Below, piece by piece: positions 1 to 64,000 of a stretch of 64,000 bases of DNA. The position numbers were made by a program, and so were the translations under genes. Below the pieces are notes generated by a model that was given only the letters and a program-made list of their open reading frames with translations, made no database searches and was not told the origin of the DNA. Each line of letters opens with the position of its first letter. Position 1 is the stretch's first letter. The DNA comes from a virus, in the IMG/VR virus record IMGVR_UViG_3300013137_000017, positions 2,802 to 66,801 of that record; one strand, given 5' to 3'.

Positions 1-300
1 AGTAAAAATATGTCCAGACTATGGGCAATTAACAAACTTTCAATAAAGATCTACTGCCCTGTTTCAGAATGTCTCAGGCGATATTCAACAGAACCGAATA
101 GCCGAAATCACATTCCATACCCCTATAAAGATAAGATAAACAATACTATTAAGAGAATGTCTGTATTGCTTATGGACATAAAAAGTGACGTAATATTGTC
201 ATCTTTAGATACACCAGATAAAATGATCGAAAACCTAATTAACGAAGAAGAATTCCAAACATTTATCTCACATGTTCAAAAATCTATCGCAAATACTTGA
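1..300 (+). CDS. hypothetical protein, probably 5'-truncated by the window edge
   Basis: Frame is open from base 1 to TGA at 298-300. Confidence 0.55.
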   Translation, partial: SKNMSRLWAINKLSIKIYCPVSECLRRYSTEPNSRNHIPYPYKDKINNTIKRMSVLLMDIKSDVILSSLDTPDKMIENLINEEEFQTFISHVQKSIANT

Positions 301-339
301 CCATAACGCAGAAACATTGCAATTAGCAACAAATACATT

Positions 340-669
340 ATGACAGAAGAAGAAGAAAAACACGAAAATGCCTTGATGTTAAAAGCAGACGATGATATCA
401 AAAGGAAGAAAGAATCAGAGATTCCATTTATGCTCCACGAGCATCATAACGTAGCTAAGTTATTTCGCTTTTATTTTAAAACAAACTTCGCTTTTTATGA
501 CCCAATCATTTCTTCATCAACAAAAAAAGTATCAATAGATTTACTTAAATTTGACGATTGGCTTCATTCGATACATGGAGAATACGAAGATAAAGGATAC
601 TCTATGGAAACTTTCATTAAAGAAGAATATGGCAATGAAGCCTGTCTATTTTTCAAACGTTTGATATAA
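340..669 (+). CDS. hypothetical phage protein
   Basis: 109-aa ORF; TAATG overlap with next gene. Confidence 0.7.
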   Translation: MTEEEEKHENALMLKADDDIKRKKESEIPFMLHEHHNVAKLFRFYFKTNFAFYDPIISSSTKKVSIDLLKFDDWLHSIHGEYEDKGYSMETFIKEEYGNEACLFFKRLI

Positions 670-1058
670 TGGAGATTCTCAAATTAAATAAAGGAAACAC
701 AAGCACTTTTCCGGAAGACGCAAGACCACTAATAAGTATTACTAAAAATTCCGTAGTATTCAACTTCGCAGCAAGTGAGACACTTCACCTGAAATTAGGA
801 TCAGAAGTATTACTTGGCAGAATGAATGATGAATATTATATATCTGACGTTTCTATGAAAGATTATCGTAAAGGTTATGTACTGTATAAAATTAAAAAAA
901 AGCAGAGTTCTAATGCAAATTGTCTTAGATTTTGTACAAAAATAATATTACGCAAATCTATTCCATTAGGATACTATGTTGTCACTGAAGAGATAATATG
1001 GAATGCTGAAACTAACTTAGATTGGTGTAAAATTAAACTTATAAATCCTAAATTATGA
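669..1058 (+). CDS. hypothetical phage protein
   Basis: 129-aa ORF coupled to neighbours on both sides. Confidence 0.7.
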   Translation: MEILKLNKGNTSTFPEDARPLISITKNSVVFNFAASETLHLKLGSEVLLGRMNDEYYISDVSMKDYRKGYVLYKIKKKQSSNANCLRFCTKIILRKSIPLGYYVVTEEIIWNAETNLDWCKIKLINPKL

Positions 1059-1372
1059 TTGATAAAACACAAAACAAATTAAAAGAAGCTATTCAGCTCT
1101 CCAGGACACGCAAAGACCAGTCCCTCATTCGTTGTTTAATCGAATTACGCAACATCGAACGTCAAATCGCAAGTCGAGGTTCGAAATGTGAAATGTTCAT
1201 CTATACTGATTTCACTCCATACTCATTTTACTTCGAACATTTTGTCAACGACATCTTTTCAGGCAATGGAGGAATCATATTTCATGGAAAGCATGATGGC
1301 TTTGGAAACGGATCAGCCCCAACATTTTCTGTGACTCTTTCGCCAACAGATGGATGGTGTATACACACATAA
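1055..1372 (+). CDS. hypothetical phage protein
   Basis: 105-aa ORF; ATGA overlap; Gly/aromatic-rich C-terminus (NGGIIFHG...GWCIHT). Confidence 0.7.
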   Translation: MIDKTQNKLKEAIQLSRTRKDQSLIRCLIELRNIERQIASRGSKCEMFIYTDFTPYSFYFEHFVNDIFSGNGGIIFHGKHDGFGNGSAPTFSVTLSPTDGWCIHT

Positions 1373-1381
1373 GTCTGTATT

Positions 1382-1834
1382 ATGAAACATAAAATACCGC
1401 CAATAGAAAAGTTTAAAGAAGATATTGTTGCAATCAATAGCGATGGAGATCTTGTAAAAGCATATAATCTTCTTCTTTGGCACTTGGATAATGAAACAGA
1501 AGATGGTATTCCGGAAATAAGAGGTGGTAAGAAGCTCACATACGATTTCATAATTACAAAATATCGCCAACACATAGATCAGTGGAACTATCTCTACCAA
1601 AAGAAACTTGGCACAAAATACTTTCGTGATACAAGATTAGATGAAAAGAAAAACTTTCAAGACTTTCTCCAGGAGAGATACTACCGAAGGGAATTTGTTA
1701 TACAAAAAGGATCTTCGGAAAGAAACAGATATATCTTTGGGCAACTAAAAATCGATATCCTAAAAAAACAACTTGATGAATTCAGAAAATTATGGGAAAA
1801 GAAAGAAGACACAGAATCAACTAACTTTATTTGA
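1382..1834 (+). CDS. hypothetical protein upstream of DnaB
   Basis: 150-aa ORF overlapping the helicase start. Confidence 0.7.
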   Translation: MKHKIPPIEKFKEDIVAINSDGDLVKAYNLLLWHLDNETEDGIPEIRGGKKLTYDFIITKYRQHIDQWNYLYQKKLGTKYFRDTRLDEKKNFQDFLQERYYRREFVIQKGSSERNRYIFGQLKIDILKKQLDEFRKLWEKKEDTESTNFI

Positions 1835-3296
1835 TCATGGAAAAATTCTGCCGCAAGCATTAGATCTGGAAAAAGGAGTAATTGGCTCATTGATTCTTGA
1901 AGCACAAACATCAAACTGCAAGCATATATTGAATACTATGCGACCGGAGATATTTTATGCAGAACAGAATCAGATCATTGCATCTACATTATTAAACATG
2001 CACGAAAATGATATTCCGATAGACCTTTTAACATTAGTCGAAGAATTAAGAAAAAAAGAGGTTTTAGACTTGGTGGGAGGAGCATATTTTATCGAATCGC
2101 TTACGGATAAGGTTATCAGCTCTACAAATATTCAGTATCACTATTTTCTTATCTATCAAAAATACATAAATAGAGAACTAATACGAATATCCTCAGAAGT
2201 AACAAGTAGTGCATATAATGACACATCCGATGTTTTTGAACTTATAGATGAATATATCAATCAGATAAGCCATCTTCACATAAACATCAAAAATCTATCC
2301 AACTTAACCGCTGCAGATATTGCAGGAACATTTATCGAACAGGTACTTACACCAAAAACAGATAACTTCACTAAAAACATCATTTTAACATATGAAACAG
2401 GACACAGGCGATTTGATGAATCCGTAACTATCTCCAGGAATAAGTTTATTCTCATTGGTGGCGGCCCAAAACACGGAAAAAGCAAGTTTCTCACAGATAT
2501 CATGATTCGTTTGTTTGAAAGATATGATGACATCGCAGCTTATTGGTGTACTCTTGAAGATAGTGCTATAGACATAATGCGTTCCTACTTGGCTCAGAAA
2601 GTTCTTATAAAACCAAAGCATATTTTACTGAGGAGATTTCCCGATGATTTAACGAAGACACTTATTCACTATACTAATATTTTTAGAAAGTGGGACATTC
2701 TGTTCAGAGATACACCCATAAAAATACAAGAAGCTGTAAGTACTTTTAGGAAATTCTGTGATAGCAGACCAGACAAGTTTAACATATTCATATTTGATAA
2801 TATCATGGCTGCGTCTGATAGAGATGACTTTAAACAGAACTTGAATTCAATGTACGATCATATACTGGCAAAACTATCTCAGGCAAAATCCAGTACTAAA
2901 TCTCTCGTTATCGGAGTTCATCACTTCAACGATGCCCAACAAGATAAAGAACGACTTGTCGATGCTTATCGCCCTGTATCTAAAGACTTGAAAGGAAGCG
3001 AAGCATCTAAACGGGTACCAAATCAAGTTGTACTGGTAAATTTCCTCCGCAAGTATAAAGATCTTCTTGGAGAATACGAAGGCGATGAGAAAGAAATACT
3101 CAAATATCTTTACATTATAGATGTCGCAGAAAACAGAGAAGATACAGACTCCGACGAAACTTCCTTGATCCATTTCTTCGCAAACCTTGACTTCACTCTA
3201 TTTAAAGAAATTGAACTTAATATTCAAAAAACTGAAGAAAAACCATATGTTGAAGAAAGCGTAAAAGATTTTATAACTAAATTTCACCCAATATGA
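1776..3296 (+). CDS. dnaB: replicative DNA helicase, DnaB family
   Basis: DnaB N-domain (LPQALDLEKGVIG..., IPIDLLTLVEEL..VGGAYF); Walker A GGPKHGKS; Walker B-like FIFDN; DLKGS. ATG at 1776, alternative TTG at 1773. Confidence 0.88.
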   Translation: MNSENYGKRKKTQNQLTLFDHGKILPQALDLEKGVIGSLILEAQTSNCKHILNTMRPEIFYAEQNQIIASTLLNMHENDIPIDLLTLVEELRKKEVLDLVGGAYFIESLTDKVISSTNIQYHYFLIYQKYINRELIRISSEVTSSAYNDTSDVFELIDEYINQISHLHINIKNLSNLTAADIAGTFIEQVLTPKTDNFTKNIILTYETGHRRFDESVTISRNKFILIGGGPKHGKSKFLTDIMIRLFERYDDIAAYWCTLEDSAIDIMRSYLAQKVLIKPKHILLRRFPDDLTKTLIHYTNIFRKWDILFRDTPIKIQEAVSTFRKFCDSRPDKFNIFIFDNIMAASDRDDFKQNLNSMYDHILAKLSQAKSSTKSLVIGVHHFNDAQQDKERLVDAYRPVSKDLKGSEASKRVPNQVVLVNFLRKYKDLLGEYEGDEKEILKYLYIIDVAENREDTDSDETSLIHFFANLDFTLFKEIELNIQKTEEKPYVEESVKDFITKFHPI

Positions 3297-3490
3297 CAGA
3301 ATCTGAAAAAATAGAAGAACAAGCAAAACAAGACTTTGATTCAGCGTTTATAGAAAGTAAAGGAATAACTATTGATGATAAATTGTACATAACAGTCCGT
3401 AGTTATGTTGGATTTATCGCAAGGATCAATTTTTTACAAGGAAGAACAGCAGTAATCAATAAATTATTGGAAAAAGAATCGAATAAATGA
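3293..3490 (+). CDS. hypothetical protein
   Basis: 65-aa ORF; ATGA overlap. Confidence 0.6.
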   Translation: MTESEKIEEQAKQDFDSAFIESKGITIDDKLYITVRSYVGFIARINFLQGRTAVINKLLEKESNK

Positions 3491-3505
3491 TTATATTTGT
3501 ATCAT

Positions 3506-3769
3506 ATGAACGAACATGAATTACTAAAAGAAAGCCTGCAGCTGAGTAAGGAAATACTTCAGCATTACACAAGAGAAGGCTATGAACTTACGAAAAGATT
3601 TCACGCCCTTGAAGAACGAGCAGAACAACTGGGCAAAGAAGAAAAGAAACCATCACCGAAAGAACCTGTATCTAATACAGAGACAGAACCAGCAATTATC
3701 GCTAAACCTCCATCGAAACCGATACCTCAGGGAACTACGAAAAAGCCAATAGATGATCTTCCGTTTTAA
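3506..3769 (+). CDS. small protein with SSB-like acidic C-terminal tail
   Basis: Helical N-terminus, Pro/Lys/Glu-rich linker, ends PIDDLPF; ATG 3506 preferred over TTG 3497. Confidence 0.65.
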   Translation: MNEHELLKESLQLSKEILQHYTREGYELTKRFHALEERAEQLGKEEKKPSPKEPVSNTETEPAIIAKPPSKPIPQGTTKKPIDDLPF

Positions 3770-3951
3770 TGAGTAAACTATCGGAATACATTGATTTTCT
3801 CAACAGAGATGATTTGCCATCAAAACATGAATGGTCGTTTATCTATAATTGCATCAGTAGAACAGAACAACTATTAAAAGCACGCGAAAATTACAGAACC
3901 GCTATCAGAAAACAATTAACTGACCAACAACAATTAACATTTGATTTATGA
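3769..3951 (+). CDS. hypothetical protein
   Basis: 60-aa ORF coupled on both sides; ends QQLTFDL. Confidence 0.6.
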   Translation: MSKLSEYIDFLNRDDLPSKHEWSFIYNCISRTEQLLKARENYRTAIRKQLTDQQQLTFDL

Positions 3952-4331
3952 ATAAAAAAGAACAGCTATTAAAACGAAACGAAAACTTTGAAAAGAGTAG
4001 CAGAGAACGTAACATAATGCCATTACGGTACGAAGTAGAGGAGCTTGAACTAATCTTAAGGAGAGTTAAAGCAGAAACAGAGCTTCGGGGATATTCTATT
4101 GAATACCTTCGCGATGGGATGGTTAAAGCTCTCATTCAGTTAGAAGATATTGTAATCAAGAAAAAAGAGATATCCCTATCTGAAGCGTTTGTTACTATAA
4201 AGACAGAGATTCTTGGTGACATTAAGATAACAGACAAAGAATACGATGAAGCAAAAACTGAGTATAACAAAATAAGAAGAAAACCAAATGATAATCAAAC
4301 TAAACCCCCTGCAGATATCAGTACTGAATAA
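3948..4331 (+). CDS. hypothetical protein
   Basis: 127-aa ORF; ATGA overlap. Confidence 0.65.
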   Translation: MNKKEQLLKRNENFEKSSRERNIMPLRYEVEELELILRRVKAETELRGYSIEYLRDGMVKALIQLEDIVIKKKEISLSEAFVTIKTEILGDIKITDKEYDEAKTEYNKIRRKPNDNQTKPPADISTE

Positions 4332-4605
4332 CGACGAAGGCTCAAAAACAAAGCCATACATGTTGCATATAGGAAATGCAAAACGAATAACCAGTTATTT
4401 ATATCGAGACCTTGACGGCACATTGCTTATCCTATATGATTCAAAATGGTACGAAGTCTTTAAACCAAGCCTTTCCGAATTGCTTGAGATATGTCCGCAT
4501 CTGAAAGGAAGCCTATGGAAAAGATTTTGGGGATTTTTCAGGAAAGACAATGAATCAAAACGAGTTAAACAGAAAATATTCATGAACAAAATAATTCAAA
4601 ACTGA
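4288..4605 (+). CDS. hypothetical protein
   Basis: 105-aa ORF in the operon. Confidence 0.6.
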   Translation: MIIKLNPLQISVLNNDEGSKTKPYMLHIGNAKRITSYLYRDLDGTLLILYDSKWYEVFKPSLSELLEICPHLKGSLWKRFWGFFRKDNESKRVKQKIFMNKIIQN

Positions 4606-4606
4606 G

Positions 4607-5173
4607 ATGGCAGAAAGTAAAATTGTACTTATCAAAGCAAATAATTCAAGTTACGAAGGGAAAAGCGGTAAAACCTACTGGAGATATTCCTTGATACTTG
4701 AAGATGGCACTGAAGGAGAATGTTCAGGCCTTACAAAAGAACCGATACATGAAGTCGGAGACATGGTAGAATATACGTCAAAAAAGACAACCTACGGATT
4801 ATGGCTGACAATAAACAACCTTACAAGAAAGGATAAGAGGTCGGCTGGAAAATCTACTGACTCCTGGAACGATCCGGTATTAATACGAAAGACAGCATTG
4901 GCATTTGGATTCTCTTCCGCTGCAGATGCTTACGAAGCAATAGGCAGAGCACCAAAATCAACCGCAGACTTCATTGCCCAGGCAAAACTTTTTGGAGAGT
5001 GGTTATCTATGAATGTCGATAGGAAAGATATCATTTATCAACGTCGGGAAATACTGAAAGCATCCATCAAACTCATGGGAGAGCAATTTACCGATACAGA
5101 CAAACCATATAAAGACACCTTAAGCGGTACAATAATATCTATTGCAACAGAATTCTGGAATAGTTTCGAATGA
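4607..5173 (+). CDS. putative ssDNA-binding (OB-fold-like) protein
   Basis: Beta-rich N-terminus (GKSGKTYWRYSLILEDG...EVGDMVEYT); lies next to an exonuclease. Function inferred. Confidence 0.45.
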   Translation: MAESKIVLIKANNSSYEGKSGKTYWRYSLILEDGTEGECSGLTKEPIHEVGDMVEYTSKKTTYGLWLTINNLTRKDKRSAGKSTDSWNDPVLIRKTALAFGFSSAADAYEAIGRAPKSTADFIAQAKLFGEWLSMNVDRKDIIYQRREILKASIKLMGEQFTDTDKPYKDTLSGTIISIATEFWNSFE

Positions 5174-5174
5174 C

Positions 5175-6170
5175 ATGGACAAGGATTATGTTGACGATTT
5201 CATAAATCATACCGGCGCATTGTTTGGTGAGACAAGAAACCATCCATCTACCTTATTACAAAGAGATAATTCTTCTCGTCGTCCCGTAGCAATTATCGAC
5301 AACGGAGAATTAACAGAGATCAACATATCTTCTACTTACATAAAGAAACTCTTATATAAAGGAGAAGAACGACCGGATATTTGTCCATCCAATATATATT
5401 TTCTTGACGTAAAGCAAGAGTACAAATTTGAGCCAACGGTGTCAATGCTTTATGGATTATATGCAGAGACAAAGCTACTTGGCAAGAGCGCATATGGAAT
5501 GGTGATGGATCTGAAAAGAGATTCGAGAACAGGAAGAAAGACAGCAGATCATCTGAGGATAGATGACATGATTGATCGCATTAAACTCGTTTTCAATCGG
5601 ACTAAAATGATTGTGACTCCATCAAATACCCAGATAGAAAAGCGCATATCATGGCAAGACCCAGAAACAGACCGTACATGGCCGGGAATAAAAATATACC
5701 TGAATATAATAACGGATATCATCTCTCCCTACGAAGATGAAAAGTATTCTGTTTTCTTTGACAAACCTATTTGTATAGACTTTAAATTGGCAAAAGACAG
5801 GCATGAGTGTTTTATAAACAGATATATGCCTTGGGTATCATTTTCATGGGGTTGTCCGGAAAAGATGGATCATCTGCAAGCCATACTCTATTCCTACGTT
5901 CTCGATCTCCCGTTTATGTATCTCGTAGGGGACTACAATCCGAAAAATGCCGAGCCGGGATATAAGCCAATACCTATAAAGACAGTATCATCAATGCCGG
6001 ACGACATAGAATCAAGAACACGTCTGCGTGAATTATTCCAATCAATCCGCTGGACTATTAACAAAACTGTTGAAATGAACGAACAGGGATGGCCAGCAAT
6101 CCAGGGAGAAACGTGTAAGAAATGCCCTGTAATCTCTTGTAATTATAAATATAACACTAAACCAATATGA
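5175..6170 (+). CDS. PD-(D/E)xK exonuclease, Cas4/AddB-like with Cys cluster
   Basis: ITDII..., CIDFKL, LQAILYSY; N-terminal CP plus C-terminal CKKCPVISC; ATG 5175 preferred. Confidence 0.75.
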   Translation: MDKDYVDDFINHTGALFGETRNHPSTLLQRDNSSRRPVAIIDNGELTEINISSTYIKKLLYKGEERPDICPSNIYFLDVKQEYKFEPTVSMLYGLYAETKLLGKSAYGMVMDLKRDSRTGRKTADHLRIDDMIDRIKLVFNRTKMIVTPSNTQIEKRISWQDPETDRTWPGIKIYLNIITDIISPYEDEKYSVFFDKPICIDFKLAKDRHECFINRYMPWVSFSWGCPEKMDHLQAILYSYVLDLPFMYLVGDYNPKNAEPGYKPIPIKTVSSMPDDIESRTRLRELFQSIRWTINKTVEMNEQGWPAIQGETCKKCPVISCNYKYNTKPI

Positions 6171-6472
6171 AAAAAGAGACATTTGAAAAAGCAAAAGAAT
6201 TGATCAAAAGAATCGACTTAATAAAGAAAACGCCTTTCTATTCAGAGTCGAAAGATGAAAGCAAAACGCTTTTCCCGCGTATAATGATAGATATACAGCC
6301 TACGAAACCTTATACAAGATTCTCAATCGATGATGACTTCACAGAAGATTTAAACCCAGTCAAAGAATTCGTTAGAGATCAACTTGCGATTATTATTTCA
6401 ATGGCTGAAATGAAAATCGATCAGATAGTAACGAAATTGGAACATGAATTTGAAAATATCAGTGAACAATGA
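6167..6472 (+). CDS. hypothetical protein
   Basis: 101-aa ORF coupled on both sides. Confidence 0.65.
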   Translation: MKKETFEKAKELIKRIDLIKKTPFYSESKDESKTLFPRIMIDIQPTKPYTRFSIDDDFTEDLNPVKEFVRDQLAIIISMAEMKIDQIVTKLEHEFENISEQ

Positions 6473-7452
6473 GTCACGATCTTCATTATAACGAACAGAC
6501 GCAGAGACACAGTTTTGTCTCCGCCAAAGAAGTTCCCTGGCATAAGTTAGGGCAGATTGTAGATCACACTATGACAGCTGAAGAAGCCATATGTGAGGCA
6601 GATTTATGTTTTGACGTAGAAAAGCGTCCGATTCTTCGGGATGATAATATACCACTTGAAAACTGGATGGAAACAAGACGTATGGATACCGGCACCACAC
6701 TCGGCCTTGTAGGGAAGAACTATATGGTCATTCAAAATAAAGATTGTTTTACCTTTTTTGATCAAATCGTTGGTGAAGGTAAGGCAATATTTGAAACGGC
6801 TGGCGCACTCAAGAAAGGAGAACAAGTATTTATAACTGCAAAACTTCCGGATGAAATTGTTGTTGCAAAAGATGATATCATACAAAACTATATCGCATTG
6901 GTTACATCCCATGATATGAGTCTTGCATTGACAGCATTCTTCACTCCGGTAAGAATAGTATGCAATAATACTCTGAACGCAGCACTCAGAGATAATTTAA
7001 ACCGCGTATATCTACGACATACAAGTGGTATAAAAGAACAGATGTGGGAAGCAGCAAGAATCATGGGATTAAACTCTAAATATCTTGATAATCTCGGTCT
7101 GACTTTTAATGAACTTGCAGAAAAACCGATCACCGACAAAGAGATGGAAAAAATGATAGGAGAAGTGTTTCTTAATAATGAAGAAAAAAAGGCAATGCTC
7201 ATGGACGGTGATGCGGAAATATCCACAAGGAAAGCAAATACCATACGATCTGTCATAGAATACTATCTTGGAGATCCTACAATGGATACCATCCGTGGCA
7301 CAAAATATGGAGTGTACAATGCAATAACAGGATATTTTCAGAACGTTAAAGAATATTCGTCTGATGATCTAAAAATGAAAAATATCGTGTTGCACGGAAC
7401 CGCCTACAAATATGCACAAAAAGCATTTAATATGCTGATAAAACAAAATTAG
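6469..7452 (+). CDS. DUF932 family phage/plasmid protein
   Basis: PWHKLG, YMVIQN, FETAGALKKG, TSHD, TPVRIVCNNTL, RHT, GTKYGVYNAITGY. Confidence 0.88.
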   Translation: MSHDLHYNEQTQRHSFVSAKEVPWHKLGQIVDHTMTAEEAICEADLCFDVEKRPILRDDNIPLENWMETRRMDTGTTLGLVGKNYMVIQNKDCFTFFDQIVGEGKAIFETAGALKKGEQVFITAKLPDEIVVAKDDIIQNYIALVTSHDMSLALTAFFTPVRIVCNNTLNAALRDNLNRVYLRHTSGIKEQMWEAARIMGLNSKYLDNLGLTFNELAEKPITDKEMEKMIGEVFLNNEEKKAMLMDGDAEISTRKANTIRSVIEYYLGDPTMDTIRGTKYGVYNAITGYFQNVKEYSSDDLKMKNIVLHGTAYKYAQKAFNMLIKQN

Positions 7453-7457
7453 ATCCT

Positions 7458-8762
7458 ATGACAAAAATAAAATCATTAACAATCGAAAATTTTGCTGGCT
7501 TAGAAAAAGTATCAGTATCATTCGATGACAACTTAACTTATCTTGTTGGCCCTAACGGTAGTGGAAAAACTTCAATAATGAATGCCATATGGTTTATGTT
7601 TCAGGGAGTAGCTGAACGACCTGCAGAAAAGTCTATGGCACCACTTCTCGGAGAACGGTTCAGGTTCTTAAAAGAAGGAGAAACAACAAGAGGTTTTATG
7701 GTGATACATGATTCTGATCTCTGTTGTGATATTACAGTTAAGCGGAAGATGACAAAAGATGAAACAAAGGTATCTTTTGAAGCTGAGCGGGATACTGTTT
7801 CGTTAAATCAGAAGTGGCTGACAGACCTATTTAACGTAATGATGATCTCTCCTGACAGATTCACTGAACTAACAAGCAAACAACAGACAGAAGTAATCGG
7901 AATTGATCTCAGCGAAGAAGACAAAAAAATCAAAGATCTCAAAGAGGAATACACAATCATTAACCGTAAATTAAAAGATATTGGTACGCCTGTTCAGGTA
8001 GAAAAGGTTGAAAGAGTCAACTTATCTCAAATTATTGAGTTAAAAGATGAATACATTGATTTTAACAATATACAGACAGAAAAGCAAGCTAATATTGATA
8101 CTTACAAGAAAGAGATTGATAAAATCAATGAGACCATTGAAGAAAATAATAAAAAGATTCGAGAGTTATCGGAAATAAATCAACAACAAGAGAAACGAAG
8201 AGTAAAAGGAGAAGAATTGCTGAATTCTTTGCCTATTCCTGAACAATTAAAAAATATCAGTGTACTCGATCAGCAAATTGCCGCTGCCGCAGAAATAAAT
8301 GAAAAGGCAAAAGAGTATGAAAACTATATTAAAGAACTTGGCCTGGAAGAAACCCTCAAAAATGAACTGAAAGAGAATAAACAACAACAAGAGGGAGTAT
8401 TGAAAATGAGAATCAATAAGATAAAATCTATGGAACTTCCATTTGACAACTTATCCATTAATGAAGAAGGAGAACTTCTATTAAACGAAAGGCCGATAAA
8501 GAAACCGTATTTCTCAAAAGGACAACTCTTAAAAATTGTCCCTGCCTTACTATCGAAAAATGCAGGAAAGATGAAATGGGTATTCATTGAGGATGGAAAC
8601 CTTCTTGATAAAGACATGATGAGATCAACTATCGAATACCTGGAAGAAAGAGGATTTCAGATAGTCATGGAACTCGTCGATCATGCACCTGAACTTCAAG
8701 CACACATAATTGAAATGAAAGAATGTCGCGTTGTAAATGAATATGACAATAAAGTTAAGTGA
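7458..8762 (+). CDS. SMC/Rad50-like ATPase
   Basis: IENFAG; Walker A GPNGSGKT; long coiled coil; signature FSKGQ; Walker B VFIED. Confidence 0.82.
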   Translation: MTKIKSLTIENFAGLEKVSVSFDDNLTYLVGPNGSGKTSIMNAIWFMFQGVAERPAEKSMAPLLGERFRFLKEGETTRGFMVIHDSDLCCDITVKRKMTKDETKVSFEAERDTVSLNQKWLTDLFNVMMISPDRFTELTSKQQTEVIGIDLSEEDKKIKDLKEEYTIINRKLKDIGTPVQVEKVERVNLSQIIELKDEYIDFNNIQTEKQANIDTYKKEIDKINETIEENNKKIRELSEINQQQEKRRVKGEELLNSLPIPEQLKNISVLDQQIAAAAEINEKAKEYENYIKELGLEETLKNELKENKQQQEGVLKMRINKIKSMELPFDNLSINEEGELLLNERPIKKPYFSKGQLLKIVPALLSKNAGKMKWVFIEDGNLLDKDMMRSTIEYLEERGFQIVMELVDHAPELQAHIIEMKECRVVNEYDNKVK

Positions 8763-8976
8763 GCAAAAATTTCGGGAACTGTTAGAAACTATTTATAACC
8801 TCCCAATAGATCAATATGTCATAGTAATGGATTCTGTCATGTCGTATGATCGCCACAAAATATTATTCCCAGACAATCTTTTAGATGTTTTAAAAATTGC
8901 AGAATTAAGAAAATTATTCGATAAACTATCACCTGAACAAATAGAAAAAATAACAAAAGAATGGAAATTAGATTAA
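8737..8976 (+). CDS. hypothetical protein
   Basis: 79-aa ORF in the operon. Confidence 0.55.
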   Translation: MNMTIKLSEQKFRELLETIYNLPIDQYVIVMDSVMSYDRHKILFPDNLLDVLKIAELRKLFDKLSPEQIEKITKEWKLD

Positions 8977-9305
8977 ACAGAACAAAACTATTACACCATC
9001 TTACCTTCTTGAAAAAACACATATGAAGATCTACTATACCTATCTGTAGTTCTACGTTAATAACTCTGATAAACGGAAATATTTCCCTCAGACGCACGGA
9101 CACAGAAATAGATATTGAAGCAAGGATGAAAACGTGCTTGGAAGAACTTGGAGGTGTCGATATTCATATATTTGTCTTGGATTTTAATAAACCAACGATT
9201 TATCGACAAACAGCTGATGAAAACATGGATTTTTATCTATTGCAGATGCCTGTGATGATTGTTAATAAAAATTCTGATATTCCTAAGAAAAAGGATAAAA
9301 TATAG
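8961..9305 (+). pseudogene. internally deleted DNA polymerase III beta-clamp (DnaN)-like ORF with in-frame TGA at 9024-9026
   Basis: Manual translation: MEIRLNRTKLLHHLTFLKKHI*RSTIPICSSTLITLINGNISLRRTDTEIDIEARMKTCLEELGGVDIHIFVLDFNKPTIYRQTADENMDFYLLQMPVMIV...; first half resembles the DnaN N-terminus, second half the DnaN C-terminus. Confidence 0.65.
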
Positions 9306-9338
9306 CTTATATTTATATTTCTTTTGTTTTAAGGGTTG

Positions 9339-9376
9339 CCAGCGGGGAAGAGAATATTTCTTTCCTGCTGGTTTTT
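9339..9376 (+). terminator. intrinsic terminator
   Basis: 13-bp stem CCAGCGGGGAAGA/TCTTTCCTGCTGG (2 G-U pairs), 7-nt loop, then TTTTT. Confidence 0.75.
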
Positions 9377-9386
9377 ACAAAAACAT

Positions 9387-9626
9387 ATGTTTAACCAAGA
9401 ACACTCATTAGAAATTCTCAACAAGATACGGCCTGTTGAACGAGCTGACTTTCTTGATGAGAAAGGACAAGCGATATGGCCTACAATATTCTTTATCCAC
9501 ACATTCCATAGTAATATGATTGAAGAACATCACAAACATAAAGGATTTGATGCAACACGATGGTATCCGTGGGCTAAGTCAGGAAGGATGTATGTTAAAA
9601 AACGCATTCAAGGAGAGACATTATGA
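9387..9626 (+). CDS. hypothetical protein
   Basis: ATG 9387 lies after the terminator; the track's TTG start at 9336 would run through the hairpin. Confidence 0.6.
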   Translation: MFNQEHSLEILNKIRPVERADFLDEKGQAIWPTIFFIHTFHSNMIEEHHKHKGFDATRWYPWAKSGRMYVKKRIQGETL

Positions 9627-10046
9627 TGCTACTATCAAGAATCAACAAGAATATCTTCTATCTTATTATTCCTAAGAGATACAGAAAAAAACACGAAAAA
9701 GAACTTGAAAAATTCATCTGTAACAGAAAAGAAAATGTTCCAATCAGTGTTTGCAAAATCACTGAAGGATATACAGATGAAGTTAGCATTGCACCAGGAT
9801 ATAAAATCCTCATCGAAGAAATTACACAAAAAGAACGAAAGAAAGGATTCGAATTCAAAACCCACGACTTCTACCTCATCGTTACAGATCCCCTTTCGGA
9901 TAACACACTATTCGTTAAAAATACCAGAAGATCTGGAAAAGATTGAATTAATAAATGACCACCGAATGAAGTTCAACCTTACAATTGAGATATCACCAGA
10001 TTATATCAACATCGTAGATCCTAATCAACTAAATTTGTTCGAATAA
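9623..10046 (+). CDS. hypothetical protein, possibly one gene split by a +1 frameshift at A5 (9917-9921)
   Basis: ORFs 9623..9946 and 9705..10046 overlap on the same strand; removing one A gives ...DNTLFVK-IPEDLEK...QLNLFE. Confidence 0.45.
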
Positions 10047-10053
10047 TATAATT

Positions 10054-10155
10054 TGCGCCATAGTGTCAAAGGTTAACACACCGGTGTCGAAAGACAAGGT
10101 TTTGTAAAAAGTACCTCATAGACTGGAAATACGGGTTCGAATCCCGATGGCGCTA
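10054..10155 (+). tRNA. tRNA-like gene (probably CAU anticodon) with a 29-nt insertion in the anticodon loop
   Basis: Acceptor TGCGCCA/TGGCGCT; D arm GTGT-CAAAGGTTA-ACAC; anticodon stem CCGGT/ACTGG; T arm CGGG-TTCGAAT-CCCG. Removing 29 nt leaves a canonical 73-nt tRNA; no encoded CCA. Confidence 0.75.
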
Positions 10156-10182
10156 CGAAACAAATATTATTTAAAAGTCAAC

Positions 10183-10533
10183 ATGAATTACGAAGAACTA
10201 ACTGGTCACACAATCAGAGAAGGATTCATGAAATTTCACAAAGAGAATCCTTACGTATACAAAGCATTTGAAAAACAAGCGCTTAAAGCAATCTCCAACG
10301 GTAGGACGAAAATCAGCGCAAAACTAATCATAAATTGGATTCGTTGGAATGAATTTCTCGAAACAAACGACACTAATTTTAAAATCAATGATGCCTTTCA
10401 CTCTTATTACGCCCGATTGTTTGTTGAAAAGAATCCGTCACTTAAAGATTGTTTTGAATTCAGAAAATTAAGAAACGAATACTCCGGGCCATATATGGAT
10501 TTTGATGAAAACGGTCAGCTCAAATTTTTATAA
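10183..10533 (+). CDS. conserved hypothetical phage protein
   Basis: FHKENP...WIRW...FKINDAFHSYYARLF pattern; ATG 10147 lies inside the tRNA, so 10183 preferred. Confidence 0.7.
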   Translation: MNYEELTGHTIREGFMKFHKENPYVYKAFEKQALKAISNGRTKISAKLIINWIRWNEFLETNDTNFKINDAFHSYYARLFVEKNPSLKDCFEFRKLRNEYSGPYMDFDENGQLKFL

Positions 10534-10551
10534 TATTTTAAAATATCATTT

Positions 10552-10836
10552 ATGTATAAAATTGGAATTTACAAAGCTGGTCAGCAAATAGCCAAAGAAG
10601 TATTTGCAAGTGAGAATCTGGAAGAGGTTAAAGCCGAATTCTGCCGTATGTGGAATGCTACCGAATTCGATCCGGATGGAATTGACAATCAGTCAGACAG
10701 TGCAGAAGATGCATGGAACGAACGAAAGCATTTCAGCGAAGACACAAACAACGTAAGTGTGTTTGACATACAGAACGGAGATCTCTTACGCACAGAGTGG
10801 ACATATACTGGATGGAAGTCAAACATTTTGAATTAA
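10552..10836 (+). CDS. hypothetical protein
   Basis: 94-aa acidic ORF. Confidence 0.65.
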   Translation: MYKIGIYKAGQQIAKEVFASENLEEVKAEFCRMWNATEFDPDGIDNQSDSAEDAWNERKHFSEDTNNVSVFDIQNGDLLRTEWTYTGWKSNILN

Positions 10837-10848
10837 AACTATTGAAAT

Positions 10849-11358
10849 ATGGCAAAGAAATGTAGTTACAGCGGATGTACAGATAATGTCTGGGGAAAAG
10901 GATTTTGCAGGTATCATCAATGGTGCAGGGACGATATACAGAAAAAGATGAAAGATAAATACATCGGGCCACGAACTCCGATTCAAAGAACATCTCCTCA
11001 AAAGAAGTCAGAGATCATTGCCCAGGCAACAGAAGACAACGCTTTCTTTCTTTCTGTCTGGAATTCAAGAAATCATACCTGTGCTTACTGTAATACAAAA
11101 TTGGGAGATATTCCGTTAAAATACTTCTTCGATCACATCCTTGAAAAATCATCATTTGAATCATTGAGATACGAGACCGAGAATATAGCGTTGGCCTGTT
11201 TTACTTGTCATCAGGTAAAGACATCAAAGAAATACACAGATATAATGCGAGTAATTATTTATCGGACTGTACTATTCTTCATAGAAAACGAAAAGCTCGT
11301 ACAAATAGGAAACATAAATATTGATCGCTTAAAGGATTGGATCAAAGAACCTACATAA
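10849..11358 (+). CDS. HNH endonuclease family protein
   Basis: CAYC...FDHIL...NIALACFTCHQVK; extra N-terminal C-x4-C-x9-C-x2-H zinc finger. Confidence 0.8.
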   Translation: MAKKCSYSGCTDNVWGKGFCRYHQWCRDDIQKKMKDKYIGPRTPIQRTSPQKKSEIIAQATEDNAFFLSVWNSRNHTCAYCNTKLGDIPLKYFFDHILEKSSFESLRYETENIALACFTCHQVKTSKKYTDIMRVIIYRTVLFFIENEKLVQIGNINIDRLKDWIKEPT

Positions 11359-11359
11359 G

Positions 11360-11578
11360 ATGAAACAGAAAACATTGGAACCATCAGATATCGAAGGAAT
11401 ATTTAGACAGATGCAAAAGATGAAGGCGACAATTGGATTTATTTACCTTTATCCAAAAGATTTAGCACATATACGAGCCTGCATGCCTACATACGTAGAT
11501 TATTTTGCTGAGGGCGGAGAGATAGAGTCTATCGATTATGATGATGGAATGAAACTTTATCTCATGAAGAAGCCTTAA
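11360..11578 (+). CDS. hypothetical protein; last gene of the + arm
   Basis: 72-aa ORF; stop overlaps the convergent gene's stop (TTAA). Confidence 0.6.
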   Translation: MKQKTLEPSDIEGIFRQMQKMKATIGFIYLYPKDLAHIRACMPTYVDYFAEGGEIESIDYDDGMKLYLMKKP

Positions 11579-13173
11579 GTGATAAGGATCTCCTGGATCA
11601 CTTCCCAGTACCCGTCTGTCTTTTTTATAATGGTCACACTGCTTCCCGTCAATGAACCGACACCGGCGGTCATTACATATGTTGTCGTCTCAGCCAGGTC
11701 GTTATTTATTATAGCATCGCCCCCGCCTGTAACGCTAAGCGTAAGAGTATTTGTACCGGAAGAATATTTGATGATGAATGTAAACTTCAACCCATCTTCA
11801 ATTGTTGCCGTATCGGGAAGGTCAACAGCTATGTTTCCACTTGTTATATTACAGCTATAGTTTGATGCTTCCGTTTCATCTGCAGTGAAGTCAATTGTCT
11901 TATATGCTATTCCACCCCCTCCGGCTTTATATTGCAGGTTATTTATCTTGGTCATGATATTTTCATCTAATCCGGAGAGATAGCCGATCACGGTTGCTGC
12001 AGCGAGTTTCGATGTTGCGATTGCTGCACTTGCGTGAACGTCAGCATTTACTATTGCTGCGGCACCCGCGGTTATCTTTGTATCTATCTGAGTCTGGGCA
12101 TCAGAGGTCAGGCCGGCAATATACTGTAATTTTGCTCCTACGTTAGCTTCGGAAGTCCAGGCAGCTCCATCAAAATAAGGAACTGCGTCTGCAGCAAGGG
12201 TTGATCCAACAACGTGATCCATAAATTCTTTTCCTGTCTTAATCAGAAGCTCTCCATCAGTATTCAACATCGCTGCATGGGTGATAGCTCCTGTTCCCGT
12301 AGTGCCTACCTTGCATTTTCCGGTAGCCCATACTCCTCCATATACTTTAACAAAATAAGTACTATCTACAGCTCCTCCTATGCCAACTTTTCCTATCAAT
12401 GTAGACCCACTCCATGCTATCAACGTATCGCCCGAAACACCTCCTCCTCCGGCAATACCTCCGTAGAGAAGAAGGTCTCCTCCGTCATTGGCTCCTCCGC
12501 CATATCCTCCCCCCGCATGAATACTTAAATTATCTCCAGCCCCTGCATCATCAGTTTCGACATATAAAGCCCTGGCAGCACCTGTCGCAAAATAGACATC
12601 TGCCGGGAACTTTAACGTATATGTGGAAAGTATCGGCGTTACTTCAGTACCGTCAATTGTCCAATATGGTTCAAGAAGCGATGAGATGTTACTAACAAGC
12701 ACCTTTTTAGGAAGGTCGTCTGCGCTATCGACGATGACAAAATAATCAGCATTTACCGGCGATCCTTTAGCACTGAGGTTATCCGGATCAAATTCGACCT
12801 GATAGTTAAGTCTCGTCCCTCCCGTAGCTGTTTTACTCAGGGCAGTGAGCTTCAGTCCACCGTAGGTTTGGGCACCAAGTGCAATTGTAGCCTCTGTAGC
12901 ATCACCTAACTGCATCATTGGTAGTTGATGTGGTCGAACAACTGTTTGCATCCCTGAAGAAGCGCTTGTGCGTAATTTGACATTCGCATCCGTTGCCAAT
13001 TTCACCAGGCCCTGAGATCCTTCAGCTGCAGTATCATCAGTTTCAAGTTTAAATGTAACAGAATCAAATAGCGATCTATATGTTGCCTCAGATGGCTTAT
13101 TATTCTTTGAAAACCTGTCGTAAGTTGACGCTTTCGGGGTATCGAAAAACCACTTTCTTAATTGTGTTGCCAT
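11575..13173 (-). CDS. tail fiber / tail-associated protein
   Basis: N-terminal F..KPSE..Y..LFDS; QGLVKLAT fiber repeat; Gly-rich beta segments; Ala/Thr/Gly-rich composition. Confidence 0.7.
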   Translation of the reverse strand: MATQLRKWFFDTPKASTYDRFSKNNKPSEATYRSLFDSVTFKLETDDTAAEGSQGLVKLATDANVKLRTSASSGMQTVVRPHQLPMMQLGDATEATIALGAQTYGGLKLTALSKTATGGTRLNYQVEFDPDNLSAKGSPVNADYFVIVDSADDLPKKVLVSNISSLLEPYWTIDGTEVTPILSTYTLKFPADVYFATGAARALYVETDDAGAGDNLSIHAGGGYGGGANDGGDLLLYGGIAGGGGVSGDTLIAWSGSTLIGKVGIGGAVDSTYFVKVYGGVWATGKCKVGTTGTGAITHAAMLNTDGELLIKTGKEFMDHVVGSTLAADAVPYFDGAAWTSEANVGAKLQYIAGLTSDAQTQIDTKITAGAAAIVNADVHASAAIATSKLAAATVIGYLSGLDENIMTKINNLQYKAGGGGIAYKTIDFTADETEASNYSCNITSGNIAVDLPDTATIEDGLKFTFIIKYSSGTNTLTLSVTGGGDAIINNDLAETTTYVMTAGVGSLTGSSVTIIKKTDGYWEVIQEILIT

Positions 13174-13179
13174 TGCTGT

Positions 13180-13617
13180 TTAATTTACTGTTATTATTGG
13201 AGATGTATTTTCTACATGATCATATCCGACTCCTTCACCTTCAAGATCAGTATTCAAATCATACACATCAAACATTTTGTGAATTAAATTGGAAGAGATA
13301 CCACTACATAACAGTGCCTTTTTAATTCTGTCAATACAGTAGTATTCCCTGTAATATTCATTTCCCTGATCTCCTCCGTTATCCGCATCAAGATCTCTAT
13401 GGTCTTGAATGATATCAAGATAGAAAGCAACCCTATGGTACATCTTTAGAATACATACCTTATTGGTTTTTTTCCCAAACAGTTGAGAAGATATAATAGA
13501 TGAATACAATTCATTGGTGGTGGAACTTACAATATACCAAAACTCCATAGATTTCTGTTCGCGAACAGTTGGAGCCGGAAGTCCACAACAACTTGTTATA
13601 AGATCAAATGCACTCAT
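13180..13617 (-). CDS. probable virion (tail hub-like) protein
   Basis: 145 aa, Cys-containing, lies between structural genes. Confidence 0.55.
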   Translation of the reverse strand: MSAFDLITSCCGLPAPTVREQKSMEFWYIVSSTTNELYSSIISSQLFGKKTNKVCILKMYHRVAFYLDIIQDHRDLDADNGGDQGNEYYREYYCIDRIKKALLCSGISSNLIHKMFDVYDLNTDLEGEGVGYDHVENTSPIITVN

Positions 13618-13618
13618 A

Positions 13619-14707
13619 TTAACAATCTATAATATTTGTATCAAGTTCATCACAAAGCCCACAGCGGTCAGTGATTATCTTCAGTTTATCAACCATAGTT
13701 CCGACTTCTTCTATGAAGTCTTCCCGTTCAATACTCACGTCATATACTCCCAGATACCTATACTTGTCAAGAAATACCATCTTCTCGATTTGAGAAATAA
13801 GCATCCTTATCGTATCTTCATCATACTTGCGTGCCATAAGATCTTCATCACAATCATCACATGGATCATCGCAAGCACAAAGATTATACTTAAAAAGTGC
13901 AGTGTAACAGTCATAAGCGTCACACATATCATAAATGGGTTCTTCAATTTCATAATCTATAGCGCTATATGTGTATTCAATGTGAAAAACATAAACTCCA
14001 TCACCATAAGTAGTAAGATCAATATCGAGCGTTGTTTCGGAGATTGAATAAGACTCAAGAGTGTTCCCTGAATAGTCTTGCAATATCGCTGAAGTAACCG
14101 TTACGTCATCAGCTACCGTAATAGTATATAGATGGCATCCGGTCTTTGTGATTGTGACAGGCGGACAGTCTATCTCTATCACGCCTGTTGTATAATCCAT
14201 CTGCTCTGTGGCAGTATCTATCGAATAGACACACAGATCATGAATGTCCTCTTCCGTGAGAGCTGCATATACAGAGCCGCCAATAGCCGTTAAATCAAGG
14301 GCTTCATCAATAACAAGGATTCCCCAGTCGGTTCTGTTAAGATGTGGAGCCGCAGGCGATGCAACAGTAGGATTAATTGTCCCAGCGGTTTGTTTTATAA
14401 AATAATACCCGTTAGAATGAACTATCGCAAACGGCCCAAAGTCGATATTCACCGACGAATCCCATTCGAAAAACCAGAACAGTTTTACGTTATATATTCT
14501 TAAGTTGACTGCCGGGATTATCCATATCCCAGGGTCAGGATCCGTCTGATCAATATTAAAGTCCGCAACAAAGTCATCTGTGCTCCACGTAGCAAGGATA
14601 GACAGATAGCTACGAGCGTATGTATTTAACGGATACGTAGTGATGTCCGTAATGGTTAGATAGCCACATTGACTGTCTTTATCCAATGAAATAACTGGTA
14701 CTGCCAT
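13619..14707 (-). CDS. probable virion (tail hub-like) protein
   Basis: Acidic, beta-rich; C-terminal CACDDPCDDC and CGLC clusters. Confidence 0.6.
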   Translation of the reverse strand: MAVPVISLDKDSQCGYLTITDITTYPLNTYARSYLSILATWSTDDFVADFNIDQTDPDPGIWIIPAVNLRIYNVKLFWFFEWDSSVNIDFGPFAIVHSNGYYFIKQTAGTINPTVASPAAPHLNRTDWGILVIDEALDLTAIGGSVYAALTEEDIHDLCVYSIDTATEQMDYTTGVIEIDCPPVTITKTGCHLYTITVADDVTVTSAILQDYSGNTLESYSISETTLDIDLTTYGDGVYVFHIEYTYSAIDYEIEEPIYDMCDAYDCYTALFKYNLCACDDPCDDCDEDLMARKYDEDTIRMLISQIEKMVFLDKYRYLGVYDVSIEREDFIEEVGTMVDKLKIITDRCGLCDELDTNIIDC

Positions 14708-14723
14708 AACTAAGATCTTTTAG

Positions 14724-14755
14724 CAAAGATACAACAATCAAAAAGTAGATGTCAA
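14724..14755 (-). promoter_or_regulatory. Bacteroidota sigma70-type promoter
   Basis: TTGACA-N15-TTG-TATCTTTG (matches -7 TAnnTTTG) in the intergenic gap upstream of 14707. Confidence 0.7.
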
Positions 14756-14764
14756 GATAAGATA

Positions 14765-17700
14765 CTACTCTTGTTCATCAATAAGTGGTTCTATCAAGTC
14801 ATATCCCTGGTTTGCAAACGGAGCATTTTTAAGTTTGAAATTCCCAAACATATCCTGCCAAAACCCAGCCAGAATATCTACTGCAGGGAAAGGACGTGTT
14901 ACACCTTCAATCATCATAGGCCATACGAGCAACGACTGGTACGCATACCGGAAGTTTTTTACTATCCTCCAGTTAGGAATTGGCTTGTCTTTATCTTCGT
15001 CTTCACCCTGATCCACAAGCTGAGCAAATAAGAAGTACATAAACGTATACATCGCAAGATTCATCGTGGCTTTTGTCATCGCGTATTTCTTTGATGCGGA
15101 GAGATTCTTCAGTGAGAGGGGTTTCTTTGCAAGTATGGAATCTCTTATATATCCATATACAGTACTTACCGTTCCATCAACCATCACACGTTCCCACTGA
15201 GCTGTCCATTCACCATTTTCGTCTTTTATCATTTCGACCTTGCCTCCCTCATCCAGCGTCTTTTCTACCGCAAAAGCATTTTCAAACCTCGTTATCATCC
15301 ACTGTTTAAACATCAGAAACATCTTTCCAATCATATAGTTAGCCCAAAGAGATCTCGTCTTATTATCATACGCTCCGATAATATATTTGTCTGAGAGGAC
15401 TTTAAACAACCTTGCCTCTTCAAGAGTATATCCCTTTACCGGGCCAACGGTATTCTCATAGGCAGCTCGTTTTTTCTGCCATTCCATATATGCTTTACCG
15501 GCTTCAGAGAAATCTTTCCCATTCCAACCAAGCCTTTTATCTTTTTTCGGATCATACGTAACGGTACCTGTCTTTTCATCATAATCATACGCATCCCAAG
15601 ATCCATCATGCATCATCTGCGCTCCCATTGCTACGCATCTGGCAAATACATCAGTAGCCCAGTTACCCCAGTTCACATAGAACCTTGTGAAAATGCTCTT
15701 TTTCGTTTTCTGATGGATAGGAAGATTAATCAACTCATAATCATTGGAAGAAACTAACTGAAAATCATGCATAGCAAGTTGTGTCATTTTCTTGAATCCA
15801 TTCTTTGTAAGAAACGCTGCCGTTGATTTCAATAAATGTTGCGATCCAAAATATTTCTTATCAAATCCTCCTTTTTTCGCAATATTACTTGTGATTCCTT
15901 CAACAAATGCATACATCCCGTTTGTGACAAGACTTATAATTGGAATGTTTATATTAAAAGCCATGACCAGTGGAGCCGCAACAGACGATAATATCTGAAG
16001 CGTCGTATCAACTTCTTTTGGTGTTATCTTCTTTCGCTTCCCACGAATAGCCTGTTCATCAAACAACTCAAGAAATTGACTGACACCGAGATTTTTATAA
16101 TCTTTGTTCACTCTGTCATTGAGAGCAACGATCTTCATTGCATTAATAGTTGGCAATAGATTCTCTTCAATTTCACCATTGCGAATAGAGGACATAACGA
16201 AATAATTCATAAGCATTTCAAGATTCTTCGAGATATTTTTGTTGACTTCTTCATCTTTTAAGACATACTTATCTACGTTAACTCCGTTTTCAACTACTGT
16301 CTCTACTCCAAGTCCAAGAAGTCCATAACTACGGCGCGTATTCCCATACTTTTCTTTTTGGCTGTTAGTAATACCAAACTGCCAGAAAAACATATCTCTC
16401 ATTTTATTGAGATCATCAATCTCGTCTATCTCCGCACGAGAAGATTCACTATACTGCGAATATACGTCTGTTAACTCCATCACACGTGCTTTCATGCCAG
16501 CATAGATCTTCCCCTGGCTAAATTTCTCTCCTGCAGACTGGGGAAGAATAGGAATCATCCCACGAACATAAGTGCTTTCTTCAGAAAACAACATCGCTTT
16601 TGCATCGTCTTCTGTAAATTCAAGCTGATCTTTAGCCATCAGATATCCGGATGGTTCGTTTTGATAGTGTTTGGTCAGGTTGTATATAAGCGCCTGTTCA
16701 ATAACATTTACTATCTTTCTGCCAGCAGCCAACAATTCTTTACTGAGTCCAAGCTCTTTGGCTTTTTTTGCCATCTCTCTTTCCCACGCCGTCCTAATAT
16801 GCGGGTCATTTACGTCGTCTGTCCAATATATATGTCCGGTATAATGCATCTTTCCGTCAAGTCCCTTTTCCTGTACATATAACCGATCAAATAAATGATC
16901 ACTTATGTTGAGAACCCTTCCAGTAAGAAGCGGAGCAAACTCTTTATAGATATAATCAAACACTCCATCTTTTTCTTTGAGAGGCAACATCATCTGGTTA
17001 TAATTATTGATAACTCTGCCGAAGATATCAAGCCCAAACCTACGGATCTTCTGAACATCTTCTTGTCCTATACTTGATGTATCTGTTACAAATAACCGAA
17101 GCTGGTCTAAGTCCATGTACTGATTTATGTTGTAATCCATTACAGGAATCCCTCGAATCTGAAATATAGTACCAATTATCATTCGCATCTCTTCTATATC
17201 ATCAATGGAATAATGTTGAGTTCCAATAGAGATATCTGAAATTTTCTTCTGTAGCCTACGCAGTTGTCGGCTGAGGACAGAAATCTTTTCAGCATCAGAT
17301 ATTCTTGTATTTACAGTAATCCCCCTGAGACCTACTCCCTCCTTGTCTTTCTTTGCTTTCAGAGAGGCAATATAATCCTGGGTAATATGACGTATGTTCT
17401 TTTGATCAAATCGTTCTGACAACGGAGATCCTTTTAAAATTTCCATTATCTCAGGAACTTTTCCAATATTAAGCATCGTTTTTCCAAGGGCGACATTATC
17501 AATTTGTTCGAAACTAACACCGCCACCTGTACGATCTTCACCGTGTTTACCAGCATATAATTGTACTACGCCCATATCATTTATGACAACTTTTTTATCC
17601 TCTACAAACTTCTGAGCAAGCATCATCAAATATAATTTATGAAACTCTATCTCTTTATTGTCAATATTTATCCCCTTACGGACAGCAGTACGCTTATCAA

Positions 17701-20700
17701 TGATATAGTGAAACATCTTTGAATTTTTCGGTGTTAACGTATCGTATGCGCCAAGACTACCGCTTTGTACATCATAAATAGAGAGACCAATACCTTTATC
17801 TGAAGTATAGTCTATAGAAACTATCGGGTCGAAACCAGGAAACACGTAATTTTCATCATAAAGATGTTTCAGATTCTTATTGTCTTTAAGTTTGCTATAC
17901 CTCATATATTTCGAATGTCTACTGAATCCAATAGATCTTTTAAACTTCATCGTTGTCTGATCTGTATACCTTGAAACAGTGTCACCCATATCATTTACAA
18001 AAGTATCTATCTCTTTGCGACCTCCCATAAGATATTCGATAACTTTATCCCCGAAATTATTTTTATAGGCTTCATACTGGTCAAATAAATTTTCCAAAAC
18101 AGGTTGGTTCTTTGGATCATCAAGATCACCAAATTTTCCATATCCAGGAGAGATAAATATAGGAACATCATTTTTGTTGTTGCGGATAACATCTTTGAGC
18201 CACCTGATTTGCAATTTTCTTCGTGTCTCAACATTCGCTTCTCCAAGATATATTACATCATGAAAATTTTTCAGGCTGACTACCGGGTTAACACTCTTAG
18301 ATGAAAGCATCACTCCGGATTGAAGTTGCATTAACTTCTCAGAATTTAAGGAAGATATTGATTTCCCTGAAAACACAGCATCCGTAAGTACTTTTGCAAA
18401 CTGCTCAAGAGTTTGCATTTCCGGACTTATGTTTAGATTCAACTTCGGATCAAGACCAAAGATCGTATAGAAGAAGTTACGCAATGCATTCCAAAGCGAT
18501 GTTATAAAATCTTTAACGCTATTCCATATCTCCATCTTTCTATCAGCCTGTCGGCTCTTCCACGAATTGAGAAAGTCAGCGACATCCGATTCGCTTTTCC
18601 AGCCAGCGATGTTACTTATTACTTCATCTACGAGATCCTCACCAGAAAGATACGGATAAGCGGCTTTAATAAGTTTTGCTTCTTCATTGTTGGAATTTAT
18701 AATTCTAAGCGCTTCACTCCGCAGAGATTCGTATGATGGATGACTGATAGACTTCATTATAAGAATGACAATATGAGCTATTTCATGTATAGGAGTATCC
18801 TTCTGAATGCGATCAGTATTAATATACACTTTCCCATTATAAATGAATGCTATATCAGATCGGTTCGGATTCGTCGGATCGCTGTTTGATGTCAAGATAA
18901 ATTTTATATTCGGAAATGCTTTATTGATAAAATAAATAAGTCCATCAATCATTTCAGAAGCCAACCGATTATCTTTACGAAGTCGCGAAGAGAGAGTATC
19001 ATTCTTTTTCTCTTTGACATAATCGATATTGTATTTATCATGCCATACAACTCTTGCATGAGAACTATCAGAAAGGACTACTGTATCTCCACCTTTTACC
19101 TGGAATCCCATCGTTTTTGCTTCAGGGGCAAAGACACCGTGTTCATAATCAAAACTCAGCTTTATAATTCCATCACGATGAAATTTTACAATCTTATCTG
19201 ATCCAATGGGTTTTCCAGTCAAATAAGGAACATTTGAACTGGATGAAAAATATGGATTTACAGTAAACGGGTATGGATTTACAGACTTTTTTACCTCTCC
19301 CATAGAGTCAGTCTCCATAAGCATCATTCTTATTCTAAGATCTTTATTTCTCCTTGTAAACTTTGCTCCGGACTTATTAGTACGGTCATATTTTGTTAAT
19401 ATTCCATTCTTTCGAATAATTTCATCAGAGAGATAATCCATATCTGGATTGTATAATGTACCAGCACTACCTCTGTCCTTACGTACAAATTCACCGTACT
19501 GTCGTTCGATATTATTATCGATCATGGAATTAAATGAACCGTTCCGTACTTCAAATCCAAAGTTCAACGCAGAATATAATCGGAAAAACTGTTGATGTTT
19601 CGGATTTAATTTCCTGAAGTCAATAATCATAACATTTCTTCTGTGATCATCTATTGACAAAGATCCGGAAAACTGAATTTGCTCAGACAAATTTACATTT
19701 GAAGTTCGTTCTATCTCTTGCACAAACAGATTGTTCTTATATGCATCATATTGTTTAAGATAACTAAGATATTGCGGTGCAAGTGCCATAAAGAGTCCTC
19801 GTCCATACTCAGACTGATCCATTGTAAAAACACCATTCTTTAAGCCAAGTTCATTCATAAAATCATCTTCAAAGCTAAATGTCTCGTTTTCCATTACATT
19901 CCCAATGATGAATTTCTCAAAGTCATCTACTAATGGATTAAACTCATCTTCTCCCCAAAGTTCATTTCTCTGCGTTTTCTCCCGCACTAAATCCGTTAAA
20001 ATATCAATATTCTGATCAACTAAAAACACTCTTTTAATTGACTTCTCAAGTTGGTTCATTAGGTCAAGATAAGAAATACTCCTCGGAATGTTCGCTATAA
20101 CTTCAGCTATATTGAATGTATTCCTGATATTTATTTCATTACCCATCTTATTCTTCGCCGACTTATCAGATGAATATTGATAAAAGTTTTCAATAAAATA
20201 TTCGGCTTGTTGCTTTGGAGTTTTTACATATTTAGTATTCTTTTTACGAATAGCATCAATGTTTGACAGAAACACGGATAAGTCCATGCCAAGCCACTTC
20301 TCAACATTTTTAATATTTCCGGTAAGTTCGAATATATTTCCACCAATACTTTTTTCTATAGCTATAAAGTTAATAAGCCTGCGTACTTGTTCTCCTTTTA
20401 ATGCTATATTCTTTAATTCTTGCATTGAATATCCTTCGACAGTTTCAACTCCTGTAAGGTATTTCCATATCTTTGACGTAAATTCTGACGTTGCCCGATT
20501 TGCATTTATTGTCTTTGCGGTAGCTTTTACAACAGCAGGACTTGTGAGTATCTTATATATTCTCTCCTCGAAATATTTCTGTTTTTCTTCTACAGTTTCA
20601 AACTTATCCATCTCTGCCTGTTCACTTGAATTTAACCCGCTGAATAACAATCCTGCAATAAGAGGAGAAGTATATACGTTGATATTTAATCTCCCAAGCG

Positions 20701-23700
20701 CTCCACCAAGACCGGCATTTACCGTTGCAGCCTGTACTAACTTTGCAATCATCGCAAACGTCTCAGGGATAGCAACATCTTTTCCAAGAAAGGTAGATGA
20801 TCCGAAAAGTTCGGTTCTCTTTCCTTTTGGAATCGTAAACAGTGTTGTAAAAAAGTTGTTGAGATTAGCGAAATGACCTACAAGAACTTTTCCATCATAT
20901 ATTATACGATCATTCTCGACTATCTTTCCAAAATTACTAAATGGCCATAACAGATCCTGGGGCTTGTCTTCCGAAAGACTTTCGGCGAAATTTTCAAGAG
21001 TATCTGTTTCTAATGCTGTCAAGATAAAAGGATGGTTTTTATAGTTATTGTAGTATTCCTGTATCCCCCGAAAGAACATTATCTGATCTATATTTTCAGT
21101 GTCTATACTGGCATCATCTTTTATTGGATGATAGATAATATTTACGGAATCCCCATCATAATCTGAATTGTCAAGTTGGTTTCTTTCCGGAGAAAGATAT
21201 ATCAGATTTTCTGCATCATTGGCAAATGCAACAATCCTCCCCAATGATCCCATATTGCTATTCGTCGTAGGAATACGTACTATAAAAACATTTAATGCTT
21301 CATTGAATGCAAAATAATACCGTGACAAGTATGAAATTATGTGCTTTTTATTCAGCAACTTTCCTGACATTTCCAGAGTTCCTTCTTTGGCAGGATCTTT
21401 TTCCAATATATATTCTTCATATTTTCTTCTTAAAACACTTGCCATTTTTGAACCAAACGCCATATAAATATCATCGACAGAGATATCCGGATCTGCAAAT
21501 GCCTTGGATAATTCCTGATATATTTCGTCTGATGATGAACGTTGTGTTTTCAATCCACTGTCATAAAGAGAATAAACATCTTCCCCGATAACATAAGTCA
21601 TCGCTTCTTTAAGAGTAATATCTGGAGTAAGTCCGAATTTATCCATATGGTGAAAGGGAGCGATAACTTCTGCGGGCCGATATATTGCTTTTGGATTTTT
21701 ATCAAGTTCATCTCTTGATGTTATCTCACTTCCATCCTCTGTAACATATCCGTGAGGCATTATCATCCTATATCCTTCTACACTATCATTCTCCAAGTTT
21801 TCATCACTATTGGAAAGAACAGGTATAGATCTTCCGTTTTTTGTTTGAACCATCTTTATCTTTGTAAACGAAGGTGCCTGCACGTGAAATGCTCCTGGCA
21901 ATTTAAATCTCAAAGCACTTTCAGCATCATTATAAAACATTTGGATAGCAAAACTTCTTATCGCATTGATATCTACAGATGGATCATTGAGAAGTGACAG
22001 ATGTTTGCCAGCATAAGAAACATTCCTTCCCCGCCTTAAAGCATTTTTTCTTATATAATCAATAAGTTCTCCGCGCTTCATGGATTGAATCTTTGTAATC
22101 CACTTGTCTATATTCAATCTAATAGCATCAGTATATCGCTCGTTAATATCTTTATTATGATCAAATGTGCCAGTAACATGGATTACCTGTAAAGGCAAAG
22201 ATGTCTCTTCGCCAAAAGGATTTTGCCGCATCTTTGTCTGATGGCGCAAAGTATCATTACGAACCCATACGATATTCTCATCACTATTAAGCTCCATAGG
22301 AACTGTTACATTGTCAAGCGTTACATTCTCTCCTGTTCTGCTTTTTAAATCATTAACTTTTGTAACACCTGTTTTTACCGCAGAAGAAAACACTACATAA
22401 CCGACCATTTTTTTATTCCATCCCTCTGAATCTTGCTGAACATATCTGACAAGATTATCTATTGCCTGATAATATGGGACATTGTTAGCAAGCATCGTTT
22501 TGAGCATACTATAAAGCTCATCCCCAATCATCATACGAGTCATCTCCTGATAAAAAGAACTATTTTTAAATTGGGATTCAGGAATAGGATATTGATTATA
22601 TTTGTGAAATATTTCTGTTTCGTATCTATGTGAATAATAGTTGTTGACATTCTTTTTACTTCCAATACCTAATGTTCCGGCAGAAGCGGCAGAAGCAAGA
22701 AATAACATTCTATCGTATATCGGATTCATAATAGATAATCCATCTGTAAGTTTAATTTCCTTCTTGCCAAAAAGGGTGTTAAGACCGACAACATCCTTAA
22801 GATACACAACCCTCGATTCTTTAGGAAGTACATCGAGTATTGCTGAATACCTATCATCTTCATTTATCGTTGCATACTTATCTCCAGGTGCTACCGGCCC
22901 GGTTCCACGTTTTATAAAATCTATAAAATTCTTATAGCCATATACCGGCCCACGAACAAGTGGCGTAACCATTTCATTAATAAAATAATGATTCCAATAA
23001 ATTGCTTCAAGCAAAGGATGATAGGTGGTATTTTCTTCTTTTACCTGTTTGTACCCATTATTTTTCATCTCTTTGCCTATCAAGAGGAAAAAGTCATCAC
23101 GTATCTCATTGGAAGCTGTAACTGCATTGCTAAGAGAATATATCTTACTCAGTAATTCTTTCGTTTCTTCTTCTTTTCCTAATTTTAAAAGTTTCTTCCT
23201 TTGTGCCTGTAACTCTTTTAATCTATCACGATAATTCTGAACATCCTGTTCATACTTCCTGAAAAACTCACCTAATGTTTTTGATGAATTTAGAGTTTCT
23301 TCTTCGATTCCTATCCTATCTTGCGGAGTAAGACTATTCTTAAATTTATCAGTTAACTCAAAAGTATCAAACAATGATACTTCAAACGCAGACAGGTTAT
23401 GTGCTGAATCTGCTATCTTTTGCAAGGAAAGATTAATATGTTGACTAAAGGCAGCATAAATTGCTTTATCTGCTTCAAGAGTGCTCATATCACGCAATTT
23501 CGTAATATTGATATCAGCTATAGGATTATCCGTTTGTGTGATAGCATTCCCAGGGAGTATTGTTCCATTCTTGATAATATAGTCACGATAAAGAACAAGA
23601 TCTTTCAATTCTTTCTTACCGCTTTTATAAGCATTCCAGTTCTCTTTAGAATACTTTTTAAGATCCTCATAATACCTTTTGATTATTTCGAGTTGATCAA

Positions 23701-26700
23701 TAAGAACGCTTGTACTTATCTGAAGTGTCCTTAACCGATTGAATGTTTCAAAATATTTTTTATCAACAAGGCTTACATCTTTTCCATTTTTCTGATAGAA
23801 GAATCTTGGAAAGTTTGGATATATAGCTCTGTCAGAGAATGTCTCAAGAATAGCGAACCCGGCAGACATCTCTTTGGTATACAGAATCTCTTCCAATGAC
23901 TTTTCAATAAGAACCTGATACTTATCTGCATCGGACATATTTTCAAATTTAACACCTTTCAGCGGGGCAGTGATACCGTCTATTGTAGACATTATCCGGT
24001 CGAACTTAATATTATTCGCCAAAAGCATATTATTTTTGTTATTCAATAAAACACCGCCTTCTTCTTGTATCTTCTTGAGTATTCTTTTGACAATGATATT
24101 TGAACCATCATAATTCATTTGTCCTACAGTCGCAAAAAGATCGAACAATGTCGAAGAACGATTTACTTTAAAAGAGATATTGTTTTCGACATTACGTGTT
24201 GCGTCTGTTGAATTCTTGCTGTAATTATATTCCGTAGCATCCGCAATTTTACCGAGAAATTTAAACTGATCCGGAGGAGATGGATATGCAACTCTCTCTG
24301 TGGTATTATCTATGTTATAGATCGTATTAATACTATATGTAGGATGATCTGAATTATCTTTATAGTAATTCATCAATATTGTCCACAAGCCATTTGTTAT
24401 CTTATCCTCATTTAATTTTTGATGTATCAACTCTTTGTTAAGTTCATCTGTTACCATTTTATCAACAGCATCAGATAACATTATGTTGACCTTTACGGAA
24501 AGCATCATGTAATATAATCCCTGTCCTATCTCTTTATAACTGCCTAATAGATTTTCATCATGCAGAGTTTTTATCTGCTCAGGATATATGAAAATTCCAA
24601 GAAAGTCAAAAAGATCCTTCGCATTAGTCACTGTAATATCGAAAACTCCTTTTTCAAGAATCTGTTTTCCGGTACGTGTATTGACAATTCCATCAGCACT
24701 GACTTCAAACCATTGTCTTTCGCCTGGATTCAACTTCTGCCTGACGAGATCATTTATCCTTGTTCCACTTGCATCCATAAGTTTTATACCAATGGAATTC
24801 TTTATATTACTTCTTGCCCCGCTTCTATGCAGATCCTTATATTCCGTAGTCTCGATCCTTCCCATAGTGGACACTGTGAATTTAAGTGCCTCTTTTTCAT
24901 ACAGAGATTCATAATGATTCATCAGCGCATTCAACAAATTCCAGAAACTAAAAATCTTTTCCATATAATCCGCCTCATCCATACCTGTTTTATCGATATA
25001 GGCACGCATATAATTTCGTTTGATAGGATCAATAAAATCATCGACCAGTTTAAGCATTCCGATTCCTTCAAACATCCATGATGTCCTGTTATTGATCTTA
25101 TTCTTTGCTATAAGACTATCCGCATTGGTATATATTGCTTCATCGCCTATCTCAAACAAGAAACTCTGCAAGAGATTTTTTTCGTTTCCAGTAGGTAAGG
25201 ATTTTTTCAACATTCGAAGTTCATTCATCCATGCATCGAAAGTAAGTTCTTCTCCTCTATTCAGTATTTTCTGAACGCTGCGCAAGAGCATTTTATCAAG
25301 TACTGCCGTTTCGCAAAAGCCATGCTTAAGTCTTTTATTTTCATCGTATTTCTTCCATATACCATCTGCAGATACTTTCCATTTTGGGATTGTATTCAAT
25401 ACGATATTTACTATAAAACTCCTATTCCCAACATGGTTCGTATCATTGAAATCTCCAGCCTGAAGTTTAAATATAGTCTTTGTATATTCGTCAAACGTAA
25501 GTCCTTCACTTTTTATTAACTTGTCCAGACGGATATTTCCGAAGATATCCTGCATCATTGAAAAGAACAACGTCTTGTTAGAGACCATATGAATAATCTC
25601 GTATTGACGAAGGATCTTTTCATTTGAGATTCTGAATTCTCCCGATTTCGTTCTGGCCATCTGCATAAGATCATATTGCTCAGGAGTAATATGTGAAATA
25701 AATACATCTTCAGTTCGTATTCCGTCAACACTATTTGGATCAAAAAGATATATTGTTTTACGGTTTTTTTCATTATATACTATGTCCGTAAGTCTTTCAC
25801 CCTGTTCATCAGCAACTACATTTGCTGACTGTATCTTTCCTTCATTTAATATTTTCTCCCTGATAACAAGGAGATCTTCATACATCTTTGTGACTGTAAT
25901 CCATGCAGGATCTACTCCCTGAGCCATATCTTTACTCCATTCAGAATAATGCTTTATAAACATAGGAGCAAGTAATTCTCCTTTAATCCTGTTAATATTT
26001 TCCTGCGTCTTAAATATCTCTGTAAGTTTTTCATGTACCTCAGGAGAATTATATTCATTTTCTATTGGCATAAGATATTCAGAAGTAAAATTGCTTAAGT
26101 TCTGAAACTGGTGATCTCTGAATACACCTCTGTCCGCGTCATAAAGAACATTAACCATTGAATATTCTTTTCCACGAATCCTATTTATAACCATTGTAAT
26201 CCAGTCAAGGATTCTTTTTACAAATCCAGAAATCCCTCTTCCCCGATATGATTTATCCTGGAAGATAGATGCTATATATTCTATGGCCTGTTTATCCGTT
26301 ATTTCAGTTACATCAACAGCACGTCCAATTTTTACAATATGTTGTTTTATATCGGCTAATAATTGTTCACGTGCTTCCGCAGTAATAACATATTCCGTGA
26401 TGATATGCATGGATTCATGCCGACCTGCGTATGGATTTACCATTCCATTATGCTCTGAAAGACTTATAAAGGCTTGTAACACCATTCCGTAAAATTGTCT
26501 CGAAGCCGGCATTTCCATAATTCGATTCATATCAACAAAATCAACATTCTTAAAACTTACGCCAAGAATATCTCTTATCTGATCCAAAGCAACTTCCTTA
26601 TCAACAAAATTATCTGTTAAGACTCCATCACTTCCAACAGGCATAAGCCATGAATCTTTTTCTTCGTCAACAGACGCAACTCCAGGTCTTTCATCGGGAA

Positions 26701-29700
26701 TTGAAAGATAAAATGACTTTTGACTCAATCCGTAGGTCTTTGTAACAATGTTCTCCGTTATGAACTGTCCTTTATGTCCAGTCCATGCAGCTTTTCGCAT
26801 CGGTTGGTTTTTAAGATTAAGAGTATCTTTCATCTTAAGGATCTCTTTCAACACGAATAGTATTGCTTTTGATTTAGCTTCAACAGTAGTGATAGGATTC
26901 CCACTTTTATCTGTTAATGATCCGTATGTTGAAATGTTCAAGAATCCTTTCTGGTTAAAATATATCAATTTTGAGAATTCAGGATATCTTTTAAAAAACG
27001 CTTCATTAATCGTGATGAAGTTATACGCCTGGGTTTCTTCGTAAATAGCATATGCCTGTTTCAATGCTTCATCCAACTCTTTTTCTGAACGTTCTTCTTC
27101 CGGAAGCATCAGTAACTTCTCGGCAACAGATAGTTTTTGACGAAACTCCAACGAATTTATAGTTTCTTCAAATTCACGAATTATGTCCGTGACATAACCT
27201 GACAGACTTTCAGCATCAAATAACGGAGCGGCATCAAGAAGTATCTCAGAACCATTCTTTTCATTATTCCACGATAACTTTGCTATAAATCTTTTTCTTC
27301 CATTTATCTTTGGAATTTTTACAAGCCTTGACTCAATTGGATGAACACGAAACCCATAACGTTCAGCGTTACTTAATAGTTGATCCCATGTAATGGCTTC
27401 ATCATCTGAAAATTTATTAAGAGCATTACCTTCTGTTATCTTCTTTATCTCAACAAATACTTCCTCACCACCTATCAATTGGCGCAATAATTTCAATCGA
27501 TACACATTAAGGTCAATCAATATATCCCTGAATTTCTTATCAGAGATAAAAGCTCCGTTATTACGGAAAAATGCTTCCAATTCATCCGTGGTATAATTCT
27601 TTTTTCCATCAACATAATCTCTCAATTCAGAAAATTTATCTAATGCCCGAACAGTTTTTCCTTTATCTTCTTTTGAACTGAAATCAAATTCAGGTTCTGA
27701 ATCGATGGATATATAGTGTAGTCCTTGTGCTTCCATCCATTCTTTTGTAACAGCCTTTGCTGCTTGTTCGCCAGAGACTCTTTTGATCTCTTTTTTGACA
27801 TCTTTCATAATACCCTCAAAAAAAGCATCCATTTTATCTTGAGGAATCATATTGATGATTACATTGCTAAATTTTGTTTCATTTCTATTAACGACACCGG
27901 TAACTGGATTAACAACAATCGCGTTTATTGATTCAAAATACTTTTTTTGAAGTATAGTGCCTGGCATAAGCCGTCTATTGATTATCTTTCTTACGTTTAC
28001 AAGTGCACTATCCTTAGCATAGAAATCATTTTCGTTATATGGAATTCCATATTTCGTTGTTGTCAATGGAAACAGATATACCGCGCCAGAACTATAAAGT
28101 ATGTTGTTATTTGAAAATTCATGTGCTGTCTCCACAAACTTATTGAATAATCTGAATTTCGACTGGTAGAAATATTGGTTTTGGAATTCTTCAACTGTCA
28201 GTGGATCTTCATATCCATCAAGATATACATGATAAATCATTTTCGATTCTTCATAGATAGCTGTAACATTTTTTATGATTGCCATCTGACCGGTATTCAT
28301 ATTCACCCATGTAGTGTTATAATACATATCAGATCCCGGAAACAATTCATCAACATTCTCATCAGGGATAATTCTTTCATTTTGATAAAATTCTTCTTCA
28401 CTTACAAGAGGAGTTGTCGCTTCTGTCCCAATCCGTTCAAATCCATCTTTTATGTATTTCGTTTTCATATCATCAGAAAGAGTCATAGGCACTCCCCATG
28501 AAAAGGCAAATCCAGGTTTTGACTCATAATTAAAAACATTGATATTATTAATCTTATATCCCTGTTCAAGTAAAATAGCGGCATATGTTCCAAGTTTTCT
28601 TGCATCAAGATCAAGAATAGTATTCTTTCTATTATTTATTTCGAGATCATAGATATCCACTATTGGTGAGACTTTCCCATCCTGGTATGTATATCCGACG
28701 ATATTAATTAAAAACGGATGCCCATATGTCCCATCTTTTGATTTTATCTCTGGCAGAAGTACAGATAATTTTGACTTTACAAGACTTATCATCTGTGGAT
28801 CAGTAGTAATTGATTTAATCATCGATTTAGCAAAAGCTATCGGATTATCAATTCGCATTTTTTCAGATACAATGACTTTATTTAATTCTTCAACCGCGCT
28901 AACGACTTCTTCTAATGGGTGATTTTTGTTATCAATAATGGATAAAATCGCTTTTTGAAATACTTGCGAAAATCTGGCATTATAGTTCATCCTATCAGTT
29001 TCATCTTCAGGAAGTATTCCTTCCTCAACTGCTTCCTGATGTATGATCGCTGTAACTCTGGATTCTTGTTCTTCGCCAGTGTGTGGTTTTTTTAAACTAT
29101 CCAGAAATTCTTTGGTCTTTTGATATACATCTTTTTCATTATTGACATTTGTATTACGATTAAAATCATAGTTCTCCTCTCCTTTTGGAACTTTTAAAAG
29201 ATATTCATCTCCAGGAGCAACTTCACGAAGAGTTGCTATATAATTCATCATATCGTTAAGATTCATCGTAGGTTCAATTTCGCTGAATCTTTGTATATTT
29301 CCAGCTATAGATTTCACCGTTGAGACAATAGCCACATACGCATTAGATCCTTGTGCTCTTCCCAAAGTAGTTATAAGTATTCTTTTAGCACTACTATTTC
29401 CTACACGATTTCCAGGATAGATTTTTTTATTTCCTTCATCGAAGACATTTGTATAAAGAAATACACTCTCATGTCCTTCTCCTGAAAACCATCGTTTGCT
29501 ATCAGAAGGATCTTTCACGCATGTCCTTATGCTGGATTCATAATCTTTCACTTCAGGATATTTCTCTAATACGTACTCCATCTCTTCCTTGTCAAATACT
29601 ACAAGTATAGAATCCTGAGGCCCCTGACCAGGAAGTTTTTTCCTATCCAGAAAGTCAGCAATAAGCTCTTGTTGACTTTGATGTGAATATATTCCAAAGC

Positions 29701-32700
29701 GTACTCCATCTTCTGTGTCATAAATTAATTCACCAACATCAATCATTTCGTTTGAATTACTCGACCTGATTTTTGCCAGTGTAGAATGCATTGTACGGAT
29801 GCCGCTACGAAATATCGTTACCATCGGAAGCAACCTCATTCCCAATTGATCTATATATGATCCAAAAGCATCTGAATCTTCAAAATTTGGAAGTTGTTCT
29901 GAATCTCCGATCATAAAAAATGTCATGCCCTTATTTTCTGAGACAGCTTTTGAAATTCTTCTATTAATGATTTGCTGTTCTTTTATACTCCATGCTGATG
30001 CTTCTTCAACGACGACATAATCATACTTTTCTTTTATATTATTTTTGATAAAATCACTTTCTTTTATTATCGTGAATTTGCTATCACTAAGCAAACCACC
30101 CATACTTTTAGATAGGCTTTCATAATTATCTTGATAAAATTGATTTGGAACTACCACAAGTACATTCTGAAATTTTCCAGTAAGTTCTTTTCTTGTTCCT
30201 GCAATATCGATTGCTGCCTGTGTTGACTTTCCCACACCGGTATATCCACGGATAACAACAGTATTTGGCATAAGTGTTTTACTTACATCTTTCCGTGTTT
30301 TTGCGATAAATTCATTACCAGGAGATAAACTATATATTACAGCTTGAATAATTATTTCCTGTTGTTCATAGGAAGAAGGAAATATAAATGGAAGACCTAT
30401 CTTTCCTAATTTGTGTTTTTGATAGAAATCTCTATATGCTTGTCTTACTTCTTTGTACGAAAACTTCGTTCCTTTTCCTGTTTCTCCCAATGTATTAATC
30501 AGATGAAGCATATTAAGTGTATAGTAAAAGAACAGTTGCCTGGAGGTTGTAAGTGGGGCATTTTTTATTCCATATGTTGCTTTGCCTTCTTCATAATTCT
30601 CCACTGTAAGGACTCCTCCAAATCCATCAGAGGTATTCATATCAACAATAAGTTTGTCAGTAAATTCGGAGAACCATGCATACCCGGTCATAGGCCAGTT
30701 TTTAATCACTTCTTCTTCGATATCTTTCAGCTTGCCAGATAATGTATCTGTTGTCGCCACAAGATGTTTTTCAAGCTCCGTGATGATTTTTAATTCCATC
30801 TCGTCTCTTGTAGTCTTTGTTGCATTTTGATACTTCATCCATATCTGACGGATATGTGTTGCTGCATCGTCCTTTTCTACATTTTTAGCAAGAAATGACT
30901 GAAGATCTGTTATTGCTTTTGCAAATTCCGGGATATCTTTATCCTTTTCAAAGATAAACCGCAGAAAAGAATACTGCATTTCCATATGTTGCAGTTTAAC
31001 CCTTATCTTTTCCATAGAACGGATCCGTTCGTCATTCTCTGCAGCAATAATAATTGATCTTAATTGAGATTTTATTTCAGTTATATTGTTATTAATCCTA
31101 TTAATTTCTATATCAGTAAGGCGGAATTCATTATTCCATAGCTTTGTGTGTTCAATAGCCTGAGGGTTAGATTCTACATTATCCTGGAAAAATGTCTTAT
31201 TCATATTTATAGCAAGTTCTACGGCACGAACCCTTTTATAGAACTCATTAGCTTTTTTAAGAACATCAACTGGATTATTGAGAACAGTTGTTCCAATTAT
31301 CTCATTATCCGAAAGAAATTTCCAAAGCATATCTTCCGAAACCTTTGTATTTGTACGAATTCCGAGTCTATCTACAATACTTTTTATGATATCTACTCGT
31401 ACATTTGGATCTTGTCCAAGCAATTCAGTGACAGTTGTAATCTTATTTTTCTTTCCTGTTTCAACATTCAAAATAGAACCAATACTTTCCTGTATTTTAC
31501 GAAGTTCTACAAGAGATGCACCTGATTCCACTGCAGATATTTCATCACCATCTTTTATCTGTTCTTTAAAGGCTATTCTTTGATTATTTATTGCTTCTAT
31601 GTGACGTTCTATTCTATCTTTTAGAGTCTTCTGTTGGTCAGTAGTAAAACTCTCGGATGTAGTATTATTAAGACTTTCACTAAGTTGTGAAATTAAACCT
31701 GAAATGTTTTCTTTAGTACTGCTTAATGACTTCTTATTTGTTAGCATGTCAGGAATTAAGCCAATCGCCTCATCAATATGTTGCATAACACGTTCAAATC
31801 CTACTGGCCCACTTTCAGATAAAATATCAAATGACCTATCTTCCATAGGTTTTGTAATCTCTTGATTATACTTATCTATCTTTGCCTTGAAATTTCTATC
31901 AAGATGATTAATAAATGAGTTTCTATCTTCAAAGTCGTAAAGTTTTAAGGCATCTATTACGTGAGAAAATATACCAGTTGCTTCTCCCAGTGTAAGGCTT
32001 TTATTAAATTTTTCAAGATATTCATTGGTGATTTTTTTAACTTCATCACCATAATTTTCATCATCTATTCTCATTTTCGTGCGTACATCAAGGATCGCCT
32101 GATCTTCTGCCTGGCGACTCATAGCATCTTTTATCGCTTCAAATTGCAAGAACAGATTTGTATAAGCAAGACTTTTCTTTGGATGTAAAAGGCTTCCATT
32201 CTTGTCATAAATAACATCCGTCTTTGGCTCGATGATATCTCTCATCTTTTTTACATACTCTTCTCTTTCTTCTTTAAGCTCTTCTTTTGTTTCGGTGCCA
32301 TCAACAACAGGTTCTTTCGAAAATGAAACAGATTTTGGAGTAACCTTTTTTCCATTCGCCAATTCTTCAAGAGAAGCATCAATATGATCTATTACTTCCC
32401 CGCTTTTAACAGCACTATCTATCAAAGATGGTATTCCATCTGTTGCCAATGCGACCTGTGGACTATTTAACCCATATTTCTGTATTACGCCAACACGTAT
32501 GTCGAGATCATCAAGAAACATAGATACAAGTTCTCCGGCTTGTGAATTAGCTACGGTACCATCCTTTATCACCTCACCAGCAGTAGTCATATAATTCTTT
32601 CCAATCTCTCCTTTTTGTACCATGGTAGTAAGTTCCTTCTCTACACTTACACGAAGTGCCGGATTATCCGCTACCATTCTTGCGAACATACTAAATTGCA

Positions 32701-34522
32701 TATCCGCTGATGGATCTGATGAAGACTTATTGCCAATCATTGGACTGACAACGCCCATTGTAATAAGTGTAGAAAAGAATGCAGCCCATCCCTGATCCCA
32801 GTCAAAGTCATCTTCTATAACCTTTTTCCCTGAGAGTATACTATTGGCGAGTTCCTGTTTTCTTTCAAACTGATTACGTTCAGAAAGACTAATAGGCTTA
32901 AATTCATTCGCATCATATCTGTTAACAAGCATATACGGAGCGCCTGTATTTCCACGAGTAATACCATTACTGTCTTCCCATAAACCATTGTCTGGATTTT
33001 TTACTATATCATAACTACCAAAAGTATTCGCAAACCTATCAGCCCAGTTGCCATAATATCCATTTGCAAGAGAACTCAAGCCAGTGTGCATTAAACCCTC
33101 AACATCTTCTTCAACCATCTCAACGACTGATCCTATGCCAACTCTGTAAGCCCAGTGGCTATCCATAAGTTTAATAAGTTCACCGGGGCCTTTTGTAAGT
33201 GAGTTATAAACCTTATTAGCAATGGCTATCTTTGACGACTTTGCCAGTTCGGTTTGTGTTTTCCCGGTAAGGTTTACTTTTTCTCCATATTTCTGCTGAA
33301 ATATCTTTTTAAAATCCTGAGAAGTAAGTTTTTTTGCTCCTCCTTTTGAAGCAAGTTTATTTACAAGCTGTCCTCCAAGACGTTCATCCACAGGAATTAT
33401 CATTTCTGATAAATGTGTAGCAATACCATACGGTATTGAATTTCTTGCAGCTTCCATATAGTCAAGACCACCTTCCTGAAACTGTTCTTGAAACATACTC
33501 ATTGATTGTAGATCACCTGCAAATAACGATGCCTGTGTCGCAAGCCGTTGTGTCCATATAGCTCCAGCACCAAGAGCCCTGACACCCGCACCAACAGCTC
33601 CACCAGTAAGTATCATCCCTGCTAACTGGCCAACACCATTAAAAACCTGCGCAAGAAATGATGATGTATTATCAAACAAGCGTTTCTTCTCGTCTATATT
33701 TTGTGTAGATACGGAATTCGCCCAGTTTGTCATATTAACATATGACTGATACCAGTCTAATTCTTTATATGCTTCATCTGTTGAATCATGGCTAAGGCGA
33801 TATGTAAGAGATCCTATTGTCCCATATCCAGCGGCAATTCCTTTTACCATCAGCGGGCCAAAGCCATACCACATATTTCTTGACATCGTAGTAAGAGGAT
33901 TGTCCGATCTTATTTTTCTATCAAACCATCCTTTTATCGTTTCAGAAGAGACAAGGGTTCCTTGTGGAGCTTCTTGCCAGAAGAATGAATTTCCGTCAGG
34001 AGCCAGTTTGCGATACAAGTATCCTTTTGCCATTGCAGCTTCTGCAAGTGGACGCATATTTCCATCTGCAGAGATATACACATTTTTCATTGAGGCAGAA
34101 GCATCTCCAGGGTCTGTCTGCAAAAATCCGGTAGCCGGGTCAAATATCCCGAATTCAGGGCCGCTTTTTTTTGTATCATGAACACTGTAATTCGATACTT
34201 TCAGACCATACTCTTTTGCAAATATCCTTCCCCATGGATTATTATCGGCATATACAGTACTGGTCTCATATGGATTCCAGTCCTGATTTTTATAGACATG
34301 CATCATGCCATCAAGTTCTCCGATAAGTCTATCAACTTCTTCTGGTTTATCTTTAAGTTCAGGATAGTTCGTAACAAGTTCATCTTTCGATGGTGGACGC
34401 ACCTGTAATCCAGTCTCTTTTTCCGCTTCAAACAGATCACGATATGTTGCTCCTTTATGGATTGCATCGAATAAGTCGATATATTGTTTCGGTTTGTTTT
34501 CTGGTAATATTGGCTCTGCCAT
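14765..34522 (-). CDS. giant virion RNA polymerase polyprotein (crAss-like, two-barrel RNAP) with SF1 helicase and two zincin motifs
   Basis: 6585 aa; RIP...NSDYDGD catalytic loop (DYDGD 21149-21163); LTDG; Walker A GYTGVGKS (30224-30247); HESMH (26405-26419); HEIAH (18773-18787). Confidence 0.88.
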   Translation of the reverse strand: MAEPILPENKPKQYIDLFDAIHKGATYRDLFEAEKETGLQVRPPSKDELVTNYPELKDKPEEVDRLIGELDGMMHVYKNQDWNPYETSTVYADNNPWGRIFAKEYGLKVSNYSVHDTKKSGPEFGIFDPATGFLQTDPGDASASMKNVYISADGNMRPLAEAAMAKGYLYRKLAPDGNSFFWQEAPQGTLVSSETIKGWFDRKIRSDNPLTTMSRNMWYGFGPLMVKGIAAGYGTIGSLTYRLSHDSTDEAYKELDWYQSYVNMTNWANSVSTQNIDEKKRLFDNTSSFLAQVFNGVGQLAGMILTGGAVGAGVRALGAGAIWTQRLATQASLFAGDLQSMSMFQEQFQEGGLDYMEAARNSIPYGIATHLSEMIIPVDERLGGQLVNKLASKGGAKKLTSQDFKKIFQQKYGEKVNLTGKTQTELAKSSKIAIANKVYNSLTKGPGELIKLMDSHWAYRVGIGSVVEMVEEDVEGLMHTGLSSLANGYYGNWADRFANTFGSYDIVKNPDNGLWEDSNGITRGNTGAPYMLVNRYDANEFKPISLSERNQFERKQELANSILSGKKVIEDDFDWDQGWAAFFSTLITMGVVSPMIGNKSSSDPSADMQFSMFARMVADNPALRVSVEKELTTMVQKGEIGKNYMTTAGEVIKDGTVANSQAGELVSMFLDDLDIRVGVIQKYGLNSPQVALATDGIPSLIDSAVKSGEVIDHIDASLEELANGKKVTPKSVSFSKEPVVDGTETKEELKEEREEYVKKMRDIIEPKTDVIYDKNGSLLHPKKSLAYTNLFLQFEAIKDAMSRQAEDQAILDVRTKMRIDDENYGDEVKKITNEYLEKFNKSLTLGEATGIFSHVIDALKLYDFEDRNSFINHLDRNFKAKIDKYNQEITKPMEDRSFDILSESGPVGFERVMQHIDEAIGLIPDMLTNKKSLSSTKENISGLISQLSESLNNTTSESFTTDQQKTLKDRIERHIEAINNQRIAFKEQIKDGDEISAVESGASLVELRKIQESIGSILNVETGKKNKITTVTELLGQDPNVRVDIIKSIVDRLGIRTNTKVSEDMLWKFLSDNEIIGTTVLNNPVDVLKKANEFYKRVRAVELAINMNKTFFQDNVESNPQAIEHTKLWNNEFRLTDIEINRINNNITEIKSQLRSIIIAAENDERIRSMEKIRVKLQHMEMQYSFLRFIFEKDKDIPEFAKAITDLQSFLAKNVEKDDAATHIRQIWMKYQNATKTTRDEMELKIITELEKHLVATTDTLSGKLKDIEEEVIKNWPMTGYAWFSEFTDKLIVDMNTSDGFGGVLTVENYEEGKATYGIKNAPLTTSRQLFFYYTLNMLHLINTLGETGKGTKFSYKEVRQAYRDFYQKHKLGKIGLPFIFPSSYEQQEIIIQAVIYSLSPGNEFIAKTRKDVSKTLMPNTVVIRGYTGVGKSTQAAIDIAGTRKELTGKFQNVLVVVPNQFYQDNYESLSKSMGGLLSDSKFTIIKESDFIKNNIKEKYDYVVVEEASAWSIKEQQIINRRISKAVSENKGMTFFMIGDSEQLPNFEDSDAFGSYIDQLGMRLLPMVTIFRSGIRTMHSTLAKIRSSNSNEMIDVGELIYDTEDGVRFGIYSHQSQQELIADFLDRKKLPGQGPQDSILVVFDKEEMEYVLEKYPEVKDYESSIRTCVKDPSDSKRWFSGEGHESVFLYTNVFDEGNKKIYPGNRVGNSSAKRILITTLGRAQGSNAYVAIVSTVKSIAGNIQRFSEIEPTMNLNDMMNYIATLREVAPGDEYLLKVPKGEENYDFNRNTNVNNEKDVYQKTKEFLDSLKKPHTGEEQESRVTAIIHQEAVEEGILPEDETDRMNYNARFSQVFQKAILSIIDNKNHPLEEVVSAVEELNKVIVSEKMRIDNPIAFAKSMIKSITTDPQMISLVKSKLSVLLPEIKSKDGTYGHPFLINIVGYTYQDGKVSPIVDIYDLEINNRKNTILDLDARKLGTYAAILLEQGYKINNINVFNYESKPGFAFSWGVPMTLSDDMKTKYIKDGFERIGTEATTPLVSEEEFYQNERIIPDENVDELFPGSDMYYNTTWVNMNTGQMAIIKNVTAIYEESKMIYHVYLDGYEDPLTVEEFQNQYFYQSKFRLFNKFVETAHEFSNNNILYSSGAVYLFPLTTTKYGIPYNENDFYAKDSALVNVRKIINRRLMPGTILQKKYFESINAIVVNPVTGVVNRNETKFSNVIINMIPQDKMDAFFEGIMKDVKKEIKRVSGEQAAKAVTKEWMEAQGLHYISIDSEPEFDFSSKEDKGKTVRALDKFSELRDYVDGKKNYTTDELEAFFRNNGAFISDKKFRDILIDLNVYRLKLLRQLIGGEEVFVEIKKITEGNALNKFSDDEAITWDQLLSNAERYGFRVHPIESRLVKIPKINGRKRFIAKLSWNNEKNGSEILLDAAPLFDAESLSGYVTDIIREFEETINSLEFRQKLSVAEKLLMLPEEERSEKELDEALKQAYAIYEETQAYNFITINEAFFKRYPEFSKLIYFNQKGFLNISTYGSLTDKSGNPITTVEAKSKAILFVLKEILKMKDTLNLKNQPMRKAAWTGHKGQFITENIVTKTYGLSQKSFYLSIPDERPGVASVDEEKDSWLMPVGSDGVLTDNFVDKEVALDQIRDILGVSFKNVDFVDMNRIMEMPASRQFYGMVLQAFISLSEHNGMVNPYAGRHESMHIITEYVITAEAREQLLADIKQHIVKIGRAVDVTEITDKQAIEYIASIFQDKSYRGRGISGFVKRILDWITMVINRIRGKEYSMVNVLYDADRGVFRDHQFQNLSNFTSEYLMPIENEYNSPEVHEKLTEIFKTQENINRIKGELLAPMFIKHYSEWSKDMAQGVDPAWITVTKMYEDLLVIREKILNEGKIQSANVVADEQGERLTDIVYNEKNRKTIYLFDPNSVDGIRTEDVFISHITPEQYDLMQMARTKSGEFRISNEKILRQYEIIHMVSNKTLFFSMMQDIFGNIRLDKLIKSEGLTFDEYTKTIFKLQAGDFNDTNHVGNRSFIVNIVLNTIPKWKVSADGIWKKYDENKRLKHGFCETAVLDKMLLRSVQKILNRGEELTFDAWMNELRMLKKSLPTGNEKNLLQSFLFEIGDEAIYTNADSLIAKNKINNRTSWMFEGIGMLKLVDDFIDPIKRNYMRAYIDKTGMDEADYMEKIFSFWNLLNALMNHYESLYEKEALKFTVSTMGRIETTEYKDLHRSGARSNIKNSIGIKLMDASGTRINDLVRQKLNPGERQWFEVSADGIVNTRTGKQILEKGVFDITVTNAKDLFDFLGIFIYPEQIKTLHDENLLGSYKEIGQGLYYMMLSVKVNIMLSDAVDKMVTDELNKELIHQKLNEDKITNGLWTILMNYYKDNSDHPTYSINTIYNIDNTTERVAYPSPPDQFKFLGKIADATEYNYSKNSTDATRNVENNISFKVNRSSTLFDLFATVGQMNYDGSNIIVKRILKKIQEEGGVLLNNKNNMLLANNIKFDRIMSTIDGITAPLKGVKFENMSDADKYQVLIEKSLEEILYTKEMSAGFAILETFSDRAIYPNFPRFFYQKNGKDVSLVDKKYFETFNRLRTLQISTSVLIDQLEIIKRYYEDLKKYSKENWNAYKSGKKELKDLVLYRDYIIKNGTILPGNAITQTDNPIADINITKLRDMSTLEADKAIYAAFSQHINLSLQKIADSAHNLSAFEVSLFDTFELTDKFKNSLTPQDRIGIEEETLNSSKTLGEFFRKYEQDVQNYRDRLKELQAQRKKLLKLGKEEETKELLSKIYSLSNAVTASNEIRDDFFLLIGKEMKNNGYKQVKEENTTYHPLLEAIYWNHYFINEMVTPLVRGPVYGYKNFIDFIKRGTGPVAPGDKYATINEDDRYSAILDVLPKESRVVYLKDVVGLNTLFGKKEIKLTDGLSIMNPIYDRMLFLASAASAGTLGIGSKKNVNNYYSHRYETEIFHKYNQYPIPESQFKNSSFYQEMTRMMIGDELYSMLKTMLANNVPYYQAIDNLVRYVQQDSEGWNKKMVGYVVFSSAVKTGVTKVNDLKSRTGENVTLDNVTVPMELNSDENIVWVRNDTLRHQTKMRQNPFGEETSLPLQVIHVTGTFDHNKDINERYTDAIRLNIDKWITKIQSMKRGELIDYIRKNALRRGRNVSYAGKHLSLLNDPSVDINAIRSFAIQMFYNDAESALRFKLPGAFHVQAPSFTKIKMVQTKNGRSIPVLSNSDENLENDSVEGYRMIMPHGYVTEDGSEITSRDELDKNPKAIYRPAEVIAPFHHMDKFGLTPDITLKEAMTYVIGEDVYSLYDSGLKTQRSSSDEIYQELSKAFADPDISVDDIYMAFGSKMASVLRRKYEEYILEKDPAKEGTLEMSGKLLNKKHIISYLSRYYFAFNEALNVFIVRIPTTNSNMGSLGRIVAFANDAENLIYLSPERNQLDNSDYDGDSVNIIYHPIKDDASIDTENIDQIMFFRGIQEYYNNYKNHPFILTALETDTLENFAESLSEDKPQDLLWPFSNFGKIVENDRIIYDGKVLVGHFANLNNFFTTLFTIPKGKRTELFGSSTFLGKDVAIPETFAMIAKLVQAATVNAGLGGALGRLNINVYTSPLIAGLLFSGLNSSEQAEMDKFETVEEKQKYFEERIYKILTSPAVVKATAKTINANRATSEFTSKIWKYLTGVETVEGYSMQELKNIALKGEQVRRLINFIAIEKSIGGNIFELTGNIKNVEKWLGMDLSVFLSNIDAIRKKNTKYVKTPKQQAEYFIENFYQYSSDKSAKNKMGNEINIRNTFNIAEVIANIPRSISYLDLMNQLEKSIKRVFLVDQNIDILTDLVREKTQRNELWGEDEFNPLVDDFEKFIIGNVMENETFSFEDDFMNELGLKNGVFTMDQSEYGRGLFMALAPQYLSYLKQYDAYKNNLFVQEIERTSNVNLSEQIQFSGSLSIDDHRRNVMIIDFRKLNPKHQQFFRLYSALNFGFEVRNGSFNSMIDNNIERQYGEFVRKDRGSAGTLYNPDMDYLSDEIIRKNGILTKYDRTNKSGAKFTRRNKDLRIRMMLMETDSMGEVKKSVNPYPFTVNPYFSSSSNVPYLTGKPIGSDKIVKFHRDGIIKLSFDYEHGVFAPEAKTMGFQVKGGDTVVLSDSSHARVVWHDKYNIDYVKEKKNDTLSSRLRKDNRLASEMIDGLIYFINKAFPNIKFILTSNSDPTNPNRSDIAFIYNGKVYINTDRIQKDTPIHEIAHIVILIMKSISHPSYESLRSEALRIINSNNEEAKLIKAAYPYLSGEDLVDEVISNIAGWKSESDVADFLNSWKSRQADRKMEIWNSVKDFITSLWNALRNFFYTIFGLDPKLNLNISPEMQTLEQFAKVLTDAVFSGKSISSLNSEKLMQLQSGVMLSSKSVNPVVSLKNFHDVIYLGEANVETRRKLQIRWLKDVIRNNKNDVPIFISPGYGKFGDLDDPKNQPVLENLFDQYEAYKNNFGDKVIEYLMGGRKEIDTFVNDMGDTVSRYTDQTTMKFKRSIGFSRHSKYMRYSKLKDNKNLKHLYDENYVFPGFDPIVSIDYTSDKGIGLSIYDVQSGSLGAYDTLTPKNSKMFHYIIDKRTAVRKGINIDNKEIEFHKLYLMMLAQKFVEDKKVVINDMGVVQLYAGKHGEDRTGGGVSFEQIDNVALGKTMLNIGKVPEIMEILKGSPLSERFDQKNIRHITQDYIASLKAKKDKEGVGLRGITVNTRISDAEKISVLSRQLRRLQKKISDISIGTQHYSIDDIEEMRMIIGTIFQIRGIPVMDYNINQYMDLDQLRLFVTDTSSIGQEDVQKIRRFGLDIFGRVINNYNQMMLPLKEKDGVFDYIYKEFAPLLTGRVLNISDHLFDRLYVQEKGLDGKMHYTGHIYWTDDVNDPHIRTAWEREMAKKAKELGLSKELLAAGRKIVNVIEQALIYNLTKHYQNEPSGYLMAKDQLEFTEDDAKAMLFSEESTYVRGMIPILPQSAGEKFSQGKIYAGMKARVMELTDVYSQYSESSRAEIDEIDDLNKMRDMFFWQFGITNSQKEKYGNTRRSYGLLGLGVETVVENGVNVDKYVLKDEEVNKNISKNLEMLMNYFVMSSIRNGEIEENLLPTINAMKIVALNDRVNKDYKNLGVSQFLELFDEQAIRGKRKKITPKEVDTTLQILSSVAAPLVMAFNINIPIISLVTNGMYAFVEGITSNIAKKGGFDKKYFGSQHLLKSTAAFLTKNGFKKMTQLAMHDFQLVSSNDYELINLPIHQKTKKSIFTRFYVNWGNWATDVFARCVAMGAQMMHDGSWDAYDYDEKTGTVTYDPKKDKRLGWNGKDFSEAGKAYMEWQKKRAAYENTVGPVKGYTLEEARLFKVLSDKYIIGAYDNKTRSLWANYMIGKMFLMFKQWMITRFENAFAVEKTLDEGGKVEMIKDENGEWTAQWERVMVDGTVSTVYGYIRDSILAKKPLSLKNLSASKKYAMTKATMNLAMYTFMYFLFAQLVDQGEDEDKDKPIPNWRIVKNFRYAYQSLLVWPMMIEGVTRPFPAVDILAGFWQDMFGNFKLKNAPFANQGYDLIEPLIDEQE

Positions 34523-34528
34523 GGCTTA

Positions 34529-36547
34529 CTAATTTAAAGATGAACGAATAGAAGAATAAACTGGATTAGTTGTCATTGCTTCTTTTTGAAACTTATTTTT
34601 GGATTCTTCCTGATGTGCCTGGATAATCATTGAATCATTCGCCAAAAGAAGTCGAACAACATAATAGTCTTTTGGATTATCAAGGATATCTTTTTCCATA
34701 TTTGCTGAATATACATCATCAAGAAGTTTTCTATTTCTTATATACATTGGATCACTTGTTTTAAATCCGCTGATATAATCCTGTGCAAAATCGTAATCCA
34801 GCAATTCTTTATAGGTAAGTTCTTTTATTTCGTCTCCTATCGGAATACGGATTCTCAGGTTTTCTGCATCATCTTTGTTTATGAGAAATAGACCATCCTG
34901 CAATGACTGGTGCGCTGGCCCAAACAACTGATCGCCTTTATAAATTGCATTTACATTTAATAGTGTTGCTGATCCCTGCAGGTCGAGTTTTGAAAGTTTA
35001 TCTTCTCCAATAAACAAGACGAGATTATTTGCAAGATCCTGTCCGGCATACCCATGGTCTTTAAGAAAACTTTGTCTATCTACCGGATATACTCTTAGGT
35101 CAAACATATTTTTATAATAAGAAGATACTTTCGCCATAATTTCAGGTCTATGACTATACATTGTTTTTAAAGTATTTTCTTTTGCTGTTTTTAACATTTC
35201 ATTTTTTTCTGCTGGTGTTGCTTTCTTGTATTCTTCAGATGCTTCTATCTCTTTCATACGTCCAAGCCAAACCTGACTAAAATTATTATAAACACTCATT
35301 CCCTCTACATCTTGGGGAACAAGCATTGATATATTTATTGTTTCTTCTGCCGGATGATTTAATACTGCATTTGTAAACGTACCATAAGGAACAGTCCCTT
35401 TTCCTGTAGGATCAGTCCCTTTTCCATCAGAAAAATCTTTTATTTTATAACTATCCAGTTGATCTACATCTTTTATCATTCCTTCCATTTTTGTGTAGAT
35501 CCTGTTTTTAACATATTTTCTCTGGATATCTGAAAATATTGACGTTTCTTTAGGTGTCAGTTGTTGGTTATTCACATATTTGTTTACTATATCTGTTTCT
35601 TTTTTATCCATGATAAACCATGCTTGCTCATTCATCCGGATTGCAATATTCTGGTTATTATTTTCATCTTTCATTATGGAAGCTGCGTTAAGATCTTCAA
35701 AAAAACCACTCATAAGATCACTTACAACATCCATAGGAAGATTATCAATGAGACTATTTGCTGCCTTTTCTTTTCCATATCTATCTGTCTTAGTCCTGAT
35801 CTCATTAAGATACGTAACGTTCTCATCTCCTGTAATATCTTGCATTCTTTCTGTTCCAAGAAATTTTCCTTTATCATCAAAAACCGGTTTAAATATCAAT
35901 GATTCATTAATTAGGTTTTCACGTATGAACTTATCATAACTACCGGTATATTTTGTCATAACCGGATACTGGTATCTATTTGGACTACCTGTACTGGTGA
36001 AAGTAGTATGCTGTTCAGGATTAAGTAAGTCATTTTGATTAAGCCAGACCAGTTTCTCTCCATCATTTGTCTGGACAGACTGTGTTACGACATCCCAACT
36101 TCCGCTTTTTCCAGGTTTTACTGCTACACGCATTCCATTTGCAGGATCTTCTCTTAAATCTTTTTGTGCCTGCTCCCAACTTTCAAAGTTGTTTAAAAAG
36201 ACGCTTTTCATAGATTTATTATTTACTTCATGAAGCATATCCCGATAAAGAGCCTGGTTATATTTCTTCTGTATAGAAGGATCAAAGATCGCCTTTCGGT
36301 TTTTCATTATTGCATTGGAATATTCTTGTTTGGCTTGCATAAGAATTGCCTTTCGATTTACTTCCTGCATTTGGTATGCCATAAAATCACCTGGGAGCAT
36401 CTGTGCAGCAAGATCTTTATCTTCTGCGACTTCTTCTCTATTCTGCTCCCTATAACTCTGCGACATCATTCCTGATGGAATATTGGCAGATTGTCCTTGT
36501 GTCGTACCAAACAGTTTTGCTTGTTGTACACCCCATCCTATAGCCAT
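34529..36547 (-). CDS. probable ejected cargo protein
   Basis: About 672 aa, directly upstream of the vRNAP; ATG 36547 preferred. Confidence 0.6.
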   Translation of the reverse strand: MAIGWGVQQAKLFGTTQGQSANIPSGMMSQSYREQNREEVAEDKDLAAQMLPGDFMAYQMQEVNRKAILMQAKQEYSNAIMKNRKAIFDPSIQKKYNQALYRDMLHEVNNKSMKSVFLNNFESWEQAQKDLREDPANGMRVAVKPGKSGSWDVVTQSVQTNDGEKLVWLNQNDLLNPEQHTTFTSTGSPNRYQYPVMTKYTGSYDKFIRENLINESLIFKPVFDDKGKFLGTERMQDITGDENVTYLNEIRTKTDRYGKEKAANSLIDNLPMDVVSDLMSGFFEDLNAASIMKDENNNQNIAIRMNEQAWFIMDKKETDIVNKYVNNQQLTPKETSIFSDIQRKYVKNRIYTKMEGMIKDVDQLDSYKIKDFSDGKGTDPTGKGTVPYGTFTNAVLNHPAEETINISMLVPQDVEGMSVYNNFSQVWLGRMKEIEASEEYKKATPAEKNEMLKTAKENTLKTMYSHRPEIMAKVSSYYKNMFDLRVYPVDRQSFLKDHGYAGQDLANNLVLFIGEDKLSKLDLQGSATLLNVNAIYKGDQLFGPAHQSLQDGLFLINKDDAENLRIRIPIGDEIKELTYKELLDYDFAQDYISGFKTSDPMYIRNRKLLDDVYSANMEKDILDNPKDYYVVRLLLANDSMIIQAHQEESKNKFQKEAMTTNPVYSSIRSSLN

Positions 36548-36568
36548 AATACGATATTTTACAAATAC

Positions 36569-36594
36569 CAAAACCCCGCATCATCTGACCGGGG
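36569..36594 (-). terminator. probable intrinsic terminator
   Basis: CCCCG-N11-CGGGG followed by TTTTG on the - strand, downstream of the GroES-like gene. Confidence 0.45.
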
Positions 36595-36616
36595 AATAGC
36601 ATTCTGTGTTAATAAA

Positions 36617-37012
36617 TCAGTTAACTTGTTTCTCATCCATCTCACGAAAGAATTTCATTTTTTCTCTTTCTTCTTCGGATGGACGGTAATGGAATTTTGC
36701 TTCTGAGAAATGGATCATAAAATATGTGATGCCTTCAATGACAACCATATTGTCTGGCTTTGGTTCGACTGGGTAGTTTAGCAAAATCACATCGCCGGCC
36801 TTTATATCCGACTTATATTTCGCATCACCAAAGTAGAAAAATTCTGGAGCAATGATCACAAGCGCTCTGAGCGGATGATCATAATAAGAACTTTTCCCTC
36901 CCATTTCGAGTAAGGTTCGCGGATCAATTATTCCCGATTCTTTTTTTGGTTTGGTATAGATCGGATCCACCAATAAAACATTGTTCCCTGCTTTAATTTC
37001 ATTTAGATTCAT
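36617..37012 (-). CDS. GroES/Cpn10-like co-chaperonin
   Basis: NVLLVDP...KKESGIIDP mobile loop; IKAGDVIL; VIEGITYFMI. Confidence 0.72.
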   Translation of the reverse strand: MNLNEIKAGNNVLLVDPIYTKPKKESGIIDPRTLLEMGGKSSYYDHPLRALVIIAPEFFYFGDAKYKSDIKAGDVILLNYPVEPKPDNMVVIEGITYFMIHFSEAKFHYRPSEEEREKMKFFREMDEKQVN

Positions 37013-37023
37013 ATACTTTTTTT

Positions 37024-37332
37024 TTATCCTGACATTTCAATAATTTGCTCCAGAAATTGTTCCTTCATTATCTTTTTCAATAAGTCTCTTAATATTGGAT
37101 AAGGCATATTAATATCAAACTCTTTTCCATTCCTACAATATATTCTGGCATATCTTAGCTTTTTTATATCTTTCATATCAATATCCGGCCCTGGAGATTG
37201 TGATATAGAACTTATATCTGTCACTTTAACAAAAAATTTCATGGGAATACTGATAACATGTATCTCCCTTTCTCCTGTAACGGTGAATATTTCTTCATCC
37301 TGGTAAGAAAATCCTTCTAATTCAATGTTCAT
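37024..37332 (-). CDS. hypothetical protein
   Basis: 102-aa ORF; TGATG overlap with the upstream ORF. Confidence 0.65.
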   Translation of the reverse strand: MNIELEGFSYQDEEIFTVTGEREIHVISIPMKFFVKVTDISSISQSPGPDIDMKDIKKLRYARIYCRNGKEFDINMPYPILRDLLKKIMKEQFLEQIIEMSG

Positions 37333-37490
37333 CAGTAAAATATTTTACCATCACGACGAATTAAAACGGAAGAACCTTTTTTTCCACACTTAGGACATAT
37401 GGCGCGACAGACGCATCCCATATGTGTGTATTCTGTTCCATCTTCAACACATTTAACTTTCTTCGATACTCTTTTTGGTTTTCGATTCAT
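37332..37490 (-). CDS. small zinc-ribbon protein (not in the ORF track)
   Basis: 52 aa: MNRKPKRVSKKVKCVEDGTEYTHMGCVCRAICPKCGKKGSSVLIRRDGKIFY; follows a promoter. Confidence 0.65.
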   Translation of the reverse strand: MNRKPKRVSKKVKCVEDGTEYTHMGCVCRAICPKCGKKGSSVLIRRDGKIFY

Positions 37491-37506
37491 GACAGTGATT
37501 CAATTT

Positions 37507-37538
37507 CAAAGATATATCTATATCAATTCCTTTCCAAA
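37507..37538 (-). promoter_or_regulatory. Bacteroidota sigma70-type promoter
   Basis: TTTG-N20-TATCTTTG, a match to the -33/-7 consensus, intergenic. Confidence 0.75.
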
Positions 37539-37561
37539 TATTGTTAATAAAATTCAAAGTA

Positions 37562-39424
37562 TTACATCTTACTAAGCATCAGTGCCTGAATCTTCTTATT
37601 CCATAATGCATCCTCATATTGCTTATAATTCATGAACTGATTAGCCAACGCTTCATTTCTTGCTACATTCTGAGCAAACCTCATATTAGATTCTTTTTCT
37701 TCCAATGCTGTATTTATCTGATTTACACGAGCTGCTTCTGCCTGATTTCGTATAATAGATTCCATAGCATATTGAGCATTTGTCTTTTGTGTATCGGACG
37801 CAACTTTCATATTTTCCATTCCGGCAGCCAATGAGACTTTCTCTTTTGATTCAAGAAACTTCGCAATCATTTCTCTTGGATCAATACCACGTTCCTGAAA
37901 CTCACTCATGACGGTTTTAAGATCCTGGCTTAAGGAATTTTGAATAGATGCTTCATTAAAAAATCTCGGAGTGATTTGCGTAGGAGTAATATAACTCGGT
38001 GACATTCGTATTTTTTCAGGTCGTGGTTGAAGCATTGTACTTAGGTTATATAAGAGATTTCCTACAAACGCTGCTTCGTCTCCACCAAAACTGAATTCTT
38101 CACCAGATTTTTTTATCTCTGAAGGGAATTCTCCTAATGGCCTTTTCGATATTTTATTTTTCCCACGAGCTAAAAGGTTTTCATCCAGTGTTTTTTTATA
38201 CGAGAATCCATCTGCATCTAAAGTTGGAATTTTTGTCAAAGGATATATTTTTCTTGTTATAGCAAGATCAGCATATCCAGGTGAATTTGAAGGAGCTTCT
38301 TTTGTAGTATTTGAAGGAGTTTCTTCTATATTATCTGTCTCTGGCGGGTATGGAAGAAACTGTGGATTAGGAGGAGAATATGGCTTAGCAAGTTTTTTCC
38401 TAACTTGTTTCATAGATTGTTCCTTCAAATAGTCATAATGTCCTTCTGTTGGAGATCTATATTCGGAATCAAACATTCTATAAATAGGAGCATTTATATC
38501 ACCCCAAAAATCTTTCATGTTTTGAGTTTGTTCTTTTTGTATTCTTGTATTTCTATCTTTCATATTTTCTCCTTGCCTGAGTGTCCAATAAGGGGGATCA
38601 TCTTCAACCAATCCATATTGAGCCATATTGCCAACATCAGGAACATCATCAAGCACTGAAACAAGAGGTTCTCCAGATGCAAGTCTTTGCTGTTGTTCTT
38701 TATTAAGTATAGCTTCTCCTGGAGCAAGTTTAGCATTTACACCACCACCTTCATGCGAAGGCCCAACTACAGGTCTGACGTTATTAATCTGGTATATCCC
38801 AGGAGTAAACGATATTTTTATCTCTCCTCCTTCAGCTTCAACATTTTTTCCTCCACCACGAAGTGTTGTTTTCATATCAGAATTAAACAGATTATCTCCT
38901 TTTAACGGCCCTTGACCCATACCACCAATATCAATGAAATTTATATTTGTAGATTCTGGCATAGATATAGGTAATTCTGGAGCATCTGTAGATTTTGACA
39001 TAGATACAGGTAATTCTGGAGCATCATTAAAATCAGCTTTAAAAGGAACAGAAGATTTTGCTAACTTATCTACTTCTTTATTGATTTTTTGATATGCTTT
39101 ATCTAATTTCTTGTTATCTTCTGTCATCTCTGGAAAGACTCCACTTGATCCGAGAACTGATGCTGATGTAGCGTTCAATGCCTGGGCGACATCTGCCATC
39201 TCACCAAATTGGTTCTTGCGTTTATATGCCGGCGTAATCATCCTACGAGACATATCTAACGAACCTCCAGATAGAGATCCTGTCATTCCTGTAATACCAG
39301 AGTTAAATACACCTTCCTTCATAGGTATATCATCATATCCGTATTCATCTCCAAGATACTTCCATAACTCACTTATCCCACCGGCTAATCCGCCAAGCAT
39401 TGATAATCCCGCTGTTGCTGACAT
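37562..39424 (-). CDS. probable ejected cargo protein
   Basis: Gly-rich hydrophobic N-terminus; NVEAEGGE...GPSHEGGGV motif; Gln/Asn/Ala-rich coiled C-terminus; follows the muzzle gene. Confidence 0.7.
   Translation of the reverse strand: MSATAGLSMLGGLAGGISELWKYLGDEYGYDDIPMKEGVFNSGITGMTGSLSGGSLDMSRRMITPAYKRKNQFGEMADVAQALNATSASVLGSSGVFPEMTEDNKKLDKAYQKINKEVDKLAKSSVPFKADFNDAPELPVSMSKSTDAPELPISMPESTNINFIDIGGMGQGPLKGDNLFNSDMKTTLRGGGKNVEAEGGEIKISFTPGIYQINNVRPVVGPSHEGGGVNAKLAPGEAILNKEQQQRLASGEPLVSVLDDVPDVGNMAQYGLVEDDPPYWTLRQGENMKDRNTRIQKEQTQNMKDFWGDINAPIYRMFDSEYRSPTEGHYDYLKEQSMKQVRKKLAKPYSPPNPQFLPYPPETDNIEETPSNTTKEAPSNSPGYADLAITRKIYPLTKIPTLDADGFSYKKTLDENLLARGKNKISKRPLGEFPSEIKKSGEEFSFGGDEAAFVGNLLYNLSTMLQPRPEKIRMSPSYITPTQITPRFFNEASIQNSLSQDLKTVMSEFQERGIDPREMIAKFLESKEKVSLAAGMENMKVASDTQKTNAQYAMESIIRNQAEAARVNQINTALEEKESNMRFAQNVARNEALANQFMNYKQYEDALWNKKIQALMLSKM
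38948..39025. repeat. 39-bp tandem duplication (2 copies) within the cargo gene
   Basis: Encodes DAPELPVSMSKST / DAPELPISMPEST. Confidence 0.85.
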
Positions 39425-39435
39425 AATATTTTATT

Positions 39436-42400
39436 TTAAACGTGAGAAATATCAAAATTAGTAATTATTGACCGTATTTCAGGATCATTTGATCCCTTAT
39501 ACTCAATTGTTATTTTTATCCATAATCCACTGATCGCTGAATCTTCTTCAAAATCACCACCTTCAGAAGATTCTGTCGTTGTTTGTACCATAATAGGAAT
39601 CTCCCATTCTCTTTCAAGATATTCAGGAGCCATCCAGAAACGCGTATTATCAGGATCAAATTCAAATAATCCTGTTTGATATAGGGTTGTATATATGATG
39701 CGGAACAATTCATCCTTTTTAGATTCAATTGTAAGACCATTAAAAATCTTTCTGATATCAGATGCATTCATCTCTTTCTCCTGACTTAATCCATTGACAA
39801 TGATAGTCAGTTTTGCTGTTTGCTGAATGCCTTTAAATGTATTGTATCCGGAAACAGAGTTATATTTCCATATCTCGTTTGTCTGGATATACTCCTGTCC
39901 GAAAGATCTGGGCATCTGTAATTCATGTCTTGAAGAAAGAAGTTGTTTTCCAAGATTCATGTACATGCTCTCATAAAATGTATAGTCTCCTTTATAACCC
40001 TCTTTTATCTCTCCATACACAAGTGTTCTTCCAATATAACCACTCTCTCCGTGCAATAAAAACGAGAATAACACTTCTTTGTTATCCGGATCATAACCAG
40101 ACACTATTCCAATACCGCTCAATGGGGTATCCGGTATTCTTGAAGTTCTATCCATACTGGTAGAATACAGGTCAAATGTTGTTTCTATCTCATGTTGGAA
40201 CATTTTCCCAGTACCAATATCGGTTACTCCAAGAAAAAATCCACCGCCCTGGGATTGAAACATATTCACGCGCCATAGTATTCGTTTTGACGCATCAACA
40301 CCATAGCCACCAAGTTCTCCCATCATAAGTGAGGATTTATGTTGTGATCCAAACTTAGCTATGTTTCGAAATCTCTCACTTAGAAATGACGCAGCACCTC
40401 CAAGAACATTAACTCCAAATTCATTTTCCTGAACAGCTCTTTCGTTGATATATATCTGATTGATGCCTCTTTCATGAACAAGATATACATAGTCAAGAAT
40501 TTTCATCACACCTGTTATCGGCCCATTTTCTATTCCATAATCTTTAAACGATTCGGGTTCTATAATTCGATAAGCATCCAGAAAACTTCCTTCTATATGT
40601 TTGTTTGAGACATAGACACGATTTGATTTTTCAAGGACTTCTTCCGGTTCGGTTACTTCAAAACCCTGTTTGACTTTATCAGATAATATTTTACGATATC
40701 CTTCATTTACCTGAGTAGCTTCCGCAATATACGATCCTGCAGCAGTAAGCGCCCATTCCTTAGCTGTTGCTCCATTAGTTCTTGCATGAGGCCAGAATGT
40801 ATAATTCACAAATTCCCCTCCGCTGTCTTTTCCAACAACATCGTTACGAAGTTCCGTATTATATTTATTCTCTGTAACAATACCAATCATCATACCATGC
40901 TGGTATGCTATTCCGCAATAATCTCCCCAGGTTGCTCCATAGATGGATGGATTGCCTATAACGCCATCCTCACCATGATCTTCCATTGCATACCAACGAT
41001 GTGTCCTAAACCATGTCTTTTGAAGAAAACAATCTCCGCAATACAGTTCAATCTCATTTGAAAAGTCGGCAGTAAGAGCATAATGCTGAGATATGTTTGA
41101 ATATAATGTTGTACTTGGATTAAAAGCTGTTCTGGTATCTGAAAAAAACGTATCGTTGTTTTCGTATTTATAGAGATTTACGATATTTATCTTGCTGGCA
41201 TAGGGAGAATTCAGGTCAAAGTGAAGTTCCCGCAGATCCTTATCATCGCTAAGGTCTTCCAATCCTATGTATCTTGAAGTTCCTATATTGCGATTTTTCA
41301 TAGATCCATCCCATATGGTAAATGCTCTGTCATCTCCACCGGAAAAATATGATGAAAAGTTAAGGAGTCCTCTACGTTGTCCTTTTTCAACAAACGAAGA
41401 TGCAACGGGAATAAAAGATTCTGATTTAAGCGTTATATATGTATTTGCTCCACTTATTATCGCAGGAAGTCTATAGTTAAGATCCAGACAATAGTTCTGT
41501 GGTCGGAATGCGCCAGGATCTTCTGTTAACCAGGAAGCAAGTCCTTGCGTCGGGTGATGGAACTCAAACAAAGGCGTGATATATGCATCGAGAGGTATCT
41601 CTGTATCTCTTGCAAATAAGATATCAGGAGAGAAAAGCCCATGTTTATTATCATAAGCATTGTTAGTACCGGAAATATAGTCTGTCTTTTTTGGCAAGGT
41701 AAGTGGTGCGGTGATCCATCCGGGAGAATGGCAAGAATCAGTATATGATCCTGTTTCGTCTGCAAGTCCATAAGTATAGACATCCCCACTTAGATCTCTA
41801 ACCATCATAAAAGGCATCTGACCAAACAATAAAGGGATGATAGCTGCATTAGACGGGTCATACGAAGTCCCAGGTGGTTCGGCAGTAGTGTCGTATTCTC
41901 CAAAGAACGAATACTTGCCATACGCGCCATCATTAAATACAGGGCCTCCGGGATCAGACGTGATTTCTAATCCATTAAATCCACGCATCAAAGCTCCCTG
42001 GCAAATGAGATTATCAATTTTGTCAGCTCTTACAAAATAAAATCCTGTTGTGTTCCCAAAATTCGTAAGTTTATCTTCTGCAGACATACCATCATAATAT
42101 GCCTGAGCTACGGAACAATCGAAGTTGACACCAAGAATCTTATTTTGTTTGGTAGATTCAATGGTATCACTCCAATCGGGGAAACGATAGAGTCCGGTAC
42201 AAGTATCTGGATCACCAAGTATATCGGATGCGTGATTTCCTTTTACCGGAAACACTTCACTCTCTGTACCGTTATCAAAACGAAACTTTATCCCGAATGG
42301 ATATATTTCTTTACGGAAATAACCGACATATTTTCTTACATTATTTCCATTTTGGTATCCCTGAAGTTCTGTCACGCTTCCGGAATCCGTCTCAGAGAGT

Positions 42401-43548
42401 GTAGGATAATCAGTAGGAATTATGCCAGATTTATAGAAATGTCCTACTTCGATTTTGGATGCAAATGTCCGGAGTGATTCTCTTTCATATATTGTTGAAG
42501 ATTTTTTCCAATTCACTCCAATATATCTGTCTTGAATTTGAAAATGATCTTTGCAGATATTATATTCTGATGTAGGAACAATTATTTCCGAGAAGGTAAG
42601 TGTAAGTTTTGATTCAAATCCTGTAAGATAAATTTCATCATTTATGAACTCAATAGGATATAGTTTGTCAACGAGATAGATATCTTTAGTAGCAACGGCA
42701 TTTTCCTGCATGGAAGAATACCGCGTAACGCCAATTTCGATATAACTATAATTTTTATCAATATTGCTAACAGCCAACCGGATTTTTTTATCTGTAACGG
42801 ATTTTACATTACGTGTCCATTGCATTTCCTGCAGTCCATTAGCAGAAGAAAATGTATTGTTATCCATCACTGAAAACGGGCCTATTTCAAAGAGAAACGG
42901 AGTTCTTGCATAATCGGAAGTAACGTATCGCAGATATATAAAGTAGTTTCCTGGATCAAGGATTCCTCCTTTTATGACATCTGTTCTATCAAGTATATGG
43001 ATAAACTTATTGGAATTTGGGAGATGATCTATTGATCCTTCAAAACTGCCTTCAGAATATATCCTGGAATTTTGTTCATAAGTGCTGTAATTAAATCCAC
43101 TATTGATAACTTTATTTGGATTATTATCATCGCAGAGATAAAGATCAATACTTCCATCATATGAGTCTTTCCCTATTATAGTAACCGGATAGTCTGTATT
43201 GAAATTAAAGAGTGTGGTACGAAACACTCCTCCTGTAAAGTTAGGAAGAGGTTTATACTGTTGCAAACCGTCATAAGAAGGATATGATCCTATTTCCCCT
43301 TGCAGTGTAGCAGAATTATATAATGCGAGAAAAAGAATCCCATCATGCTCATATGATCCCATTGGTTGAAAACCAGGCGTCACCTCGAAATATAATTCAT
43401 CGGAAGGAATTACAGAAGCAATGAATCCTTTTCCATCTTTATTGAAAAACCGAAAGTTTTGTGTTGGAGATGTCCAGTGCATAGATGAGATCAACGAAGG
43501 ATCGATATCCGTAACAAGAGATTCAAGAAATTTATTCTTCGCATTCAT
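39436..43548 (-). CDS. tail stabilization / muzzle-like protein
   Basis: 1370 aa, beta-rich; YFRKEIYPFGI.F; FGSQHKSS; GYDPDNKEVLF; crAss-like gene order. Confidence 0.75.
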   Translation of the reverse strand: MNAKNKFLESLVTDIDPSLISSMHWTSPTQNFRFFNKDGKGFIASVIPSDELYFEVTPGFQPMGSYEHDGILFLALYNSATLQGEIGSYPSYDGLQQYKPLPNFTGGVFRTTLFNFNTDYPVTIIGKDSYDGSIDLYLCDDNNPNKVINSGFNYSTYEQNSRIYSEGSFEGSIDHLPNSNKFIHILDRTDVIKGGILDPGNYFIYLRYVTSDYARTPFLFEIGPFSVMDNNTFSSANGLQEMQWTRNVKSVTDKKIRLAVSNIDKNYSYIEIGVTRYSSMQENAVATKDIYLVDKLYPIEFINDEIYLTGFESKLTLTFSEIIVPTSEYNICKDHFQIQDRYIGVNWKKSSTIYERESLRTFASKIEVGHFYKSGIIPTDYPTLSETDSGSVTELQGYQNGNNVRKYVGYFRKEIYPFGIKFRFDNGTESEVFPVKGNHASDILGDPDTCTGLYRFPDWSDTIESTKQNKILGVNFDCSVAQAYYDGMSAEDKLTNFGNTTGFYFVRADKIDNLICQGALMRGFNGLEITSDPGGPVFNDGAYGKYSFFGEYDTTAEPPGTSYDPSNAAIIPLLFGQMPFMMVRDLSGDVYTYGLADETGSYTDSCHSPGWITAPLTLPKKTDYISGTNNAYDNKHGLFSPDILFARDTEIPLDAYITPLFEFHHPTQGLASWLTEDPGAFRPQNYCLDLNYRLPAIISGANTYITLKSESFIPVASSFVEKGQRRGLLNFSSYFSGGDDRAFTIWDGSMKNRNIGTSRYIGLEDLSDDKDLRELHFDLNSPYASKINIVNLYKYENNDTFFSDTRTAFNPSTTLYSNISQHYALTADFSNEIELYCGDCFLQKTWFRTHRWYAMEDHGEDGVIGNPSIYGATWGDYCGIAYQHGMMIGIVTENKYNTELRNDVVGKDSGGEFVNYTFWPHARTNGATAKEWALTAAGSYIAEATQVNEGYRKILSDKVKQGFEVTEPEEVLEKSNRVYVSNKHIEGSFLDAYRIIEPESFKDYGIENGPITGVMKILDYVYLVHERGINQIYINERAVQENEFGVNVLGGAASFLSERFRNIAKFGSQHKSSLMMGELGGYGVDASKRILWRVNMFQSQGGGFFLGVTDIGTGKMFQHEIETTFDLYSTSMDRTSRIPDTPLSGIGIVSGYDPDNKEVLFSFLLHGESGYIGRTLVYGEIKEGYKGDYTFYESMYMNLGKQLLSSRHELQMPRSFGQEYIQTNEIWKYNSVSGYNTFKGIQQTAKLTIIVNGLSQEKEMNASDIRKIFNGLTIESKKDELFRIIYTTLYQTGLFEFDPDNTRFWMAPEYLEREWEIPIMVQTTTESSEGGDFEEDSAISGLWIKITIEYKGSNDPEIRSIITNFDISHV

Positions 43549-44408
43549 CGGGATTCAGTATATAGGTTCATCATAAAATTTATATCTGTCAGCATTGAAG
43601 GATCTTCATATGCTTGCATTAATAAAGTTCTGATATTTGGATTTTTTACATCTTCTTTTACGGATAATTCTGTCTTTAACAATGATCCTGGTTGTAACCC
43701 AATAGATGGGGTAATAAATTTATCAGTGGTAAGTTGAGGAACAATTGCGGTATTATCAGCAACCGATGGTTGTATTTCAGGAATATATTTCCTTGTATCA
43801 ACAGGTCGTCTATGTGGATATCTTTCATAAAGATTACTTAGTACCTCTCCTCTTGTAAGTACTTCATCTTTATTTACATCATAACCTGAATTTTGAATTG
43901 CCACTATCCTCCTATTTTTTTCGCCTAAAACATAATCATCATCTTTCTTTATTGCTGATGGATAGAATACAGAGAAATAAGCATCTTCAAATGTATTGAT
44001 CCTTCCTTTATATGGTTTAAGATATTTATAAACATAGTCCAATTGCTGTACTGCCGACATTTTCCGAAGAGCATCTACATTTGTTCCATACTGTATTGCT
44101 GTTTCTGGCATAAACTGTATAAGTCCGGTGGCTTTTGTTTTAGGATTTCTTTTTGCCGGATCAAGAGTACTTTCTGCATGAAAGATATCCATCAATATGT
44201 CGGGAGAGGTATCAAGGCTTAATGCTATGTCTGCAAGTTTCTTTGTGAACTTCGGATCATCTTTAAGTCCTCCTTCCGCTTTTGGTTTCCAATCATGTGC
44301 AATGGCACGAAAATATGCCTTCTGTTTTTTGGTAAGTTTCTTATTATGAACTTTCCCGTCAGAAAGTATTTCTTGTGCTTTTTCTGCAGATAGTTTTGTA
44401 CTCATCAT
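43545..44408 (-). CDS. lytic transglycosylase (SLT-like)
   Basis: Catalytic AES; ATGLIQFMP; QQLDYV; EF-hand-like DVNKDEVLT. Confidence 0.82.
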   Translation of the reverse strand: MMSTKLSAEKAQEILSDGKVHNKKLTKKQKAYFRAIAHDWKPKAEGGLKDDPKFTKKLADIALSLDTSPDILMDIFHAESTLDPAKRNPKTKATGLIQFMPETAIQYGTNVDALRKMSAVQQLDYVYKYLKPYKGRINTFEDAYFSVFYPSAIKKDDDYVLGEKNRRIVAIQNSGYDVNKDEVLTRGEVLSNLYERYPHRRPVDTRKYIPEIQPSVADNTAIVPQLTTDKFITPSIGLQPGSLLKTELSVKEDVKNPNIRTLLMQAYEDPSMLTDINFMMNLYTESR

Positions 44409-45034
44409 ACGCCAGCTCCCAAGATTTCATATTTCGCAACTTCCGGAAGTTCGTCATACATTATTGCGTCATTCCGTTCAAGATCGCGTCTTGACTTATT
44501 CTTTGCCTTGTAACTCATTGCCGCAAGTAGTTCGGCACCTCTATTGTACTCAAGTCTGTTTTTTGCATCCACGCTTATTCTGTCATGGAGAATATCTTCA
44601 TAATGCAGCATATAAAGACAGTAGTGCAGACAAGCGTTCTCATGACCTTTTATGATTAACGGAAGACCTGTTTCAAGATCCACCGGATGACCTTCGTAAT
44701 CGATATAAATCGTTGTCAATGTCATGTCAGATCGAAAGACAAGAAATTCTCCGGCATTATTATATTCTACTGCTGTTGCAGTATTGCCATTCTTGTCATA
44801 TACGTCAAGGATACGATAGACATTACATGGCAACCATGCCCGGCTATTGGCAACGGTTAACGGGAATGCACGATAGTGATACATGTTATCGACATCGCCG
44901 AGAATCTCTTTTTCTACTTCCTGGCACCATCTTTTAACATCTCTCTCATTGATGGTTTTCCCAGAAGTCTTTAAAAGAGAGGTTAGTCTGACCAGAATGT
45001 TTTTGTGCGAGGTATATAAAGAATTTTCTGTCAT
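44405..45034 (-). CDS. tail ring / tail tubular protein
   Basis: LPCNVYRI..., IDYEG..D...GLPLI pattern; position in tail module. Confidence 0.7.
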   Translation of the reverse strand: MTENSLYTSHKNILVRLTSLLKTSGKTINERDVKRWCQEVEKEILGDVDNMYHYRAFPLTVANSRAWLPCNVYRILDVYDKNGNTATAVEYNNAGEFLVFRSDMTLTTIYIDYEGHPVDLETGLPLIIKGHENACLHYCLYMLHYEDILHDRISVDAKNRLEYNRGAELLAAMSYKAKNKSRRDLERNDAIMYDELPEVAKYEILGAGV

Positions 45035-45590
45035 GTTCTCTTTTTTTATCAGTTACAACCTGTTTTTTTCTCGGCTTATTTATCTTTGGTACTTTTTCAT
45101 AAACTTTGCCAGCTCTTTTGAGTCCTGTAAATATGCCTGATCCTTTCCTGTTTAAGACAAGTATCGGCCATAATTTGATTCTTGAACGAACACTATTTGG
45201 AAAGATAGCTGTTGGCCGATAGTTTTTTCCTCTGGTTTCCGGATCATATTCATAACCTTTTACTTCTCTGTTATCTGCGATCATGATATAGAGAAATGGC
45301 TTTTTAGATGTATTTCTCCTTGTCCTCTTTCTGAATACATAGCATACGCCATTATAAATTATATCTTTTGATATCTCCAACAAAAATATACGTATTATCC
45401 GCAGGGCTATTAACTTCCCGCTTTTTTTTGGATACTGATATGTCTTCCATTTTATCTTTCCTTTAAAAAATTCCGCCCATGTTTTCTTCCCGGCGATAGA
45501 TTCCATCTCACACCAGTCTTCATTCATTATTTCCGAATAGTCAACGGTAGCATTTTTTAGTAGTCTTGCTGCCTTAATTCTCTTGTTCAT
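44946..45590 (-). CDS. basic protein, possible divergent IHF/HU-like
   Basis: Very basic; IIRIFLLEISKDIIYNG.CYVF helix-beta pattern; crAss-like tail modules carry IHF-like genes here. Confidence 0.45.
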   Translation of the reverse strand: MNKRIKAARLLKNATVDYSEIMNEDWCEMESIAGKKTWAEFFKGKIKWKTYQYPKKSGKLIALRIIRIFLLEISKDIIYNGVCYVFRKRTRRNTSKKPFLYIMIADNREVKGYEYDPETRGKNYRPTAIFPNSVRSRIKLWPILVLNRKGSGIFTGLKRAGKVYEKVPKINKPRKKQVVTDKKREHDRKFFIYLAQKHSGQTNLSFKDFWENHQ

Positions 45591-46038
45591 TAATACCTAC
45601 ATTCTTATATAACTCTCCCCTTGCTTCTTTTGCTTCGTTTAAAATTCGAAGCCGTCGCTGATTTACATCTCCTTTAAACACTCTTTTATCTTTTGCTTTA
45701 AGGTCTATATTCAAAAATTCATTGGTTGCCTTTACCATGTCGAATTTACCATATTTATCTGTTACCGGATCTTCCGTAAATTCATCGCTGAACTTTTCAT
45801 CAGGCCCACGCATATCGGCAGAGGCTGTCTCAGTTGGAAAATACGCACATACTATTTCAGGAACATAGTATTCCACATCATCCACTGTTACGACATAATG
45901 TTTCATCACCTGTTTTGTAGGTGGATCTGTGCATACATTGCAAAACAACTCAACATATTCAGTTCTTTCGACATCATATTCCTGCCCGACGAGAAACCAT
46001 CGGTCAGTAATATATTGTAATGCTATCATCTTAATCAT
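45574..46038 (-). CDS. hypothetical protein
   Basis: 154-aa ORF with CNVC. Confidence 0.65.
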   Translation of the reverse strand: MIKMIALQYITDRWFLVGQEYDVERTEYVELFCNVCTDPPTKQVMKHYVVTVDDVEYYVPEIVCAYFPTETASADMRGPDEKFSDEFTEDPVTDKYGKFDMVKATNEFLNIDLKAKDKRVFKGDVNQRRLRILNEAKEARGELYKNVGINEQEN

Positions 46039-46681
46039 CTGACTGTTGTTGTCTTTGTGGTGGTGTTATAGTTCTTTGTGCATCATGGATAAGATCTGGT
46101 TGCATTGAAGGCCATAGGATATCTTTCTTTACAAGCATCTTAAGTTTTAGATCTGACGGACAAGGAAAATCATTATCATCTGTCCAGTCACAGGCATCTG
46201 TAGGATCTTCAAGCAACAATGATCCGACAAGTCTTTGCGACAATAAAGGAAGGTTGCGGAATATGGCAACATCGCCGATTGTTGTGAACATAGGATCTTT
46301 ATCCTCTGCGTAGATAAATTCATCCAGGCTTACCCTATCTATTTTTTTTACGAATCCGAATACACCAAGAAACTGTATGTTTCTCCATCCTATGCTTTTC
46401 ATCAGTGGAGGTAATTCCGCAGAATAGTATATATCATCGTCTTCGAACACAACTCCTGCAATAGTACATGATCCTTTATGGCAATCGATTTCGATACATT
46501 CTACGATCTGATAGTATCCATCCGGTGGTTGTTTTTCACTTATCAGTGCATCTTTAACAAGGGTCTTGTTAACGGATATGATCTGTGCACGGAGATACTC
46601 ATATTCATATTTTGTATCATCTGTTATAGCATGAGAGTCCAGTTCTTCCCATATACTATATACAAGTTCGCGTAATGTCAT
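46031..46681 (-). CDS. tail ring / head-tail connector protein
   Basis: MTLRELVYSI..., YQIVECIEI, LLEDP...DFPCP; crAss-like gene order. Confidence 0.7.
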   Translation of the reverse strand: MTLRELVYSIWEELDSHAITDDTKYEYEYLRAQIISVNKTLVKDALISEKQPPDGYYQIVECIEIDCHKGSCTIAGVVFEDDDIYYSAELPPLMKSIGWRNIQFLGVFGFVKKIDRVSLDEFIYAEDKDPMFTTIGDVAIFRNLPLLSQRLVGSLLLEDPTDACDWTDDNDFPCPSDLKLKMLVKKDILWPSMQPDLIHDAQRTITPPQRQQQSDD

Positions 46682-46694
46682 GGCTTATGATTTT

Positions 46695-46735
46695 AAGAAA
46701 TAAGAGGGAGAGGGAAAAGTCTCCCGCCCCCTCTT
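46695..46735 (-). terminator. intrinsic terminator after the capsid operon
   Basis: AAGAGGGGGCGGGA-loop-TCCCTCTCCCTCTT followed by ATTTCTT on the - strand. Confidence 0.7.
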
Positions 46736-46755
46736 TTATGTTACTCTAAGCCAGC

Positions 46756-48228
46756 CTATGATGGCCAGGAATATCCAAGATTACTTCCATACCACGCATC
46801 GAGCAAGGCATCGAAAGCTGTATCGGCACTGAACCCTGTATCAGCAGCTTCAGCCATATACTGACCGCTGGTTGGATTATTTGCATCCCACAGGCTTGTC
46901 GCGAACAGGCCACTCTTAATATAAATATCGACCATGCTCTTATGGTTGTCTTCATGTGAAGCACCATGGATAGCACCTATTGAAGCGGTATATTCGATGT
47001 GTAGTTTGCAGTATGTTGCATCTTCAGTAGGCTGTACTATATACGTCATGTTGCTCAATGCACCAAGACCGGAATCATTAAGGAACAGGCGGAACACATC
47101 ATCGGCTGTAAGACGTGGAAACCGGCCAATAGGATGTCCCCATGTGGTATAGTTCAGCTTTACAATACCTGTCACGCCAAAACTTGCCCATGTAATATCA
47201 GTGATGTCGCCATTTCCATAGATCCATATTGTAGTAGCTGCAGTAAGACGCAGACAGGCATATGCTCCAAGAGAAGCTCCATCAGCATTGAATCCGGCAA
47301 CATACCCTGCAGGATCATGAGCGCCAGCCGTATAGCCATAAGCTGTACCATTGATATAGTATGTCAATGTACCTGCATCATTTGTAGCGGCGTCAAGAGC
47401 CTGAATGGTAAGTCCGCGGTTTGTAGCAAATCCACTGTCAAACTCAATCTCAAACTGACTGTTAACGTTTCTCGACGTAATCCATACTTCCCTTGTGATA
47501 TTATCAATAGCATGTGCTCCGCCACCATCTTCAAGAGTAAAAATAAGTCCTGCATTGATAGATGTGATCAATACCTGTGTGGTAGATATCGCCATAGCAT
47601 AGAAATAATCATCAAAAGTAGTGTCTGCATTCAGGTCATTGACAGCCCCTGCAATAGTAGCATCATTTGTAAGTGTGACTGTCACGATTAGCGTTCCGGA
47701 TGAATTATAAAGCGAAACTGCTTCGTCTCCATTGGTTCCGGTTGTGAATGTATAGATCCTTCTTGCGTCCGCAAATCCACCTAACGCCGTTGTATCATCC
47801 ATGATCTGGTTGATGATGTCGGTCTCGATGATAACTTTGTCTGAATCAGCAAGGAATCCACCTGAAGGAGTCTGTATGCTTTCTAAAACGCCACCATACA
47901 ACCGGCTGTCCGGATAATAGTCTGCGTTCATCACTCCCGGCTCACGAACAATCTCTTTCAGGGTAATGCCATATTCATAATTACAATCTTCGCATGGTGC
48001 AGGAGCAAGGATCGTCAATGCACGGCTTTTCAACTGACCTGCCTGTGTACAGGACTTCCTGATGGTTGTACTTCCGGAAACAAACGGAATATCAATGCCA
48101 TGTTTCTTTAAAGAAAGATGGCGTACCGTCGCAGAGGTATCAGGATCTGTATCTGTCCACATTGCGATCTCTGCTGCTGACAGCGTGTTTATTAGAATAC
48201 GCTGTGTAGGAAAATTTAAGTTTTGCAT
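46756..48228 (-). CDS. auxiliary capsid / decoration-type structural protein
   Basis: 490 aa, Thr/Gly/Ala-rich; last gene before the terminator of the MCP operon. Confidence 0.6.
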   Translation of the reverse strand: MQNLNFPTQRILINTLSAAEIAMWTDTDPDTSATVRHLSLKKHGIDIPFVSGSTTIRKSCTQAGQLKSRALTILAPAPCEDCNYEYGITLKEIVREPGVMNADYYPDSRLYGGVLESIQTPSGGFLADSDKVIIETDIINQIMDDTTALGGFADARRIYTFTTGTNGDEAVSLYNSSGTLIVTVTLTNDATIAGAVNDLNADTTFDDYFYAMAISTTQVLITSINAGLIFTLEDGGGAHAIDNITREVWITSRNVNSQFEIEFDSGFATNRGLTIQALDAATNDAGTLTYYINGTAYGYTAGAHDPAGYVAGFNADGASLGAYACLRLTAATTIWIYGNGDITDITWASFGVTGIVKLNYTTWGHPIGRFPRLTADDVFRLFLNDSGLGALSNMTYIVQPTEDATYCKLHIEYTASIGAIHGASHEDNHKSMVDIYIKSGLFATSLWDANNPTSGQYMAEAADTGFSADTAFDALLDAWYGSNLGYSWPS

Positions 48229-48251
48229 AATATTAGATTTTTAGGGTTAAA

Positions 48252-49019
48252 TTATATGTTTTGCGATCTTATCATAACTTCTTGCAAATACGACTTATAC
48301 CTGGGGTTTAAAACCCTTTCAAGATATATTCTGACCGCATTCTCAACTATTTCTTTATTTATTATCGGGTTAAATTCCGAATCCACACATTCTGCAGTAG
48401 TTTCAGAGAATGTGATAAGTTTTGGATACCGGATATATTCAAGTACCATACAAGTAACATCTGCTTCGGAATTAAGTTTTATCTTATCCTGCAGATATTC
48501 AAAGTACAGTTTGGCAGATGATGGTTTTCGGAATGGATTGCCAGAGAGCATGAGTTTTCTGTCGGTTCTCCATATCCTTGCCCAAGTAACCACGTTATCA
48601 ACAATAAATCCAGCATTAAGTCCATGCATGTACAATGGATAGTTTGATGCAGATATTATTCCTGTTGTTGATCCGGAATCTGTTTCTTCAGATTCGTTAC
48701 AATTTGGAATACTGGATGCATACAGTATGGAATCGTTTCCTGTAATAGAATACAAGGATGGAACGATAAACATTCCATCCGTGCTTATTCGTATCATGTG
48801 AAGCAAAACTCCATCTGTTGTCACAACAAGTTTTTCCAGATCATCGATCCGTTTCTGATTGAATTCTTTTGTCGGAAGTTTTGACTTGACCATATCAATA
48901 CAAGCATCATTGATGATCCTGTTAAAATAGGCTGGTTTAATCACCGTTGTTGAGGTTTTCCGGACTCCATCCAGAAACGCCTTAAACATATCTTCCGCTG
49001 AAAGAATTACAACACTCAT
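48252..49019 (-). CDS. ring/connector structural protein
   Basis: KRIDDL, NPFRKP, LEYIRYP, EIVENAV motifs. Confidence 0.7.
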   Translation of the reverse strand: MSVVILSAEDMFKAFLDGVRKTSTTVIKPAYFNRIINDACIDMVKSKLPTKEFNQKRIDDLEKLVVTTDGVLLHMIRISTDGMFIVPSLYSITGNDSILYASSIPNCNESEETDSGSTTGIISASNYPLYMHGLNAGFIVDNVVTWARIWRTDRKLMLSGNPFRKPSSAKLYFEYLQDKIKLNSEADVTCMVLEYIRYPKLITFSETTAECVDSEFNPIINKEIVENAVRIYLERVLNPRYKSYLQEVMIRSQNI

Positions 49020-49945
49020 ACAGGTTCAATTATTCTGGATTCTTGCTTTTCAATTTGTCTTCCCCAATTCGTTACAAGACTTGCGTTATTTGTATTCGAC
49101 ACAAATGCTTTCACGGCTTCCAGGTTAGCACCGACAAAAGTATCTCCGGCATAGAATTCTGTTCCGTTAAGCCTCTCGATGATTTTATATTTCATGAGTT
49201 TCAGGCAAAACATTATAAGATCGGAATCTTTCTCCTTCAATTTCAGTACTGTCTTTGGATATTCGTGGCAAGCTGTAAGCACATTCTCTTTGAGACGTGT
49301 TTCAGTCAGGACATCAGGATCGACATCATATCCAGATTGCTCGAAGTTGAGCATCAGTATGACATCTTTCCATCTCTCCATGGAAGCACTGCTGCGTACA
49401 AACTTTTCAGCTTCATATTGAAGGTCTAAAGAACTTACAAGTTCTGCCGCTTCCAATTCGCGATCTTCTATGTAAAAGAAATGCTTTCCTTTCATAAACA
49501 CATCTTTTCTCGGAGCTACAATATCTTGTGCAGCCGTAGTGGAGAATAGGATAAAATCCGCAGCATCCTGCGGATTTAGATAGGTATAATCTGACGGGTC
49601 TGCAGTATTTACTTCACGATCAAGAACAAATGTTCGATTATGACGTATAGGGAAAAAATCAAACGGATTATGGATAATCGGATTATCTCCCATGTGCAGG
49701 GCTTTAAGGTCAGATGCAGAGAGCTCCTTCTTTCTTGTCATCTTTTCTTCTGACAGGACATGTTCCTGACCAGTGATGTATCTTTTGGAAGAAGCACTCT
49801 GCGGAATTGTATACAGATATGGTGTTAACACATACTTTGGGTCGATAGCAAGAATCTTCTTCTTCTCCCTTACTATCATTCTTGCCGGTTCTTTTGTCCT
49901 GACTCCAACTGTCTGGTCTTCCGGTACTTTTTTTACTGGAGGCAT
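49016..49945 (-). CDS. conserved capsid-module protein downstream of MCP
   Basis: 309 aa; FFYIED.E.EA; position. Confidence 0.6.
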   Translation of the reverse strand: MPPVKKVPEDQTVGVRTKEPARMIVREKKKILAIDPKYVLTPYLYTIPQSASSKRYITGQEHVLSEEKMTRKKELSASDLKALHMGDNPIIHNPFDFFPIRHNRTFVLDREVNTADPSDYTYLNPQDAADFILFSTTAAQDIVAPRKDVFMKGKHFFYIEDRELEAAELVSSLDLQYEAEKFVRSSASMERWKDVILMLNFEQSGYDVDPDVLTETRLKENVLTACHEYPKTVLKLKEKDSDLIMFCLKLMKYKIIERLNGTEFYAGDTFVGANLEAVKAFVSNTNNASLVTNWGRQIEKQESRIIEPV

Positions 49946-49973
49946 ACTGTTTTCTTTTTTATGTTAATACTAA

Positions 49974-51437
49974 TTAAGCTGCGTATGGCATAAAACAACG
50001 ATAGATCTGAGACCTTGTTATAATTCCATTCTGCCACAGATAATGTTTACTTGTTCCATCAACACTTGATGACATATCATCTCCACCTTCATCAATACCG
50101 GCGAGTGATCCCATACGAGGCGGGCGAAGTTGAACAAGTTCTACTGAAGGATCACCTGAGATAGACGGGCCAAGAGGCATCACGATAGTATCCCATGATC
50201 CTTTGGGTTTACCATTTGTCAGGTATTTCTGCGGACGGTCTTTTGAACTCATCCAGCCATAGACTCGTGGGATCAGACGATAACCCATCCATTCAAAATA
50301 GGCATAGTCCATATTCACTCCCTTATCGGATCCACTTCCTTCGACGTTATTGTTCATGGTCATAAATCCGTTTGTCTGCATCATCTTATAGAATGACATG
50401 ATAGAGGCCTTGCCACCGGCAATGATAGCTTCTTTCTTTCCATCTTTTCCAACACGGATATCGAGATCTTCTATCAGACTTTCTGTAAATTTCATCGTCC
50501 AGCCTTCCGTTGTAAATGGCCGTTCAATAGCTCCATCGCCACCATAGATAAGTCCTGAACCCATCATGATCTCCCTGTTATTACCATCGCGCATCAAAAC
50601 CTGTCCGTCAATGGTAACGGTGCTTTGTCCGAATACGATAGAATATTCATTATACTGAACTGCTCTTTTAAGCATTTCATCTTCAGCATAACTGATATAG
50701 CCACGTGCCGTACCACCACTGGAGTTGGCATATTGATACCAATTCTTTGTGGTGTTCATTGCTGCAGCCGTACCGGAATAGGACATCTTGACTCTTTGTA
50801 ATGTCATATACGAATGTCCCCATCCGTCGAAAGCATATTTCTCCGAACCGGTCTCTGAGAAGTCGTGTTCGTATGGAGCCATGACTGGGGTAGCTTCTGC
50901 ACCATCAGCCAGGAGAGCCGTATCAACATAGGCATCAAGGCTATTTGTGATCAGTTTTACTTCATAGCGATATAACCCTCCATATTCTTTTGGTTCTTCC
51001 TGTTTATAAGCATATAAGAGAGTTCTGTTGTCGTTCAACTCAAGTGCTTCTTTTGGTCGAAGCCAGTTGTTGTCAAGGTAGATATAAAACGGGGTCTGCC
51101 GTTTCCCAGGTAATGTAGGATATGCTGAACTTGAAAAGGCAACACCTGTTTCATTAAGGGCAAATTTACATTTCCTCTTATGCGAGGATTGAATAGCATA
51201 CATTACGTGATTCGATCCGACGGTACGGAATTTTGAATTCCAGGTTCCTTCGCGTAGTCCTTTGGTAAAGTATCCTTTTTCTGCTAAGATTGAGGATATT
51301 GGTGCGAAGTCTTCTTCATTATATGCCTGATATACACGTGGAAGGATATCGACATTTGCGATAGCGGCGCGCGTAAGCGAATAGGATGATAAACTTTCAC
51401 CTACGATATCCGCTGGTTGTCCGGGTAATAGTCTCAT
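49974..51437 (-). CDS. major capsid protein
   Basis: 487 aa; order TerL-portal-scaffold-MCP; MTLQRVKMSYSG, REIMMGSGL, SSSVDG. Confidence 0.85.
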   Translation of the reverse strand: MRLLPGQPADIVGESLSSYSLTRAAIANVDILPRVYQAYNEEDFAPISSILAEKGYFTKGLREGTWNSKFRTVGSNHVMYAIQSSHKRKCKFALNETGVAFSSSAYPTLPGKRQTPFYIYLDNNWLRPKEALELNDNRTLLYAYKQEEPKEYGGLYRYEVKLITNSLDAYVDTALLADGAEATPVMAPYEHDFSETGSEKYAFDGWGHSYMTLQRVKMSYSGTAAAMNTTKNWYQYANSSGGTARGYISYAEDEMLKRAVQYNEYSIVFGQSTVTIDGQVLMRDGNNREIMMGSGLIYGGDGAIERPFTTEGWTMKFTESLIEDLDIRVGKDGKKEAIIAGGKASIMSFYKMMQTNGFMTMNNNVEGSGSDKGVNMDYAYFEWMGYRLIPRVYGWMSSKDRPQKYLTNGKPKGSWDTIVMPLGPSISGDPSVELVQLRPPRMGSLAGIDEGGDDMSSSVDGTSKHYLWQNGIITRSQIYRCFMPYAA

Positions 51438-51481
51438 GTTTTCTCTTTTTTGAGAGTTAATAATTTGTTTATCAGCCAGTA

Positions 51482-52507
51482 TTAAACCATATCGTCAATA
51501 CTTTGTGCGACACTGAATACATGTCCACCTCTCTTGGGCTTTGAATTTAGATCTAATCCGTTAAGCAATTCTTCCTTAAAATCTTCCTTATAGGATGAAA
51601 GATGTGCTTTAACTTTCTCATTTCTCAACAGGCTATAAGCCAGGATAACATCGCGGAAATTGCTATCATCCTCATTTATGAAATCAATAAAATATGGTCT
51701 TCCGGTTTTTGGGTTCAATTGGCTCCATGCAGTAAACATTTTTGAGAATTCATCTTTTGTGTCTTGGTCAAGAGGCACTCCTCCAAACTCTTTCATCTCC
51801 TTTACTGCTTCGAGCATCGTATTTGCAGACTCTACTCTTGCTTTATTTGCTGCAACGATTTTGTCGGTATATTCTTTTGCACGATTATCCTGAAAAGATT
51901 GCATCTTCGATGATTCCATTTGTTTTTTCTGAGTCTTTGCATTTCTCCACATCATCTCTTTTTCAATCTTGTTCAGTTTATTGAGATATTCATCAATATC
52001 TGCATCTTCAAAGGTACGTTTTCCGGTTTCATCAACTTCTTCCTGGTACATTTTTTTTAATCCGGCATTGGCATCAAGGTTAAAATATCCCTGATCTTGT
52101 ACAAAAGAGTTAAGTAGTTCCTGTCTTTTGTCGGCAGGTGTTAATAAATATTTCTGAATAAACGGATCATTCTCACCAGGAAATTCCGTATTATCAATGA
52201 TAAGTTTCCTGATGGCTTTAACTTCATCCATCTGATCACCGAATTTACCTGTCTTATACTCGGAAGGGATTTCAATACCATCCTTCTCAAATTGATCCCA
52301 TATCTTCTGGTATTCAAATTTGAATACGTCTGGAGTAGTTGCCGGCTTTGGTTCAGCCGCTGGTACAGTCGCTGGTGGTGGTTCCGTTTGTTGTACGGTT
52401 GGTTTTACACTTGCTCCTAATGCTTCTGCCATCGGACTATCCGGTGGAGGCACGACAGGCGATCCACTTCCATCGCCCGGACTTAACTTTAAGTTTTTTC
52501 TAAACAT
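51482..52507 (-). CDS. scaffold-like protein
   Basis: Pro-rich disordered N-terminus, charged helical body; between portal and MCP. Confidence 0.65.
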   Translation of the reverse strand: MFRKNLKLSPGDGSGSPVVPPPDSPMAEALGASVKPTVQQTEPPPATVPAAEPKPATTPDVFKFEYQKIWDQFEKDGIEIPSEYKTGKFGDQMDEVKAIRKLIIDNTEFPGENDPFIQKYLLTPADKRQELLNSFVQDQGYFNLDANAGLKKMYQEEVDETGKRTFEDADIDEYLNKLNKIEKEMMWRNAKTQKKQMESSKMQSFQDNRAKEYTDKIVAANKARVESANTMLEAVKEMKEFGGVPLDQDTKDEFSKMFTAWSQLNPKTGRPYFIDFINEDDSNFRDVILAYSLLRNEKVKAHLSSYKEDFKEELLNGLDLNSKPKRGGHVFSVAQSIDDMV

Positions 52508-52527
52508 AATTTTCTCTGTTTGATTAA

Positions 52528-52559
52528 CAAAAATACAATTATTTAATGGTTGTTGTCAA
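52528..52559 (-). promoter_or_regulatory. Bacteroidota sigma70-type promoter for the capsid operon
   Basis: TTGACA-N15-TTG-TATTTTTG; same layout as 14724-14755. Confidence 0.7.
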
Positions 52560-52740
52560 TAGCTTTTGTTGAATAATCATCAAGTTTCAAAGCTCTGCGT
52601 CTTAATTTCTCCCTTTCTCTGTGTATTAATAACCTTCCTTGGCACAAAAGAGCTTTAATACATTCTTTTGATAATTCATTTTTTTTCCCTTCCAGAATGT
52701 CTATTAAATTTTCAAGATATTTATCATCTACTTCTATCAT
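52543..52740 (-). CDS. hypothetical protein
   Basis: 65-aa ORF; ATGA overlap with portal stop. Confidence 0.5.
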   Translation of the reverse strand: MIEVDDKYLENLIDILEGKKNELSKECIKALLCQGRLLIHREREKLRRRALKLDDYSTKAIDNNH

Positions 52741-55403
52741 CTATCAGAAGCATGTTCCTTTACCATTTTTTTTGCTTTTACTTCTTCGACTCCAATTTTC
52801 TTAAGTTCCACCTGATGTCCTTTATCCTCAGAATTTTTATTCAACCCAATCTGTATTGCTTGCAGTTGCGTCTGGATAAGTTGAAGTTTCGCATTAATAT
52901 TTGTCGCCCGTTCATTAGAACGTATTACATTATCCTCACTTTCTTTCTCATTTACAAGTTCCATTGTTCTCAGATAGTTATCTGACTGGAGTGTTGCCTG
53001 ATCCAAAGCGAGTTTCTTTTCATCGATTTTCTTTTCCCATGTCTGGATATATTCGTCGAATTCATTTTTACGTTGTTCAAGTTTTGCGTTAAAGACTTCA
53101 AGTTCTTCTCTTTGTGCATTGATAGCTTTATCTATCTGTATCTGGAGTTCCGCTTTTTTCTGTTCAATGGCCATCAATTGTTCTCCTTTTGCATTTTCGG
53201 CTTCAGCGGCAAGGCGTTGTGCTTCACGTGCAAAATATTCATTCTCTTTTTCAAGTTCTTTCATTGTATCAAGAGAGTACAGCGACATGAAATCTCTGAA
53301 TGGCATCTGACCTGATTTATAATTTTGAAGAGCAATCTGTTTAATCTCCGAGATAGACCTGTCATGTTTTGTTGTTGTCAAAAGGTTGATTTGATAATCA
53401 GACATATCGATTGTATTTGCTGGTATGTTGATTACTTCTTCATCGCCTTTTTCATTCATATATGAAACGATGCTGTCCTGACTCCAAAGATATTGTCTGG
53501 CAATATTCGCTGCCATGCTCAATGCTCTGCGTTCAACTTCATCATGTTGTGCATACAGTATCTCGGTTATGAGTAAGGTGCTTTGCTGAGAAAGCTGGAA
53601 TGTTCCTACTTGGTCGGAATTTACTGTCTGTCCCATCGCCTGTCGTGTGATACCCATAATCAGTCCCATCTGTGTATCGAGATTCTCAAGGATTCTGTCA
53701 AAATACTGAACAGAAGAGGAGAGGCTTTCATCAAGCATCTGGAACTGGTTGAATGTAGGATTCACTGTTCCTATATTTGATTTACGTGTCTGTATCCATG
53801 CAGTACCCATCTTCTTCATGTATCTCCATTCATCATCGGACATTCCTTCCGGTTTCTGAATTTTATCCATGAGGGTAACTTTTGTTCCGGCGACAGCAAG
53901 CATCAGCTCCCTGTGATAACTTACTATATTGATAAGACGTTGGATATCTCTTGTTGCCCAGATAAGAGAGTATGGTTGGTGTGTAATATTATTGTATGTC
54001 GGGCCGACGATAGGAAGAAATGTCTTTGATTTTCTATCAACAGGTCTGGGTTGAATAGGATCTTTTTCGGAAAGATATATTCTATCAGCAATGATAACGC
54101 CTTTATATCTGTCATAAATTATTCTTTTCTCCAGTCGACCGCCATTGCGTGAATCATATGTTATGGTATCATCTGAATTATATCTTTGTTTAGTATCATC
54201 CCGATTGATCCAGTGACCGTTTTTATAGTAAAAGTTTTTTTCATCTATGGGTGTTTTTTCATCTTTGATAAAGTTTGTAAAATATTTTCCTGGTCTGTAC
54301 TTATTTGGAGTTTGGACAGCACGTACCGTTCGTTCAGCAACCCACCAAAGTCTTTTTACCACTACTCCTTCACCTTGTTCAATAGCTCCTGATGACACTG
54401 GAAAATTCCCTAAGTCAACAGCATTTCCGTCTTCATCCATGACAAAGTTATTCGGGCGATTTAATGATGATCCTCCGGAAGAACTCTCACGAATTATATT
54501 CTTTTGATTTGCACTTAACTTATCATCAAATTCATAAATGATGTCTTCCGGTGTTTTACGTTCCATAAATCCTGCCCAGTCAAGATCTTGCACCCAGAGG
54601 ACATCATCTGCAAGCTGATAGAAGACATTATGAGGTGGAATTGATTTATAGGTAAGGCATACATCTCCAGGACGATAGTCAACAAAATAGAACTCTTTGC
54701 CTGTAACGATCTTATTTATCATATTCTGCAAAGAGATGAGTTTCATGTCGAGTTCATCGTAATAGGCTTTCATCGTTTTCTGTGCCAGCTCTTCAACAAA
54801 ATCGCGGGCGGTATAAAGCCGATATTTTTCAATATCGCGAATGTTATCCTGTGTATATATCTTCTGGCTTATCAAAGACTCCTGTATCGAATCCAACTGA
54901 TGTGTGATTTGCGGGATGATTGCCTTTGCCTGTTGTATCTGTGCAAGTTCCTGTTCATTTTGCGGATTACGTTGTGTCATCTCCATGATCTGCTGCTTCT
55001 GTTGTTCTATCTGTTGCACTTTAGCAAGAATAGAATGCGCTTTTGCCCGAAACCGTATCTCATGTTGATCAAGATAGAACTGTGTCGTATCTTCATACTT
55101 TCGTTTAAGAGATTTTTTATCAGTTGCTGTCATCGAGAACTGAAATGTTCTCTCGTATTGTCTTGATACAAGCCAGTCAACATATGGTCGTTGTTTCGGT
55201 ATATGTCTGACTTTTGCAGGAAGGGTATATTTCCCGAATTTTCGCAGGTAATCATAATCTTTTTCGCTGAACATATTATTATATAAGTTCCAGCATGAAA
55301 GATCATTCTCCCTGTTTATTGAATTTGAAACTGCTGCCAGTTTCTCCAGGATTTTATTTCTTCCTTCGGCTGTTTTACTTAATGTGTTTATGTCAAGGTT
55401 CAT
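52737..55403 (-). CDS. portal protein
   Basis: 888 aa right after TerL; LPAKVRHIP, QRLINIVSYHREL, MGITRQAMGQ; long C-terminal coiled coil. Confidence 0.88.
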   Translation of the reverse strand: MNLDINTLSKTAEGRNKILEKLAAVSNSINRENDLSCWNLYNNMFSEKDYDYLRKFGKYTLPAKVRHIPKQRPYVDWLVSRQYERTFQFSMTATDKKSLKRKYEDTTQFYLDQHEIRFRAKAHSILAKVQQIEQQKQQIMEMTQRNPQNEQELAQIQQAKAIIPQITHQLDSIQESLISQKIYTQDNIRDIEKYRLYTARDFVEELAQKTMKAYYDELDMKLISLQNMINKIVTGKEFYFVDYRPGDVCLTYKSIPPHNVFYQLADDVLWVQDLDWAGFMERKTPEDIIYEFDDKLSANQKNIIRESSSGGSSLNRPNNFVMDEDGNAVDLGNFPVSSGAIEQGEGVVVKRLWWVAERTVRAVQTPNKYRPGKYFTNFIKDEKTPIDEKNFYYKNGHWINRDDTKQRYNSDDTITYDSRNGGRLEKRIIYDRYKGVIIADRIYLSEKDPIQPRPVDRKSKTFLPIVGPTYNNITHQPYSLIWATRDIQRLINIVSYHRELMLAVAGTKVTLMDKIQKPEGMSDDEWRYMKKMGTAWIQTRKSNIGTVNPTFNQFQMLDESLSSSVQYFDRILENLDTQMGLIMGITRQAMGQTVNSDQVGTFQLSQQSTLLITEILYAQHDEVERRALSMAANIARQYLWSQDSIVSYMNEKGDEEVINIPANTIDMSDYQINLLTTTKHDRSISEIKQIALQNYKSGQMPFRDFMSLYSLDTMKELEKENEYFAREAQRLAAEAENAKGEQLMAIEQKKAELQIQIDKAINAQREELEVFNAKLEQRKNEFDEYIQTWEKKIDEKKLALDQATLQSDNYLRTMELVNEKESEDNVIRSNERATNINAKLQLIQTQLQAIQIGLNKNSEDKGHQVELKKIGVEEVKAKKMVKEHASDR

Positions 55404-55405
55404 CG

Positions 55406-57463
55406 TTAAATGTGGGTTGGAACTATAATACCGTTTCTTTCAACATAGCCCTTAAATTCTATTTCTGGCCGTCGTAATTCTACTGCTTTTTGCTCGATAG
55501 CCGTATTTTCAACCATGGCAATGCATAACATCGATGCAATGGTCAGGTCGCAATTATACTTTGGATCTCTGCGAAATTTTGCCCATGCCATTAAAAGTTC
55601 TTCAAATGGACAATTATATATATTTATTACATCAAGTAGATAGTCTTTCAGTCTGGTCAATCCGGAAGGAACAAGGCTTGCCGGGAATCCATATTTATTA
55701 CTTACCTGACTACGTTCTACATATTGTGCTATATACCAATCCGGTCGCGAATGCAGAAACCCTTCAAGTCCGTAAAGTTCATAATAGTCAAAGATAAGTA
55801 TTTTAGAATATTCAATCATATTATAGGTACGGTAATAGATTGATAGTTTTGCTGCATTTTCATATGCTGTTGTGCGTCCTCCCTGAGCTTCTCCAGGCCG
55901 GTCGAGATACATTGCAACAAATGTATTAAAAACCTGATTTTCTTTGACTGTAAGATTTTTATTATATCCTTTATAGACAAGTGATGCTAACTTTGAAGAT
56001 GATGTCATCGCTTCATCAAAGTCATATGAGTCTGTTCCTTGTCCATACAAGCCTTCGATAGTTTTATTATTATCATCAATCTGTGGATGTTCTGCAATGG
56101 CGATATCTCCTTTATCCATATTAAATTCCCATTCAACGCCTTCCCAGGGTTTACGACGATCTTTATAGTGGAGAAATCCTCTTTCAACACGTTGCAGTCT
56201 TTTATGTGTGACGATATTGCTTCTTGCCTGGGAACAGTGATAGGATATCTCTTCTCCAAAAAATCCGCCAAGAACGATGTTAAACATCTCTCTGGTATCT
56301 ATTGGTTCCATAGCAATGAGAAGCGCCCTTTCGGATGGAGATTTTGACTTTCGTTCTCTGTCAATCAGTTCAAGAGCTTCTTTTTTGAGACTGTTACCAT
56401 CATCATCGATAAGTTTGAATTTCCATGCGGGAATAAAACAGGCTATTTCCATGTCCGGATCCGCATCGGTGTCGTAGATATTTTTTATCGAATACAGTTC
56501 ATATTTTTCAGGAGTATAGATCATCTTCTCTATATCTGCAACCCCGTCAACATATTTTCCGGAAGTTCCTGTATAAACTATAAATCCAGTTCTTCTTCCC
56601 TGAGTTCTGATAGACGGATAGACAAACTGTGCTATCTCTCTGGAAAGGTTTTCTTTCATAATCCCGATCTCTTCCATATGTACCTTATATAACATATTGA
56701 GACCTGACAATACCTGGGAATTATTTTTTGCTGTTCTTGAATGTATCTCCGTACCTGTATTAGCTGCTTTGAGAACGTCAGGATTATCGAGTTTTATCTC
56801 TTTATAGAATTGTGTGTTATAAAGGTTGTATATGCCTCTTTTAACCATTGAGAAGGTATTTTGGTTATATTGGTCAAGTCCTCCGACGATAGCCACCTGC
56901 ACATCGTTCATAAACAAGAATATCCATGCTGTATCTGCTGCTTCCTCTTCGCTTAATCCTTTCTGTCTGCATTTAAACCAGCCGATATCCTTATTTATCA
57001 TTTTCGATCTTTCACGGATCATCCAATTTTCCCATGATAAATCAGTAAAATATGGGTTGCCAAGTGTTTTTTTCTGCTGCATCCTATCTTCTCTCGATAT
57101 TGCCCAGAAATTAAGATAGAAGTAGTTTCTTCCGGTGATATATAGGTCTCCCTGCGGATTTATCGTTATGCCGAGATGAGGAAGATATCTCCCACCGTTT
57201 TCTGTATGAAAGACATTTACTCCATCAATAAATATCTCACCTCCGTCGAAAGATACTGCATTAGGTACTATATAGCCATTCTTACATCTTGTACGTTGGC
57301 GATCCCACCATGCTCTATCAATGACAAACTTCTTTAAGAATTTTTCATATTCGCGTTTTGTTGTAGGGATATTGGCAGGATCTTCCCAGTACATATCCAG
57401 ATCATGAGGCACATCACCTTCATAAATAACAGGAGAAAGTCGTTTTGTGTTTATAAACTTCAT
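55406..57463 (-). CDS. terL: terminase large subunit
   Basis: ITGRNYFYLNF; Walker A KCRQKGLS; Walker B HMEEIG; TGTSG; nuclease GTDSY and CDLTIA. Confidence 0.92.
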   Translation of the reverse strand: MKFINTKRLSPVIYEGDVPHDLDMYWEDPANIPTTKREYEKFLKKFVIDRAWWDRQRTRCKNGYIVPNAVSFDGGEIFIDGVNVFHTENGGRYLPHLGITINPQGDLYITGRNYFYLNFWAISREDRMQQKKTLGNPYFTDLSWENWMIRERSKMINKDIGWFKCRQKGLSEEEAADTAWIFLFMNDVQVAIVGGLDQYNQNTFSMVKRGIYNLYNTQFYKEIKLDNPDVLKAANTGTEIHSRTAKNNSQVLSGLNMLYKVHMEEIGIMKENLSREIAQFVYPSIRTQGRRTGFIVYTGTSGKYVDGVADIEKMIYTPEKYELYSIKNIYDTDADPDMEIACFIPAWKFKLIDDDGNSLKKEALELIDRERKSKSPSERALLIAMEPIDTREMFNIVLGGFFGEEISYHCSQARSNIVTHKRLQRVERGFLHYKDRRKPWEGVEWEFNMDKGDIAIAEHPQIDDNNKTIEGLYGQGTDSYDFDEAMTSSSKLASLVYKGYNKNLTVKENQVFNTFVAMYLDRPGEAQGGRTTAYENAAKLSIYYRTYNMIEYSKILIFDYYELYGLEGFLHSRPDWYIAQYVERSQVSNKYGFPASLVPSGLTRLKDYLLDVINIYNCPFEELLMAWAKFRRDPKYNCDLTIASMLCIAMVENTAIEQKAVELRRPEIEFKGYVERNGIIVPTHI

Positions 57464-58092
57464 TTTTCTTCCGTTTCATTAGCTGTTCTGGAGTCGTACA
57501 ATCTTTTTAATGCAGCTTCTTTTTCACGTTCATGTGCTTCTATCTTTAAATTTTCCTGAACTTTTTTGAGAATTTCAGAAAAGCTCTGTGCTGCATTATA
57601 CATCTTTCTTTTTTCTTCAACATTAGGTAAGAGTATAGTCTGTTCGATAAGGATTCTTCGGTCTATATTTTCTTCATCTTTTATTATAGCACCTTCATTG
57701 AGTTTTACTTTGATAGTCATTGGAGTATTTATAAGAAGTTCTATAAGTTCGTCGGCATCGCTTTTCAGTTTATCTTCCATCTTATCATTTGTCGTATAGC
57801 AAATGTCGATATAAACTTTTATAAGTTCCTGAACATTCTCATTTCGTGCTATTTTTTCCCAGCGTTCTCCTTTCAAATAGTCTTTATTGACAATATCTGT
57901 TCTTTCCTCTATACTCTTATTCCAATATAGTGATCTCGGTGTGTATATAAAATAGACTCCTGTTATCACGTTATTAAAATATGTCTTTGCCTTGCCGGTC
58001 TTATCGTTATTATATACTTGCATCACGCATGGAATACTGAATGCATCGTCACGACATAAGACTTTTCCTTTTTCTGTATATAAAAAACTCAT
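57460..58092 (-). CDS. conserved protein upstream of TerL (putative terminase small subunit)
   Basis: 210 aa, helical; ATGA overlap with TerL. Confidence 0.5.
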   Translation of the reverse strand: MSFLYTEKGKVLCRDDAFSIPCVMQVYNNDKTGKAKTYFNNVITGVYFIYTPRSLYWNKSIEERTDIVNKDYLKGERWEKIARNENVQELIKVYIDICYTTNDKMEDKLKSDADELIELLINTPMTIKVKLNEGAIIKDEENIDRRILIEQTILLPNVEEKRKMYNAAQSFSEILKKVQENLKIEAHEREKEAALKRLYDSRTANETEEK

Positions 58093-58298
58093 TCTTTTTT
58101 TGTACTTTTCTTACTATCATTCTCTTGTCTTGGTGGATCTTTCTGAATCCTATCTTCATTTAAACTGACATTGGCGATGAATGTTATATCGAGCACTTTG
58201 CGCACGATGGGGAACACATTGATTCCGCCATACTGGAGTGTCAGGTGAATGAGGTCATTGTATATTTTCTGTGCTTCTTCGTCCACTACGATTTTCAT
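58089..58298 (-). CDS. hypothetical protein
   Basis: 69-aa coupled ORF. Confidence 0.6.
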   Translation of the reverse strand: MKIVVDEEAQKIYNDLIHLTLQYGGINVFPIVRKVLDITFIANVSLNEDRIQKDPPRQENDSKKSTKKE

Positions 58299-58304
58299 TG
58301 TTCT

Positions 58305-58478
58305 TTATTTTAAAAGGTTGATTAGTTCTGTTTTTGTCATTTTCATATCAGCCTCAATACCTTTATTTAAGAGGAAAGCTAATATTTCTTTTTTTGTCCA
58401 TTGTTCATCTGGAACATTTAGCTGTTGTACCACCTGTATCTTATCCAGGTCATGTACCTTTTCGATGATGATTCCCAT
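58305..58478 (-). CDS. small HeH/SAP-like protein (not in the ORF track)
   Basis: 57 aa: MGIIIEKVHDLDKIQVVQQLNVPDEQWTKKEILAFLLNKGIEADMKMTKTELINLLK; fills the intergenic gap. Confidence 0.65.
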   Translation of the reverse strand: MGIIIEKVHDLDKIQVVQQLNVPDEQWTKKEILAFLLNKGIEADMKMTKTELINLLK

Positions 58479-58489
58479 AGTTAGTTGTT

Positions 58490-59149
58490 TTAATGTTTGA
58501 ATAATTTATCAAGATATATTCCGGCCTGTATTTTGGCGTATAACTCATTATGGTAAGCATTATATTCTCCACCTGCTCCAACAAGAACATAATCTTTTAT
58601 AGTATAGTTTACGGTCATATCAAAATTAGGAAATTTTTTGAAACTATTTCCAATAATAGATGCCTGGAGTAACCAATGGTTTTTCGGTCTGTATGCAGGA
58701 ATTTTATCAATGCATGTATCTACTGTTCTTCGTTCCAGAATGGTTTTCTCCGGTATGAAAATTTCAGATAACTCCATCCTTTCCACTTTACAATCCTTAA
58801 TAACCATGTTGATGTTAAACCTCCCGAAGACAGAATCGTTTGGTTGCCACCTGTACGGGAAGGTATATGTAGATTTACAGGGAGTGGCTTCAACTTCCTC
58901 AACTGCGGGCTTTGCTGGTTCATAATACATGGGTTTAGGTTCAACATAAAATGTATCAATAACAGGGATAGCTCTCCACATTACAATACGCTTTACAGGG
59001 GCATTCTCACAGGCAACCCTCCGGGTAATTTCAATATCTGTTTTCTTCCGCTGTCCGTTCCACATAAAGAACAAGACAATGATAGCGATAACAGCCACCG
59101 CTTCACCCGCCCATCTTAGGTAATCCATTAATTTATATTTCATCTTCAA
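58490..59149 (-). CDS. membrane-anchored lysis accessory protein (spanin-like position)
   Basis: N-terminal TM helix; C-terminal amphipathic beta strands; directly after the endolysin. Confidence 0.55.
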   Translation of the reverse strand: MKMKYKLMDYLRWAGEAVAVIAIIVLFFMWNGQRKKTDIEITRRVACENAPVKRIVMWRAIPVIDTFYVEPKPMYYEPAKPAVEEVEATPCKSTYTFPYRWQPNDSVFGRFNINMVIKDCKVERMELSEIFIPEKTILERRTVDTCIDKIPAYRPKNHWLLQASIIGNSFKKFPNFDMTVNYTIKDYVLVGAGGEYNAYHNELYAKIQAGIYLDKLFKH

Positions 59150-59666
59150 AGAATTTTATTTCACCTGTTACATATAAGTGTGCTTCGCACTTCCTTCTCC
59201 GGATAAGTCCTGCCATTCTCTTCTTCTCTCCCGCCTCATCAATCAATCCATCCTCATCATCATCAATTCCATTCTTTGTCCCATCACCTGAATATCTGAA
59301 TCTCTGTATGTATTCAGGTATCCGTTTATCAAATGGATCAATACAGACCTTCTTGTATGCAGTAGAATCAAGAAATTGTGTCACGCCAATATTATACATA
59401 AAGATGATCAATGCATCGAACTGATGTTGCAGCAATGGAACAAGGATATTCTTATTCAGATAAAACTCAAATTGATGAAGGTCATGATGCATCAACTCAT
59501 ATGCTCTCTCCTTTATGATATGCTCCCCTTGTTTAACCTCTGCCCCTGACTCATACCGTGTAGTTCCTAATCCTATTGTCCAGATTCCCCGTGGACATAG
59601 ATAACTGTCAAGAAAGCATCCTTCAAAATGCTCAATAGCTTTAATTACATTATCGCTACTTTTCAT
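59133..59666 (-). CDS. endolysin, GH24 phage lysozyme
   Basis: FEG...YLCPRGIWTIGLGTT; QFDAL..F.YNIG; GLIRRR..E; likely start ATG 59666. Confidence 0.9.
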   Translation of the reverse strand: MKSSDNVIKAIEHFEGCFLDSYLCPRGIWTIGLGTTRYESGAEVKQGEHIIKERAYELMHHDLHQFEFYLNKNILVPLLQHQFDALIIFMYNIGVTQFLDSTAYKKVCIDPFDKRIPEYIQRFRYSGDGTKNGIDDDEDGLIDEAGEKKRMAGLIRRRKCEAHLYVTGEIKFFEDEI

Positions 59667-60006
59667 CTGTTCTGGCACTTGTTTTTGTTTTGTCGTAACT
59701 ATTGATGATTTCGGTAATTTGTTTGCGATTAATCGGCTTATAAAATATATGATCCACTCTGGTATCTTCATAGTCGGCATATGCTGTTACGATTATTATT
59801 TTTGCTATTGTTCTTCTTTTTAACGCTGTAATGTATTCTTTTCCAGCAAGCCCCGGAAACCCTATGTCTGTAAAGATTATATCTACTTTATCTCCCAAAC
59901 GCAGGGCTTCCGTGGAATGTTTTGCTTCGTTTATCCTATGCCCGCGGCATATAACTTTTAGCAATTCACGATCAGCATTCATCTGATCAGCGATTAGTAT
60001 TCTCAT
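59656..60006 (-). CDS. stand-alone CheY-like response regulator receiver protein
   Basis: MRILIAD; DIIFTDIGFPGLAG (phosphoacceptor D); IIIVTAY; YKP. Confidence 0.85.
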   Translation of the reverse strand: MRILIADQMNADRELLKVICRGHRINEAKHSTEALRLGDKVDIIFTDIGFPGLAGKEYITALKRRTIAKIIIVTAYADYEDTRVDHIFYKPINRKQITEIINSYDKTKTSARTDEK

Positions 60007-60347
60007 TTAACAGGTTTTTCGTATGTATCTGGTTTCGGAGGAGGAGCTACGGCAGACAGAACAGCGATTACAGTCAATATCACCAACTGTACCCAATCAA
60101 TTTTACCGCCATCCCATACCTGTATGAAAGTAGCACACAACGTACCGATGATGCCGGTAATTGTTAATCCTGCCCCACGCCATTTATTAGCAATATATGA
60201 GAGTATTGCCATCAAAACAGCAAATCCTATCACACTCCATTCAATTGTTTCTGCTCCTACAAACTGTTGCAGGGCAACGGCAATAGCCGCACCAAGGCCT
60301 GACAGAAAGACCTTGTTCTGTTTAAGAAATTCCCATACTTTTTTCAT
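60003..60347 (-). CDS. putative holin
   Basis: 114 aa; about 4 TM helices; charged C-terminus; near the lysozyme. Confidence 0.7.
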   Translation of the reverse strand: MKKVWEFLKQNKVFLSGLGAAIAVALQQFVGAETIEWSVIGFAVLMAILSYIANKWRGAGLTITGIIGTLCATFIQVWDGGKIDWVQLVILTVIAVLSAVAPPPKPDTYEKPVK

Positions 60348-60532
60348 GTTACTTTGTTTTTGTTGTACTTAATTTTCTCCCTTACAGTATTTTCTTTTGG
60401 GAGTTTATCGTATTCTTCTTTTGTAAGAAGTTTTCCTGTTCCGGCATGACGATACCTGTACTTTGGTTTTTTTTCTTTTGGTTCTTTTGGTTTCAATCCA
60501 AACGATACCAGTACTTTGTTCAATAAATTCAT
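60344..60532 (-). CDS. small basic hypothetical protein
   Basis: 62 aa; YRHAGTGKLLT...ENTVRE; GTGA/ATGA-type overlap with the holin start. Confidence 0.6.
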   Translation of the reverse strand: MNLLNKVLVSFGLKPKEPKEKKPKYRYRHAGTGKLLTKEEYDKLPKENTVREKIKYNKNKVT

Positions 60533-60538
60533 GGCTGT

Positions 60539-60769
60539 TTATTTTATATATGATATAGTAATCTGCACAAGTATTGTTACAACCAGTGCTGCCAAGGCGC
60601 CCCACATGACTGCTTTTGTTTCAAGGATAGTTACCTTTGTATTTAACTTATCCAGTTTCTCTTCAATCCTGCTTGTTTTTGCATCAAGACCATCAAGTTG
60701 TTTCAGAACGAGTTTTTTATATTCGTTCCAACCGTTTATTGGTATATTATTTTCCATCTGGGTATCCAT
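60539..60769 (-). CDS. coiled-coil plus C-terminal TM protein (XhlA/holin-like)
   Basis: Heptad LDGLDAKTSRIEEKLDKL, then a TM helix. Confidence 0.6.
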   Translation of the reverse strand: MDTQMENNIPINGWNEYKKLVLKQLDGLDAKTSRIEEKLDKLNTKVTILETKAVMWGALAALVVTILVQITISYIK

Positions 60770-61154
60770 TTGAAGAAGGTATTGTTATTGCAATCATTTT
60801 ACATCCATTATTGCTTTTCGCAACGTGAGGTTCGTTAGGACTTATTATAATAGGATCACCAATATATCCTTGTATAGAACCGTTTTTGAACTCGACTTCC
60901 AGATCACCTTCAAATGGAATAAGAATTTCAGATTCATCATGATCGTGGCATTTGAGTTCTGTTTTTCCTCCCATATACGCTATCTGTACAGCAACACTTT
61001 TTGTTTTGTATAGACCAAGACCGCCACATTCTCCTGTTTCAACGGAATACACAGCTTTATTTCCGGTGATATCTGCTATCATATGCAAAGGAGTAACGGT
61101 TTCAGTAAGTTCACGTATACGTTCAAGGTTTTGTTTTAAGTCAAAATCTGTCAT
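60747..61154 (-). CDS. cupin domain protein
   Basis: HDHDESEILIPFEG (H-x-H-x3-E) and GD.IIISPNEPH metal-binding motifs. Confidence 0.82.
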   Translation of the reverse strand: MTDFDLKQNLERIRELTETVTPLHMIADITGNKAVYSVETGECGGLGLYKTKSVAVQIAYMGGKTELKCHDHDESEILIPFEGDLEVEFKNGSIQGYIGDPIIISPNEPHVAKSNNGCKMIAITIPSSNGYPDGK

Positions 61155-61158
61155 CGGT

Positions 61159-61434
61159 TTATCTATTTATGTTAATAGTCATTGTAGTTGTATCTCTTTC
61201 TATTCCTTCTTCCTGCATCTTTCGTAGATGTTCTCTTGCTCTTACTTCATCTAATATTCTCTTTGGCATATTCTTCACATCATTCTTTATCTCATCAATG
61301 TCACCCTTTATCTCAACATGATCTTCTTCATGATATCTCCGTTCTGTCCTATTTTCAATAAAGAACCCATATAACCCTAACATTCCTGCGATTATTATTG
61401 AAGCCAATCCGTTCTTCTTTATCCACTCGATCAT
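61159..61434 (-). CDS. N-terminal TM plus coiled-coil protein
   Basis: 91 aa; TM helix LASIIIAGMLGLYGFFI. Confidence 0.65.
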   Translation of the reverse strand: MIEWIKKNGLASIIIAGMLGLYGFFIENRTERRYHEEDHVEIKGDIDEIKNDVKNMPKRILDEVRAREHLRKMQEEGIERDTTTMTININR

Positions 61435-62282
61435 GGTTTGTATATCCTTAGATAATCGACTGTTACTGTTTGCGGAAACATCAACTTTTTATTTGCATCG
61501 TTTATCAAAGTAGTATCACACCCCTGATAAATACCATTTCCAACCAAGAAATATATAGGTTCTGCATTCAATCCTTCCATTTCAAATTCACCGGTCATTA
61601 CGTTATCAAGATAAATTCGGTACTTATGCGGCCAGAGTTCACAGGCATAGATATGAAAGTCTTCCGACAAGTCAACCGGAAAATTGAATCGCTGATGTGA
61701 TTTGCCTTTGATCGTAGTCGAACGGTGAATTGTTGAGGTAAATGATTTGCTTGTTTCGCATTCAAATTCCATATAATCATTCTCAGGAAGCCAACCGTTA
61801 GGGGAGTAACTTAAAAACGAAGTCCAGTAGGTATTGCCTTTCGGTGCTACACGCATACGAACAGCCACATATACCGGGGGCATGAATGTTTCAATAGTAG
61901 CTATCTGCCCACTTACAACGTCCGTTGAATTAGGTTGTTTGTTTAGGTCTGTTACCAAGTTCAAATATCCTCCATCTACCCACCTGACCTGATCCGGGTT
62001 CCATTCACAGTAATTCCACGGGTCATCGGCAGGCTTCAATGTGCCGTCGTCGTTATACATACCTCCATCTTTTCTACAAACATGGTTAATTCCCCAGACC
62101 TCACAGACATCTAATTCGATTGTAGGGGGCCTATCGGCTTCTGTGTTGAATGAATAGTCTTTGTACAACTTATACCCTTGTGGAGCCTGTTCGTTCGTTG
62201 GAGGGTGCTGTAATATAGAAATAGGTACAGGACTGCACCCGGCAAGCAGAATCAAAATGAATATGTAGGTTAATCGCTTCAT
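61431..62282 (-). CDS. GH16 glycoside hydrolase lipoprotein
   Basis: Lipobox LAGC; catalytic E-x-D-x-x-E (ENDYME); DFHIYACELWP...IYLDN; VDYLRIYK. Confidence 0.85.
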   Translation of the reverse strand: MKRLTYIFILILLAGCSPVPISILQHPPTNEQAPQGYKLYKDYSFNTEADRPPTIELDVCEVWGINHVCRKDGGMYNDDGTLKPADDPWNYCEWNPDQVRWVDGGYLNLVTDLNKQPNSTDVVSGQIATIETFMPPVYVAVRMRVAPKGNTYWTSFLSYSPNGWLPENDYMEFECETSKSFTSTIHRSTTIKGKSHQRFNFPVDLSEDFHIYACELWPHKYRIYLDNVMTGEFEMEGLNAEPIYFLVGNGIYQGCDTTLINDANKKLMFPQTVTVDYLRIYKP

Positions 62283-62289
62283 CTTACTC

Positions 62290-62655
62290 TTAATAATCAG
62301 TCATTGCCGGGGGGACAGGAATAAGTGGTGAATTAAACGCCTCATAGATTACAGAATGATTGAAAGCACAAAACTGTAATACATGATACTGTATATCTGT
62401 ATCATCGGGAAATGTTTCAGCAATTAAGGACTGCACTATCTCTATCATGTACTTTTCAAACATCTTTACAACAACAACTTCCATAATTTGCTGCTCAGTC
62501 ATACCTTCATTATTATAAAGGTCTTCAAGGATAGCGGGTTCATTTTCCTCTATCTCTTTCACCATCTGAACTATTTCAATTTTCTGCCCAGTGGTAAATG
62601 GATTACAGGCATTTATCTGCTGAATCCATCTTTTAATTTGTGTTAATTTGTCCAT
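62290..62655 (-). CDS. hypothetical protein
   Basis: 121-aa acidic helical ORF. Confidence 0.65.
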   Translation of the reverse strand: MDKLTQIKRWIQQINACNPFTTGQKIEIVQMVKEIEENEPAILEDLYNNEGMTEQQIMEVVVVKMFEKYMIEIVQSLIAETFPDDTDIQYHVLQFCAFNHSVIYEAFNSPLIPVPPAMTDY

Positions 62656-62656
62656 C

Positions 62657-62691
62657 TGTATTTATTTTAAACGTTCTTTCAGGGCAACCAG
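62657..62691. repeat. 35-bp direct repeat, copy 1
   Basis: 33/35 identical to 63262-63296. Confidence 0.85.
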
Positions 62692-62739
62692 AAGCAGCAG
62701 GGCAAGCCAAATGATAAATATGTAGATTGATCGTTTCAT
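62662..62739 (-). CDS. 25-aa hydrophobic peptide (not in the ORF track)
   Basis: MKRSIYIFIIWLALLLLVALKERLK; fills the intergenic gap. Confidence 0.45.
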   Translation of the reverse strand: MKRSIYIFIIWLALLLLVALKERLK

Positions 62740-62755
62740 CTTAATCTTTATATAT

Positions 62756-63259
62756 TCATAGCGGCGTGTCAACATTTATTGTGTCTATGACAATCCAGTT
62801 TCCTTCGGTACTTAGAAAAAAATTACCACCCCCTTCTTGTATGTAAAGAGTATCACTATATCTATACCTATCAATTATCTCTTTCATTAATTTATCAAAC
62901 TCTAATAGTTCAGGTTCTATATATTCCCACATTGTTATCTCCCAACGCTCTTGAATAACACCTTGTTGATTTATTCTCCTCTGCTGCTTTTTATATGCTT
63001 TTGGGCAGCAACAAGGACAATATTCCGTTGTGAACACATAATCAATTATTACTTCCCATTCAGAATAGACCCATTCACTATTACAATCAGAGCAATAATT
63101 AATAGTATCAGTAGTTTTCCAATCCGTAATGACTGGTTTCTGTTTGATACATTCACCGCATTTGAATCTTCCCCCTGTAAATGGATTTGTCTGGGGAAAA
63201 CCTGCCATATTGATTAAAATAACAAACAAAATAATTAATATGAAAAATAGCTGCTTCAT
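62756..63259 (-). CDS. secreted/membrane Cys-rich hypothetical protein
   Basis: N-terminal signal/TM; CGEC, CSDC and CPCCC. Confidence 0.65.
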   Translation of the reverse strand: MKQLFFILIILFVILINMAGFPQTNPFTGGRFKCGECIKQKPVITDWKTTDTINYCSDCNSEWVYSEWEVIIDYVFTTEYCPCCCPKAYKKQQRRINQQGVIQERWEITMWEYIEPELLEFDKLMKEIIDRYRYSDTLYIQEGGGNFFLSTEGNWIVIDTINVDTPL

Positions 63260-63261
63260 CT

Positions 63262-63296
63262 TGTATTTATTTTAAACATTTTTTCAGGGCAACCAG
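63262..63296. repeat. 35-bp direct repeat, copy 2
   Basis: 33/35 identical to 62657-62691. Confidence 0.85.
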
Positions 63297-63346
63297 CGGC
63301 ATGACTTTCCCCGAAGGTAATTGCTCATGCCGCCATAAAGCTGCCC
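63287..63346 (-). other. long intergenic RNA stem-loop capped by C(UUCG)G
   Basis: GGGCAGC/GTTGCCC outer stem; GCGGCATGA/TCATGCCGC 9-bp inner stem; CC-TTCG-GG cap. Confidence 0.7.
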
Positions 63347-63361
63347 GTATTTTTCATCGTC

Positions 63362-64000
63362 TTAATTGTTTGACCTTGATCGTTCATACCAGCTCCCAAG
63401 TCTTTCGGACCACTTCAGTACTAATTCATCACCTTTGCCACCAATCCAGTTTACACCACCGTTTAACTTCACGTTATCGCCTTGAAGAATCGTTAATGTG
63501 TTTGTATTTTTTGTTCCTGTTATCGAAACTACCTGACCGTCATACTTCCCGTTTGCAATCTGTTTCACACCTGCATCAAACGAAACCGAGGCAGGAGAAT
63601 CAAAATAGATCGTGCTTGCCAGTGCCGATGCCGGAATGCCAGATGTATTGCTGATTGTCAAAGTGTCATCATCTTCGACGATAGCTGTTGTGATTGTCGA
63701 AATGTTTGTCAGGTAGTTGACTGACTTTTCAAGTGCTTTTATTGATTCGTTGTGATCCTGCAAAGCCTTAATTGTAGGAACGATCAGACGGGAATAGTTC
63801 ACCGTAGCAACCTTTGTTTCCAATGTGTCCCCGGCTGTACCGTTCTGTATCGTTTCAGTAGTTGTGCCAGCTATTACGTAATCGTATGACACAACCCATT
63901 TATTGACAGTATCAACTTCCTCCGCTATTAGGCCGTATTGCTTCCATTTTGCATTATCTGATTTATAGATATAATTGACAGGGCGAAGTTTATAGAGCCA
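63362..64000 (-). CDS. tail fiber/spike protein with peptidase S74 chaperone domain (5' end outside window)
   Basis: Frame open to the window edge: WLYKLRPVNYIYK...QYGLIAEEV...VNYSRLIVPTIKALQD, then an extra C-terminal domain. Confidence 0.8.
   Translation of the reverse strand, partial: WLYKLRPVNYIYKSDNAKWKQYGLIAEEVDTVNKWVVSYDYVIAGTTTETIQNGTAGDTLETKVATVNYSRLIVPTIKALQDHNESIKALEKSVNYLTNISTITTAIVEDDDTLTISNTSGIPASALASTIYFDSPASVSFDAGVKQIANGKYDGQVVSITGTKNTNTLTILQGDNVKLNGGVNWIGGKGDELVLKWSERLGSWYERSRSNN

Follow-up and report, generated by a model that had tools for sequence, protein, structure and literature searches.

The DNA analysed here, called the window, is a 64,000-nt stretch of the IMG/VR virus record IMGVR_UViG_3300013137_000017. 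On its minus strand lies what appears to be a lysis cassette, a chain of overlapping genes that would encode a 62-aa protein, a holin candidate, a stand-alone 116-aa receiver-fold protein, an endolysin and an anchored 219-aa protein. The three central genes (holin-like, receiver and lysozyme) are located on the strand and at the positions given by an earlier, sequence-only reading of the same DNA.

The chain is preceded, at a distance of 6 nt, by an ORF for a 76-aa protein (60539..60769, minus strand). The N-terminal part of the protein resembles a coiled coil, and hydropathy shows one C-terminal hydrophobic segment (~54-70). This protein has no Pfam match above cut-off and weakly matches two PHROG families, phrog_1103 (E 3.7e-4) and the 'hemolysin' family phrog_1193 (E 0.0094), a weak lead according to which it may be an XhlA-like lysis accessory. 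The next ORF (60344..60532, minus strand) encodes a basic soluble protein of 62 aa, and its stop shares an ATGA with the start of the holin-like gene. Pfam and PHROG searches assign it no family. Over 31 aa, the C-terminal part of the protein shows 77% identity to an ORF fragment in the relative L002, located there upstream of a different holin-like gene.

The holin candidate (60003..60347, minus strand) is a protein of 114 aa with four hydrophobic segments, as judged by hydropathy, and a Pro/Lys-rich polar C-terminal tail. It matches no Pfam or PHROG family, holin families included, and its nearest atlas clusters are viral hypothetical proteins (0.93, 0.91, 0.90), with Phage_holin_10 (0.85) and Phage_holin_9 (0.84) as leads only. 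We tentatively infer that it is the holin of the cassette, an assignment made uncertain by other small membrane proteins nearby.

Downstream of the receiver, the endolysin is a GH24 phage lysozyme (PF00959, 97.7 bits; phrog_7 endolysin, E 8.6e-37), encoded at 59133..59666 (minus strand) when read from an internal Met. Its longest open frame (59133-59780) reaches inside the receiver gene, and a start at 59780 would give an overlap of 125 nt. The 11-nt overlap between receiver and lysozyme described in the sequence-only reading thus holds for a lysozyme start at the internal ATG 59666 and fails for the longest ORF. The internal start is supported by homology to the lysozyme of the relative L005, since the BLASTP alignment opens at residue 39 of the window protein and residue 14 of the L005 protein, an internal Met in each.

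The last gene of the chain (58490..59149, minus strand; ORF, hydropathy) encodes a 219-aa protein with one N-terminal membrane anchor. The gene begins within the end of the lysozyme gene, the overlap being 11 nt from an ATG start (59143) or 17 nt from a TTG start (59149). It has no Pfam or PHROG match. It is 40% identical to a 227-aa protein of the relative L006, and adjoins the cassette in L006/L007 as well; its nearest atlas clusters are viral (0.97), with DUF6808 in 30% and 13% of their members. This anchored protein may act on the envelope. Scans of 58000-62800 found 15 promoter-like sites of the sigma-70 type (shuffled mean 17.6), a consensus that may not apply to the host, and five terminator-like sites (2.8 in shuffled sequence), a scan that is uninformative.

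The receiver gene (59656-60006, minus strand) was recognised by PF00072, AlphaFold2 and Foldseek. Its start shares an ATGA with the stop of the holin-like gene (60003-60006; tcat on the plus strand), a junction that can be read directly and that bears out the earlier description of a 116-aa, single-domain protein with this overlap. The stop codon is TAG (59656-59658). The protein lacks a hydrophobic segment and an output domain, and matches PF00072 (E 1.7e-9) with 38.3 bits, above the curated cut-off of 30.2, over profile positions 1-110 of 111; the receivers of L005 and L006 score 44.2 and 44.1 bits. Because it differs from its nearest relative, in L002, by 25 synonymous and nine non-synonymous codon changes, the gene is more than a chance ORF, and it is under purifying selection. 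Between the L005 and L006 receivers there are 18 synonymous and 11 non-synonymous differences, six of the latter in the last nine codons, the stretch where the downstream genes diverge.

The AlphaFold2 model of the window receiver (pLDDT 83.8, pTM 0.78) has the predicted element order b1-a1-b2-a2-b3-a3-b4-loop-b5-a5. This is the five-stranded sheet and five-helix receiver pattern with helix alpha4 absent, as a prediction only, residues 75-85 forming a loop. A relative with Glu at the phosphoacceptor position (P0003) is modelled with the same alpha4-less topology (best model pLDDT 85.8, the other four 59.7-68.5). Searched against the PDB with Foldseek, the window model had at least 452 matches at E<=1e-3. 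Among the matches listed, 46/46 chains have the receiver fold (TM 0.67-0.78 by query); 45 of them belong to response regulators or sensor kinases and one to a designed protein resembling a response regulator. The predicted fold, which agrees with solved receivers at a TM of about 0.75, is thus that of a genuine receiver, and together with the PF00072 match it upholds the identity first read from the sequence. The shortened alpha4 region noticed at that stage is also apparent in the spacing of conserved residues, T74 and K90 being separated by 16 residues, a distance for which 68 aligned generic receivers have a mode of 22.

Of the active-site residues, D47, T74 and K90-P91 are present, in agreement with the reported retention of the phosphoacceptor Asp, switch Thr and Lys-Pro. 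The acidic pocket is atypical, as had been seen: its motif is A6-D7-Q8, where D7 is DD1 and Q8, in the position of DD2, aligns with the second Asp of the solved receiver TrrA. The canonical quintet (DD1, DD2, D, T/S, K) is therefore incomplete at DD2. The same position is Q, G or P in all 11 family members that cover it and acidic in none, while DD1 is kept in 11/11 and the T/S and K-P in 12/12. The acceptor Asp is not conserved across the family of 12, being Glu in seven and Asp in five, and well-supported branches of the family tree force at least two D/E interchanges. For comparison, 107/111 aligned sequences among the 148 nearest generic receivers have D/E at DD2, and 147/148 have Asp as the acceptor.

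According to the available text of PMC12632262, the metal ion is bound directly by DD2, a position whose acidity is part of the definition of a receiver, and a pseudo-receiver is a computationally recognised receiver that lacks at least one of the five active-site residues. Since it combines a PF00072 match with a non-acidic DD2, the window protein is, on its residues, a pseudo-receiver by this definition. It does not belong to the aspartate-less receivers (ALRs), as D47 is kept; the seven relatives with Glu would qualify. The losses in this family are the commonest described in that text, where DD2 is non-acidic in ~80% of pseudo-receivers and D is commonly replaced by Glu, a frequent phosphomimetic at this position (PMC12632262). 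The pseudo-receivers exemplified in the same text sit within larger proteins (regulators, kinases and clock proteins), unlike the window protein, which is stand-alone, viral, without alpha4 and encoded in a lysis cassette; the word 'phage' occurs there 0 times at a word start and 'bacteriophage' once.

The 12 family members come from metagenomes only and represent four independent contexts. As single queries, the receiver, the holin-like protein and the lysozyme found no close relatives in scans of viral contigs, and rescans with wider alignments and with the 219-aa neighbour as query added no contigs to those already found. A tblastn search of 50,697 phage records with the window receiver and P0003 gave no match at E<=1e-3 and 22 weak generic matches at E<=10, and scans of genome contigs gave nothing or two generic regulators (L011, L012) at 26-30% identity. 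Two hits of the metagenome scan (L003, L004) were dropped as ordinary bacterial regulators with 30% identity to the query, the ORFs being read for L003 only. A search of longer proteins for fused receiver forms returned only generic hybrid kinases of at most 61 bits, compared with at least 114 for family members, which speaks only weakly against such forms.

The sequence-only reading had proposed a working phospho-switch or a phosphate sink, in which host kinases or acetyl phosphate would donate to the receiver, and the protein would time lysis by the state of the host or drain phosphate from its two-component systems. The window copy does keep D7, D47, T74 and K90-P91, and phosphorylation by a small-molecule donor or a host kinase, with altered metal binding in either case, is conceivable. 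Any donor would be the host's, as there is no phage kinase: the absence of a histidine kinase noted for the window extends to the whole 66,801-base record (CheckV estimate 76% complete), where no HATPase_c, HisKA or Hpt was found, and neither HATPase_c nor HisKA was found in the complete 46.7-kb genome of L007. Receivers with the canonical quintet at a similar position in the lysis clusters of four cultured Alteromonas phages hint that a wider theme could be phospho-dependent. Against this proposal, DD2, which binds the metal directly (PMC12632262, available text), is Q here and non-acidic in every member covering it. The acceptor has moved between Asp and Glu, which cannot replace the acceptor Asp in a switch or sink. 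Helix alpha4, part of the usual receiver output face, is missing in the models of both the window receiver and P0003. The proposal is therefore weak and we regard it as improbable; judging from its residues, phosphorylation of the window copy itself is unlikely, even with DD1, D47, T74 and K90 in place.

The surroundings of the receiver were compared among Asp-type members only (the window, L002, L005 and L006/L007), so that a place in lysis cassettes is shown for these and would be an extrapolation for the seven Glu-type members. In all four readable cassette versions the order is a small multi-pass membrane protein, the receiver and an endolysin. In the window, the 114-aa membrane protein and the GH24 lysozyme flank the receiver. 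L002 has an unrelated 77-aa membrane protein and the same GH24 as the window, and L005 has an unrelated 67-aa membrane protein and a GH24 39% identical to that of the window. In L006/L007, a 76-aa membrane protein, 43% identical to that of L002, is combined with a Peptidase_M15_3. The upstream proteins of L002, L005 and L006 are small, with two hydrophobic segments, and are unrelated to the 114-aa protein. Counted over the four versions, the membrane proteins fall into three unrelated kinds and the endolysins into two (GH24 and peptidase M15). DNA similarity between the window and L002 begins within one base of the receiver start, and L005 and L006 are 90% identical over 5001-5290 only, with no DNA similarity in the preceding or following gene. 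The receiver gene thus forms an island of homologous DNA whose neighbours have been swapped. The link to the lysis genes made in the sequence-only reading is therefore real, the gene order recurring in L002, L005 and L006/L007 despite replacement of the neighbours by non-homologous genes.

The junctions are conserved as well. The upstream junction reads TAAATG in L006 and ATGA in the other three versions (window, L002, L005), and every version has the stop of the receiver within the start of the endolysin, which would imply co-translation of the cassette genes. In all four versions the receiver is hence placed between a holin-type gene and an endolysin with coupled starts and stops.

This arrangement could suggest that the receiver serves the endolysin, either as a cytoplasmic chaperone or inhibitor that holds the enzyme back until its release, or as a coupling device that sets the ratio of holin to endolysin translation. 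The constant position of the receiver stop fits such a role. There is also a precedent for the chaperone, mycobacteriophage Ms6 reportedly encoding a small chaperone-like protein just upstream of its endolysin. A specific fit to the enzyme is unlikely because L005 and L006, whose receivers share 90% DNA identity, have different enzymes downstream, a GH24 lysozyme and an M15 peptidase respectively. That the gene is no more than a spacer is disfavoured by the purifying selection on its amino-acid sequence. We consider a helper of this kind very improbable.

The module also crosses phage lineages. The window backbone includes crAss capsid and muzzle proteins and a crAss-like terminase, and this terminase has no match in the L007 record, a complete 46.7-kb genome with terminal repeats. 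The receiver module therefore sits on two different phage backbones. From position alone, a lysis regulator and a late-expressed effector directed at the host cannot be distinguished. As such an effector, without a role in lysis, the receiver would imitate a host single-domain regulator, either as a mimic that is constitutively 'on' or as a decoy, and simply ride in the late lysis operon. Late in infection it would bind a kinase, a phosphotransferase or a regulator target of the host and, for example, block an envelope-stress or defence response. Its persistence while both lysis neighbours are exchanged means that its partner need not be a lysis protein, and the presence of the module on two backbones, together with the frequent phosphomimetic role of Glu at the D position of pseudo-receivers (PMC12632262, available text), would suit an effector. 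The authors describing the Alteromonas phage R8W also took its receiver, 'PhoB', as a host-metabolism gene, as far as the available text of PMC8228385 indicates. A passenger, on the other hand, is not expected to hold its exact slot, with start and stop overlaps, through four cassette versions, and unrelated receivers recur inside the lysis clusters of other phages. We consider an effector of this kind rather unlikely.

The reading that we prefer, to which we give an even chance, is that the protein is a phage-specific, stand-alone pseudo-receiver, a cytoplasmic component of the lysis cassette that acts by protein contact without phosphorylation. It would have kept the CheY-like fold while losing the metal-binding second Asp and helix alpha4, with the acceptor Asp freely exchanged for Glu across its small family. 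The receiver would be the fixed part of the cassette, with a presumably cytoplasmic location. Because the holin-like and endolysin genes are replaceable and the receiver stays, we infer that it most likely acts on something common to all cassette versions, either a protein of the host or some general step in lysis. It would probably tune when or how lysis proceeds, independently of phosphorylation.

With stand-alone regulators such as CheY, Spo0F and TrrA, the window protein shares a single receiver domain of ~110-120 aa and the lack of an output domain. TrrA of Thermotoga (3a0r_B) is its best sequence match among solved structures (E 6.2e-8), and the Foldseek matches listed include structures of Spo0F, TrrA and the CheY type (TM by query 0.68-0.77). 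Unlike these regulators, it has Q at the second acidic residue, no alpha4 and 16 rather than ~22 residues between T and K; its family swaps Asp and Glu, no partner kinase is found in the genome, and the gene belongs to a phage lysis cassette. Among lysis proteins, the T4 antiholin RIII is similarly a small soluble protein, proposed to act on the cytoplasmic side and affect lysis timing. It has no sequence or fold relation to the window receiver, and reportedly acts with a specific holin, whereas the holin-like gene of the window is interchangeable. Two apparent precedents were rejected: in the phage N4 pinholin, 'Receiver domain' simply names an unrelated region of gp63, and the 'cREC' domain of jumbo phages is linked to NAD and ADP-ribose systems, not lysis.

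Canonical receivers are found, independently, among lysis genes in 4/4 cultured Alteromonas phages examined. Like the window protein, they are stand-alone, and they lie among lysis genes downstream of the tail fibres. In R9Y2, the receiver (gp12) follows an anchored coiled-coil protein and precedes a GH108 lysozyme, with 4-nt overlaps. In R8W, a holin (phrog_1356) and a 98-aa protein precede the receiver gp48 (published as 'PhoB'). The 'response regulator' of XX1924 lies between a protein matching the PHROG 'hemolysin' families 937 and 1193 and a DUF5675 protein, followed by a 3TM holin. In PT11-V22, the receiver gp030 follows an annotated amidase and gp029 and precedes an Rz-like spanin. These receivers differ from that of the window: their DD/D/S/K set is full and canonical, their alpha4 region is complete and their C terminus is extended by 30-40 aa. 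With 16-21% identity to the window protein, they are not of the same sequence family, and their hosts are Gammaproteobacteria; hhalign gave a probability of 96% over 71 columns for this comparison. The R8W receiver was published as a phosphate-starvation gene, its lysis neighbours being unmentioned in the available text of PMC8228385. Among the titles and abstract openings listed for literature on this theme, no receiver or pseudo-receiver is described as a component of a lysis cassette.

The timing of lysis determines phage fitness, and it is known to be regulated by holin isoforms, by antiholins and by a small number of phage-specific proteins. We tentatively propose, as a possibility below even odds, that receiver-fold proteins recur as cytoplasmic components of lysis cassettes in tailed phages and form a class so far unrecognised, in which canonical forms would time lysis by host phospho-signalling and those of the crAss-like lineage would be hard-wired and constitutive, serving any holin and endolysin pair. 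The hard-wiring would have come with the loss of DD2, the interchangeability of Asp and Glu and the deletion of alpha4. A receiver that is fixed in the cassette through holin and endolysin swaps would be a new type of lysis accessory. Cultured Alteromonas phages, with canonical versions at the same location, already make the theme testable, and the D/E interchange within the window family is a natural experiment on the importance of phosphorylation.

The 66,801-base viral record that contains the window is 76% complete by CheckV estimate and comes from a distant crAss-like phage. Its 487-aa and 1370-aa proteins match Crass_capsid (63.1 bits) and the crAss muzzle protein (46.1 bits), respectively, and the terminase (55406-57463, minus strand) matches crAss-like terminases at about 24-27% identity. 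A packed chain of minus-strand genes lies 3' of the tail-fibre C-terminus and the gene for a GH16 putative lipoprotein. In order, the products are a 76-aa coiled-coil protein ending in a membrane segment (60539-60769), a basic protein of 62 aa (60344-60532), a 114-aa holin-like protein with four hydrophobic stretches (60003-60347), the receiver, 116 aa long (59656-60006), a GH24 lysozyme (59133-59666; the longest open frame reaches 59780) and a 219-aa protein anchored once at its N-terminus (58490-59149). Overlaps join the five genes from the 62-aa gene through the anchored 219-aa gene: ATGA at both the 62-aa/holin-like and holin-like/receiver junctions, 11 nt between receiver and lysozyme, and 11-17 nt between lysozyme and the anchored gene.

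The sequence-only reading had described a receiver between a holin and an endolysin, and this arrangement is present in the window with the ATGA and 11-nt overlaps. The lysozyme is unambiguous by sequence (PF00959, 97.7 bits; phrog_7 endolysin, E 8.6e-37), while the holin has no family match in Pfam or PHROG and its language-model neighbours include holin clusters only below threshold; its size, its polar tail and the presence of four hydrophobic segments make it a candidate. The 11-nt overlap holds only if the lysozyme starts at an internal Met. This start is supported by BLASTP similarity to the lysozyme of the related contig L005, which begins at an internal Met in each protein (residue 39 in the window, residue 14 in L005). 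In L005 and a further related contig, L006, the frame upstream of the endolysin internal Met falls within the receiver gene; being common to two unrelated enzymes, it reflects receiver coding and not endolysin coding.

A profile search placed the receiver domain in PF00072 (E 1.7e-9; 38.3 bits against a curated threshold of 30.2). An AlphaFold2 model built on a six-sequence family alignment (pLDDT 83.8, pTM 0.78) has the predicted topology b1-a1-b2-a2-b3-a3-b4, loop 75-85, b5-a5; with this loop between b4 and b5, alpha4 is absent. Foldseek returned at least 452 PDB matches at E<=1e-3, and all 46 PDB chains among the matches listed have the receiver fold (TM 0.67-0.78 by query), one of them a designed response-regulator-like protein. 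Of the proteins with solved structures, the stand-alone regulator TrrA (3a0r_B, E 6.2e-8) gives the best sequence match, and both of its acidic-pocket Asp residues align opposite receiver D7 and Q8.

Exhaustive phmmer search of 1.84 billion representatives gave 576 proteins at E<=1e-3 and only 3 at E<=1e-10, those ranked below the top three being generic receiver domains of multi-domain proteins. Extension by profile search gave a family of 12 distinct members of 81-120 aa, including the window and L005 copies, with the canonical receiver P0163 as outgroup only. The first acidic-pocket position (DD1) is Asp in 11/11 members (the 12th lacks its N-terminus), Thr or Ser fills the T position in 12/12, and K-P is invariant. 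The second pocket position (DD2) is never acidic, with Q in nine members, G in one and P in one, and the acceptor is Glu in seven members and Asp in five. Among the 148 nearest non-family matches, aligned to the window receiver, DD2 is D/E in 107/111 and the acceptor is Asp in 147/148; their T-to-K distance has a mode of 22 (29/68), against 16 in the window receiver. The maximum-likelihood tree needs three D/E changes, at least two of them forced by well-supported branches, and the Glu-type protein P0158 clusters with the Asp-type L005/L006 proteins (support 95/100). The best model of another Glu-type member, P0003, has the same topology (pLDDT 85.8; the other four are poorer at 59.7-68.5).

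PMC12632262 describes DD2 as binding the metal ion directly and Glu as a common replacement of the acceptor D in pseudo-receivers; by the definition there, the window receiver is a pseudo-receiver. The active site of the family has no such metal ligand and admits Glu in the acceptor position. The sequence-only reading had proposed a phospho-switch for lysis timing or a phosphate sink. The window copy keeps an Asp acceptor, but with DD2 non-acidic in 11/11 and Glu in 7/12 members a working switch or sink is improbable. That reading had also seen no histidine kinase, and kinase domains are absent from both the whole window record and the L007 genome. Its observation is confirmed and its interpretation partly supported, the tie to lysis standing firm.

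Gene context was read for four versions of the cassette, every one Asp-type, and the order is kept despite swapped neighbours, linking the receiver to lysis genes. The window has the 114-aa four-segment protein, receiver and GH24; in L002 the receiver lies between an unrelated two-segment protein of 77 aa and a GH24 differing from that of the window at 1/155 codons compared; in L005, between an unrelated 67-aa protein and a GH24 with 39% identity to the window enzyme; and in L006/L007 (the same phage, 99.9% identical), between a 76-aa protein, which shares 43% identity with its L002 counterpart, and Peptidase_M15_3. Window-L002 DNA similarity sets in no more than one base from the start codon of the receiver. 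In the L005-L006 comparison the receiver (5001-5290) forms an island of 90% identity, with no DNA similarity in the preceding gene (4799-5000) or the following endolysin. The window and L006 also share GH16 (55% identity), the tail-fibre C-terminus (46%) and the anchored 219/227-aa protein (40%). The window terminase has no match in L007, whose 46.7-kb genome is complete and carries terminal repeats; the receiver module therefore occurs on two different backbones. Its holin-like and endolysin partners are interchangeable, and a role as endolysin helper or coupling device, for all the overlap with the lysozyme gene, is very unlikely.

The window and L002 receivers (92% protein identity) differ by 25 synonymous and 9 non-synonymous codons, all in codons 1-77, with one differing codon from codon 78 through the lysozyme. 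Those of L005 and L006 differ by 18 synonymous and 11 non-synonymous codons, six of the latter in the last nine receiver codons, where the downstream genes diverge. These counts indicate a gene under selection. The product is a selected, soluble, receiver-fold protein with a fixed slot and coupled translation in the lysis operon: a viral pseudo-receiver that stands alone, lacks alpha4 and forms part of a lysis cassette. Since hydropathy shows no hydrophobic segment, it would be cytoplasmic. It may act independently of Asp phosphorylation, by contact with a partner that every version of the cassette shares, whether a host protein or some general event in lysis, and such contact would tune lysis; we regard this reading as an even prospect, its main weakness being the restriction of the contexts read to Asp-type members. 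A host-directed decoy or mimic, merely riding in the late operon, is a possible but rather unlikely explanation.

Receivers also occur in lysis clusters of cultured Alteromonas phages. In R9Y2 (OM732336.1), gp12, annotated as hypothetical, is a canonical receiver (PF00072, 83.3 bits), and its gene overlaps those for gp13, an anchored coiled-coil protein, and gp11, the GH108 lysozyme, by 4 nt each; the terms 'receiver' and 'response regulator' are both absent from the R9Y paper. The same placement is found in three further phages of other morphotypes: R8W (holin, 98-aa protein, receiver), XX1924 (a protein matching PHROG 'hemolysin' families 937 and 1193, receiver, DUF5675 protein, 3TM holin) and PT11-V22 (amidase, gp029, receiver, Rz-like spanin). 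Unlike the window receiver, none of these four has lost any of the DD/D/S/K residues or any of the alpha4 region, and their relationship to the window family is only generic. The R8W gene (L014 2501-2962), two genes after the holin, was read as 'PhoB', a DNA-binding auxiliary metabolic gene for low phosphate, in PMC8228385; Pfam finds nothing in its 153-aa product beyond a receiver domain spanning residues 4-115, and the published annotation looks over-stated. The 'Receiver domain' of phage N4 is an unrelated region. Among the titles and abstract openings listed in paper searches on receivers in phage lysis, none presents a receiver as part of a lysis cassette. This recurring theme thereby seems to be unstudied, and cultured phages allow a direct test of it.

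Several neighbouring genes were also noted. The GH16 gene (window 61431-62282, minus strand, directly after the tail fibre; L005 3255-4106; L006 3220-4071) encodes a phage glycoside hydrolase (36.1 bits) that may serve as a polysaccharide-degrading accessory of the virion or of lysis; its N-terminus resembles a lipoprotein signal by eye, with LPAM_1 scoring only 13.6 bits (cut-off 20). Between this gene and the small membrane proteins, L005 (4082-4582) and L006 (4047-4547) encode a secreted 166-aa cohesin-domain protein (PF00963, 25.0 bits; cut-off 24.1). The anchored 219/227-aa protein beside the lysis genes (L006 6689-7372) is assigned no family by Pfam or PHROGs, has Atlas neighbours in large viral clusters (0.97) partly labelled DUF6808, and is a candidate envelope-disruption (spanin-like) component. 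In L006/L007, a calcineurin-like metallophosphoesterase (PF00149, 25 bits; L006 5709-6692), missing from the window cassette, lies between it and the M15 endolysin.

Elsewhere in the window, a single ORF of 6585 aa (14765-34522, minus strand) occupies about 30% of the sequence; typical phage proteins are far smaller. Its N-terminal 3000 aa have only a sub-threshold Pfam match to AAA_30 (21.2 bits against a cut-off of 27), and the remaining 3585 aa have no Pfam match. On the plus strand, an SMC/RecF-like AAA ATPase (7458-8762; AAA_23, 67.4 bits) adjoins a DUF932 protein (6469-7452; 184.8 bits) within the replication-side module.
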